DNA of 63,741 nt, the filler included, from Hausera hauseri (lineage: Eukaryota): assembly GCA_046269625.1 (NCBI GenBank). It is 11 parts of 11 records of this genome, joined end to end, with 100 filler letters (N's around TTAATTAATTAA, not from the genome) between each part and the next. Parts side by side here need not be neighbours in the genome. Positions count along the whole stretch, not along the records: positions 1 to 8,768 come from JBJURY010538786.1; 10 more parts are not named here. One strand, given 5' to 3'. The stretch's first letter is position 1. Every line of letters begins with the position of its first letter. Below are positions 1 to 63,741 of the stretch, piece by piece. Both the position numbers and the translations under genes were made by a program. The notes under the pieces were generated by a model. That model saw only the letters and a list, made by a program, of their open reading frames with translations. It did no database searches and was not told the DNA's origin.

Positions 1-802
1 CTTTTAACTCTGTACGTATCCCATCCTGGTTCTCTTCTCCCCTCCAGCCTGGTGTAGCACTCCTTTTCGGTATGTCCCCTATGGTGACATCTTGCACAGC
101 TAAGGTTAACACAATTTCGTCTGATGTGTCCTAGCTGACCACATCTATAGCATCTTATTGGTTTCCTTTCGGGACACTGCCTGCTTATGTGTCCTTCTTT
201 TCCTCATCCAAAGCATTTAATTAGTTCCTGTTTGGTGCAAAATCTGCTCGTATGTCCTTCCCTCTGGCATGTCCAATACTTTAATCTACTATTTGATATT
301 CTAGTTGGGGTCGTGTTGATTCTAGGAAGGGGTTTCCTGATATCTTGTGCTGCCACTTCCTGATAACTTCTTCTACCGATCCCCGGATACTCCTTGACCG
401 TGTATCTATTGTTACAACATTGGAACAATAGTACCTCTTTCAGAGCCTCGCGTGAAAGATTGTACTTTATGACTTTATCCAAAAGTTTCTCGATTGTGTC
501 GGAGTAAGCCTCCGGATCCGCTCCATTCATTCTGTACTCGAGCGCTTCTTTTAGATCTTTGCATAGCACTGAGGGTTTTGCGAAAGCCTTTCGTAGTCGG
601 TTTTGGTATCCCGTTATCCTTGCATCTACTGCCATGTATCTTTCTAGTGCATCTTCCTCCAAGAGGCATTCAACCATGATTTCCCGTTTCGCCGCCGGAG
701 TGTTTATATATTTAAAGAATTTTCACATCCTTTAATGAACTTCGCCACGCCGTCACCTTTCCTGATATTGCTGTGCAACAATTGGTTCGCGAAAATGTCC
801 AT
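1..802 (-). pseudogene. gag: Gypsy-type gag with four CCHC zinc knuckles (truncated by contig start; frameshift and stop)
   Basis: Minus-strand translation: MDIFANQLLH...EDALERY...RLRKAF...LLFQCC, then knuckles YWTCQREGHTSRFC, CFG*GKEGHISRQC, CYRCGQLGHIRRNC, CARCHHRGHTEKEC. Confidence 0.8.
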
Positions 803-945
803 TGTGGCGTAAGTCGACCTGCTGGAAGCGTGAGCATCCACGCCGTCCACGTCATCATCCAGCTTGGGTAGGGTTGGAAAATACCCGCCCTCTTGTACTG
901 GTAATTGGTAATTACCAAATATTGAATTGGTAATTTATGTTTGTA

Positions 946-955
946 TCTGACACCA
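946..955 (-). promoter_or_regulatory. Putative primer-binding site TGGTGTCAGA (tRNA-Leu-type) of the CCHC-gag element
   Basis: TGG-starting motif typical of Gypsy PBS, located between a putative LTR and gag; only about 10 nt match. Confidence 0.45.
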
Positions 956-961
956 ACCTTT

Positions 962-1313
962 TTTGACAATTTAAAAGGTTAAAATGTTCAAAAAAATCAA
1001 CCTGACTTTGTTGGTGTATCAAAATATTAAAATCTGAATTCCTCTGCACCAACAATGTATTTTTGTATCTGGGTAATTCTGACCCTTTAGAATTCTTTGG
1101 CAGCAATGATAGGTGCTTACTTCTTTTTAAATTCATTAAATTTTCCAAATGATAAATCGGTCCAACAAGAAAAAAATTTTATTTAACTTTCGAAAAAATT
1201 GTACACTTTCTCTTTTTGGAAATCGTGACTTTTAAACAAATTGGTTAACAAAATTACAAAATTTGGTATCCGGCTCCTGTCCATGAAAGCCCCTACGGCC
1301 GTTAAATGTCACA
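962..1313 (-). repeat. Putative 5' LTR of the CCHC-gag element
   Basis: Minus strand starts TGTGACATTTAA and ends TTAAATTGTCAAA (imperfect terminal inverted repeat), followed by a PBS-like motif; no second LTR in the window to confirm. Confidence 0.45.
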
Positions 1314-1627
1314 ATTTTCGTTTGGTTATTAGTCAGTATAATCAAGCAAAATATATATACACATTACATGAATTAGGTACACGTTCATATTATGTAATTT
1401 CTCAACAACTGTTTCACTCTAATAATTACTAAATCGGTATAGTACATTTTCCACTAATCTAGCGTTATATTGTCAACCAATTTTCTGTTATTTCAGTAAT
1501 CAGTATACTATGTACATTAATTGGCTTTGGTCTCTGTACTATGCTACAACTATATCACCTTTCTCGATTATAAAATGTTATCCTCTCCTGGACACAAAAG
1601 GTGATTGACATTACAATACCCCCCCCC
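1314..1627 (-). repeat. Polypurine tract (G9, 1619-1627) and 3' LTR (starting TGTAATG at 1615) of Gypsy copy 1
   Basis: G-run then TAT-TGT downstream of integrase on the minus strand; distal LTR end uncertain (1393 gives perfect TGTAAT..ATTACA). Confidence 0.6.
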
Positions 1628-4600
1628 GTGGCTGAGTTGAGAACCTGACAGAAAAGACTGAAAGAAAGTTCTGATGATAAACACAATTTGTCTAATAAGT
1701 TTTCGTGTGTACGAGGCGTTGTACTTATTTGTTATTTAATTCTCTGCTATACTTATTGAAAGTAACGAATTTGAGACGTATCTTCACGGTAGTGTCTGGC
1801 CGCAGGTAGGGTTTATCAAAAAATTTTAGTTTCAGTGTGATTGGATGATATTGCTGTGGAAGGTAATACAAAAGGAGGAGGCGAAACGACTGTAGATAGA
1901 TTATACTCGTTTCTGCGGTAGTTTCAGCAGGTGACGAATTGAAAGGTGATGTAGAAAAAGGCGAAGGTATAACAGTTGAGTGCGGATCAGAAATAGTAAT
2001 GAAAGTAGGGGTAGATGGAAATGTCGAAATGGAGGCAGGAATGAAATTGGTAGGTGGCAATGTAGGCACAGGGACGGTAGCAGCGGGATGATGTGTGGTG
2101 GACTAGGGGATCGAAGTCGAGATAAAGGTGGTTTTAGGTGTGAGGAATGAGGTTGATTCTTCCGTTGGTGAGTTATTGTTAACGTACAAAGCGGGTTTTA
2201 CATTAGTAATATACACTAAAACTTCTTTTCCGTCTTTCAGAATAACAGCATTATGTGAATGTAGTTGTATTAATTTATATGGTCTTAAGTACTGTGGCTA
2301 GAAACCGCAAGGTATCTGTTTTTTTAGCCATACAAACTTTGCTGAGTATAAGTCTTCGAGTATGTAAGATTTGTCATTGTGTAAGAGCCTGCAAAACAAA
2401 TCTTTTCTGATTGTAGCAAAATGATCCTGTGCTGCTTGTATCCTCTCGTCGATAGGAGTTTCCTCTAAAGCGGTTAATTCGAACAATGATTGTACAGGAG
2501 TTTCGAATAATGCTTCCGTTGGTGAACATCCTATGGAAGTGGACGGAAGGTTTCGCCAGCCAAGCAGGACGAATTGCAGAAGTGTTGTCCAATTGGTGTT
2601 TGACTGTGCAAGGATTTGAAGTAATGTTTTTAAGGTTCGGTGGAAACGTTCGATCAGGCCATTTGATTGGGGATGATAGGGGGTAGTATGAATATGAATT
2701 ATACCTAATCGGTTGACTAAAAATTTGAACAGATTTTATTCGAATTGAGATCCTTGATCCGAGATGATGTAACGACGGGATTCGAATCGACTAATCCACG
2801 TACGGATGAAAGTATAGGCTATTGTGTCAGTGTTTGTGCTCCGTAGTGGAATGGCTTCCGGCCAGAGTGAGGCACGGTCCATCATGGTCAGAATAAATTG
2901 GTGGCCGTTGTCTATTGGAAGAAGACCGACGATATCAATATGTACAGTTTCAAAACGTAATGTGCATGGAAAGTGGTATAATGGAGGTTTTAGATGTTTT
3001 ATTGTTTTATATTTCTGACAAGACACGCACTCTTTAACCCATGCTTGCATATCGGAGCGCATGGTTGGCCACAATACTTGTCGTTGAAGTAAGCGAAAAG
3101 TTGCATAGGCACCAGGATGATGTAACGAATGTATATTATGAAATGCCTGTTTGTGTAAAGATGGAGCAAGAATTATCTTAGATTGTCCTGGTTTGGAGGT
3201 ATCTAAGGCCACGCCGTCGATTATCTGGTGAGATTTGAACGATTTGAGAATATCCTGTGATGGCTGATTTTATTCGAGCTTTGACTGAGTAAAGATTGGC
3301 GAAAAATTAATTGAACCGACTGATTTGGATAGGAAATCGGCAAATAGATTGTCGACACCCTCGATATGTTTAATGTCAAAGTTGAATGTGGACGAATATG
3401 AAATTTGCCGTTCTTGTCGAGTTGAAGGGTGTTTCATTGCCATTATATTAATAAACGGCTTGTGATCAGTCTGTAAAACAAAATGGTGGACTGTAAGTAA
3501 ATAAGAAAAATGTCTTAGAGCAAGGACTATTGCCAAAAGTTCCCGATCGAAAGTTGAATATCTAGTTTCTGATGGCGTTAATTTTCGGTAAAAAAATCTA
3601 GAGTTTGATTTTCTCCTTTATACAACTGGTGTAATACAGCACCTAATGCGATGTTTGATGCATCTGTAGTTAAAATTACCTCACCGTCAGGTTTAGGAAA
3701 TGCCACTATTTCCACAGTCTTTAGTCCTTCGCGTAAACTGTCAAAATCATTAACCAGTTGTGGTGTCTACATGATTTTCTGATGTTTCTTTCCTCCGCTT
3801 AAGTGTGCAAAAGGTGCCGTCAGTTCTGAATAATACGGAATATATTTGTGGGTAAAATTCAGAATACCGAGAAAACTGCGCATTTCTGTTGTTGTCTTAG
3901 GAAGTTGGACATTTTTAAGAGACTCGACTAGATCAGGCTGAGATGAATGGCGGTTCAAAGAAATAATATGTCCGATGAAATTAACGCGCTTTTGAAAGAA
4001 GTTACATTTCGCCAAATTAATCTACAGGTTAAACTGGTTAAGTCGTTTGAAATGGATCGTAGGTGTTTTCGTGTTGTTTAATTGATGACGAGGCAACCAA
4101 GATATCGTCAATATATGGATGTGCAAAGGTGAAATCTAAAAGTATTGAATCGATATGTCGCTGAAAAATCTGCTCGGCATTCCGGAGACCGAAAAGCATA
4201 TGCACGTACTCATAAAGACCAAAAGGTGTGGTGACTGCAGTTTTCTCGATGTCTTCCGGTGAGACAGGAATTTGGTGGTAAGCTTTGGCTAAATCGATTG
4301 TCGAATAAACAGAAGTGGTATTACGCCGATGTAATATGTCTTTGATTAATGGTAATGGATATGCGTCCATTGTCGTTAAAGTACTAAGTTGGCGGTAATC
4401 GTCGCATGGTCGGAAAAATCTATCTTTTTTCGTACAACTTGGAGAGGCGAAGACCATGGTGATTTAGATCTGCGGACGATACCTGATTGTTCGAGTTCCA
4501 TAAATTCAGCTTCTATTGCCTGTCTGCGTCGCGGTGACAATGGACGGACTTTTTGTCTAATTGACCTTTGATGTCTTGTAATTATATGGTGGTAAATGCT

Positions 4601-6486
4601 GTTTACTGTGGTGAAATTTCTATCTTTCTAAAGTATATGAGGTCAAGAAGTATGGACGAATTGTTGTAAACTTGCGGGTAGTTGCTGGAATGTTGTAACT
4701 GGAGATGAACCGAGGTTGCTAGTATTACTTGGTATATGGTAACTGGTTGTTGAAGTGGAATCAAGTGGAGTTTGGAGTAGGGTGGTCGGATCCGGAACCG
4801 TGTTTGAGTAGGTGTTATTGTTTAATGATTTTACGGAAAATACCAGATTGTTGGTGTTGACATTGAGCTGTGATTGGCTGTCAACATTGTCCTTTAGAAG
4901 CTTACAATTTAAATCGTGATAACGACACTGTTGACTGTGGTGTTGTTGAGATGGTGTCTATACCTGTGTTACGGTCTACAGGTATATTCGCTTTCAGGCA
5001 GCGTCGGTTACAGTCGACTAGCAAATTATAGTGCGAAAGAAAATCTGAGCCAAGTATTGCCGTCTAAACGTTAGAAACTGTAAACGTCCAATGAAATGAA
5101 GAGGACAAGTTTGGTAGAGTGAAATATAATTTGCAAGTTCCGTCAATGTGGAGAGATTGACCAGAGACATTGTATAAATGTATTATTTTAGATGAAAAAT
5201 GCTGGACCGGAAAGGAAAGTGGTAGTAGTGAGATCGCTGCGCCAGTATCCATAAGAAAATCTATGGATCGGATGGTAAAATTACAGATAGCAGCTTTTAG
5301 TGTGAAAACTGCAAATGAAGTGTGTCGGCAAAAGGAATTGGATAAGTTGCCTTTGCCAGAACCTGCCGATAATACTGGCGGCGAAATCAGTTTTTTGGAT
5401 TGGTGAGTTAGAACGGTTATTGTTAGAGACTTTGGGGCGTCTATCAGTGCTGTAGTTTTTGTTAGATTTATAGCTACAGCCGGAAACACAATTTCGAGCA
5501 TTAGATCCGAATTTTGCATGATAGATGCAAACTATGTTATCCGAGTGTATATTCGACGAATAATATCTATACCCTAAACAGCATTTATTTGTTTTGTTGA
5601 TGAATCTGTTGTTGTAATAACATATGAATGACCGCGTTGGTAAAGGTGTTCGATTTCTGGAAGGAGAACGTGTTCGGTGAGGCGAGGGAGCATTCAGTCG
5701 GTGTAAAGAAAGGCCATTCAGTTTGTCGTTGATGGTGTTGATTGTGTGTTGGAGTGCCGCATTTTTGGCGCGTAATTGGTTCAATTGGTGTTCGATGGAT
5801 GTATGACGTTGATTGTCATCGGTCGTAATAGCGGCTGATATGATGGGTTGTGATTGGATTTGTAAGACTTTGTGTGCTTTATTTGTCAATTCAGCCAGTT
5901 TATCTAAGGCTGTAGAGTTTTCAACAACGATAAGTAAAGCTCTAATTTGAATTGGTAAGGCATTAAGGAAATATCGTCGAAGTAGATCTGGATTGTTTTT
6001 CTTGGTGACGCCTAGCGTACGTAAGTGAGCCAACAAGGGGCGTACGAAATCACTAGGTTTTTGTGTCCCCATTGCGTTTTTGTTAAAGAAAAGTTAAATT
6101 ATAGAGTCAAATGGTGGTTCTATCAGTTTTAACACAGCATCGAACAATTGGGTATAAGGGTCACAATGTTGAAAGATGTCCAGTAAGTTGTGGATTGAGG
6201 CCTTTATGGAATTTGGTAGAAGGTATAGTAGATAATGGGCTTTGGATAACGAGTCTTTAATACCGTTGGACTGTAAACAGAGTTGATGGAAGTGGAGCCA
6301 AGTTTTGCTGGACTTTTTATTATCTATAAAGTATTCAGTGCAATGTGGGGAAGTATTTGTAGAATTTTTGTGAGAAGAATTTGCATTGGATAAAGTAGGT
6401 AGATGGTTTGATTTCGGGCAGTAGAAAATGGATTTGGGTTTTGTGGTCACTTTATGAGTGATGTCACTAGTTGGTGGAGAAATCAT

Positions 6487-6704
6487 ACCGCTGCGGATAC
6501 TAGGATTGACGTGTATACATAGATGGTAATGTGAGGCCATGATGTGTTGGAGGTCAGTTAAATGAAACCGTTGTGAGTCAGGTAGAAATCAGTGAAGGCG
6601 GTGGTATTATAAATGAGAGTGTATAATTGTAATGTTTCCATACGTTGTGTGGCATGTACGGTTTGTATTAAGTTATTATTGATATAAAGGTAGAATAAAA
6701 ACGG
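6487..6704 (-). other. Ubiquitin-like domain upstream of gag, copy 1
   Basis: FLFYLYINNNLIQTVHATQRMETLQLYTLIYNTTAFTDFYLTHNGFI*...LCIHVNPSIRSG|MISPP; last part is in frame with gag ORF 6094..6540. Confidence 0.65.
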
Positions 6705-6911
6705 CGATGATAGACGGAAAGATGGGTAGAGTGGTATCTCAACGTGGTTATACGAAGTTAAGAGGGTTATTTTGCGATAATGTGCCTCGATTCCAGTTTG
6801 TCTCATTACAAATCCGTTAATTCCCATATATTGTTCGGTATTTGGTTTGATGGGTTTGGCAGGACAAGGTACGAGTGGTGAGTATTTAACAATGCCACAA
6901 GGTGGCTGGAC

Positions 6912-7560
6912 CATTTTATTAAATTCTATGTAGTCATTGTCGAGTTCATGAAATCCTACGAGTGTCAAATACTTCAGAACGTGAAAGCGTAGTTTACTAA
7001 TTTTGCTCAATGAAGCTAATTTAAGTTTCAATGTAAAATGAGCAACTTTGTCACCAGTAGCAAGATGTCTCGAAAAACGATGTCGTGGACAAAGAATAAA
7101 GTGAAACAACGGTTGAATAGAATAGACGAGATTTTTGAACTGAGGACTAAAGAAAAGAAGTGTTTTGCTGAAATGGCCTAGAATCGCAACGAAGGTAAAA
7201 GTGGTGTCGGAATATTTGCAAACTGTATCAGCAACGAACGCCTTCGCAGGATATAGATTGTGGTTTAAAAGTCTCAGACAACAAAAAACGTACGGAATCA
7301 TAAAAAGCAAAGAGAAAAGGTTATACTGCCAAGACTGACCGGTAACAAATGCAACCAAATTGAAGCAGCAAATAGAAACTGCAATAACCGAACTTTGGTC
7401 AATCTCTATTCCATTAATATCTGCGTAAATATTGATGGTATCCTTACTGAAAACGACCAATGTCATTAAATTATGATTCAAAAGGAGTATAAATAGGAAT
7501 ATTATGAAATAAATAACACCATGCTGTAAGTCTAATGCTTCAGGTATTTCCTTATGGACA
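6912..7560 (-). pseudogene. DPAGT1: UDP-GlcNAc:dolichyl-phosphate GlcNAc-1-P transferase fragment, intronless, internally deleted
   Basis: KEIPEA..GVIYFII then TINIYADINGIEIDQS, HNLYPAKAFVADT, ILGHFSKTLLFF, CPRHR, EFNKM match the DPAGT1 motifs NAINILAGINGLEAGQS / HNWYPSRVFVGDT / ILGHFSKT / CPRHR. Confidence 0.9.
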
Positions 7561-7924
7561 ACACGCAGAAAAGTTTGACCGGTCGGAAATTCTTATTTGA
7601 TACTTATCAGGGCCTGATGTGACATTATTTTTAATTTCTCGTCGATATGAATACTCAATCGTGAAAGTAGATCAACAATCCGATATTTAATTATGTCTGA
7701 AGGGAGTAACCTTGAAATGGTACATATACATGTTTTAAGAAAATAAATTTTTAGCTTCCTTTTGGAATTATGACATTATCCAATCCTATAATAGCGTTTT
7801 CCTGTTTCTTCAACAACATTGTACGGATAATTTGTTGGTTCAATAATTTTAACATGGTATCAAAGGCTTGTCGAATGAGATTAATGTAAATACTAAATGA
7901 GGCTGTGTTCGTGTCGTTTAATGT

Positions 7925-8768
7925 CTTGGATGGGTAATTCGATTTGTAAAGAAACTTAAAGTTTGTTGGATGATTGCAAGCCTCTACAACAGCTTTAGCG
8001 AGACATTCAGCACCTTTATCACCTTGAGCCCAATATGAAGCTAAAACAGCATCGTGCGGTCCGTTTTCTAGTGATATTCAATAAACTGCTTCGATTTCTT
8101 CGTATGATCGTATTTAAAATTGTTTAAAGCAACGACGACTGGGACTTCTTGTTTTTTGATATTTTCAATATGACGAACCATATTTGCACAGCTGGCTTCA
8201 ACAAGGCCCATATTCTTTTCTTCATTTCCGGGAGGAAAAGTTTGACCGGAAACAAAATCTGGGGCGCCACCAAGAAGTTTAAGAGCTCGAAGCGATACAA
8301 CCAAAACGGCAACATTTGGTACGAGACCAGACAATCTGCATTTAATAGTAAGAAACTTTTCTGCTCCAATATCGGCACCAAAGCCGGCTTCCGTTACAAC
8401 ATATCCATTCTCACCAACCAGTTTAAGAGCAATCATAGCGTTAGCAAATGATCCAGTATAAACAAATACCGTACCACCTTCCAAGGATTGCATCAGGTTG
8501 GGTTTAATAATTTCATTTCATCAGAATTATCATTGCAACGCAAACACTCAAATCCCTTGTTGTAATCGGATGCCCCAAATTACTAAATACCATTACAAGT
8601 CGCCCAATACGTTGTCGCCTGTCTTGTAAACTAGTGGACAGAGATAATATGACCATCAATTTACTAGCAACGCTCAAATCAAACTGACAATCTCTTTCAT
8701 GACCCCTTTCTGTTGCAGACTTGCCGATCATAATCTTTCGTAAAAATCTACCGTTAATATCAATAACT
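7925..8768 (-). pseudogene. MTHFD1: Formyltetrahydrofolate synthetase domain fragment (C1-THF synthase)
   Basis: FDLSVASKLM, KPNLMQSLEG, YVVTEAGFGADIGAEKF, PVVVALNNF, WAQGDKGA..LAKAV; stops and frameshifts. Confidence 0.9.
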
Positions 8769-8868
8769 NNNNNNNNNNNNNNNNNNNNNNNNNNNNNNNN
8801 NNNNNNNNNNNNTTAATTAATTAANNNNNNNNNNNNNNNNNNNNNNNNNNNNNNNNNNNNNNNNNNNN
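8769..8868. other. Artificial contig linker N44-TTAATTAATTAA-N44; also at 13224-13323, 18988-19087, 26089-26188, 30335-30434, 35428-35527, 42814-42913, 47904-48003, 54831-54930, 59395-59494
   Basis: Identical 100-nt spacer carrying stop codons in all six frames, seen 10 times. Confidence 0.99.
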
Positions 8869-9739
8869 GTTTCCGAACATGCATTCTGATTTTATCAAGC
8901 ATGCATTCACACAAACGCATCATACAAACCCTGGCAGGGTCCATCATACCAAAAACACGAAAATAACCAATAACGATCTTATTTACATGACATTCAAATA
9001 CCTTTAACACTCCAGAGATGATTAAATGTCTTTCGGTGTACGTATTATCTTCCTCTGTAAACGGTGGCACAGTTTCATCGACAATTTTCTCTGACGAATT
9101 AATTGAAATTTGTAGCCAACTCCATGGCCCTTGATGAAGCTCAGACCTGGGTAGCAGATCAAAGTCGTTTGTTTCCGATATATTTTTTCCTCTAACTTCG
9201 AACGTAAAAACATCAGTGGATTTCCATTTCTGTATTAAATTTAAGTTCTGAGTGTTCTTTAATTTAGGTATAATTTCGTTTAATTCACGACTATCTAAGA
9301 AACTGAGACTTCCAAATAAATCAAATGCATTTCGACGATTAAGTTTTGGAACGTTCGATAATCTTAACGGATCACCATTTTCAAAATCTGATATACTTTT
9401 TTCATATATTTTTCCATCATCAAATCGTATTTTAGTTCCAGAAATTCGCTGAGATATAGATACAGAAGTCATTTTTAATGTTTTTAATCCCAAGTAAAAC
9501 GTTTCAGAATTTTGCATTTGGTTTTGTAAATAAGACGATTGGGACATTTTTGATCGTCTATATTTCTGAGGCCTCTCCTGGCCTGAATTCTGCATCTTTT
9601 TCGGTGAGAAGCTAGATGCGTGGCCCTCAGATTTGCCCGCATCTATTGGCATCTCTTTTTTTATAAATTTCTGCATCTTTTGCATAAAAATCCGATTGTC
9701 TGAATTTGTCCTTACCAGGACTTTATGGACGATGAACAT
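8869..9739 (-). CDS. Hypothetical protein (about 290 aa, runs off the contig)
   Basis: Long uninterrupted ORF in AT-rich DNA; no motif recognised. Confidence 0.45.
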
Positions 9740-10079
9740 TTATAATTTTCAAAATTCATTATTGTTTTTCCAATATTTTATGGATTCCCCATTATTTAGC
9801 TGCTTAGCAGCCCACATTGCATGTTTTATTTTGCATGTTTCTTTGCATGCTCCATCCAACTTCACCAGCTGTCAAAATGCACAGACAAACCCGAACAAAT
9901 AAAATGGTATTCATGTCGGGTTTGTTTCAACATAAGACAACAAATATCAACTATTAGACAAGGTTCATCAAATGAAATAAAACATTGAATAACTAGGAAG
10001 TAAAATGTATCACTAGTGTTGTCATGTAAATGTTTCTCTGACAAAATTGATGTTCCATCAGTTCAGTGCAGCTGGGTCT

Positions 10080-10850
10080 TTCGATTGGTTCTGGTCTTAT
10101 GCACCAATTAATAAACAATCTTAGTTCATTCGGTATATCGTAAACCGGTTCATAACTAATAATCCTCTCTTTTTACAAGACGTGTTGCTTCGATCGATCC
10201 TTTATCCCCAATGGGAAAATTTCCAATCATTATTTCAATTAAGACCGCTCCATATGACCATTTCTCAGGTCAAAATTTAGATTTTTGACCGTTTAGTACT
10301 TCAGGAGCGGCATATCGTTTTCTACCTGGTGTAAGTATCGATTGTTCGGAAATATACTTTGATAATCCGAAATCAAATATTCCTACTTTGTATTCGGATT
10401 CCGACATAATATTACTGCTGGATATATCCATGTGAACAATCTTGTTTCGATGTAGAAAGTACAGACCACTTAACATCTGTTCCGAATATAAATGAATTTC
10501 ATTTTCACCCAGAGTTCCAGAACATTGAATTTGACATCTGGTTTTGCATCTCTTTTCCTGTTTGACATGTACTGGAACAGGGACATCTTCATTAGTGGCA
10601 TCCGGAGGAAAATTTGCTGTTCAGTTTCATAAAGACGCATGTACGGAACAAGGTATGGATGGCCACCAATTATTGCAAATACTGTTATTTCGGATATAAA
10701 GTCCAATTTAATATTTTCTTTGGATTTATTAATTTCTTTCAATACAAAATCATTCCTCCTGCCTTTAGTATTGCCTCGATAAACAACACCAAAACTTCCG
10801 CAACCTAAACAACGTTTGCGTTCTACATCTTCACACGTCCAAATCAATGC
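10080..10850 (-). pseudogene. Protein kinase (ePK fold), frameshifted
   Basis: LGCGSFGVVY, VLKEI, HMDISSSNI, DFGLSK, YAAPEVL spread over two frames. Confidence 0.9.
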
Positions 10851-11619
10851 ATAAAATATGTTTTTATGTCCAACCCGATCTGTAATTTCTTCATCACTCG
10901 ATCGATAATAGATAAGTTCAAGTGAACAGGGCCAGTTATGAACGAACAGAGAGTTTTTAGACCCTATATTCCTCAGGAATAAGTCGAACGATTTAATGAA
11001 ATGTTCTTAAATGCTCCTTGAACATTACTCCGTCCAAATCCTTATCAGTTATAACACGAATTTCTTGATTGACCATGTTTTGAACTTCTCTGTTAAAAGC
11101 CATTTCTTTCGAAGTCATTTTCCTCCAAAAAGGACTTCATAGGAGCATTTTCGCTTTTTCCTTCCGACTGTTTTTGTACCCTTTCGAAATCTATCTCGGT
11201 ATAAAAAACGGCCTAAGTCGTTCTTATCTTTGCTCGTGTAATTATAGCAGAAAATTTGTACAAGACCGTTTAACGGCTTTCAACTTTCGATGAATCATGA
11301 TTATTTTCGCTCTCACAGTCTTCCGAACCCCGCCAGGGATCATTCAATCATTATTTTGCACTCTGTTTTTATGCCACGCATACTCATCCAACGATTTAAC
11401 CCTTAAGAACCCAATTTTTAACGACTAGTACACACAGTGCAACCAACATGAACACACATACATTTATACACATACATACACATATATATACATATATACA
11501 TCTTATGCATCCCCTATACCTCTTCCGTTGGGGTTTGACCGGATTCCCCAACTAAACGGTCGAGTCCCAACATAAGCGATTACCAGAAATAGTTCATACT
11601 AGGTCATGAAACAATCCGG

Positions 11620-12800
11620 GAGACGGAGAAATACGGTAATGTTAGCCAAGCAGTAAACCTGCAACGAAATAATTGCGCGATTTTGAATAATAGCATGCTG
11701 GGTATTTGATGCGACTTTTATGACAAAGTTAGTGATTACGAACTGCCGATCTGATAACGATGTTCGGTTGATGAATGTCAGTCGAATTATATCGGCAACC
11801 ATAAGGTGGAGGACATGAAGATGATAGATGAAATTTAGAATACGACGGTTTCATAACAAGGATCACAGAGTCCAGTAGCAAATCGTCTTTACTTTTAAAA
11901 TACGTTATTTGCACTGGAAAATGTCTTGAAAGGTGTGCCTCTATATCTGATATTAACACAGAATTAGTGTCCACTATGCTTTTCTCATCAAAATGGTATG
12001 TGAGACCTTGCGAATGTGATGAAAATGAGAGTGAATCAATACTGTCCCGATTAACCAAAAACCCAGTTGGTGGGAAAATTCCAGTCGTTTGTAAACAATT
12101 ATGTGTCTTTAATTCCATTGATTGTTTGTATGTTAGCAAAGGAAAGACGACACAAGTGACTTGTCTTAGAGCATTATTGGAAGATAGAGGTGGAGTACAA
12201 TAAATATGATTGTTGTTGTCTTCATCTTTATCAGAATAATTAACGTGCTTACATTTTATTGACAATGTATTCAAAAGCTTGGTACTTTGAGAACTGGATA
12301 GAGATTTGAAATTATATTTGGAAGACGTTGATACTCCAGGATCTTCGTAAAATCCTTTGTTGGTTAGATGAGATTTTGGTTTGGTTCTATATTTTACTTT
12401 GATGTCACGGGGACACTTAATGACTTTAAACCAAATACTCTCCTTTGTTATATCTCAACTGCAACAAAATTCGCAACTGCAAGTCATGTTTCTGTAGGAT
12501 TTCCTCGCTGTCCTTCCCGGCACGACTGACGCATTTCACTAGGTAATATTCGTTTGTATTTTCATTTTCCAAACGGTATTTATCCAGAATTTCTCGCATA
12601 ACGTATTCTGCAGTGTCGTTGATTGAAAGCAAAAGCTATTTGTATGGCAACATGGGATTTAAACTTCCACCGTAAATTTTTAACATTCCGCCGGCGAGTA
12701 CGTCACCGCTCTTCGTAATTTGGTGCAATTTCTCTTCCAACTTTAAACGACGCTTTTAATCGCATCAAAAATTCGGATTCTGTCGATGTATTACATGACG
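11620..12800 (-). pseudogene. AFDN: Afadin/canoe fragment (second RA domain and start of the DIL region)
   Basis: KRRLKLEEKL..GGMLKIYGGSLNPMLPYK*LLLSINDTAEYVMREILDKY (RA2) and FPVQITY..DDLLLDSVI...FHLS...CRY...YCLANITVFL (pre-DIL region). Confidence 0.8.
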
Positions 12801-13340
12801 ATGTTGCTTGGAGATTTTGCCACCTTCTTCAAACCTTTGTGGCTTGATTTATTCAGACATTGGTTGCTATTTGAATTGATTCATTTACTAGATAATAGGC
12901 GATCCATCTTGAATTTTGATTGTCTGTTCATGCAATTATAAAACAATAGTTTTGTAAAGACCGTCTAACGGCAAAATCCGGCTGTGTCCAGTTAAATGGG
13001 CCAGGGGAGCTAAAATCTAGTTATTCGAGGTAGGTGAAAATTCGAGGATTGGAGAGACAGTAATTTTCATACCCAAAAATGAAAGTTCGCTGAATGAAGG
13101 GACAACAATTTAACCGGTTTCTTTCTTGAATATAAAGTTTTGTACTCGTACCAACATATTGGCGTTTGTGTATTTCATGTCTTATTTTGAATATTACTTA
13201 TTTAATTATTATCATAACCTACTNNNNNNNNNNNNNNNNNNNNNNNNNNNNNNNNNNNNNNNNNNNNTTAATTAATTAANNNNNNNNNNNNNNNNNNNNN
13301 NNNNNNNNNNNNNNNNNNNNNNNTGCGCAACGCTATTTAA

Positions 13341-13635
13341 TTGCCATTAACGCAAACGGTCAAAATCAAACCAGTGAAATATGGTCTATTGGTGAAAAAG
13401 TTCAGCGACGATGATTTGGATACAATGGAAGACACAATTGAAAAAGCTGACAGTGATTTAGCGTTGAGTAACGATATCCGAGATACATCGTCGATTTTTC
13501 TCAAAGGAAATATATCGAAAATTGTCAGTTCACATGACGGTAAAAAAACAACAACAGCAGCAGCAGCAGCAGCAGTTTTGCTACCGGAAGGAGCTAAAGG
13601 CCATCTAACATTGAAGTTACAAGAATACAAGGACA
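13341..13635 (+). pseudogene. Small Polinton-associated ORF, 3'-truncated (homolog of 53130-53566)
   Basis: Colinear with the contig-9 copy (LSNDIRDTS.IFLKGN..KIVSSH..PEGAKG.LTLKL); similarity stops at about 13635. Confidence 0.7.
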
Positions 13636-13799
13636 TTGTAGTTCCTTTGTTAAAAAATCCAAAACGAACAAGAGACACAATGCTTCTCAAACTAAGGTTT
13701 ATTATTTTAAATGCCAAAAAATCGATAAACTTTATATACAGATCATTAGCATAACATAATATAATTTTCAATTGATGTTTTGTTGTAGCAATTCAACAG

Positions 13800-14030
13800 A
13801 AAGGTTGTTAGCTTTTTGAAAACGTTAATGTGCGTTCACCACCCAACAGCTTGTGAACGTCGTCTGGATAAACCGTGACATCGAAGTCGTAATCGCTGTC
13901 AACAAGAGCTCGAATTAATTGTGCGCTGTTTAGGAAATGTACATTGTCATCTTTAGTTCCATGAATAAGCAGATATTTTTGTTAAGGAATATGGTGGCCA
14001 GTTGTGAGATATCAGTTTGAGACTATAGGC
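13800..14030 (-). pseudogene. Dipeptidyl peptidase IV (S9B) C-terminal catalytic fragment
   Basis: Not in the ORF track; minus strand reads KYLLIHGTKDDNVHFLNSAQLIRALVDSDYDFDVTVYPDDVH, containing the catalytic Asp and His motifs. Confidence 0.85.
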
Positions 14031-14625
14031 CAAATATTCGATGAATATTTTTATTTTGGCAGAACAACACGAAAACACTTGATCAAAACTTTTTGTTGAC
14101 GTATTAGTTAACCTGTCTTTGAACTTTGTTTCAAGTATCGATTGTTGTTATATTGTCAGAACATTGTGTACCGAATCATCCACCGCTAATTTAATCTAGC
14201 GTTGATTTTATGGTGTCCTCATATACAGTAATTAAAAGCATGACGCTGACACCTGTTTCTTGATCACTCGAATATTTACTTGATCGGATTTATTTGACCT
14301 TCGTCTTCCACTTATTAATGAATATTACCGATACCGTCATAGAATAATAATTGGTGTGTTGTATAGTCTGGATTGAGGGTATCCAGTATTTTATATGTTG
14401 TGTTCGGATACAAGAAAATCGTTCTGTTGTAAATTGAGTCATTGTGTCAAATCTCAAATAGGGATCTATAAATCTGGGTTGTTGTGGTCCTGATGAGATA
14501 TTCTGGCACGATGAGACAAAAGCAACAAAAGCGCGTCAATTCGTCAGCAATTACAAAACAAATAACAACAAATGATAAAACAAAACAGAGTATTTAAAAG
14601 TCCTTGTTGGGCACAACAGATATGC

Positions 14626-17600
14626 ACGACTTTTTTATTCGTTACCGTATACAGCTAGTGCTCAATCGATCGGATGATCGTTTGTGGCACAACTGCCTTT
14701 GATTCATCTCCTCCTTCTTTATAGATACGGCGATAATCACCGTGGTCGATTTCCGTCTGTCTCAGCTAGACTCCGTTTGCCCGCATTTTCGGTTCACAAT
14801 CAGTCAGAAGACTGTAGTTCTTTGGGCGTAGGAATATCCATTCCCGATACTGAACCCTGCCTTTACTTTCATCCTTGAAGCAGCCGATTTTGTTGGTGAT
14901 CGCACTACTGTACAACGGATAATCCGGTGGATAGTTGGACGTGTCTAGTAGTCCATCTACCATTATTTGCCGGAGAAGTTGGTCGCGATTGACGTTTTTC
15001 AGCTGAAGGAAAAAGCTGTCTGTGTCATCGGCAACGACACTGATCTCAGAGCCGTCGAACATTTGCCGGTAACGTGCCAAGTCGAGATATTGGAGCTCAT
15101 ACATTCGCAACTTGCTCAGGTCCAATACAACTTATCCGATGTAATTTGGCCGGTCCAGAACGACTTATTCCCGGTTTAACAGCGCAGCAACCAATCCATC
15201 GGCAATGTGCATTGACTGCCGAAACTGCGCCTTAATCGTGTACGTGACCAACCGCTTTTCGCCATTGCATAGGCGTACATTAAGCCGCTTTTTTAGATTC
15301 TCCACTGTTTTCTGTACAGGGAATTATTTTTCAGCTTGTAGTAATCCTTTCCAAACTTTGTGCAAGATGTGGCTCGTTTCTCGGAATCTCCATCTATGTA
15401 CGCCTTAAATATGGGAGCCTGACCGAATCGGATTGCACGATGCAGTTGTGTGACGCGTACACCCAACTGCATGTAGAACTGTAGCAGGCGCCAATGGACC
15501 ACGTAGTTCAGCTTCGGTTCATGCGTCATGACCAGTTTCTTCACTTTTGAGCCTGACGGACATTGGTTAAATGGTGCGACCGGTAAATCGTCCAAAACGT
15601 CATGCAGCTGATCTGGTACCACGAGATCGACCTTCATCAAGTATTCGACTGAGCCTGCCATGTCCGCTTGTGGTAGGTTAACCATTATGTCGTCTAGATC
15701 TTGCTGTAGATTACCCATTCTAATGAACCGTACTGCAAGGGTTGAGAAAGCGCCCAGACATAGAGGTTATTAATATCAATATATAGCAGTGATGTGGTAT
15801 CAGTAGCAGTGACCTGATGCTTGTTGGCAAAAGGCATGCCACCACGAATACCCACCATCAAACAGCCGGTACATTTCCGGGTCTTGCAGCAGCTTAATGT
15901 CTCGATCCAGTGATATTATAGCTGACGCCAAACTCATTCCCGGTATGGAATAAAAGATGAGTGGCTCCAGCCTATCTTCAGTCAACATTTTCGCCCGAAA
16001 CGCCTCGAACACATCGGCCAATAAGTACACGTCCAGTTTGAGATACTGAAGCAAGTACTCCAACATGTTTCTACAGCCGAGTTCTGTCCAATATTCTTGT
16101 CCGCTCAGATATTCTTCTTTGGTGATGCCTGTCCATCGTGGCGGTAATTCCTCTGCTGTCCGGAGTAGCTCTTATGATGTTGAAAAGTCATATGGAAATA
16201 TGCCTTTGTTGCATACAATATGTGTGGGGAACTGCAATGAGGTTATAGGCACATCCGGCAAGGCATTTACCAGCTTCGCCAATAATTCATTGAGAAATTG
16301 CAATGAATTAAGGAAGCGTACCAGGAACCGGTTTATGCATGCTGACAGGGACAGGTACTTCTCCAATGTTGTTGGTATTATGGACAGTTCCCAGTGTGGA
16401 AATCCGTTGATGGCCCATTTCAGTATATGGTGACAAACATAACCTCGGAAATTATGAAAGATCACCGGTAGGAATGGTCGCACACGCCTCGCTAAATTGC
16501 ATGAATTACACGCTGCTCCCAAGTACAGACCGGTAAAATGGTCGTGATCCGGTACGAGTCGTTCCTGTGCATCAATCGGTATCATTTTGTGGCACAGATA
16601 ATATACGTCAGGCGTTCGTCTTCATCTGTCCAAATAAGGGGTTTTGTGTTGTTATTGCGATACCACGGTGCGATTTCCGATTCAACTGTTGTTTTCAAAT
16701 GATACAGTAAATCACGCACACAGTCCCATCCGTGAAACATGTAATACTGTGGTTGACCTGCAGCTTTTATTGGAACAACCAACATTCCGACGGCGATTGG
16801 AACATGTTTTTGATCGAATACGTCGTGCCGTGGTAGGATTGCCTCAATATCAGCATATACCACATATGCTGGACTGACCGTTTTCGACCCGTCACTAAAT
16901 TGCAGCTCCTTCTTGACTGGCATGATATACATTGTTGTTCCTGATGCAATTTGTCTGCACAGAGTCACATGTTTCTCCCATGTTGTTTCCGACCTAAATC
17001 CTTTCAAACATACAGGACATCATTTACAACGTATACGCTTTTCGATGAACTGATGGTGATCCATGTTCAACAGTCTGTCCACATTTGTCACGGCCACGTA
17101 AATTAAATTTTTCTGCCTGCTCCAATAATAACAAATTTACTGTGTGTCCATTCGGGTTCCCACTTTGATAGATTATATCCACATGTGGATTCTTATAAAT
17201 TTCTTCGTCTGCCGGTATTTCAACTGTTGTATTGTACGGGAACACGTTGATTGACAATGTCGGATTATGCCGTTCAACTGTTGGCATGGTTTTTAGTTTC
17301 ATTAGCATCCAGTTTTCGTCGAATTGCAATTTGGAAAAAAGACTGCCTACACTGACTTGTACGATATGCACTATGTCTGTATACTGTGTCATATTTTAAT
17401 ACCACCAGAACACTGTAAATAAAACAGTAATCATCTTCCGTGTTTTTTACATTTACTACCGCATAAGAGTGCTTTAGGGCTTCAGGTGACGGTTTGAATG
17501 AACCTCCGGACAGGTAAATTATGCCACTCAAATCTTTTATCATAAAACCGCTTTTTTCACCCAACTTTTCATCTATGTGGGCAACGAAATCTTTGGAATA

Positions 17601-18376
17601 TGGAACTCCTCTATGTGGCAGGTACCATTGTTTCCTGTCACCCTGCAGATTCTCAAATTCTGCAAGTGCATAATATTGCACTTTGCAGTTCTGCTGTTTG
17701 AATTTCTCCACTTTGGTTTCTAACCGGTTGCGCACACGATCGGGTACATGCTTCAGCTGAGTTGTTGATTTCGCCGACATGTTTACTTTTATGTTCACGT
17801 ACGATCTGTTTAGGTCGTACTTAACACTAATGGGTGGCTCCTGCTGCTGCTGCTGCTGCTGCTGATGCTCTGTATTGCTGCTTTGCAGGTATTCATCAAG
17901 ACTTGTTGATGCTTGACGTTTCCTGCTTCTTGAGGGAATACGGCTTTTTTCTGCCTCCATTAATATTTTCTTTTTGGACCTCCGAAACTGGTTCAAGTGG
18001 TCCTTGTGCTCATTATAAAATTGTTCACAGTTGATTTCATCAACTATAAAACAATCGGGACAAATACAGGCCCGTTTACCGTGCACCATTGTGGCGCCAT
18101 AGTATTGATGCATTGCACTATGGCAACCATCAACGTTGTGCACTGTACTTGTACAGTACCGTGGGTACATGGGGCAATGCACTAGCATCATATTCTTCGA
18201 CCGTGTAAACGGTCCGAGATGGTGCTTATACATTTCATAAAAATCAGGGTACCGACACTGGGCCGAAATATTACACGTCGGACAGAGATATGTGTCCCTG
18301 TCCACTTTGTAATATTTCGCCATCTATCAATGGCACTGTTCTGTCTCCTCATGTATGAGAGAGAGACGCAATACAT
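14626..18376 (-). pseudogene. polB: Protein-primed DNA polymerase B (Polinton/Maverick type) with EndoVII-like insert
   Basis: VVNVKNTEDDYCF, YADIEA, DHDHFTG..GAACNSCN, FHNFRGY, YLKLDV.LLADVFE, KLKNNSLY, DTDS, FKDE; heavily disrupted and missing the last motif. Confidence 0.93.
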
Positions 18377-18561
18377 GGGATACTGATTACATTTCTAAAT
18401 TTAAACAAATTAACATTTAAAATAGATTAAAATTATAAATAGAATAAATTAAAATGTATAAACTTGTAAAATCAAACATTACGCATAACCCCAATTACCT
18501 TACTCTGTTATAAACGTTTCTTCCCCATGCTTCTACTACTACTATTACTACTACCAATCAA

Positions 18562-18831
18562 ATGGAACAGTACATTGGAAGTGAGATTCAGAAATTGACC
18601 GATGACATTTTGACCGGACATGTGTTTGATGTACAGTTTTTATGTGAGCTCACAGAAACCAGAATAATGAGCAGGCGAGAGCATATTGAATTGATAGTCA
18701 GATCGCTCTTCGTAAAACGTATCAAGGATGAAACGAGACGAAAACGACAACGACGTATTAATTTCCTCATTGGACTTGTATTTTCTGCTTCGCTTTGTAT
18801 TTTAATGAAAAAGTTGATTGACCGTATTTAA
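18562..18831 (+). CDS. Small protein with basic patch and C-terminal TM helix, divergent from polB
   Basis: RRKRQRR then INFLIGLVFSASLCILM; homolog at 48570-48826. Confidence 0.7.
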   Translation: MEQYIGSEIQKLTDDILTGHVFDVQFLCELTETRIMSRREHIELIVRSLFVKRIKDETRRKRQRRINFLIGLVFSASLCILMKKLIDRI

Positions 18832-18890
18832 TCAGAAATTTTGCTATGTTTGTTTTTGTGAATCAATATAATTTATCTGTTACATTTCAG

Positions 18891-18898
18891 TATAAATA
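18891..18898 (+). promoter_or_regulatory. TATA box upstream of the next element ORF (ATG at 18930)
   Basis: TTTCAGTATAAATAC conserved in the second copy (48459-48466, minus strand). Confidence 0.5.
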
Positions 18899-20315
18899 CA
18901 TGCGCTTCTTTACGGTACGACATTACGACATGTCCCATTTAACAGAACTCATTCATTTATATCACTTGTTCGACGGTCTACGGAGTCNNNNNNNNNNNNN
19001 NNNNNNNNNNNNNNNNNNNNNNNNNNNNNNNTTAATTAATTAANNNNNNNNNNNNNNNNNNNNNNNNNNNNNNNNNNNNNNNNNNNNATGGAAAAATCAG
19101 TAGAAGGCACCCAATGTCTTGTCCACACTAAGGCCGACTGACACATACACTTTTTTGTTTAGCACCTGTTTTTATCCGTCTGTTTTAATCGTTATATTTT
19201 TCACTTTGCCACGGGGGGCGTGATGTACCCTTTGACCCATTTGGTTGGGCAAGGCCGGGCCTCCGTTGCCGCCGCGTCGGGTCCATAGGCAGGCCCCCGG
19301 TCTTCCGCCTCGAAAGAGTTTCATGCATGTGATAGATCTTACTAAATCCACCATTATACTGCAAATGTGATGTTAAAAATTGTTTCTAATAACTTTTTAT
19401 TACAAAATTACGAAAGGATATATTTCAATCCAACATGAAAAATTTTGGTGTGGTACTTGATTCTTTGTTGCTCTAATGGAATGTATGCTGCACTATTTAA
19501 TCACTCTACTAGAAGAGATAAAACTCAGTAAACGCTTTATCATTCAAGGTATTCAAGAAAATCTCGACCTTCTGGTATATCTTTATAAACGTTGTCAATA
19601 ATAGGACGTTGTCAATAAACTTTGTCATTATAAAGGCTCAAACATGAAGGAACTGTTATGGTTGCCTTTATAAGAAATTATGAAAATCTGTTACCTTGAT
19701 GAAAACACATCTCACTCGCCGACTGGATTAAATTCGTTAAAATGTATTCGGTCAATTTTATCTCGCACATTTAGTTTCAAAGGGATACGCGATTTCGGAT
19801 TCAGTGTGCATCGATATGAAAGAAGGTCTTAGAAAAGTATCTACTCTTGTTTATACTCACTCGCTTCAAGATAATGAAGAATGCTTTTCACTATACGATG
19901 GCTTAGAAAATTGCTTGCCACAAGGAGAAACTAAATATAAATTCGTGGCATGAAATTGTTTTGAAAAAATTGCCCAGTTAAACTGTATCTTTTATCCGGG
20001 AAATCTGATACAGCACTGAGGAATAATTTACAAGGTAATTGGGATGTAGCCGTTGTGGAAGATGTTCCAATAAACAGCCTAAACATACTCGCATCGATAA
20101 TGGACAATTCCGTTCACGATAACGTATACCAAACATTTTGCCATGCCAATTACTGGTTTAAGTTTTTTTTAATAGTTTGTGTATGGATATTGTGCAATTC
20201 TTAACAAATATTGGAAGTTTAAAAGTCGATGTAAGTTTTCAAATTTTAACATTGAGAATCCAAAATATAGATTGGTTCTTTTTTACTTTTATGGCCACGA
20301 AAATTACAACTTCGA

Positions 20316-20860
20316 TTGTTACGTTACATTTTTTTGGGAACAAGCGGAAATGAATCTCCTTGTTATCTATCACAAGTAAATATATTTCATTTCCTGCTGG
20401 ACAATGGAGAGGGCTCGAATTTTGACGATTCATATGTAAGTCAAGTAGCAAAGTGCACTAGAAAGATCGATGCTGTTCTTCTGTCATACTTTGATGTTCG
20501 CCATTTAAAAGCTTCAACTTACTTTATTCGAAAGTATGGCCTCAGTAGTCAAATGCATGCCACTCTTTCAGTTTCCAGAACGAGTCATGTGACCATGCAC
20601 GACGCGTACATGTCGAAACTGTCAGACAATGAATTTGGTAAATGTAGATTGAATGATATCGACACTTCATGTTATTCGATTATACTATTGAAATGCAAAC
20701 ACTCTCGAAACCTCAATGGCAGAGTTCAGGATGTTTCTGTGACCCTGTTTCTGGACAGCCATATCCTCGGTGGAACGATTTGGAAGATTATAAAAGACGA
20801 CACTAAAGTTGCTTATGTCATCGATCACAATCTGAGAGTAGAAATACACAAATATTGGTG
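20316..20860 (+). pseudogene. CPSF2: CPSF100 N-terminal metallo-beta-lactamase-fold fragment
   Basis: ESPCYLSQV..FHFLLD, IDAVLLSY.D..HL, HILGGTIWKIIKD, YVIDHN. Confidence 0.9.
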
Positions 20861-21092
20861 TTAGGAAAATTTCTACCCTTCGTATATTCTCATAAAGGTA
20901 ATGTTCCTTTATTATCAAATTGAATTAATATCCAGTAATAATAATGCCCTTTAAGAAATTATTGATAGTGAAACATACAACACTCGATTGCAATCCTCAA
21001 CCGTTTTAATATCTAAGTATATAGAACCATATCCTCATCAATTTTATACCGATGTAAGTTTTACTGAGATTATCAAGTTATACAGTAATGTG

Positions 21093-21670
21093 GATTTGAC
21101 ACAACCCTGAGTTCACAACTTGCGACTTTTATATGGCTTATGCCGATTATAACGATTTGATGAAAATTGCCGAAGATTTAATATCCGGTTTGGTGCATTA
21201 TCTTTTCGGATCTTATAAGACAAAATATCGACTGAACGACAAAGAAGTTGAAGTGGATTTCACTCTACCTTTTAGAAAGGTTGATATGATGAGGGAGTTA
21301 GAAGATAAGCTGGGTGCTGAAGTTTCGAATCCTTTACAAATGCATACTGAAAGGTCTCGAGAAATTTTAGATAAGCTGTGTTGAAAAAAATGTTGTTTAC
21401 ACCACCCCACGAACGACAGCGCTGTTACTGGATAAATCAGTTAGTGAATTTACTGAATTCCCATGTATAAGTCCAACCTAAATTTTCAATCGCCCGGAGA
21501 TTATGTCGCCTCTTACAAAACATCATCGCAGCATTCCTGATTTAACTGAGAGATTTGAACTGTTCCTACTCACAAAAGAAATCTGCAATGCTTATGCAGA
21601 ATTGAATGATACGTTTGTGCAACGTCAACAATTTGAACAGCAAGCGAAGTACAAGGCAGCCGCTGATGAT
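21093..21670 (+). pseudogene. KARS1: Lysyl-tRNA synthetase catalytic-domain fragment
   Basis: [58 protein letters not shown]; ends at AAADD. Confidence 0.93.
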
Positions 21671-22479
21671 TTCCGTCATATAGTGTTGTTCGACCAGTTG
21701 AATAGAACATGTCCACAACTGCAGCATTTTCTAGATTATCTGTGTTCTTGTCATCAAATCAATCAAGTATCTCATTCTCCAATACTAAAGCCGTTTCTGT
21801 GCTTTACATTTGGTGAAAATCACCAAGGTCAGCGATACTCCAGAATGCAAATACTGGATTGGGTGCCTCATCCCATTCACTCTTTCACACCATGTTACCA
21901 TTGAATTGTGAAGATGCTATGTTTGAACTGATACTTAGTTATCTTATTGTCGACAATACCTGAAAAGCACAGAAATTCTGTTGTTATTCATGATTGTATA
22001 TTTGAAGCATTTTTTTTTCGATTGCGACCCAATTTCTTCCTCGTAGCTGAAACACAAGACACAGAACTTCTCGATTTCGCTAGAATGGCCTCTGAAGAAT
22101 GTCACGGAGTATGTGAAAGTACGTGGCAATCTGACTATAATGGAATTAATCCATCCCTTAACTATATGGAAAAGACACTAGACACAATCGTTATGTAAAT
22201 TAACAAATTATCTCATGACTTTCTCGATAACTACTTACACTTACGTGAAATGAGAGACATTTGCCGACGAAATTCCGACTCAGTCGGCACTCTAACAATT
22301 CGGACAATTCGCACATCATCTAGTGTTCATGGGAAAATTACTTCATTGAGCAATGAACCAGAAATTGCCGTAATCGTTGAGACCGATCCTCTCCAAACGC
22401 ATTATGCGCACAAGTCTTCACTAGCCCGTAAAATGCATTTGCTGCGTAGCAAACGTGGAGTGACCGATGCAGAAACAAT

Positions 22480-25400
22480 GCATGCGGGGAACTCGGCTAC
22501 CCCGAAATTTGTGACCCGCCGTGGCGAGGTTGAAGCCCCGGCCGCTCACTCTATACCATTGGGTCGGACAGCACTCGTCGCTGCTGCCCCACAACATGCC
22601 CCCGGTGACACGACCTTTATATTTCCTTTTCTTTTTTCTAAACAACTGATACATTTGCACACATACAGTAACACATTTAAACACAGCTGCCATCCATAAA
22701 ATCATTTCTACTTCTCTTCACTCCCCCGACTTCTATCTCACACAATGGATCTGTAGTACCTTTCACTGGACCCTTCCAACCTTCTACAACTTGTGTCTGC
22801 CTTCACATTCACTTCCGCATCCGTGGTGGTATGTATTCATCTCCCACTATTGATACCACGGACAAACCCACCAAACCTCCGATCTCTATCACTTACTTAC
22901 CCCAACAAAGTGCTTCAAACACCTCGACACAGCACACACTTCCCACTCATTCACCCCTCACAGAATACTTCCTCGACAGCCAAAATTCTACACAAACGTG
23001 GTTAAAACTTCATCAATTCCGACTCCAATCACAAAACGTCGTCGACCCCTTATCCAAAGCCAACAGCCTGTATTTTCATTTACCTGCTTCCATCAAAACA
23101 AAAATGATAAACATCATCGATATCCTTCATCACACCGATGCATACGTTCAACTTTATAATGCCGTCCTTAAGCTCACTGAGCCGTCAATGGACTCCATCA
23201 TTCAAAGATTCTTCAATGACAATACCATGGGCCTTCAGAAGCCCTTTGAATTCTTGCGCACATCTTTTTCTTACCTCAATACCATTGGCGTAACATCTGA
23301 GCATAGTCCAGAACTTATTCGTCGCTACTTTTTAAATGCATTGCACCTTCAAATAAGAGCTTTGCTAACTGTGGCCGAAGACTCCACGGCACTGGAAAAG
23401 CTAGCCGAACTGGCGGACAAAGCTTACGATGTCCTGCACTCACACACGACACCAAGTGTCTCTGCGGCAGTAACAACAAACCAACAACAACAAAATGCAA
23501 TGCTGCAGCAACAAATTGCGCAATGTCGCACAGAAAATGAAATGTTACAAAAAACAGTGAACAATATAAACGAGAAATTAAATGAGTTGGCTCTACGTCG
23601 ACGCGGTTTTTCTAGGGCTGCTTCCCGTAATGTATTTATTCAACGTCAAAGAAAGTCGCCTTCGCCCGCCCGGTGGTATATTTTCTACTACCATAACAAA
23701 TTTGGTAATAATGCTCAGAAATACTGCATAGGTTGTAAATTTTACAACCAACATCGTTTGCATCTATCACTCAAAATTTGGAACAAAAACACAAAAATGC
23801 CTACCTGGCTGTAATTACAACACGCACAATAAAATCAACACTATTAAACCCACACAAAATAGCAGGCCAAACTCACCAGCTACAAAAAACTGATTTCGCC
23901 GCTAGGACACACGGCAAGTTCTAGTAAAGGCAACAACCAAAAAAACGACAGCCGACACATTTCTTTTGCTGCATTCATGGTGGAAGCGCCAGTCGTCACT
24001 CCAACAAAGCAAAACATTAACTTTCTCATAAACACCGGCGCTGCAATCTCTTTACTACCACCAACACAGCACATTCAAAACGATATTACTTCAAAAAAGC
24101 AACTGTTCACTGCGTCCGGTGAACCTTTACAAATCTTTGGTGTTACTAAATTAACTTTCACACTTCCAAATTTCCAAAACACATTCACATTAAAATTTAC
24201 AGTAGCCAATGTACGTACACCTATACTGGGTTCAGACTTTCTTTCCCACTACAATTTACTTATAGACTGCAAACGATGTTCCTTAAAGAGCGGAAATAAT
24301 TTCAATCAAATTAGCAGCATTTCGGTGACCACCCGGGCGATTGCTTCCAGAAAGTCAATATTGAAGAAAACGATTTCCGATTTAAATTATTTTTATAATC
24401 ATTCATTATACAGAAATTTTTACTACGGTGAAAAATACGATATTGCCAACTGCGTGGCACCTATTACTGATACTACAGCTGCCAAAACCATCTTCAACAC
24501 GAACATCCTGCACCAAATGCCACCTTGTCTACAACTCATACCTCAACTGCATCCAGTCACGATGCATCGACACAGCCTGATAACTTTTCATCGTTGCCTT
24601 CTGACTTACACCAGTATATCTCATTTTCCCGCACGCGTCTGTTGCAAAAGGACAAATCATTCGTACCACATTAATCCATCTTTCATCAAATAGTAACAGC
24701 ACATCAAAGACCAATACGCAAAAGGTCTGCCCTCTATCGCCTTGCCGCAGACAGGCAGTGGAGGCTGAGTTTCTCGAACTGGAAAGATAAGGAATAATCA
24801 GAAGATCCAAATCCCCGTGGTCTTCACCACTGCATGTGGTTCCAAAAAAGATGGCATATTTCGCCCATGTGGTGATTACCACCAACTCAACATTATAACA
24901 ACAATGGATGCCTATCCTCTACCCTTAATCAACGATATCCTTCATAGGTTCCATGCTTCGACCATCTTTTCCTGCACTGATTTACTTAAAGCATACCACA
25001 TAATTCTAGTGGCCGCAGCAGACATTCCGAAAATGGCTGTCATTACACCTGTCGGCCTTTTCGAATACCTTCTTATGCCTTTTGGACTCCGTAGCGCCTC
25101 CCAGACCTTCCAAAGGCATATTGATACAGTCCTATAAGGTTTAGACTTTGCTTATCCTATATCAATGATATCTTAATTGCATCATCTTTCCTGAAACAAC
25201 ACTCCAAACACTTACGTTTGATCTTCCAGCACTTGCACCAAAACTATTTGCAAATTAATTTCTTAAAATGCTCTTTTTTCAACATAAGGTCAACTTCCTA
25301 GGACATGTTATTAGCTCCTCCGGACATATACTTCAGCCAGAGCGCATCACACAGCTCAAAAACATACAGCTACCACATTCATCAATAGAGATGCGCTCTT

Positions 25401-26088
25401 TCCTCGGAACCTTGCACTTAATTCATAAGTATATTTTACACTGCTCCACTCTAACCGCTCCTTTTGCATCACTAAGCTCTGGCAAGAAAAAAGAGCCTAT
25501 TCAATGGACCTCTAAGCTAGTCACCGCTTTCGATCACCTCAAAGATAATCTAAAAACTGGGAAATCCTGGCCTATTCCGACTCCCATGCAGAACTCTTCT
25601 TAACCACGGATGCACCCACAACAGCTGCAGGTGCCGTCCTCCATGAAGTCAAAAGTGGATCACATGAGCCATTATAATTCATCTCTTGAAAATCCACGGC
25701 ACAAGAGCAAAGGCATTCCACCTTTGACAGAGAGTTGCTTGCAATGGTCCTTGCCGTAAAACATTTTAAACATATGCTAACTGCAAGAACTTTCACAATA
25801 CAAACGGATCACAAGCCCTTGCTTCAAATTCTCGCCATGAAATCGCCTCCTCCACGTCAGGAGAGGCAAATATCGTATTTGTCCACATTTAATTTTGAAA
25901 TTAAGCATCTAAACGGAGTCGACAGTTTAGAAGCTGACTTTTTGTCCCGATTGGTCAGCTCGATTGATTTCACACTAGTTTTTCTTCAGTCCAAACTTCA
26001 ACAAAACCAGACACCTCCTGACATCCTTAAATCTTTTAAATCGTGCAAAACCATCGACGGTGTGGCCTTTGACACCTCCAAACCTAAT
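22480..26088 (+). mobile_element. CsRn1-like Gypsy copy 2 (leader, UBL-gag, PR, RT, RH; cut by contig end)
   Basis: gag ORF 22831..23814, FLINTGA, RPCGDY, MPFGLRSASQTFQRHID, TDHKPL. Confidence 0.95.
22613..22830 (+). other. Ubiquitin-like domain fused to gag, copy 2
   Basis: ..AAIHKIISTSLHSPDFYL/HNGSVVPFTGPFQPSTTCVCLHIHFRIRGG|MYSSP; GG codons directly precede the gag ATG at 22831. Confidence 0.75.
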
Positions 26089-26188
26089 NNNNNNNNNNNN
26101 NNNNNNNNNNNNNNNNNNNNNNNNNNNNNNNNTTAATTAATTAANNNNNNNNNNNNNNNNNNNNNNNNNNNNNNNNNNNNNNNNNNNN

Positions 26189-27200
26189 TGTAGCCTTGTT
26201 TCTCTTCTACAAGGAACACAATTTTAGACTGATATGCCGAATATTTAATAGGGATGCTTCCTAATCCTCTTTTAGTCACACTGCTTGACGTAGCGGTTGT
26301 CGTAACGACACCAACTCGAGTGGTTGACTTTTTAGTGGTCAAATCTACTGTTATTTTGCATATTATATTTTCCGGATAATAAGTTCGTAATTGTACGCTC
26401 GGTTTATTATGTCATACTTCATATAAATCAAATTTTATTTTAAACTCTTGGTTCACGTGTAGTTTTCAACAAGTGTGTTGCACACATGCGCGAATAGAAC
26501 AATATTTTATTTTTGGGGTTGGTCCACTTGCTGCTTCGAATGTGAAGCTGATTTCTCGGCTGACAGTTAACTCCGTTCTGGCATCTTCCTGGATACATTG
26601 TTTTTGCTTGTTTATAAAGATTCTCCGAATATTTTCGTCTAATAGTTTCACATCCGGATCGGTAGATCATAGCAATTTATTGGGTTTTACTCCATGATGT
26701 CTGTTCCATGCGGGAATGATAAATTGAAATTGTGGTTTTACTTTGATATAAACTTCGGCTGAGTCTGGTAGGTACAGATCATAGGTAAGGTCATAAGTAC
26801 GCCCAAAATCTATGTCGCAACACTGCATATTTTCTCCAGGCTCAAAATCACAATTTTTCGCTTCCTTTGTTGTTACATCATGTAAACCAATTTGAAATCT
26901 TACGAATTCATGGTGCGATCTCCAAGTCTTAAATCCAACGCATACTGCGTTTGGCGAGTAATAGTGAACTGTCATTGATTGTAACAATTTAGTATCTGCC
27001 TGTTTTTGAATTTCGTCAACCGTTAGTTTCTTTTCCACTTTAACTGTTTCCGATTTTAATCCACTCTTCCGAATTCCGTATATATCTCCTAACGTAGATT
27101 CATCGTGCCACCATTGCGCTTGTATTTTTGGGGTGTAAGAGGCAATCAGCGATAGTGCTAAAACTATTTGAACATATGATATCGGTCTAGTAACTATAGA
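26189..27200 (-). pseudogene. env-like membrane or secreted glycoprotein region in frame with the integrase C-terminus
   Basis: After RRYNLR: hydrophobic ISYVQIVLALSLIASY..IQA|QWW signal-like segment, then a Cys-containing beta-rich region. Confidence 0.5.
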
Positions 27201-30200
27201 CAAAGTTTTCGTCTCGTGTTGGCGTAAATTATAACGTCTGTTTGGCCGTATTTCCGTTTTGACAACCCTTTGTACTGATACGACTTCTTCTTTTCCATTT
27301 TTGTTAATGTATACTTTAGTTGGTGTAACCTTCGTAACTTCGTATGGTCCTCTACCCGTATGAGTCAACTTCAGTGAGGTGCCCTTTTTATCAAATGGAT
27401 AATGCACATGAACCCAATGTCCTTGCTCTATATCAGGCGGTTTCGCTTTCTTATCATATTGCTTCTTAAACTGCTCTTGATATTCTTGGGATAGTTCTTT
27501 CACTTTTGCAAACGCGTTTGTAATACTTCTGCGAAATTCTGTTCTAAATCTTCGGAATTAACTGTGTATGGCTTCATTCCTAAGTCCGTGGGCAACACGG
27601 CTTCACGTTCATACATCATAAAAAATGGCGTAAATCCTGTTGCTGGGTGTGGCGTGGTATTAATTGCGAATTGCGTTCCTTCCAAAAATTCGTCCAAATC
27701 CTTTTGATCTTTCGTTACTACTGTGTATAATATACGTATGACGGTAGCGTTCATCCGTGAGACCATTCCGTTACAATGAAAGTGATATGCAGTAGTTGTT
27801 AATCTCTCGATTTCAAATATTTTGGTGATTTTCTTAAATAATTCCCTGGTAAAATTTCTTCCTCGATCTGTGAGTACCTGGTCCGGGGGCCCGTATCGAC
27901 AAATAATTCTCTTTACAACGGTTTCTGCCAGAGTTTCGGCCTTTCGATCAATCAATGCTATCAATTCGACAAAGTGAGTTAATGGATCAATACACGTTAA
28001 GATATACTTATTGTTCTTGTGGTTCGTATGTAGAGGTCCCACGATATCCATCGACATGGCTTGCATTGGCCTATCGGGCACATTGACTGGTTTTAATTCC
28101 ATCATGTAATTTTTCGTTTTCATTTGCTTCGTTGTACATACTTCGCACGCGCTTATCCAATTTCTTACGTCGATATAGATACTGGGCCAAAAATATTTAT
28201 TCATTATTCTTTCTAATGTCTTCTTCTAGGATATATATCCGGCTAAGTATGAATCGTGTTCTGACATTAATACTTCAGTTCGTAAGTTCTTTAAAATAAC
28301 TATCAACTTCCTGCTTTTTCTTTCGTAATATAAAATGTCTCCTTTGTTCCCGTCATTTAAGACGCAGTATTTATGTCCATATCTATGTAAATGTTTCTTT
28401 AACTGTCGTCCTTTTGGTATAATATCTTTTTTGGCAAATTCTATTATCTGCTGGATAACTTTTGATTACAAGATCTCTGTTCTGTTGAGATCTTGATTGT
28501 CCTATCTATTGTTAACGCGCGTTGGCGGTCTATTATTTCCTCAAGTTGACTTTTCTTCATTACAGTAATTGCCCTAGTTCTAGTCTTTAATCTTGATAGT
28601 GCATCTGCGTCTACATGTTTATTCCCTTGCTTATACTGAAATTCAATATTATATCTGGAGATTTCTTCGATCCATCTATTAAGTCTGCACGTCGGATTAT
28701 TGGCTCGACCCTTTAAAGTCGTAATGGCCTTGTGGTCAGTGACAATTATAATTTTCTGCCCGTAAACATAAACGTTAAAATGTCGAAGTGCTTCTTTTAC
28801 AGCAAGAATTTCTAATTCGGTAACAGAATAATTTTTCTCAGCTTTCTTCAAGGAACGTCCTCCGTAAGCAATTGGATGTTCTAATTCTTCATCTTCCCTT
28901 TTCTGTGCTAATTCATACCCGATGCCTTCTTTACTGGCGTCGGTCTTAATTATGAAGAGTAAGTTAAAGTCTGGGTACAGCAACACAGGTTCACTCGTCA
29001 ATATCTTCTTCATTTCGTCGAAGGCTTTCTGTTCGACGTCTGTCCATTTCAACTTGATTCCTTTTTTGAGTAAGCGATATAAAGGTGCATTGATTTTCGA
29101 ATTATCTGGCACATAAATTGCGTAATACCCACAAAGTCCTAACCAGTGCCTTAATTCTTTCTGATTTTGTGGTTCCATGCAATCCGATATTTTATTCAAC
29201 AATGACTTGTCTGGTTTCGATCGTCCTTCTCCAACTATATGGCCAAGGTAGGATACTGCATTTTGGGCCCATTTGCATTTCTTTGGATTTAATTTCAATC
29301 CGGCTTGTTCCAAACGCATCAGCGTATGTTCAATATCCTTTAAGTGTTCTTCCTCCGTTTTTGATGCTATCATCACATTATCTAAATGTGCAAAGGCATG
29401 ATCCAGTCCCATTAACATCTTGTTTATCATTCTTGTAAATATGGCTGGTCCGGTAGTAATACCGAACGGCATGACGTTAAATTCATAAACGCCATCGTGT
29501 GTTTTAAACGCTGTTTTATGGCGGTCTTCGTCCTCTATTTCTACTTGCCAATATCCGGATTGTAAGTGCAGAGTGGTAAACCATTTTGCTCCTGAGAGTC
29601 TGTCTAAGGCTTCTTTTACTGATGGCAATGGAAAAGAATCTTTCATCATAAGACTATTTAGAGGTCTGTAATCGGTACAAAATCGGTGCTTTGTAGTGCC
29701 TTTCTTTTTCACCATAAGGATAGGCGAGTACCAAGATCTATAGCTATGTCTAATTATATCGGCCTTAAGCATTTGTTCTACTTCCTTTGTTATCTCGGGT
29801 CTTAGCGAATATTGTGGAGGGTACCATTTCGGCATCTTATGATCCTCTAAATCTATTTCTTTATTTGAACCAGGCTTTCTCTTGAGCGGAATAGTCAACT
29901 TTAATGCTTTCGCCCTACCTATATCTTCTTCATCCTTAGCAATAATCGATTTATATCCAAATAATAGTTGATAAAACCGACAGTAAGACTCAGGTGAAAA
30001 CTTGGTTTCAACGTGAGGCGGAAATTCAGAATATTTATAAGGGTTTTCTTCGATAGTTATCGACGATACTTTATACGTATCTCCTAAGGTAGTGTAAACA
30101 TAAAGCTTGACAGGAGTCTGCGCGTTATTGGCTATTCTAATTGGTACACGACCGGAGTGTACTCTCGTTAGCACGTTACTGAGTGTTATATAAGGATTTA

Positions 30201-30334
30201 CCGTTTCCCTTGGCTCAAAATATACTGGCTAATCGTCATCTTGCTGGATCTATGCGTAAATTATCACCTTTGTTCTTGGTGGGATGTTTTCGGCTACTGG
30301 TATCCATACTTCTCCAAATTTTCTATCCTTAGCG
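26189..30334 (-). mobile_element. pol: Ty3/Gypsy pol (RT-RH-IN) of a different family, with 3' extra ORF
   Basis: RFCTDYRPLN, LQSGYWQV, MPFG, HLDNV, KTDAS, TDHKA, ADALSR, CEVC, MDIVGPL, TDRG, GPYEV. Confidence 0.95.
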
Positions 30335-30806
30335 NNNNNNNNNNNNNNNNNNNNNNNNNNNNNNNNNNNNNNNNNNNNTTAATTAATTAANNNNNNNNNN
30401 NNNNNNNNNNNNNNNNNNNNNNNNNNNNNNNNNNAAAATGACGGATTTATATGCGTTTGTGCTTTACCTTAAGTGTTGTTTAAATTAATCAAATTGCATG
30501 ACACGTTCATGCAATTGATGCATTAAAGCAAGTGTACAAATGCAATACGATGGCAATACAAGTGCAACATTTTGGCAATATTATGCAGTGTCAAATTTAC
30601 CCTATCATTAAAATTATTTATTTTTCCTTACATGTGTGTTTTGTTTTACTGTATCAATTATCAAATTCAAATAAAAAATAGTCAGTGTACGTTGACATGG
30701 CTACATATTTCATTATTTCCAAATTCACTTACAAGTATAGTGAGCTTTTGATTTGTGCATCTCAAATAACTGATTTGTTTAGATTTAGAACTTCTACAAA
30801 TTTTTC

Positions 30807-33800
30807 ATGGCGCAGAAACATGAGGAGCAGAATAGCCACAGTTTGATGCGGCATTATTTTGGATGTCAATATAACAGGACTCAAAACTATGTGTGTTCCG
30901 CATGCAAGGTAGTGTGCCTGACCATTTACGAGAAATTTTACAAGCAGCATAAACAGCATCTAGATTCTTCACAAAATCGAAGAAAGAAATATTCAGAAGT
31001 AATATGCCAATGGCAACAAGTGTCACAAAAGCTCTTAAGAAGTGCGGCTGCTATGCTTATTGCACATCCATAGAACAGTGGGCAAAAGTGTCATGAATCA
31101 ATGCACCGGTATTATGGACACAAATCCATATGTTATATATGCCTGGGATAAGACTGTATGCGGTGCAGATAACATACAGTTCTATTATGACCACGAACAT
31201 CATTTGAGTAGCTTCGCATCAAAGTCCAAGAAGACTGTCTTCAATACGTAACATAATCTTCATATAAGTGCTTCGTAGTATGCTGCGGGGGCTGCTGCAG
31301 CAGCTGTGAAGCATATTAAAGAATTGAAATGCGTAGCAGCGTCATGCGCAGGAGCATAAGGTGCAGCCGAATCAGGCGCAGTAGCTCCACCTAAAAGTAA
31401 AAGGCAGCAGCCAGTAGATGCTGCAGCATTAAAAAGCAAAGTCCGCAAATATGTCATTGCAGCAACTAGTCAAACAACCCTCAAAGAGTTCCTCTTATAC
31501 ACAGACGAAGAAACAATAGGGATTCTATAGGACAACATGGCGAAGCTCAAAGCCTTTAAGGTCAATATGAAACTGAAGGCCACATACATCAATGTTGATG
31601 GCGACGAATCCAAAATGGCCTTCAAGACCCAAAATAGGCCAATATTGGAAGCCACCAATATAGTAGAATGGCTGCATGAGGAATATAGAAAGCTAATCCA
31701 TGAGGCTTAGGACAACCATGATAACAACAGCAGCTGGTTCCTGGCAGCCATAAAGAGATTGCTTGTGTATGTGCACAACTACGCCCCCATGCGGAGCAGT
31801 TCATATATTCAGCTCCCTATTTGGATCGCTAATAAAAAAGCATGTGTCAATGTCCATAATAGCGACAACATGTGTTTCATATATGCCATTCTATCAAAAC
31901 TCGTAACGGATCAAAATCATGCTTCACGAGTTTGGCTATATAAGGATGTGCACCACAACTATAACTTCCAATGTATCCAGTTCCCTCCATCCATAGATGA
32001 AGTTAAAAAATTTCGAAAAGTCAACATGTCCATCAACATCATTGGATTGGACGAGGATGATAAATTCTATCCCCTGCAGATGTGCGATGCTGAATTGGAA
32101 GATCATTGGGATCTGTTCCAGTAAGACGATGGAGAAAAGAAACATTATGTTTGGATCAAAGACTTTGAGCGGCTAGTCATATCACAAATTACGAAACATC
32201 ATGGAGAAATACAAATATGTAAACGATGCTTGTCCAATTTCAGTGGCAAGTTAGTTGTGGAGAAGCTGAAGGAGCACAAGATGTACTGCAACAGCAATTA
32301 TTGTATCAGGCCAGATTTCCCCAAGGAGGACTACATTGAATTCAAGGAGTTTGAGAACAAGATCAAGGTCCCAATAGTTATCTATTGCGTCTTTGAGGCT
32401 ATTCGGCGTCCAGTTCAAAGTTATACTCCTAATCCACAACACAGCAGCACAACGGCGTACCAATATCATGAACTTCCATCATATTGCATGTATGTCAAAG
32501 GACTGGACAGTGAACCATTTCTATTAAAAGGTCCAGGCGCAGCAGCATATTTCATGAAGCGACTTGACGATATGGCTCATAGGATTGGAGATATGCAGCA
32601 GCAGCAGCATAAGGATACAATGAGCATATCGAAGCAACAAGAAGAATGGCGCAAGGCAACAGCGTGTTACTTGAGCTCCAAATCATTCATTAATGATAAT
32701 TATAAAGTCAGGGATCATTGCCATTTTACAGGCAAATATCGGGGTGCAGCATGCAACAACTGCAATATACGCTTCAAAACGTACATGTGCCTGTAGTGTT
32801 CCAAAATCTCAGTGGCTATGATTCCCACTTCATTGTTCAGGAACTGGATAATACTGAGGGGAACATTGATGTCATTCCAAACAGTAAGGAAAAATATATC
32901 AATTTCACCAAGCATGTGGGCCGCATTAGACTTCGCTTCATATACAGCTTCCGCTTCATGAACTCGTCACTGGATAGTTTAGTGAGGAACTGCCCTGCAG
33001 AATAACTCAAAGAGTCGAAGCGGTTCTTCTCCACTACCTTTGACCTCGTCAAGAGGAAAGGCGTGTTTCCCTATGATTATATAACTTCATGGGAAATACT
33101 GGATGAGACCTCATTGCCAAACAAAAACTTTTACAGTATCCTGTCTGATTGCGATATCAGTGATGCTGATTACCAGCATGCCCAGAATGTCTGGCATGCA
33201 TTCCAATGCCGAACATTAAGGGAATACAGCGACATATACCTCAAGACGGACGTGCTGCTGTTAACAGATGTCTTTGAGAGTTTCAGGGATGTCACAATGA
33301 AGAGCCATGCTTTGGATCCGACTCACTTCTTTACTGCTCCAGGGATCAGCTGGACAGCTATGTTGAGATATACCGGCATAGGACTGCAGATCATTAAGGA
33401 TTATGATATGATCCTTATGATCGTTAGGGGCATTAGAGGCGGAATATGCCAGGCCATTCATCGGTATAGTGAGGCCAACAACAATTATATGGCCCAGTAT
33501 AATCCATCCTAGGAATCCTCATATATATCATATCTGGATGCCAACAACTTGTATGGATATGCAATGAGGGCCCCAGTACCGTATGATAACTTCAAATTGG
33601 TCGAGAATCCTGAAAACATTCCTATATTGGACCTGGATCCCACTGGAGATACGGGATACATACTGGAGGTGGATATAAAATATCCTGCTTCCATCCACAC
33701 AAGACATCAACAGCTGCCTTTCCTCCCTGAAAACAGGCATCCGACCCATAAAAAGCACAAGAAGCTGCTCTGTCATCTGGGTAATAGGGAGAGGTATGTA

Positions 33801-34395
33801 GTTCACTACATCAATCTCCAACAGGCAGTTAGACATGGACTTCGTATTACCAAGATCCATAGAGCTGTGCAGTTCAGCCAGTCCATGTGGCTGCAGCCAT
33901 ACATAGATCTCAATACGAAGCTGCGGACAAATGCCAAGAACGACTTTGAGAAGGATCAATTCAAGCTTTACAACAACTCGGTCTTTGGCAAGACGATAGA
34001 GAATATCCGCAACAGGATCAATATCGAACTGGTATGTGACTGGAAGCGAGCAAAGAAGCTTATTGCCAAGCCTAACTTCTACAGCAGCATCATATATGCT
34101 GAGACCTTGGTCAGCATCCATATGCTGAAAACATCCTTGGTATTCAACAAGCCCATATATGTGGGTATGGCAATCTTCGATCTGTCAAAGACCCTGATGT
34201 ATAATTTTCACTACGACATCATGGTCCCCAAGTTCAAGTCCATGCAGCTTATGTATATGGATACTGATAGTTTCATCTATTAGATCCATACAGATGATAT
34301 TTGAGGACTTTGCCGGTTAGCAGAGCATATGGAAACAGGACTATCCGAAGGATCATCCCAACTATTCAATTGCCAACAAAAAGGTCCTAGGGAAA
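30807..34395 (+). pseudogene. polB: Protein-primed DNA polymerase B (second lineage) with EndoVII-like insert
   Basis: SSYIQLP..IANKKACVNV, VRDHCHFTGKYRGAACNNCN, NLSGYDSHF, FPYDY, YLDANNLYG, KLYNNSVFGKT, YMDTDS. Confidence 0.95.
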
Positions 34396-34396
34396 A

Positions 34397-35030
34397 TCAA
34401 AGCCATATGAACTGGCAGAACTGCAGAGCTCTATGGATCTTTGTGATGCGGAGTCCATGTCTAACTGCCTGCTGGAGATTGATGTAGTTGACTACATACT
34501 TCTCCCTAATACCCAGATGACAGAGCAGCTTTCTATGCTTTCCATGGGGCGGAGGGTTGCACTCAAGGAGGAAAGGCAGCTGTTGATGCCTTGCGTGGAT
34601 GGAAGCCGGATATTCCATATCTACCCCCAGTATGTAGCCCGTATCTCCAGTGAGATCCAGGTCCAATATAGGGAGGTTTTCAGGATTCTCGACCCATTTG
34701 AAGTTATACGGCAATGGAACGCTCATTGCATATCCATATAAGTTGTTGGCATCTCTCGATCATAAGGATCATGTCATAATCCTTAATGATCTGCAGCCTA
34801 ATACCAGTATAGCGCAGCATTCCTGCTCAACTCATCCCTGGAGCCGTAAAGAAATAAACCGGATCCAATGCATGGCTCTTCATTGTAACATCCCAAAAAC
34901 TCTCAAAAACATCTGTCAGCAGCAGCACGTCCGTCTTGAGGTAAATATTGTATTTCCCTATTGTCCTGCATTGAAATGCATGCTAGACGTTCTGAGCATG
35001 GTGGTAGTCTTCATTACTGATATCACATCC
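34397..35030 (-). pseudogene. polB: Inverted partial second copy of the same polB
   Basis: ENPENLPILDLDLTGDTGYILGVD..LQQAVRHGLRITKIHRA mirrors about 33150-33895, with internal deletions. Confidence 0.9.
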
Positions 35031-35059
35031 GATAGTTGGTTATATGAGACATCCTTGGG

Positions 35060-35427
35060 CGGTATATTCCGTCCTAGTCCTTATTATCTTGGTATATCCC
35101 TTCTATATATTCCCTACATTACTGATATATTGCCTCACTAGTCCTCAATCATGGTATATTCCCTCACTATATTCCCTGTAATCCTGATATATTCCTTCAT
35201 GATTCATTATTATCTTGGTATATTCCCTCATTATATTCCCCATAATCCTGCAATATTCCCCAATAATCGCTATTATCCTGAAATATTCCCGCATAATCCT
35301 GCTATATTTCATCGCTATATTCCCTATAATCCTGATATATTCCTTCACTAGTCCTTATTATCTTCGAATATTCCCTCTCTATATTCCCTATATTACTGAT
35401 ATATTCCCTCACTAGTTCCCTCTAATG
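35060..35427. repeat. Degenerate minisatellite of about 20-nt units (ATATTCCCNATAATCCTG-like)
   Basis: Repeated atattccc / ataatcctg / ttattatctt blocks; the block tagtccttattatctt..atatattccct..attactgatatatt appears twice. Confidence 0.8.
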
Positions 35428-35544
35428 NNNNNNNNNNNNNNNNNNNNNNNNNNNNNNNNNNNNNNNNNNNNTTAATTAATTAANNNNNNNNNNNNNNNNN
35501 NNNNNNNNNNNNNNNNNNNNNNNNNNNTTTACAGACAGCATGAA

Positions 35545-37590
35545 ATTGGTTTACAGCTACTACAGCGGCGTATGCTTTCTTGGAAAAACCGTTATTCAAA
35601 AGCCGAACGATCCAGCTGAAGTGAATCAGTGTATTGCCTACTTTAATAAACAAAATCGAAAGATTTGTTCTGTATCACTGCAATAGTGATGCAGTCAAAA
35701 TGATTGATGCGGAGAATTCAACAGTTCTTGCTGTTTTCGATTTACTGAATCGGTTTTTGTACCAGTAGCTATTGAGGACAATTCGGTGGATATCTGGCAT
35801 TTTCTTTTTTGGAAAGTCAAAATGCCGAATATGCTGGTCCGAGAAAAGACAGTGCGCACGTTTTACAGTGCTACATTTTTAAAATGAAATAGGCATTTTA
35901 TACTGATCGGATTTTGGAGAGTTTTCAGCGTTCTTTGATATAGCATCGGGTTCAATGTTGGATGTTAGAAATGTATTTTCTATGTATGCCAAAACGATTA
36001 ATGTCAAGTTTAAACTGACGATTGATATCAAAGAAGACGATGGACGAGGTTATTTTTCGGTACCGAAAGAATACGGACAAGTTTTTAAATTGCGTAGTAA
36101 TGTTAAGAAAAAAGTTTCCATTCGGTTGGATCAACTTAATGATTCGCTTCCGTTGTGAATAGAACGATGCGTTGGTTTATTCATCGGTGCGGAAAGGTTC
36201 ATTAACGATACAGGTATGATTCTTCTTGAAATGGAATCATTGGGAGAAGTCAACAATAAATCAGACAGTTTTTCTGTTTTAGGAGATTGGAACCCGTGTG
36301 ATAATGGATTTGAATTTCTTAATACAATTAGAGAAAAAAAAGTTTATTTACATGACAATTGGTATCAACTTTTGTCTTCAAGAAATTGAATCTCCGTTGT
36401 GTTTGAAAATTGTCAGCGGAGCAAATATACATTCTAAATCACAGCGGTTTTTGTTAAATTTAAAAAAAACCACTATTCTACATCTAAATCTATCATTTGA
36501 GGAGATAAAATTCATATATTAATTGGAAAATATGTTGCGAAAACCATTCAATACAATATTGTTACTGTCAATTGTCAACCAAATGTTGAAGGTAGCAACA
36601 CTAAATCCATCGATTCAGATAGTGAAGAACCGGTCACAAGTGGTGGTGGTTTAGTTTCTAGAGAAATAACCGATGAACAATTGATAACTCTATGGGCCTG
36701 TCTATTGTCTGAATGGCAAGCAGATATTCGCAACAGACATAAAGTTTTGAACGACTTAGTCAAACACGGAATACCTCAGGCTTTTCGAGGTGAAGTCTGG
36801 CAACTTATGACATTATCAGTGTCAAAAGAAACTGAGCTTCAGGACGTTTATAGAATTCTTATTACAAAGGAAACACGATTTGATGCCATAATAAAAAGAG
36901 ATGCCACGAACATTTACAGCCCACCCTATGTTTATTCAAAAAGATGGTACCGGACAAGAATCACTATTCAGAGTTTATAGAGCATATGCAATGTATGACG
37001 AAGAAGTCGGTTATTGGCAGGGTTCAGCTTTCCTTGCAACCGCATTGATCATTTACATGCCAGTAGAACAAGCGTTTGGTTTATTAATGACAATAATGAA
37101 TAGTTATAAACTTCGAGATATGTACCGAAACAACTTTGAAGGTCTTCACATATGTCTCTATCAGTTCGATCATTTAATGGCGGAAAAACCGGGTGACCTT
37201 TATCAACATTTTAGTACACTAGAAATGGAATCTCATAGGTATGCTAACCAATGGTTTATGACGTTCTTTACAATGAAATTTCATCTTTACGCTGTTTTTC
37301 ACATTCTAGATTTATTTCTATGCGATGGAATGATAATTATTTTTAAAGTTGCATTAGCATTTTTGAAACTCTCGAAAAGAACTGTTAGTTGTTGATTTCA
37401 AAGGAGCTCTGAATTATTTTAGAATTACTTTACCAAAACTTTATCGAAAAGAGGATGCTTGTAAAGAACTAATTCGAACTGCTCTCAATATAATGATATC
37501 AAACAGGAAACTAACACTATTAGAAAAGGAATGGAAAAAATCCAAGAAGTCAGAGCCGAAACCGAAGATCCATTGGAAGCCGTTCAAAAG
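35545..37590 (+). pseudogene. RABGAP1: Rab GTPase-activating protein 1 (PTB, kinesin-associated domain, TBC), intronless
   Basis: IDIKEDDGRGYFSVPK..FKLR, IERC, GIPQAFRGEVWQ, RTFTAH..GQESLF..AYAMYDEEVGYWQG, YANQWFMTFFT. Confidence 0.92.
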
Positions 37591-37724
37591 ATCTCAAAAA
37601 AACGAACAAGGTATTCATCACCGTCACTTACATTCACATCGTCAATGTTTGGTCACAATGAAGATGCTGTTAATGCGTACAATACAACCACATTTAGACA
37701 GGTTGGTGAAATTTTTTTACTAGT

Positions 37725-40700
37725 TTGCGCCCACCAGTGCGACCATTTTCTGCGCTCATACAAATCTTTCATAGCTGACACCAATTTTCATTTTAAAGGG
37801 TTTTAAGCTCAATGTCTTTGGATACTCCTTTATCCCAATCATCACTTGCCACCGCTACCCTGGCTGCGCGCCCGTACCTCTTGTTAACACAGAAGGAAAC
37901 CGCACAAGCTCACCATACATTTTACCATTCTCATAGGATTACTTCGCTGCAACTCTCTTTCCTTGTCCTCAGTAATTAACACATTACAACCATTAAAGCT
38001 TCACTCAACGACACAGCACAGCTCTTATATAACGTTTTGCCCTCATCATGCAACACTTCTGATTTCTATTTCACATACCAAAGGCTTATAATACATCATT
38101 CAGACTCCCTCTTGCCTTTAGTATGCCATGGACGTCCAGTCATCCATCTCATCCTGCATTTTCGTCTCCTAGGTGGATCGGATCCAAATCCATCCTTCTC
38201 GGATAATAAATCTACAAATACGGGCAACGTCTATCGTTTGCCACACTCCCAACAGTCATGAGGTTCGTTAAATTTACCTTGTGTGGAATTTTTCCTCGAC
38301 AAAAACAACTCCAGCAAACCATGGCTCCAATTCCACCAACAGTGGTAAATTGAACAACATCATTGATTTTTTTGTGCGAGCCAATAGTCTTTTGATCCTT
38401 CTACCTTCCAACGTCAAGTAGCATATTACTAATATCTCCGAGCTGCTACAATGCTCGACACCTTACGAGACACTCTGTGAAGCTGTACTGCATGTCACAG
38501 ATCCATCGATTGACAATATAATACAAAAGTATTTTAACGACCACGCGATAGGAAACCAAAAGCCATCCGACTTTCCCCAAACGACCATTCTGCAGCTTAG
38601 CGCTCTAGTAGTGACACCTACAAATAACGCGGATTTAATTCGTCGTTATTGTTTATCATCCTTGTCCACCTCAATCAGAGCCTTGCTCACCGTTGTCTAC
38701 GAGTTCACTGCTAACAAAAAACTGGCAATAATGGCTGACAAATCCTTTGAGATTCTTCATACCAAGAGTTCTCGCCCTATTTCGGATGCAACCACATGTG
38801 CTTTAATTACAGATACAACATTTTTTACTCAACAATTGCAAATGATGCAGCAACAGTTTGACAAGTTACATCAGTCGATGTCGGCCATAACTACCCAACA
38901 AAATAATCTTAATGGGCCTCGAAGAAGTGAAACCAGACATTCAAAGGAGCGAAGCATGTCAAGACACTCTACTCGATCCATTTCACCTGGTTGACGTATG
39001 ACTTGCTTCTATCACACGCGATTTCGAAGGGATGCAAGGAAATGCTTTTTGGGTTGTCGGTTCTACGGCGAACGGTACTCTGTGGACAACCCTATTTGTG
39101 TCTACCACAGTAAATTCCAGTCACAAGCTAGATCATGCGTGCCTGGTTGTAAACATTACAACTATAAATCTCCTCGCTTTTCTTCCACTTCTTCCTTTTC
39201 TCCAAAACCTTCAAAAAACTAATAATGCCGCCAGATTTTATGGCACATTCTGGCGCAGGCAACATCGCTCAATCTTCTGGTCGTTTCAACACAGCCTCTG
39301 CAGTCTTTCTGTTGAAAGCTGCACTGTTATGCAAAGATACTTCACATATCGACTTCCTTATAGACTCAGGAGCTGCCTTTTCGCTCCTTCCCTTGTCCTT
39401 CACTCCTACGTCCATTATAATTTCCTGCCCACCGCTTTTCACTGCCAGTGGTCAACCGTTCCACGTTGCATGAACAACGGAATTGACTTTCACATTCGCT
39501 AACTTGCCAAATAATTTTGTCTTGAAGTTTTACGTGGCCAATATGAAATCTCCCATAATAGGCTCAGATTTCCTTGCCGCATATGATCTATTTGTCGATT
39601 GCAAATACAGCTGTCCATTAAGCAGGAACTCGATTGCAACTCCAGACATGTGTCTCGTAGACAATTTAGCGAGCAATTCATTGCACTCATCTTTGAACAT
39701 GTTGAACGCTTCGTCATCTATACAAAACTTCCGATAAAGTCGGTAATATTTCAATTATAAACGACAATCATCAATCTATTCTGAAACAAAAATCCAAATT
39801 AGGCGTCGACAGTAGCGATGCCAGTTGCTTTTCGTCAATCACTGGAGCTGTTCTTTCTAATGATATGTCTCATTCATTCTTGTCTCTAGATTCCGACCTT
39901 AAATCATACATCACGACGTCATGCTTTCGCATAGTTAACAGGGACATCAACTTGAGGCTCTCATCCTCAATTTATTATCACATAGTAACAGGGCATCAGA
40001 GACCTATCAAACAAAAGGTTAGACCCTTGCCGTCACGCAGACGAAAGCTGTGAAACAGGAATTTAATGAACTGGAAAGATCTGGCATCATTCGGAGATCG
40101 AATTCACCGTGGGCTTCTCCTCTTCATGTAGTGGTAAAGAAAGATGGTATCTTTAGGCCATATGGCGACTATCGACAATTAAATAATCTAACTATTACAG
40201 ATGCCTATCCAGTACCACCCATTAAAGATATTCTTCATAGCCTCAACAACACCAATATCTATTCTACCACTAATATGCACAAGGCCTACCATCAAATTCC
40301 TGTTTTCCTTGATGACATTTCCAAAACTGCTGTCATCACACAATTTGGCCTTTACGAGTACATTTTCATGCCTTTTAGCCTACGTAGTGCATCTCAAGCC
40401 TTTCAGCGCCACATTGACACCGTTCTCTCAGGTCTTGAGTTTGCTCACATATACATAGATGACATATTAGTCGCTTCCAGCTACATCAAACAACATCATG
40501 AGCACCTTAAAATTATTTTCCCCAGATTGCATCAAAGCAACCTGCAAATTAATTTCGCCAAATGCAATTTCCTCCAGAAACGCGTCAACTTCCTATGTCA
40601 TATAATTACTCCCGAAGGTCATTCGCCTCAGCCTGATCGCTTACAACAATTGAAAATGTGACATTACCAATTACCACTACATGCATGAGGAGTTTTCTAG

Positions 40701-42813
40701 GGACACTGCACTTCGTACATAAGTACGTGCCACATTGCTCCGAGCTAACGGCACCTTTTGCACACCTCTTATCCGAAAAGAAAAGACAATTAATCCATTG
40801 GACTCCCGATTTAGTTTATCAATTTGACTTCCTTCGTGATGGTCTAAAATCCGTTGCAAAACTGGCTTTTCCAAAACCGGACGCGGAACTAATATTAACT
40901 ACCGATGCCTCAAACACAAAAAATATACACTGGTGTTGACGAGCCATTGGAATTCTACTCCCGAAATCTCACACAACCTGAAAGCCGATACTCAACATTC
41001 CATCGTAAACTCCTGGCCATAGTTTTAGCGGTAAAGCATTTTAAGCATTTGTTCCTATCACGTCAATTCGTCAGCCAAATCGACCATAAACCTCTACTTC
41101 ATATCATGACATTAAAACAGCCATCACTCAGGCAAGAACGTCAGATATCATATCTGTCAACATTTAGTTTTTCCATGAAATATATTTCAAGCACCAAATT
41201 TTAGTAGCAGATTTCCTGTAGCGGTCGGTCAATTCAATTACAGTTCAACCAATGTTCGCCTCTGAAGTCCTGAGATGTAATCAGCCATCATCTGATATTA
41301 TCCGAGCCTTTCAATCGGTTGAGATCATTGATGGTATCACCTACGACACATCCAACTCGATTAATAAGAAATCATTCTTGCTCCATCGCTACAAGAGACA
41401 ACTTTCACTCACCTTCACTCTCTTCATCATCCGGGTTCAAATGCCACATTTCGTCTACTGCAACGTCACAATGTATGGCCAACTATGCGTACCGATGTAC
41501 AGATCTGGGTCAAGGGATGTGTAGCATGTCAACAATATAAGGTTCATAAACACCTCAAACTACCACTTTACCACTTCCCTTGCACGTCCCGTTTTGATAC
41601 TGTGCATTTGGATCTTGTCGGTCCTTTGACATCCGACAACGGCTATCAATACATCTTATCCATGACGGATCGTGCTTCCAGCTGGTCTGAAGCCGTTTCA
41701 CTTTGATCAACTAACACTGACTCAGTTGCAGATTCATTTATCAAGATATGGGTCAGCCGTTTTGGTTCACCACGTTACATCATAACGGACCAGGGTCCAA
41801 AATTTGAAGCTTATCTGTTTAAATCTCTAGTAAAGCACTTGGGGATAGCCCACTTCCATACGACGCCGTATCATCCCCAAGCAAATGGCCTTCTTGAGAG
41901 ATTTCACTGCCCCATGAAGATTTCTTTAAAAATCCTGGCAAACAACAATCGTAATTGGACCTCGATGCTTCCTCTTGTTCTACTTGGTTGACGCAACACG
42001 CCATCCACTACCACAGGTTGTGCCCCAGCTGAAGCTCTCTTTGGGATGCCAATTCGTGCACTATTTGAGCTCTCCAATATAGATGAAAGTCCATCAGATA
42101 AAGTCATTTGTGCAGCACAGTCCCACTTTGTAGAGATAAACTCAAACGCCTTTTGCCGTCTTATAAATAAAGACAAATCTTATATTCCAGAGAACATATA
42201 CTCAGCCAAGTTTGTATGGCTCAATACGTTGGCCCTTACAAACTACTAAACCTTTGTTCGCACATATTTTGTTCGCTACTATTTTACACAAGGACAAACC
42301 TCAAAATGTACATATCTATAATCTTAAGCCAGCATTCTTCGTTGATGATGACCAGGATAACAGCCTTGTTTCAAATTCTGACTCTAGTTTCTCTACCCGC
42401 GAATCATTATCTAATTTCCTCGATAATTTTGAGCCGTCGCAGCAATTGAGTCACAATCAGTCCTTTTCATTTTCGTCATCGTTCACTGCTCATTCACCAC
42501 TTACTTCGCCGTCATCGCCTGCACATCCACTACTCTTTTCACCGTCACCGCACGATTTGCTGCACTCTCCAGTATCGTCTTCTTTGCGTGATCTTTTTCC
42601 ATTTTCAGCTTTCTCTCCACCTTAACCTCTTCATGAAGCATCTTCCAGTACAACAAAATCAACAGTATCTCTCCATCGAACAAATCCACAAGCACTAGCA
42701 ACATCTAACAGATCACGTCATATGACGTTTAGCACTTACAGCAGGGAGAAGTTCATAGATGGAGTTCAACGTCTAACACGTACCAAAATTGAATAGTTAT
42801 AAGCTCTTCTTTT
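37725..42813 (+). mobile_element. CsRn1-like Gypsy copy 3 (UBL-gag, PR, RT, RH, IN, Ser-rich tail)
   Basis: Two CHCC motifs, FLIDSGA, SPWASPLHVV, YIDDILVAS, LTTDAS, CVACQ, HLDLVGPL, TDQG. Confidence 0.95.
37947..38177 (+). other. Ubiquitin-like domain fused to gag, copy 3
   Basis: LQLSFLVLSN*HITTIKASLNDTAQLLYNVLPSSCNTSDFYFTYQRLIIHHSDSLLPLVCHGRPVIHLILHFRLLGG|SDP; the same frame continues to gag EFFLDKNNSSKPWLQFHQ. Confidence 0.8.
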
Positions 42814-43075
42814 NNNNNNNNNNNNNNNNNNNNNNNNNNNNNNNNNNNNNNNNNNNNTTAATTAATTAANNNNNNNNNNNNNNNNNNNNNNNNNNNNNNN
42901 NNNNNNNNNNNNNTCCTACATTAAATCAACACACTCCAGAACGGATTGTAACGCAAATTTTTGCCAACCAAATCCTTCACATGTCTACCCAGAGCTTAAT
43001 CAAGATCTTTGCGAATCCGTTGACCTTTTCAACAACTTTCAGACATCCGAGGACACTTCCTGTCTCCTGTTACAC

Positions 43076-43375
43076 TTGAGAAATCCGTTGAACGATAACC
43101 TGGATGAAGATTTAAAACTTCTGCCTGTAGGAATGACGGAAGAAATCTTTGTATATGGTCCTACTGTTGTTCTTAGTTACTTGAAAAGGCCTGATTTAGA
43201 TAAAAGGAGGTTCCTGCCACATAGTCAAGACATACTAGGGGACGCAAAAGCTGGAAATCAAATGTATCGTGCAGGAGACCGGGGCTACCTGCTATCGGAT
43301 AGTAGTCTAGAAATCTGTTGTCGACGCAAGGCAATGGTCAAAATCAGAGGCCACTCTGTGGAAATGGCCGCACTT
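43076..43375 (+). pseudogene. NRPS-type adenylation domain fragment (A6-A8 region)
   Basis: LDEDLKLLPVGMTEEIFVYGPTV..SYLKRPDL..RF, MYRAGDRG, VKIRGHSVE. Confidence 0.85.
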
Positions 43376-46300
43376 TTGAGGGGAAATACGGTCACCCCGC
43401 AATTTGGAGCCCGCCGCGACGGGGCTGAGGTCCCGGCCGTCAACCCTGCGCCAGATGGTCAGACGGCGCCTTTCGCGTCGGCCCCCCAACACGCCCCAGG
43501 CACACTACTTCTCCCCTTTCTATTTTCCTTTTCTAAGTAATAAACACATACACATTCATTACATCACATTTACATATTGCAACCCTTCGTAACTTCATTT
43601 CGTTCTTACTCAACTCTACCGATTTTTATCTTACACATAACGGTTATATAATACCCCTAACCGGAACCCTACCATCTTTCTCAACCAACACTTGTCTCCA
43701 CATACATTTCCATACTCGTGGTGGCATGAACTCTTCGTTAACCATAGATACCACGGATAAAACCACCACGAAACCAAAATCTGTCATATTGCTTCAAAAA
43801 CCAATTTTTACCCCTGCTAGCAACCTCCCATCCATTACCTCTTCTGCTCCTTTCCATCACTGCACCGAATTCTTTATTGACAACTAAGGTTCCAGCAAAA
43901 CTTGGTTGCAATTTCGTCAACTATGGCTGCAGGCAAATAACATTACTGACTCTTTAACTAGAGCACATAACATTTTCTTCTTACTCCCAAATAACATCAC
44001 AACACGCATTCACAACATCATCGAAATCTTTGAACTTCCTTACCCATATTCCCAATTTTTCAACGCAGTCCTTAAGATCACAGAACCTTCCATGGACACG
44101 ATCATACAACGTTTCTTCCACGACAATGTTATAGGCACCCAACGGCCATCAGAATTCTTACGTACATTCTTAGCGCATCTACATACTCTCGGCGTCACTA
44201 AATAGCACGACCAAGAACTACTGCGCCACTATTTCCTCAATGCCTTACCTATCTAATTTTGGGCCCTACTTACCGTGGTAGACGATTTTACTCCGCTTGA
44301 GAAATTGGCCGAATTAGCCGATAGGACACACGATGTCCTACACATAAATTCTCCACCAATTGTTTCAGCAGCAGTTGCCGCTAACGATAATACATCAATA
44401 GAACAATAGCTTAATCATCTACGTACTGAAAACATTGCACTACATGCAACAATCAACAATATCAATAATATACTAAGCGAACTCACCCTGTCCCGCCGGA
44501 GGGATTTTGCCACTGACCGCTCTCGTTCTGCATTTACAAACCGCTCACCATGGCCTGCGCCTTCGTCGATCTGCTGTTACTACAGCAGATTTAACACTAA
44601 TGCTCAAAAGTGCTACCTAGGTTGCAAATTTTATAACAAAAGTTTTTCCTCGGACACCGTTGTTTGCATCTACCATACAAGGTTCAAAAACCAAGATCAT
44701 AAATGTATTCCAGGCTGCTCTTTCAAATCAAATACGAACGACGGACTTACTATCTTTTCATCTAATAGTCGTCCTAATTCACCCTTTCAAAAAAACTAAG
44801 TTCGCCGCCAGACGTCACGGCAAACTCTGGCAAAGGCACTACCTAACTCTCTGACCGCTGACACGTCTCTTTTGCTGTCTTTACTTTAAAGGCTGCAATC
44901 ACTGCTCCTACAAAGCAAACTGTTGACTTCCTCATTAATACAGGTGCAGCGATTTCTCTCCTACCACAAATTTTTCCTGTACAAAATTCTTCATTCAAAA
45001 TCAAGCCCTTATACACTGCTTTAGGCCAACCGCTGCATATTTCTGGCATGGCTACATTATCCTTCAATTTACCAAATTTTCTTTCACCCTTCCACTGGAC
45101 GTTCACAATCGCTAACTTCCAGACGGCAATTCTAGGATATGATTTTCTCTCACATTATAATTTACTGGTTGACTGCAGTCAACGATGTTTGAGGAATAAA
45201 CCACTGGCGACATTTCCGAACGTATCAATAGCATTTCGACTACAGCGCAATGGACCGTAATGCGGAAGTCAATCTTAAAAAAGTCAATGAATAATTCGAT
45301 TTTTATAACAATAATTCCATTTGTAAACTTTTAGATAATAATAATGATATACGATCGAGGTTCGATGTCCATAATTATGATACTTCCACCAACGTTAACT
45401 CATTCGGCGAAAATACTTCATCCAACACCATTTTCAATTCGACCATCTTACACCAAATACCACTTGACCACACATCACTTAAAAACTCACAAATTGCATC
45501 CGCTACTACTCAAGCCGTTCCACCACTTTCACCAAATCTCTCATAGTTACCTACAACTTTACAACAATTTTTCAACAAATAATGTCCACGCGTACTTACA
45601 AAAAACCGTACGTTTACTCCCGCAAACAGTACTTTACACCATATAGTTACACAGCATCAACGACCAATACGCCAAAAGATACGGCCTCCTTCACCTCGTC
45701 GTAGACAGGCCGTAGAAGCCGAATTTCTTGAACTAGAACGTTCCGGAATAGTACGCCATTCCAAATCTCCTTGGTCATTACCTTTACACGTTGTACAAAA
45801 AAGGACGGTAATTTTAGACCATGCGGTGACCACCGACAGCTGAATAACTTGACTATCATGGATGCTTACCCTTTACCACTCATCAAGCATATCCTGCATC
45901 GCCTTAATTCAACCACCATCTATTGGACCATTGATTTAGCTAAAGCATACCATAAAATACCGGTAACACCCGAATACATAGAAAAAACTACTGTAACCAC
46001 TCCTTTTGACCTCTATGAATACCTATTTATGCCATTCAGTTTGCGCAATGCCGCCTAAACTTTTCAGAGGCACATTGACTCAATTCTTTCAGATTCCCCG
46101 TTTGCACATCCCAATATCGATGATATTTCAGTCGTTTCATCTTCGGCCAAACAACATGAGGAATACCTTCACGCAATATTCCAACGTTTTAACCACCATA
46201 ATCTCCTAGTCAATTTTGACAAATGCCATTTCTCCAAAAAGCGCATTAACTTTTTAGGCAACGTTATTTCACCAGACGGTCATTCTCCCCAACCAAGCCG

Positions 46301-47760
46301 AGTCGAAGCTCTTAAAAATATACAGTTGCCACGTACAACCACCGAAATGCGCAGCTTCCTTGGCACACTACACTTTGTATATAAATACGTACCATATTGC
46401 TCCGAATTGACAGCACCATTCGCACACCTAAGCGGTGGCAAAAAACATCAGCCAATCTAATGCACACCTAAATTGATCGACAAATTTGATAAGCTACGGG
46501 AAGGCATTAAGACCGTCGATATTCTTGCTTTCTCCAAGCCTGATGCAGAACTTATCCTTACTACAGACGTGCCAACCACTGCAGTAGGCATTGTACTCTA
46601 CCAGATCTACAAGGAAGAAAATCAACCACTAGAATTCTTCTCTCAAAAGCTAACATCCCCTGAAACCAGGATATTCTACGTTCGATCGAGAGTTACTGAC
46701 CATCGTTCTTGCTTTAAAGCATTTCTCCCACTTACTTGTCGCTCGTTATTTCACTATACAAACCGATCGCAAGTTCTTACTTAACATTATGGCTGTGAAA
46801 CACCCTTCCACGCGCCAAGAACGACAAATATCATACTTATCGACATTTAACATCGATATTAAATACATTAACGGGTTTAACAATTTGGTTGCTGATTTTT
46901 TATCTAGGTCGGTTAGTTCGATTAATTTTACACCGATCTTTACGCAAGATCAATTTCAACAGAACCATCCACCTCAGCATATGCTTAATGCTTTCAAATC
47001 TTGCACAATCGTTGACGGCGNNNNNNNNNNAAACCAGGCCATTCCGTAATAATCCTTGCATCATTATGGCAAAGGCAAGCTTTTCACAGCATGCTTTCAC
47101 TACACTATCCTGGATTAACATGGATTAGCAGGTTTGGATCACCTTGCGTCATCATCACGGACCAGGGTCCACAGTTTGAGTTAAACCTGTTCAAATTCCT
47201 TGTTAACCGATTGGAGACCCATCACATATATACTACGCCTTATCACCTTAATCGAATGGCCTTTTAGAACGTTTCCACCGAACATTGAAAACGTCACTAA
47301 GAATTCTCGCAGAGTCCAACACTCTTTAAACGAATCTTCTTCCGTTTGTTCTGCTGGGCTGGCGGAACAGTCTGTTCACTTCTACAGGATGCTTACCTAC
47401 TGAAGTCCTATTTGGAGCTCCTGTCCAATCATTATTCGAACTAACCGCCCTAGACTACACTCCCACAGATGAGACGATACGGGCGGCGCAAAATCACTTC
47501 GTCGAGGTCAGCAAAGATTTGTTCTGCAGGATACTTCACAAAAACAAAACATACCCGAAGACTTGTATTCGTCAAAATTCGTATGGCTAAAGAATCAAGC
47601 GCCCTGGGGTTTTCAGCAGCGGTACTCGGGGCTCTACAAACTGTTACAACTACACTCACACAACGCCATTATCTATAAAGACGGCAAAGACCTTACAGTA
47701 CACATCACCAACTTAAAGCCCGCTTTCTTTGTTGACGACACCTTACCAATCGGCACGTCT
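43376..47760 (+). mobile_element. CsRn1-like Gypsy copy 4 (N-terminal half of integrase deleted near 47110)
   Basis: Leader homologous to copy 2, then gag, PR, RT (RPCGDHRQLN), RH; jumps from HAFTTL directly to TWISRFGSP. Confidence 0.93.
43513..43725 (+). other. Ubiquitin-like domain fused to gag, copy 4
   Basis: FITSHLHIATLRNFISFLLNSTDFYLTHNGYIIPLTGTLPSFSTNTCLHIHFHTRGG|MNSS. Confidence 0.75.
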
Positions 47761-48003
47761 ATCTCTTTTCGCACTTTTCCACTCCCTGCTATCCCTAGTA
47801 GGGGAAAAATACCGCTTCTGGCTCAACCCCCGGGGGGTTGGATTGATAAATCGATTTGCATATGTGCCGATCGATATAGCACCCGGAACACTATCGCTCC
47901 ATANNNNNNNNNNNNNNNNNNNNNNNNNNNNNNNNNNNNNNNNNNNNTTAATTAATTAANNNNNNNNNNNNNNNNNNNNNNNNNNNNNNNNNNNNNNNNN
48001 NNN

Positions 48004-48427
48004 GTTAACCAATTCCGTAGCAGAATAAACGAGTCCATGGGAATTAGTAACATTGAAATGTTGCTTAAAACAAATCTGATCCACCGATTGCCATATGGGA
48101 ACGTAATCCACCATCACCCGGTTGCTTTGAACAAAATCATCCACAAACTGAATTTTACGTGGACTGTTTGCACAAAGTGCATAGGTATCCGCTAATTTCT
48201 ACCATGTGCAAAAAATCTGACTAAATATCATGCCCATGTCACCAACAACCTGCTTCATATGTCGTAGATAAGGTTTCCATGCCCTCCAATTCTCCTCAGC
48301 ACGCCGGAGTATTTTTTTCGGGAGAACATCATCGCGCATCATGTAAAGGTCGATCAAGGTTGTAAATATGACTCCGGAGACCGTCGAAGGAGTGATAAAA
48401 ACGAATCAGTTCTGATAAACGGGACAT
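48004..48427 (-). pseudogene. Unknown element ORF (MSRLSELIRFYHSFDGLRS...), homolog of 18930-18987
   Basis: N-terminus matches MSHLTELIHLYHLFDGLRS. Confidence 0.6.
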
Positions 48428-48569
48428 GTTGTAATGTCATGCCGTAATGAAGCACACGTATTTATACTGAAATGTAACAACAACAACAACAAAGGCACGA
48501 GAAATAAATTATATTGATTCACAAAAACAAACGCAACAAAATATGTACAAATGTATGATTAAATACTGT

Positions 48570-48826
48570 CAGTCAACTTTTTCATTACAATACAAAGCGA
48601 AGCAGAAAATAGAAGTCCAATGAGGAAATTAATCCGTCGTTGTTGCCGTTTTTGTCTCATTTCATCTTTGATACATAAATATAGATCTGACAATTAATTC
48701 AGTATATTCCCGTCGACTAGTTATTCTGGTTTCTGCAAGCTCACACAAAAACTGAACATCAAACACATGTCCAGTCAAAATGTCATCGGTCAATTTCTTA
48801 ATCTCTCTTTCATTGTACTGTTCCAT
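48570..48826 (-). pseudogene. Small TM protein, homolog of 18562-18831
   Basis: Nucleotide colinearity (aaattgaccgatgacattttgac..., attaatttcctcattggactt). Confidence 0.75.
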
Positions 48827-49000
48827 GTGATTTTTAGTTGTTGTTGTTATTGCTTTTAGAATAATTGTTTATAAGGGCGTAAGGGGACTTCTTTTGTTCT
48901 CAAGACCGACAAATAAGTTGTCACATTTCAATTTATAGAATTTATAACTTAATATAAAACATTTTATTTTGTTTTCCATTCAGAAGTATACTAATTATCC

Positions 49001-52000
49001 CATGCATTGCGTCTCGCGCGTACATGTGGAGCAAGGGCAATATCATCAGCAGATGTATAAATATTACTCCGTTGGCACAGACTCATATTTATGCCAAAAG
49101 TGCGGTAGTATTTCGGCCCCTTGTCCATACCCCGACTTTTATGCGATGCACAAGCATAATCTTGGCCCGTTTACGCGTGCAAAGAAGATGATGATTGTGC
49201 ATTACCCCACATATTCATGATACTGTAGTAGTAGAATGCATGACGTTGATGGTTGCCATAATGTAATGGATCAGTACTCTTGAGCCACAACCGTGCACGG
49301 TAAACGGGCATACGTTTGGCCCGGTTGCTGGATAGTTGATGAAATCAACTATGAACAATTTTATAACCAGCACGAGGTCAACTTGAATCCGTTTCAGCGG
49401 TCCAAAAAGGAAATAATGATGGTGACAAGAAAAATTAGTATGCCCTCAACAAGCAGGAAACGTCAGGCCTCAACAAGTCTTGACAACTTAATCCGTAACA
49501 GTACCGAACAGCAGCAGACGCACCAGCAGGAATCTTCCATTACTGTCAAGTACGATCTAAACAAATCGTACGTGGATATGAAAGTAAACATGTCGAGGAC
49601 AACAATACTACGGTTGATGCATGTTGCGTCCAGTGTGCGCAGCCGATTGGAATTAGAGTTGGAGAAATTCAAACGCAACAACTGCAAAGTGCAAAATTAT
49701 GCACTTGCAGATTTTTCAAACGTTGAAGGTGACAGGAAATAATGGTACGTGTCACATCAAGCCGTACTGTAAACGGAAGATGTTATCGCCGATGTACGCG
49801 AAAAGTTGGATGAGAATATCGCCAACTATACCGAAAAAGGTAGTGTATGGCAAATTATACAAATTGCCAAACTCGACTTTATCATAACAAAGTTAAGTGA
49901 GGTGGTATTTTTGTCTGAATGGTCTTTCATACCGACACCTGCATCTCTAAATCAGTCTCTGGCGGTAGTGAATGTACAAAATACTGACTACGAATATTGT
50001 TTTATGTAGAGTATTCTAGCTGTATTGAAGTACAGCGAAGTGAACAAATATAATGCAAATCGTCCAAATCAGTATCGGCTGTATTTTTCCGCATTGCAAT
50101 TGGATGAATGCTGGATGCCGATGAAACTGAAAACCATTCCGGCTTTCGAACGGCGTAATGTGGCGCTGTCATCAACGTTTTTCGGTTCAACACAATAATT
50201 GAAATAGCGGAAAACGAAGAAATTTATAAGAAACCCCAGGTGGACATAATTTATCGCAGTAGAAACCCTATTTGACGCTCGGTAAATTTGTTGCTGTTGG
50301 AGCAGGCCAAAAATTATTATTACGTGGCGGTGACAAATCTGGATAGACTGTTGAACATGGAGCATGACCAGTTCATCAAAAAGCGAATATGATGCAAATG
50401 GTGTCCCGTATGTCTGCATGGATTCAGATTGGAAACAACGTGGGGGAAACATGTCACGCTATGCAGACAAAACGCATCATAGTCAACAATGTACATCATA
50501 CCCGTCAAAAGGAGCTCATATTCAGTGATTGGTCTAAAACGGACAGTCCGGCATATGTGGTGTATGCCGATATTGAAGCGATTCTACCACGGCACAACAT
50601 ATACGATCAAAAGCACGTTCCAATTGCCGTCGGTATGTTGCTAGAATCAATAAAAGCTGCCGAAAAACCGCAGTATTACGTTTTCCATGGTTGGAACTAT
50701 GTACGTGATTTCCTGCAGTTGGAAAGCATAGTGGAAACGGAAATTGCGCCGTAGTATCGCAACAATCGAAATAAGCCATTGATTTGGGCAGACGAATATC
50801 AACCGTTGCTTTTTGCTGTCACTGATGAATGCCATCTGTGCCACAAAATAATACCGTTTGATGCACAGGAACGGCTCGTACCGGATCGCGACCACTTCAC
50901 CGGTCGATACTTGGGAGCAGCATGCAAGTGCGACCATTCCTGCCGGTGACCTTTCATAATTTCTGAGGTTATGACCGTCAACATATTCTCAAATTGGCCA
51001 TTAATAGATTTCTCCACTGGGAACTATCAGCAATCCCAACAACAATGGAGAAATACCTATCCCTGTCAGCACGCATAAACCGGTTCTAGCTACGCTTCCT
51101 CGACTCACTGCAATTTCTCAAGAAGTCTTGAGCAAAGCTCGTAAATGCCTTGCCTGATATGCCGGTAGCACTGACTCAGTTCCCTGCACATATTTCACGC
51201 AGCAAAGGCATATTTCCATATGACTTTGCAACATCACCTGAGCGACTTCGGACAACAGAGGAATCGCAGAAGATGAATATCGGACAGCACAAGAGTCTTG
51301 AACAGAACGGGGCTGTAGAAACACGTTGGATTACATGCTCCAGTATCTTAAACTGGACGTGTACTTATTAGCCAACGTGTTCAAAGCATTTCGGACCAAA
51401 GCGCTGGTGGAAGATAGGTTGGAGCCACTCAACTTTTATTCCATTACGGGAATGAGTTGAGCGTCAGCTCTAATGTCACTAAATCGAGGCGTTAAGCTGC
51501 TGCAAGATCCGGAAAAGCACCAGCTCTTTGATGTTGATATTCATGGCGGCATAACATTTTTCAAAAAGCACCAGGTCAGTACTATCGATACCACATCATT
51601 GCTATATATTGATATTAATATCGTGTACGGCTGGGCGCTTTCGAAACCCTTGCCGTACGGTTCATTTCAACGGGTAGTCAACTAACAAAATCTGGACGAC
51701 ATAATGGTCAACCTACCACCAGCAGACATGGCAGGATCAGTCGGATACCTGATGGAGGTCGATGTTGTGGTACCAGATGAGCTGCATGACGTTTTGGGTG
51801 ATTTACCGGTGGCACCATTTAAGCAATGTCCGCCAGGCCCAAAAGTGAAGAAACTGCTCATGACGAATGAACCGAAGCTGAATTACGTGGTCCATTGCCG
51901 TCTGATACAGTTCTGCATGCAGCTCCGTGTACGCGTAACACAGCTGCATCGTGCAATCCGATTTGCACAGGCCCCCATATTCAAGGCGCACATAGATTGA

Positions 52001-52822
52001 AATTCGTAGAAACGAGCCGCAGCTTGTACAATGTTCGAAAAGGACTGTTACAAGCATAAAAAAATTCCCTGTAGGGAAAAACAGTGGAGAATTTGAAAAA
52101 GCGGCTCAGTCTACGCCTATGCAGCAGCAAAAAGCGGCTGGTTACGTATACCAGCAAGGCGCAGTTTTGGCGGCCAATGCACACTGCCTATGGATTGGTT
52201 GCGGTGCTGTTAAATAGAGAAGTCGGACAAGTGGTATTGGACCTGAGCAAGTTGCAGATGTATCAGCTGCAGTATCTCGACTTTGCACGTTACCGGCAAA
52301 TATTTTATGGCTGCAATATTGACATAATCTCCGTGACACAGACAGTTTTTCCTGTGTCTAAAAACGTCAATCGCAAACAGATACTGCAGCAAATGTAGTC
52401 AGACAGATTATTGAAGACATCCAACTACCCACTGGATCATTTGTTCTACAGCAGCGCGATCATAAATAAAATCGGCTGCTTCAAGGATTAAAGTGAAGGT
52501 TGTATCCGGTATCGGAAATGGATATTCCTATGTCCAAAGTGCTAGTCTTCTGACAAACTGCGGACCGAAAATGTGGGCAAAAGGAGTCAAGTTGAGACAG
52601 ATAAAAATCGGCCACTGTGATTCTCGTCGTATATATAAATCAGCAACAGCAGCAGAAGGAGCACAATCAGTGTCTGTTGTGTCTCAAACCATCATTCGAT
52701 CAATTGAGCACCAGCTGTATACAATAACTAGTGCGAAAGTCGCTTTGTCATGTAACGATGATAAGCAAAAATGGGTGGGGCGAAATAAGAGTTGGGCGCA
52801 TATACATTGGAAGTTGAAATAA
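49001..52822 (+). pseudogene. polB: Protein-primed DNA polymerase B, full span but disrupted
   Basis: YADIEA, RDHFTG, GIFPYDF, YIDINIVYGWALS, AKGV, KVALSCNDDK..HW. Confidence 0.93.
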
Positions 52823-53129
52823 AACACGTTCAGTGGTGTCAGATCAGATCAGATCAGATACAAGCAATTCCATCTGGTCTAGCTATTGTAACAATTATTG
52901 ACAATGATTATCTTTTGTCCATTGTTTTATTTCAATGTTAATAATATACTTTGTTCAATGTCTTTTGTGTTTTGTTTTCGGTTACTTACTTAACCTATTA
53001 TTACTAAGTAAGATAGAAGTAAAAGTAAAACAATAATCTTGTATGAGAAAACAAAATATGTAACACGAATGCATTTATTTATTGATCGCAGAAAAACTAA
53101 AATCACAAAAACACACAAAGTAAGTCAGC

Positions 53130-53566
53130 TAAATCATAGTAAACTTCCCCATTTCTCACATCGAGGATTTGGTGCCTCTACTTTCTTTCAATCCTTTGAG
53201 CTTCAGTGTCAGGTAGCCTTTAGCTCCTTCCGGTGGCAAAACTTCTGCTGTTTCTCCACTATGTGAACTGACAATTTTTGCCATATTTCCTTTGAGAAAA
53301 ATCAACGATGTATCTCGGATATCGTTACTCAACACCAAATCACTGTCAACTTTTCAAATGGTGTCTTCTATTGTGTCCAAATCATAGTCTGATCTTTTTC
53401 ACCAATAGACCACATTTCACCGGTTTGACTTTGAGGTTTGCGTCAATGGCAATTGAATGTTGTATCCATTATACAACCAGCAATTTCCGAACAAATATTC
53501 GCTGTACCGTGGCTTTTTTGAGAGACTCGCGGAACTGCCACCTGCTGAATTGTTTTCCAAAGACAT
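53130..53566 (-). pseudogene. Small conserved element ORF (possibly OB-fold/SSB-like)
   Basis: Homolog of 13341-13635; the fold guess from the C-terminal PEGAKGYLTLKLKGL pattern is speculative. Confidence 0.55.
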
Positions 53567-53717
53567 GGTTTAAAGAAGACAAACGTGAAATGAAATTTTA
53601 TCCATATTTATGTCAAATTTGTTCATACCGGTTTGTTTTCATTGCAAACAATACATATTTAGTTTGTGAGTATTGTCTAATATCACAATAATACAAATTA
53701 CCTCCATGTTACTGAAG

Positions 53718-54179
53718 TCATTCATAATAAATGTGTACAATTCCCATTATAACATATTTACATTGTGGACATTGGTGAGTTACTTTGGTGGTGGTGTTTG
53801 AACAAATTTGACAAACAACCAGATGGCCACACATTAAGAATACCGTATCCACTTTTCTTTGTTTACATAGTACATACATAAACTGACAGTTTGGTACTTT
53901 GTCCATTATTTTCGCTTTCGGGTTTTTTAATTCACCGCGTACCTTTCCAACCGTATTGAAGTAATTTGTATCATACAATCGGTGAATGTACATTTGAGTT
54001 AACACAATAATTACATTTTCTATAGAGCTGCAATCCGTTGTTGTTGCCTTCATCAATGCTATTGACACTAAATCTTCTTTAAATCCAAAATAACTCGCTG
54101 CTGTCGCAACCAGCTCACTATCAAGTACTTGCCACCATCGTACCAAGTTGGAAATTAATAATCCATCAAAATTTTGCAA
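53718..54179 (-). CDS. IAP-type C-terminal RING E3 ligase with UBA-like segment, no BIR
   Basis: LCKQRKVDTVFLMCGHLVVCQIC...CPQCK..IMGIVHIY at the C-terminus (first Cys appears substituted); LVATAASYFGFKEDLV is UBA-like. Confidence 0.75.
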   Translation of the reverse strand: MQNFDGLLISNLVRWWQVLDSELVATAASYFGFKEDLVSIALMKATTTDCSSIENVIIVLTQMYIHRLYDTNYFNTVGKVRGELKNPKAKIMDKVPNCQFMYVLCKQRKVDTVFLMCGHLVVCQICSNTTTKVTHQCPQCKYVIMGIVHIYYE

Positions 54180-54353
54180 GTGTTTCAGTTGTTTAACTAT
54201 TTCCCTGATGATTATTATTATTTCCTTCCCGTATTTATAGTTTTTGAATTATTCAACTGACTAATACGGCGGACCTTATTTACAGAGAGAAAAAAAGAAA
54301 CAGAGAAACACATTTATTTATATGCATAAAATATAGTCATTACAAAGTCGTAG

Positions 54354-54830
54354 TCATTTTTTGTAAGCACGGTTCGGTCCACGTACACGATACGGATATC
54401 TAATATTGTCAGGTACCATCGTCAGCGAGCTGTTCGATGTTGAATACATCGTCATCCGCAACTTGGGAAAGTGTGAATGTAGTTGGGTAAACTTTTGTCC
54501 GTCAATTTGACCTTTAATATAAAATATTGTATTTCCCGTATCAAAACGATCACAAATGTCTCGCATGATACATGATACGCAAAACTTTGAATTGCCTTCG
54601 TGCCAACAAAGTCCATGATGACGTCGTATGAGATATCCATTGGCAATTTTCGCCTCTTCTGTCAACTGATTCCACATAACGACGGGCTTGAATACGTGCA
54701 CAAGCGGTTTGAAAATATTACCGACGTCCATAATGCATAATTCCTTTATTATGTACCAGGCATTATCATCTTGGAAAGCTTCGACTAGTGATAAAATGGC
54801 GGTTCTGTCCCACCCCGGGGTGTGCGAATC
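54354..54830 (-). CDS. Maverick-associated DEDD/DnaQ-like nuclease-fold protein
   Basis: Frame extends upstream of the ORF call: VEAFQDDNAWYIIKELCI..HVFKP..WNQL..AKIANGYL..HHGLCWHEG..YIKG. Confidence 0.5.
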   Translation of the reverse strand, partial: DSHTPGWDRTAILSLVEAFQDDNAWYIIKELCIMDVGNIFKPLVHVFKPVVMWNQLTEEAKIANGYLIRRHHGLCWHEGNSKFCVSCIMRDICDRFDTGNTIFYIKGQIDGQKFTQLHSHFPKLRMTMYSTSNSSLTMVPDNIRYPYRVRGPNRAYKK

Positions 54831-55109
54831 NNNNNNNNNNNNNNNNNNNNNNNNNNNNNNNNNNNNNNNNNNNNTTAATTAATTAANNNNNNNNNNNNNN
54901 NNNNNNNNNNNNNNNNNNNNNNNNNNNNNNAACTCCGTATGACTCATAAGTACTGCTGAAATCTGCACTTTCTGGCGGCAAAAAAAACCGACAGGGCTAT
55001 CCTGAACGGTTATCCCGACAACCACCTGCGTACTTATGTGCCTGCCTTACACTATTCTTTTTTTACCATAAGGACACAACTACTTTTTCTTCATTTCCTG
55101 TACCGCCCA

Positions 55110-55430
55110 GGAAATTACACAACTTCCGGTCGTACCGGAAGTGACGCCATTCTTGTGCAAATTTCACAATTTCCGGTGAAAATTGCGTAATTAACCTCTC
55201 CGGATATGATGCAATTTTTTCCGTTTTATCCCTGAAGTTACGCAATTTTTGCCGGAAGTGACACAAATTGTACCCGGAAGTGACGCAATTCCTGCACAAA
55301 TTGCACAATTTCGGCTGAAAAATGCGTAATTTCCTTTGGATGTGACGCAATTTTCACCGGAAGTGACGCAATTCTACACCGGAAGTTACGCAATTGGGGG
55401 GTGGCCCAGAACTGGCAGTTTTATACTACT
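55110..55430. repeat. Probable Maverick terminal inverted repeat with a CCGGAAGTGACGCAATT array, ending ...TATACTACT
   Basis: About 8 direct and a few inverted motif copies; reverse complement of the end is AGTAGTATA, the typical Polinton 5' terminus. Confidence 0.65.
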
Positions 55431-55641
55431 CACCTGCTATAATACTCAGTGTGCATCCAAACAATTGTCTAAGTCTGCAACTCAACGTACTGTAGCATGT
55501 ACATTCGTAATTTACTTAAATCACATATATTGGGCGATCAAGATATGCAACGTCTTTGTTCAAGAGAACCAATACAATATTGTCATCGATTAACCCCGAC
55601 TTATTGAACTGTATTTTACTTGTATATGTAACTAAAGCCTT

Positions 55642-56390
55642 TTACGTGGTACATATGCGTACGTTCACGCGTTTAAATAGATTTTTCACAGTTTTCCCAT
55701 AAAACGAATTATTTTTCAATTTATAATAATTCTTGTCACACTTGGTTGACGCCATTGATCGCTTTTTGGAATTCAGATCAGTGTAGGTTTTGAAGCAGCA
55801 TGTTTGGAAAAATTGAACTGCTCTATGCACTCTTGTAAACACTGCTTCCAATTTTACAAAAAATTGCAAAAGTCTCCAATGGATGATATAATTTGTTTTA
55901 TTTTCATGTGTCAACAATAGTTTCTCAACTTTTGATCCCGGTGGACATTTCTTCTCAGGGGCTAAAGGAAAATCATCAACTGCATCATGAATATGTGGAG
56001 GTATAACGATATCAACCTCGAGTACATAACCAATATGACTCTTTTCAGTATCTACTTCCATTAACTCATTTAGAATCGATTGCAAACGGTGTTCATTAAA
56101 TACCCACTCAAATCCTTCATGCGGCAACGGTTGTGATAATGCCCATCCATATAAGTTGTTAACGTCTAAGTATATCAGTGACGAGTCCTCCGAGGCCTGT
56201 ACATGATGTTTATTGACAAAGGTTATACCACCTCGGATTCCATATTCAAAAAATCTGTACATTTCCGGATCCTGTAACAAATCTAGATTTACGTCTAAAG
56301 TTCGTAATGCACTGTTCCATGACATATGGGGAAGAGTTATGAAATTAAGAGGATCGAATCCATCATCATCCAGAGTTCTTTGACAGAAGC
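55642..56390 (-). pseudogene. polB: pPolB internal fragment (motif A to motif B)
   Basis: GIRGGIT, YLDVNNLYGWALSQPLP, KLKNNSFYGKT. Confidence 0.92.
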
Positions 56391-56968
56391 TGGTGACTAT
56401 AAAACCAAATAATGCTTCATATTAATTATTTGATTTCTTTTTTAAATAGAGCATTTAGGATGTTTTAAGTTGAATTTAGTTGCTGCTTTTTCTAATCAAC
56501 GATTAAAATTTAAGTTTTTAGTATAAAAATATTTAATTTAGCAGATTAATTAATTAATTAATTCATTAAATCAAACAGCATTTTTATTTCATTTATGACA
56601 TCTTGTCTTTCTAAATTTAAATTTCAGAGAGTAAAAATGAAATCGTAACCTATTTCATTTTTACACAATTATGTGTATTTTTGTTTGACTACGCTTATTC
56701 ACAACTAATTTCCGTTACTTCGTTCATTTAGAAATGTCCAACCAATAATAGGTTCATGATCTTTTTGGATATCACATAAGTGCTTTTGTGTAACTGTCCA
56801 ATACCTGTTTTAAGAAATCACGATTTCAAGTTTCATTTTAGAAATAATCTACTATATAATTTTATTTGCTGTGGCACACCCACTTTATAAATCAACTTGA
56901 AAACGTACTCATGTTGTTTTTTGATATGCTCAAATTTTCACGTTTTATTCTAATATTTTATTTTAGAA

Positions 56969-57487
56969 ATGATTGAAATCACATCAAATAAATTTCTGAA
57001 AAATTTTAAATCCCTTATTATTACAAATGACAAAGAATCACTCATTGAAATCCTAACGAATGATGAAATGTCTAATAATCTGTTACAGAATTCCATGGAT
57101 GCATTGTCCATTATTTGTGAAGAGGTTTCCGAAACGTCGATTGATTTTACCAATAAAGAGGAAGATGTTATCTGTAAAATACTGAAATTTCTTGCAATAA
57201 GTGGAAATTGTAAAGAAATTTTTTGTATAATAAATTTATATATGGATAAAATCAGAGATGATTTCCTATTTGAAATTTTATTGTACCCATTGAGTATAGC
57301 ATTGCTACGATTGAACGATTCGTTATCATCGAAAATCATTGGCAAAGAATCATTAACATGTTCCATTGGACATATTGAAAGTCTCCCGACAGCACATTAC
57401 AGCGGTTTAGAAGGTGACAAACTCGATGTTTACATTCAAAGTTCGGAAACTCAACGAATTCTCATGCACTACATAATATTTACATAG
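56969..57487 (+). pseudogene. GLMN: Glomulin N-terminal fragment
   Basis: LAISGNCKEIF..DDFLFEILLYPLSIALLRL..HIESLP..YSGLEGD resembles the glomulin N-terminus; truncated. Confidence 0.6.
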
Positions 57488-58259
57488 ACTTTTAACAATG
57501 CGTTTTTTCGGTTCGTTTGTTCGTTCGGTTGCCGTTTTCACCTGGATCCTTTCGTCTGATCGTGAGGCAGCTATAAGGAAATGCTCAACTTTTGATGGGC
57601 TACATGCTCAACCAATTTCCACCGTTGTTTGACTTGTATAAGGGGAAATTTTCCCCGTTTGAAATTTTCCCATCGATTTTTCCCCATGTTCCCATGGTCT
57701 GATTGCGTTGCAACCGTGTCCATTGGATTTGCCAACATCGATTTACCCTTTGTACACATTTTCTCAGTGCTAGCAACATGTTTCTCGTTATGCGTGGTGC
57801 ATTTCATGTTTTGTTTCTTTCTCTTCTAGCGCCTCTCCCTTACATTTCTGTAAGCCGCACCGCTATTAACTTTTTGCTCAGCTCGTCAAGCTCTACAGAT
57901 TTGAGTCGGTCCGATGTTCGAAGCTTTTCCCACGGGGGTGGGGGGAGGTCGTGAGTAAATTTGAAATGTGCGGATTAACCAATCAGATCTTCAGAGATTG
58001 TTTTGATAAGTGGTTACGAGCTGACATTTCTTTGATTATTATTATTTAACTTTACATAATCATGTGTTTTGCGTAACGCGCTACCGTGGGAAAAAATTAT
58101 GATTATTTTCCACGTTACTACGGGAAGGTATTTGGGTCCAAAGTTCAAGGTAGGGCTTGGCCCCACATATCCATCTACCAGTATTCTATACCATGATTTT
58201 CTCCATCACTACTTCATCACTTCAGGTGCTTTTTAACAATCTAAAGCGGGAATTTCTCA

Positions 58260-58579
58260 TCATCCTGGCTGCATTATAAACAGCTTTTCTTTCTCATCTA
58301 GTACATGCTCGCGAAAACTAGAATAATTTACACTACGTATTAAATTCTTCATGAGTTCGTTTAATTCTTCGTTATCGGCACTGAAGGTAGGTATCGACAT
58401 CTGCCTTAATTCTCTAATCAAGTCGCCATTATAGTCGTTTTCTTCACGTATTTTCCGTGGTCTACCAACAGGGCGCTTTTGCCTTGCTCGCTTCGCAGTA
58501 CTAAATTTTTATCATATTGTTCCTTGTCTTCGTCGGTTTGCAAGTATTGGAAATACATTGTTGCGTTTTGGACTTCCAT
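58260..58579 (-). pseudogene. Small AT-hook protein (one frameshift)
   Basis: KRARQKRPVGRPRK at about 58451-58495; not in the ORF track. Confidence 0.5.
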
Positions 58580-58915
58580 GACTCGTCCTACACATTGATC
58601 AGTTTTAGCCTAACGCGCGGCTTCTTTCGTCTCCTCCTTGGCGACTACCGCCACTATACGATTTGTCTCGTCTGGAATAATTCCAGCGTCAATGAATTGT
58701 TCAAATACGTCTAATATTCTGCCTCTAAAATAAAGTTTATAACTTAGTTTGTTTCTGCCATCATTGTTTATTAGCCATTGTTTTACGTCTTTCACAAAAT
58801 GACCTTAGGATTTTATAACATTCTCGCTAGATAATTTTGAGTGGGAATAAGTTGTAACCTATTTTCAGTAATATTTACGTTAATTAATTCGATTAAATTT
58901 TCCGTTAGCGCTGAG

Positions 58916-59260
58916 TCAAGAAGCATTTCCACATTGAGTCTCTGTTTCGCACAGGTGTACAGGAGTTTTCGGATTTTCCGCAACTATTGCATCTAAATAC
59001 GCATCCCATTCTGGATCGTTTTCATTCTCTGGAGGTCCGTAATCAATTATTGGCGTTTCCGTTGGTCGGATTGCATTTACGATCAGTACCGTTTCTCTAA
59101 ATTCGCATAATTTCTGTTGTATTCTAACCATTTGTGTTGTCCGGAAGCAAGGTCCATCTCCAGAAACTTGATTCAATAATGTTAGAAACTGACATAATTC
59201 GTCTGCCCGCATCAATCCCTTTTTTTGGTAATTGGTTGGATCAGTAGCTATCTCTGCCAT
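58916..59260 (-). CDS. Hypothetical protein
   Basis: 114-aa ORF with acidic C-terminal part, co-oriented with neighbouring small ORFs. Confidence 0.4.
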   Translation of the reverse strand: MAEIATDPTNYQKKGLMRADELCQFLTLLNQVSGDGPCFRTTQMVRIQQKLCEFRETVLIVNAIRPTETPIIDYGPPENENDPEWDAYLDAIVAENPKTPVHLCETETQCGNAS

Positions 59261-59494
59261 CTTTGTAAGAATTGTGATTTATTGGCTATTTCTGACTCAG
59301 TCAGAGCGTATTTATTTCTGTATGTTGGCTGCGTGCGCATCCACGCCGTCCACATCGTCGCTCTGCTTGGGGAGGATTGGAAAATCCCCGCCCCNNNNNN
59401 NNNNNNNNNNNNNNNNNNNNNNNNNNNNNNNNNNNNNNTTAATTAATTAANNNNNNNNNNNNNNNNNNNNNNNNNNNNNNNNNNNNNNNNNNNN

Positions 59495-62412
59495 TTACCC
59501 GCTGTCTCCCTCTCTCCCTCCTTCTCTCTCCCTTTCTATCTGTTTCTCTCTCTCCCTATGTCTCTGTCGCTCTATGTCTCTCTGTCGCTGTCTGTCTCTC
59601 TCTGCCTCTGTCTTTGTCTCTGTCTCTATCTATTTCTACCTCTCTTTCTCCCTCCCCTTCTCACTCTCTCTCCCTTTCTCTGTATCTTTGTCTCTTTGGA
59701 CCTCTGTCTCTCTGTCTCTCTCTCTGTCGCCCTCTCTGTCGCTGTCTCTCGCATTCTGTCTCCGTCTCTGTCTCAGTCCCCGTCTCAGTGTCTGTCTCTG
59801 TCTCAGTCTCTGTCTATGTCTCTGTCTCTCTGTCTCTCTCAGTCTCTCTGTATCTCTGTCTCTCTTTCTCTCTCTGTCTCTTTGTGTCTCTCTGTCTCGG
59901 TCTCTCTCTGTCTCCGTCTCTGTATCTCTCACAGACCCTGTCGCTCTGTCTCTGTCTCTGACTCTGTTTCTGTCTCTGTCTTTCTTTCGTACCACTGCCT
60001 CTCTGTCTGTCTCTCTGTGTCTCTCCCTCTATCTGTCCTTCTCTCTGTCTCTCTCTTGGCTTCTCTAACTCTCTCTGTCTTTCCCCCTCTCTGTCTCTCC
60101 TTCCCCCTCTCTCCCTCTCTCTCTCTGTCTCCCTTTCTCTCTTGCCCCCTCTGTCTCTGCTCTATCTGTATCNNNNNNNNNNNNNNNNNNNNNNNNNNNN
60201 NNNNNNNNNNNNNNNNNNNNNNNNNNNNNNNNNNNNNNNNNNNNNNNNNNNNNNNNNNNNNNNNNNNNNNNNNNNNNNNNNNNNNNNNNNNNNNNNNNNN
60301 NNNNNNNNNNNNNNNNNNNNNNNNNNNNNNNNNNNNNNNNNNNNNNNNNNNNNNNNNNNNNNNNNNTCTCAGTCTGTCTCTGTGTCACTGTCTCTGTCTC
60401 TGTCTCTCTGTCTCTGACTCTGTTTCTGTATCTCTCTCTCTCTATTTCTCCTTCTCTTTCTCCCTCCCCCTCTCACGCTCCCTCCCTTTCTCTGTCCCTC
60501 TGTATCNNNNNNNNNNNNNNNNNNNNNNNNNNNNNNNNNNNNNNNNNNNNNNNNNNNNNNNNNNNNNNNNNNNNNNNNNNNNNNNNNNNNNNNNNNNNNN
60601 NNNNNNNNNNNNNNNNNNNNNNNNNNNNNNNNNNNNNNNNNNNNNNNNNNNNNNNNNNNNNNNNNNNNNNNNNNNNNNNNNNNNNNNNNNNNNNNNNNNN
60701 NNNNNNNNNNNNNNNNNNNNNNNNNNNNNNNNNNNNNNNNNNNNNNNNNNNNNNNNNNNNNNNNNNNNNNNNNNNNNNNNNNNNNGTATTTCTTTCGCTC
60801 TCTGTCTCTCTCTATGTGTCTCTTTTCCTGGCTCTCACTTTCTGTCTCNNNNNNNNNNNNNNNNNNNNNNNNNNNNNNNNNNNNNNNNNNNNNNNNNNNN
60901 NNNNNNNNNNNNNNNNNNNNNNNNNNNNNNNNNNNNNNNNNNNNNNNNNNNNNNNNNNNNNNNNNNNNNNNNNNNNNNNNNNNNNNNNNNNNNNNNNNTG
61001 TCCCTCTGTATTTTTGTCTCTCTCTCTCTGTATGTGTTACGGTCTCTGTCTCTGTCTCTGTCTCTGTCTCTCTCTCCCACTCTGTGTCTGTCTCTCTCTG
61101 TCTCTGTCTCTTTATCTGTCTGTCTCTGTCTCTTTGTCTCTGTGTCCCTCTGCGTCTCTCTCTCTGTCTCTCTGTTTCTATTCCTATTTCTCTCTCTCTC
61201 CTTCTATCTTTGTGTCTCTTTCTCTATCTCTCCCTATNNNNNNNNNNNNNNNNNNNNNNNNNNNNNNNNNNNNNNNNNNNNNNNNNNNNNNNNNNNNNNN
61301 NNNNNNNNNNNNNNNNNNNNNNNNNNNNNNNNNNNNNNNNNNNNNNNNNNNNNNNNNNNNNNNNNNNNNNNNNNNNNNNNNNNNNNNNNNNNNNNNNNNN
61401 NNNNNNNNNNNNNNNNNNNNNNNNNNNNNNNNNNNNNNNNNNNCCCTCTCTCTGTGTCGCTTTCTCTCTCTCTATNNNNNNNNNNNNNNNNNNNNNNNNN
61501 NNNNNNNNNNNNNNNNNNNNNNNNNNNNNNNNNNNNNNNNNNNNNNNNNNNNNNNNNNNNNNNNNNNNNNNNNNNNNNNNNNNNNNNNNNNNNNNNNNNN
61601 NNNNNNNNNNNNNNNNNNNNNNNNNNNNNNNNNNNNNNNNNNNNNNNNNNNNNNNNNNNNNNNNNNNNNNNNNNNNNNNNNNNNNNNNNNNNNNNNNNNN
61701 NNNNNNNNNNNCTCTCTGTCTATCTTTCACTCTGTCTCTCTATGTTTGTCTCTCTTTCTATCTGTGTCTGTCTCTCTGTCTCTGCCTCTGTCTATCTCTT
61801 TCTCTATATCTGTCTCTCTCTGTCTCTCTGCTTCTCTGTTTCTCTGTGTCTCTGTGTCTCTCCGTCTCTCTGCCTCTCTGTTTCTCTGCAGCTCTCTTTC
61901 GCTGTCTCCCTGTCGCACTGTCTGTCTGTCGCCTTCTCTCTTTCTCTGTCTCTCTGTCTGTCTATCTCTTTCTGTCTCTCTATGTCTATCTTTCACTGTG
62001 TCTCTCTCTGTCTCTCTGTCTGTCTCTCTCTATCTCTGTCTCTGTATCTCTCTGTCTCTGTCTCTCTCTCTATGTCTTTCTCTGTCTGTCTCCCTTTCCA
62101 TCTCACCCTCTCTCACTCCTTGTCTCTCTNNNNNNNNNNNNNNNNNNNNNNNNNNNNNNNNNNNNNNNNNNNNNNNNNNNNNNNNNNNNNNNNNNNNNNN
62201 NNNNNNNNNNNNNNNNNNNNNNNNNNNNNNNNNNNNNNNNNNNNNNNNNNNNNNNNNNNNNNNNNNNNNNNNNNNNNNNNNNNNNNNNNNNNNNNNNNNN
62301 NNNNNNNNNNNNNNNNNNNNNNNNNNNNNNNNNNNNNNNNNNNNNNNNNNNNNNNNNNNNNNNNNNNNNNNNNNNNNNNNNNNNNNNNNNNNNNNCTTGT
62401 CTCTCTTTAGCC

Positions 62413-62443
<31 letters not shown>

Positions 62444-63741
62444 CGTCTCTCTTTGTTTGTCTGTATCTTTTGTCTCTCTCTCTCTCTGTCACTCTCTCTG
62501 TCTCTGTCTCTGTCTCTTTCTTTCTCCCTATCTCTGTCTCTCACTGTCTCTCTTTCTCTCTGTGATTCACTGTGTCTTTGTATCTCTGTCGCTCCGTCTN
62601 NNNNNNNNNNNNNNNNNNNNNNNNNNNNNNNNNNNNNNNNNNNNNNNNNNNNNNNNNNNNNNNNNNNNNNNNNNNNNNNNNNNNNNNNNNNNNNNNNNNN
62701 NNNNNNNNNNNNNNNNNNNNNNNNNNNNNNNNNNNNNNNNNNNNNNCCTGGCTCTCACTTTCTGTCTCTCTCTATGACTCTCTGCCGCTGTATTTCTCTC
62801 TCTGTCTCTCTCGCTGTCTTTTGTTTCTCTCTGTCTGTCTATCTCTCTCTCTCTCTCTTTTTTTCTCTGTCTCTGTCTCTGTCTGTCTCGCTGTCTATCT
62901 GTCTTTCTCTCTGTCTGCATTTTTGTCTCTCTCTGTCTGTATCTGTTACTGTCTCTGTCTCTCTGTTTCTCTGTGTCTCTGTGTCTCTCAGTCTCTCTAC
63001 CTCTCTGTTTCTCTGTAGCTCTCTTTTGCTGTCTCTCTGTCGCACTGTCTCTCTGTCGCCGTCTCTCTTTCGCTGTCTCTCTGTCTGTCTATCTTTCTTT
63101 CTCTGTCTCTGTTTGTCTCTGTCTCTGTCTCTCTATCTCTCTGTCTCTGTCTCTCTGTCTTTCTGTCTATCTGCCTCTCTGTCTCCCTCTGACTCGCTCT
63201 GTCTTTTCCTCTCTGTCTTTCTGTCTCTCTGTCTCCATGTCTCTGTCTCTCTCTGTGTACCTCTCTGCCTGTCTGTCTGTCTGTCTGTCTGTCTCTCTGT
63301 CTATCTCTCTGTCTCTCATCCTATGTCCCTCTATGTCTCTCTGTCTCTCTCTCGCTCTCTGTCTCTCTCTATGTCTCCCTTTGCCTGGCTCTCACTTTCT
63401 GTCTCTCTCTCTGACTCTCTGTCTTTGTCTCNNNNNNNNNNNNNNNNNNNNNNNNNNNNNNNNNNNNNNNNNNNNNNNNNNNNNNNNNNNNNNNNNNNNN
63501 NNNNNNNNNNNNNNNNNNNNNNNNNNNNNNNNNNNNNNNNNNNNNNNNNNNNNNNNNNNNNNNNNNNNNNNNNNNNNNNNNNNNNNNNNNNNNNNNNNNN
63601 NNNTCTATGTCTCTCTGTCTCGCTCCCTCTTTCTCTCTCTTCCTTTCACTCTCTCTCTCTCTCTCTTTGTCTCTTCCTTTGTGTCTCTCTCTGTCTCTCC
63701 CTCTCTCTCTTTCTCTCCTTTCTGCATTTCTCTCCCTCCCT
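59495..63741. repeat. CT/TCTG low-complexity polypyrimidine repeat with assembly gaps
   Basis: Almost pure (TC)n/(TCTG)n/(TCTCTG)n; all ORFs here are spurious. Confidence 0.98.

Follow-up and report, generated by a model that had tools for sequence, protein, structure and literature searches.

The window, i.e. the whole stretch of DNA analysed here (63,741 nucleotides), consists of 11 contigs joined by linkers of the form N44-TTAATTAATTAA-N44 and contains decayed Gypsy elements, Maverick-type pieces and fragments of host genes. Gene content and depth point to an animal host whose genome is rich in repeats. Four Gypsy copies, each lying on its own contig, form one decayed Ty3/Gypsy family and are 64-71% alike; searches of viral contigs and genome contigs showed no relatives. 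The gene order is gag, PR, RT, RNase H and integrase, thus that of Ty3/Gypsy, and gag is of the DUF7041 type. All four copies have RT and RNase H. Integrase pieces were recognised in three of them (copies 1, 3 and 4), whereas copy 2 is cut off within RNase H by the end of its contig. Additionally, a UBL ending in xxGG precedes gag in every copy. A UBL profile of 21 relatives, searched against the six frames of the window, placed the four copies at the top ranks (iE of 4e-6 for copy 3, 0.009 for copy 4, 0.06 for copy 1 and 0.3 for copy 2), and these scores improved once the two closest relatives were included.

Copy 1 lies on the minus strand, its internal region (2103..6850) comprising a decayed arm/leader, the UBL (about 6695-6500, located by profile search), gag, PR, RT, RNase H and integrase. 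The other three copies lie on the plus strand. In the case of copy 2, UBL, gag, PR, RT and RNase H run from 22610 to the contig end at 26088, and the GG of the UBL ends at 22830. Copy 3 (37819..42813) shows a decayed arm, a UBL at 37965-38177 and gag-pol, and its contig terminates shortly past the pol C-terminus. Copy 4 (43504..47903, UBL at 43543-43722, followed by gag-pol) terminates in the tail beyond integrase, short of a polypurine tract (PPT). A PPT followed by TG was seen at two places, namely in copy 1 (1631-1616, with the tract at 1619..1631 on the minus strand and TGT following at 1616) and at 19208-19222; the contigs of copies 2-4 stop earlier. A G-run at 47832 was considered as the PPT of copy 4 and rejected, 134/1000 shuffles being as good.

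Beyond the PPT of copy 1 (1616 to about 900), depth is low, the host sequences found in front of this copy (FTHFS and DPAGT1, see below) are not repeated, and sequence searches gave no identity for the segment. The 3' side of copy 1 does not match the filler on its 5' side, and it has no clear left arm. All insertions are incomplete, no copy in the window having both ends and a target-site duplication. Self-comparison of the window revealed no two direct LTRs, where the contigs end early and only copy 1 is partly two-sided. The canonical primer site of the relatives described below was matched 6 times in the window, compared to 5.1 matches expected by chance. TGG-like candidate starts of a primer site lie at 43406 and 22510.

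Six named pieces of host genes lie in front of the elements. Their identities, which had been proposed in a preliminary description of this DNA, were supported by Pfam (FTHFS, Glycos_transf_4, CPSF2, tRNA-synt_2 and RabGAP-TBC), by solved structures (DPAGT1, CPSF2, KARS and the A-domain) and by a full-length homologue in the case of RABGAP1. In front of copy 1, the FTHFS (C1-THF synthase) piece at 7924..8767 on the minus strand covers positions 166-249, 250-390 and 399-445 of the 556 of Pfam PF01268; it runs through three frames and its 5' side is cut by the contig end. The DPAGT1 piece follows at 6912..7625 (minus strand), with profile positions 31-77 fused in frame to 177-362 of 412, thus an in-frame loss of about 100 codons. 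Its homology stops at 6912, and no 3' half of DPAGT1 was found behind copy 1. Copy 2 is preceded by an N-terminal CPSF2 piece (20290..20861, plus strand, residues 12-187 of 782) and by an internal KARS piece (21090..21673, plus strand, ending at residue 525 of 597). The RABGAP1 piece of copy 3 (35540..37600, plus strand) includes DUF3694, TBC and the start of the coiled coil, the PTB part upstream being recognised by eye only. Residues 307-856 of a 1112-aa homologue align to 36003-37570, the piece carries stops and frameshifts, and the contig begins 12 nt upstream of it. Finally, copy 4 is preceded by an NRPS adenylation-domain piece (42914..43372, plus strand, phmmer E of 6e-20 to LgrA) that is cut by the contig start and abuts the right arm of this copy.

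Two open reading frames that join host and element sequence, both described earlier, were found again. The frame of copy 1 extends over 6558-7592 on the minus strand and takes in the DPAGT1 piece, the leader and the first half of the UBL; that of copy 4 extends over 42914-43540 on the plus strand, where the A-domain piece continues into element sequence. In copies 2-4, decay masks whether filler, arm and UBL once shared one frame.

All six named pieces are on the element's strand and all six are 3'-truncated, as had been stated before; counted per copy, co-orientation amounts to 4/4, for which the chance is 1 in 16. Each of them has decayed through stops, frameshifts or deletions. Alignments of the six pieces to homologues contain no intron-sized insert, which suggests an RNA origin of the host pieces. 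The earlier statement that all fragments are intronless therefore holds for the six named pieces but not for the rest of the copy 2 filler, in which 19372-19416 is a 45-nt GT..AG piece that is omitted by a contig of the sequencing run X1 (joint 19371-19417). Two further pieces starting with GTAAGT lie within the filler. As a separate observation, contig 2 of the window carries co-oriented RA-domain and kinase pieces without any Gypsy gene.

Copy 2 is the sole copy of the four whose contig displays both flanks of its host pieces, and element sequence lies on either side. From 5' to 3', the end of pol and a PPT are followed by the left arm, the filler, the right arm and UBL-gag; the host pieces of copy 2 fill the LTR position, in a tandem or shared-LTR layout. 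In detail, the first 133 bases of the contig (19088..19220, plus strand) belong to a family member further upstream and comprise its pol C-terminus, a T-rich 3' UTR and its PPT, matching the 3' end of copy 1 in a 140-nt alignment that none of 1000 shuffles equalled. When aligned to the ends of copies 3 and 4, this segment gave no significant match (263/1000 and 134/1000). A reading of 19088-19300 as a minus-strand leader was dropped, as the region aligns to the pol end and PPT of copy 1. Next comes the left arm (19221..19315, plus strand), a TG-starting, GC-rich LTR head delimited by a depth edge and by its inverted match to the right arm. The following filler at 19316..20270 (plus strand, with a depth spike at 20195-20317) has no assigned identity, giving no Pfam match in six frames and no PDB match in the one frame searched. 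Behind the CPSF2 and KARS pieces lies an 800-nt piece (21679..22478, plus strand) that is mostly open in the KARS frame; it corresponds to the stretch of about 0.8 kb reported earlier between KARS and the element, and sequence searches, including Pfam in six frames, again found no identity for it. The right arm (22480..22596, plus strand) begins where the homology shared by the family begins, and ends in CA. No Rfam match was obtained over 19088-23000.

These results modify the preliminary description, according to which the 5' LTR is replaced by host fragments in four of four copies. Co-oriented, truncated host fragments do stand in front of all four, but ‘replaced’ is too strong a word, as the start of an LTR is present in copy 2. 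Likewise, the statement that no 5' LTR or primer site is recognisable agrees with the chance-level primer-site count in the window, but not with the PPT and TG-starting arm of copy 2. The contigs of copies 1, 3 and 4 end within a host piece, 0.46-2.3 kb upstream, so that in these three an LTR may lie beyond the sequence available.

The two arms resemble each other in inverted orientation. In copy 2, the last two bases of the right arm are CA (at 22596), and a C-run complementary to the PPT comes next (22597-22609); the right arm of copy 4 (43373..43491, plus strand) likewise terminates with CA, with a C-run directly behind it at 43492-43503. In both of these copies and in the distant relative L009, the CA stands at the place that mirrors the TG behind the PPT. 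Evaluated with dinucleotide shuffles, PPT plus left arm form an imperfect inverted repeat with the right arms: the inverted match of the left arm was not reached by any of 1000 shuffles for the arm of copy 4 (z of 6.0) and by 35/1000 for that of copy 2, copies 1 and 3 being not significant. In direct orientation, the arms never gave a significant match. The left and right arms are moreover the longest inverted pair on the contig of copy 2. The arm of copy 3, which starts at about 37819, resembles that of copy 4 (6/1000 shuffles); the junction formerly placed at 37725 in copy 3 was not upheld, RABGAP1 ending at about 37570-37600, well before the arm.

In another distant relative, L006, the 3' arm shows an inverted match to its own leader and to that of L009, both at 0/1000. 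Ordinary-LTR controls behaved partly in the same manner, with 2/7 also at 0/500 and a third at 16/500, and in control L005 the sequence that complements the PPT and the beginning of the LTR is part of the leader, past the primer site. Among ordinary relatives, an ungapped leader anti-PPT is no general feature, having been found with p under 0.05 in 1/7. Since inverted matches also occur in these controls, the right arm could correspond to U5 or else have descended from the leader. A 25-nt TG..CA hairpin was also considered as a mini-LTR or U5 and was rejected because it folds like shuffles (z of -0.3 and +0.3); its pattern was defined from its own three matches, so that its chance figure is no test. 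The third of these matches (11530-11549) was likewise rejected as an arm, with only 22 nt alike and 76/1000 shuffles.

Contigs of run X1, which may itself be the source sample of the assembly, provided depth, variants and joints; the contig-to-window comparison covers copies 1 and 2, and the summed depth is not a copy number. Depth is about 10000 over 19088-19220 and 9800-14800 across the pol end through the left arm, where a value of 14844 is followed by 82 in the next bin. Near this end of the left arm, loose contig ends accumulate (36 at 19288 and 51 at 19297). The 3.2 kb of copy 2 filler have a depth of 18-110, except for one spike and two adjoining rises, with 77-99 over the CPSF2 piece and 4-13 in long single contigs. 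At the right arm and leader, depth amounts to 780-990 compared to about 45-50 just before, i.e. a step of about 20-fold. Because the depth of the left arm (about 15000) is far above that of the right arm (about 900), the two may belong to different subfamilies. At single sites of the copy 2 filler, 4-9 distinct contigs carry another letter. In the case of copy 1, depth is 520-1110 over DPAGT1 and 75-230 over FTHFS, and up to 51 contigs carry another letter (in DPAGT1). The filler is a diverged, multicopy sequence.

Important insight can also be drawn from contigs that cross the junctions. A 471-nt contig spans the junction of copy 2 (22210-22680) with 14 differences and therefore comes from another copy. 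A second contig of 964 nt, which is 87% alike in the KARS part, passes directly from 21678 to 22479 and represents a sister copy without exactly the 800-nt piece that adjoins the right arm. The start of the jump matches the end of KARS homology at 21673, and its target is the arm start at about 22480. Another joint, from 22380 to 22487, also reaches the arm start, which is thus attained by 2 of the 10 listed joints. As KARS is joined directly to the arm in the sister copy, pieces have been gained or lost at the right arm. For the copy 1 junction, no bridging contig was present among the X1 contigs listed.

In all, 162 related proteins were examined; xxGG was found at most 90 residues upstream in 29 of the 33 with the gag motif, and a Pfam ubiquitin match in 8 of 44 scanned. 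One scan yielded 21 related loci, 11 of which carry the canonical primer site TGGTGTCAGAAG, presumably of tRNA-Asp type. In nine loci the span from PPT to primer site could be given, at 340-685 nt and 17-29% GC, and four related loci assemble as circles. Judged by their sequence, the loci with a primer site are ordinary LTR elements. They form a subclade supported 100/100 by RT and 100/99 by Gag, with the window copies outside. Of the nine loci with the primer site upstream of gag, eight have a UBL-Gag frame that continues through this site without a stop and contains a Met inside the LTR. As the clade thus includes ordinary-LTR elements, the capture habit is not general to all UBL-Gag elements.

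In two loci, L006 and L009, the canonical primer site is absent from the upstream sequence of 1.3 and 2.9 kb, respectively. In L009, a STAG piece (identified by Pfam, no PDB match) and 932 open codons lie ahead of the GG, and in L006 a co-oriented CLN6 piece lies behind the 3' arm. Among predicted proteins of other assemblies, DIS3-like plus CNOT1, H2A, STAG and 5'-nucleotidase pieces stand before UBL-Gag (4 of 44 scanned), and a fifth protein has an HSP90 piece ahead of it; in such predictions, co-orientation of the host pieces follows from the way a protein is predicted, and real exons may have been fused to gag by the gene caller. The five proteins are spread over four subclades of the UBL-Gag clade, which is separated from five UBL-less DUF7041 Gags at 100/100. 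In the RT tree, a single clade uniting the window copies with L006 was not resolved (2 changes, with open forks). Two further tree members, P0029 and P0154, which we take to be ARP8-like and LRRC47-like, were not counted as evidence.

In established retroviral chemistry, whatever lies upstream of U5 arises during synthesis and transfer of the strong-stop strand. With some reservation, we favour the explanation that host mRNA was captured by the RT of the element during the synthesis of its terminal repeat. RT would copy the right arm and then switch to an internal point of a co-packaged mRNA; landing inside the mRNA would account for both the sense orientation and the 3' truncation. It would then return to the 3' end of the element, retaining older pieces behind, so that the newest piece would adjoin the right arm and earlier ones would be stacked further back. 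Such a switch is consistent with both the KARS joint and the stacking of pieces, and renewed transposition of the chimeras, by which filler would be multiplied, fits the multicopy filler. Arms that are complementary instead of directly repeated would possibly make homology-guided transfer poor and capture frequent. As the gag of the clade starts inside the LTR, behind a UBL ending in GG, in-frame filler could supply the start codon, and host deubiquitinases would release Gag at the GG.

Capture of mRNA is supported by filler that differs in each copy. Several observations speak against it: the two sides of copy 1 differ, although one reverse transcription should give identical LTRs; the depth of copy 1 peaks beside the arm, opposite to the expectation that the newest piece lies there; the 45-nt GT..AG piece is retained, besides the two pieces starting with GTAAGT; the left arm is far deeper than the right arm; and the inverted similarity is weak in copy 2, absent in copies 1 and 3 and shared by some ordinary-LTR controls. 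The systematic capture at the 5' leader that had been inferred earlier can be kept for the 5' boundary, as indicated by the depth step, the sister joint, the bridging contig and the five proteins of other assemblies. The pieces themselves, however, lie outside the leader.

The retained GT..AG piece and the unlike sides of copy 1 would be accommodated by events at the DNA level, i.e. by insertion in or beside host genes or existing pseudogene stacks, or by 3' read-through that carried flanking DNA along, with the blocks multiplied afterwards through segmental duplication or renewed transposition. Contig 2, where co-oriented RA-domain and kinase pieces occur without any Gypsy gene, points in the same direction. 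We consider such an origin unlikely, although it deserves serious attention, as it leaves unexplained why six of six pieces are in sense orientation without intron-sized inserts and why several unrelated genes are stacked within 3 kb. The ends of the sister-copy joint, moreover, coincide with the KARS end and the arm start, and the 3' half of DPAGT1 is absent behind copy 1. That the layout is simply an artefact, with assembly chimeras joining repeats to genes, could be suspected from the short contigs, the repeat-rich genome, the contig ends at repeats and the possible use of run X1 as source sample. This is most improbable, given that the copy 2 junction is bridged by a contig from another copy with 14 differences, that the pieces bear stops, frameshifts and deletions, unlike live genes, and that other assemblies show the same layout.

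A true replacement of the LTR would imply that the right arm derives from the 5' leader of the ancestor and acts as an RNA-circularisation signal, and that U5 and primer site were overwritten by host cDNA, the dead-end products entering the genome by recombination and not by integrase. The location of the complementary sequence of L005 within the leader, past the primer site, agrees with this, as does a canonical primer site that is not above chance in the window. We regard it nonetheless as very unlikely: dead ends should not multiply together with filler, the CA of L009 and of copies 2 and 4 occupies the mirror position of the TG that follows the PPT, and L006 and L009 show the layout with open frames.

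Capture of mRNA by RT has precedents. LTR-mediated retroposition in metazoans, with RT switching onto mRNA, is treated by Tan et al. (2016, PMC5131818), who cite yeast Ty chimeras and maize Bs1 as cases. As in that study, host pieces here are partial and often 3'-truncated, form multi-gene chimeras and have probably undergone further transposition. In the metazoan cases, the retrocopy takes the place of some of the internal ORF sequence between the LTRs, with microsimilarity at the joints, whereas here gag-pol is complete in layout, the pieces lie outside gag-pol at the LTR position, and the boundary is fixed with different pieces per copy. It is likely that we are dealing with an unusual site for a known kind of gene capture, namely LTR-mediated retroposition. 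Host-derived sequence within the LTR is also a feature of the Cassandra, Helenus and Ajax TRIMs, which according to Kojima (2024, PMC10886601) are non-autonomous and carry a fixed 5S rRNA or tRNA sequence with a Pol III promoter. Here, in contrast, the pieces are protein-coding and changing, gag-pol is present, and the Rfam search over 19088-23000 was negative. Also close are the ordinary UBL-Gag (DUF7041) Gypsy elements (L002, L004, L005, L012, L014, L017 and L019), which share UBL-GG-Gag-Pol, the pol C-terminus and the PPT with the window copies but differ in their AT-rich LTR of 340-685 nt, their canonical primer site and their separate subclade.

A literature search, with most subscription journals, supplements and repeat databases outside its scope, gave nothing on this layout. 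A UBL before Gag with a frame starting in the LTR was not found in titles and abstract openings, and PMC3597677, which deals with the incorporation of genes into transposons, does not use the word ubiquitin. The LTR-mediated retrocopies known so far are rare accidents within the element. If host coding pieces are taken up into the terminal repeats of a family at a fixed joint, and are stacked and multiplied there, such a family would strongly feed pseudogenes and exon shuffling; it would escape LTR finders requiring two identical repeats, inflate gene counts and mislead binning.

A more far-reaching version, which we hold to be rather doubtful, would be a lineage that has neither a repeated R nor a tRNA primer. 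Its RNA ends would be complementary, the PPT duplex would serve for self-priming, and host mRNA would act as first-strand bridge, so that a new host-derived LTR middle would routinely arise, with the start codon supplied by filler and Gag freed by the cut at UBL-GG. If this self-priming reading is true, the shuffling of host genes would be part of normal replication and not an accident. Canonical LTRs have inverted ends that are short only (PMC3601003). Self-priming elements of the Tf1/Sushi and Tcn1 type (PMC6317226 and PMC3601003) have no tRNA primer site and are primed by a complement in their own RNA. In these elements the self-primer lies in the 5' LTR, and in the Tf1/Sushi type, of the chromovirus clade, it is complementary to the site behind the LTR, whereas the sole complement seen here is PPT plus left arm, at the 3' end.

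In eight of the nine relatives with usual LTRs and a tRNA primer site upstream of gag, the reading frame of UBL-Gag starts at a methionine situated within the AT-rich LTR (L002, L004, L005, L007, L012, L013, L014 and L016). Also in eight of the nine, this frame crosses the primer site, with 178-344 codons preceding the GG at the C-terminal end of the UBL. Regarding the UBL itself, that of L002, L004 and L019 looks close to true ubiquitin. Upstream of the UBL-gag of another related locus, L001:1-172 is the reverse complement of the start of the L010 3' LTR (L010:4591-4762, 99%).

Several features were detected inside the filler, the sequence with host-gene pieces upstream of UBL-gag. The filler of copy 2 contains three pieces of the GT..AG type, each 32-45 nt long (19372-19416, 20231-20270 and 21054-21085), two of which share identical first 13 letters; these pieces suggest very short introns in the host. 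Immediately upstream of the CPSF2 start lies a short AT-rich spike (20195-20317) with a summed depth of about 4000, for which no matches were found in the rest of the window, the related loci or Rfam. In copy 3, ARAGORN called a tRNA-Thr within the RABGAP1 piece (35653-35745), a call that is probably spurious.

A second retroelement family, whose gag carries two zinc knuckles, occupies 1-895 and 59323-59394 on the minus strand. Its summed depth of 140000-410000 drops off at about 895, and a primer-site-like stretch (955-944) is found near this edge. Between this family and the polypurine tract of copy 1 there are 660 nt of low-depth sequence together with this stretch.

Host pieces were also observed on a contig devoid of Gypsy genes (8869-13223), where an RA-domain piece, which we take to be afadin-like, and a kinase piece share the same orientation on the minus strand. 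Between them, a stretch of 22 nt (11549-11530) that is not counted as an arm matches the beginning of the arm.

A fifth Gypsy pol, unrelated to copies 1-4, lies on the minus strand at 26189-30334, with an additional 296-codon ORF downstream of the integrase. Decayed pieces of the Maverick/Polinton type, among them a RING finger, were identified at 13324-18987, 30435-35427, 48004-54830 and 55645-56421. The contig 30435-35427 matches DNA_pol_B_2 and Endonuclease_7 and holds an inverted duplication (33150-35027) and a tandem array (35063-35427). A 4.4-kb region with an Endonuclease_7 match is 75% alike between two other contigs. Contig 59495-63741 is a CT-rich simple repeat with numerous N gaps.
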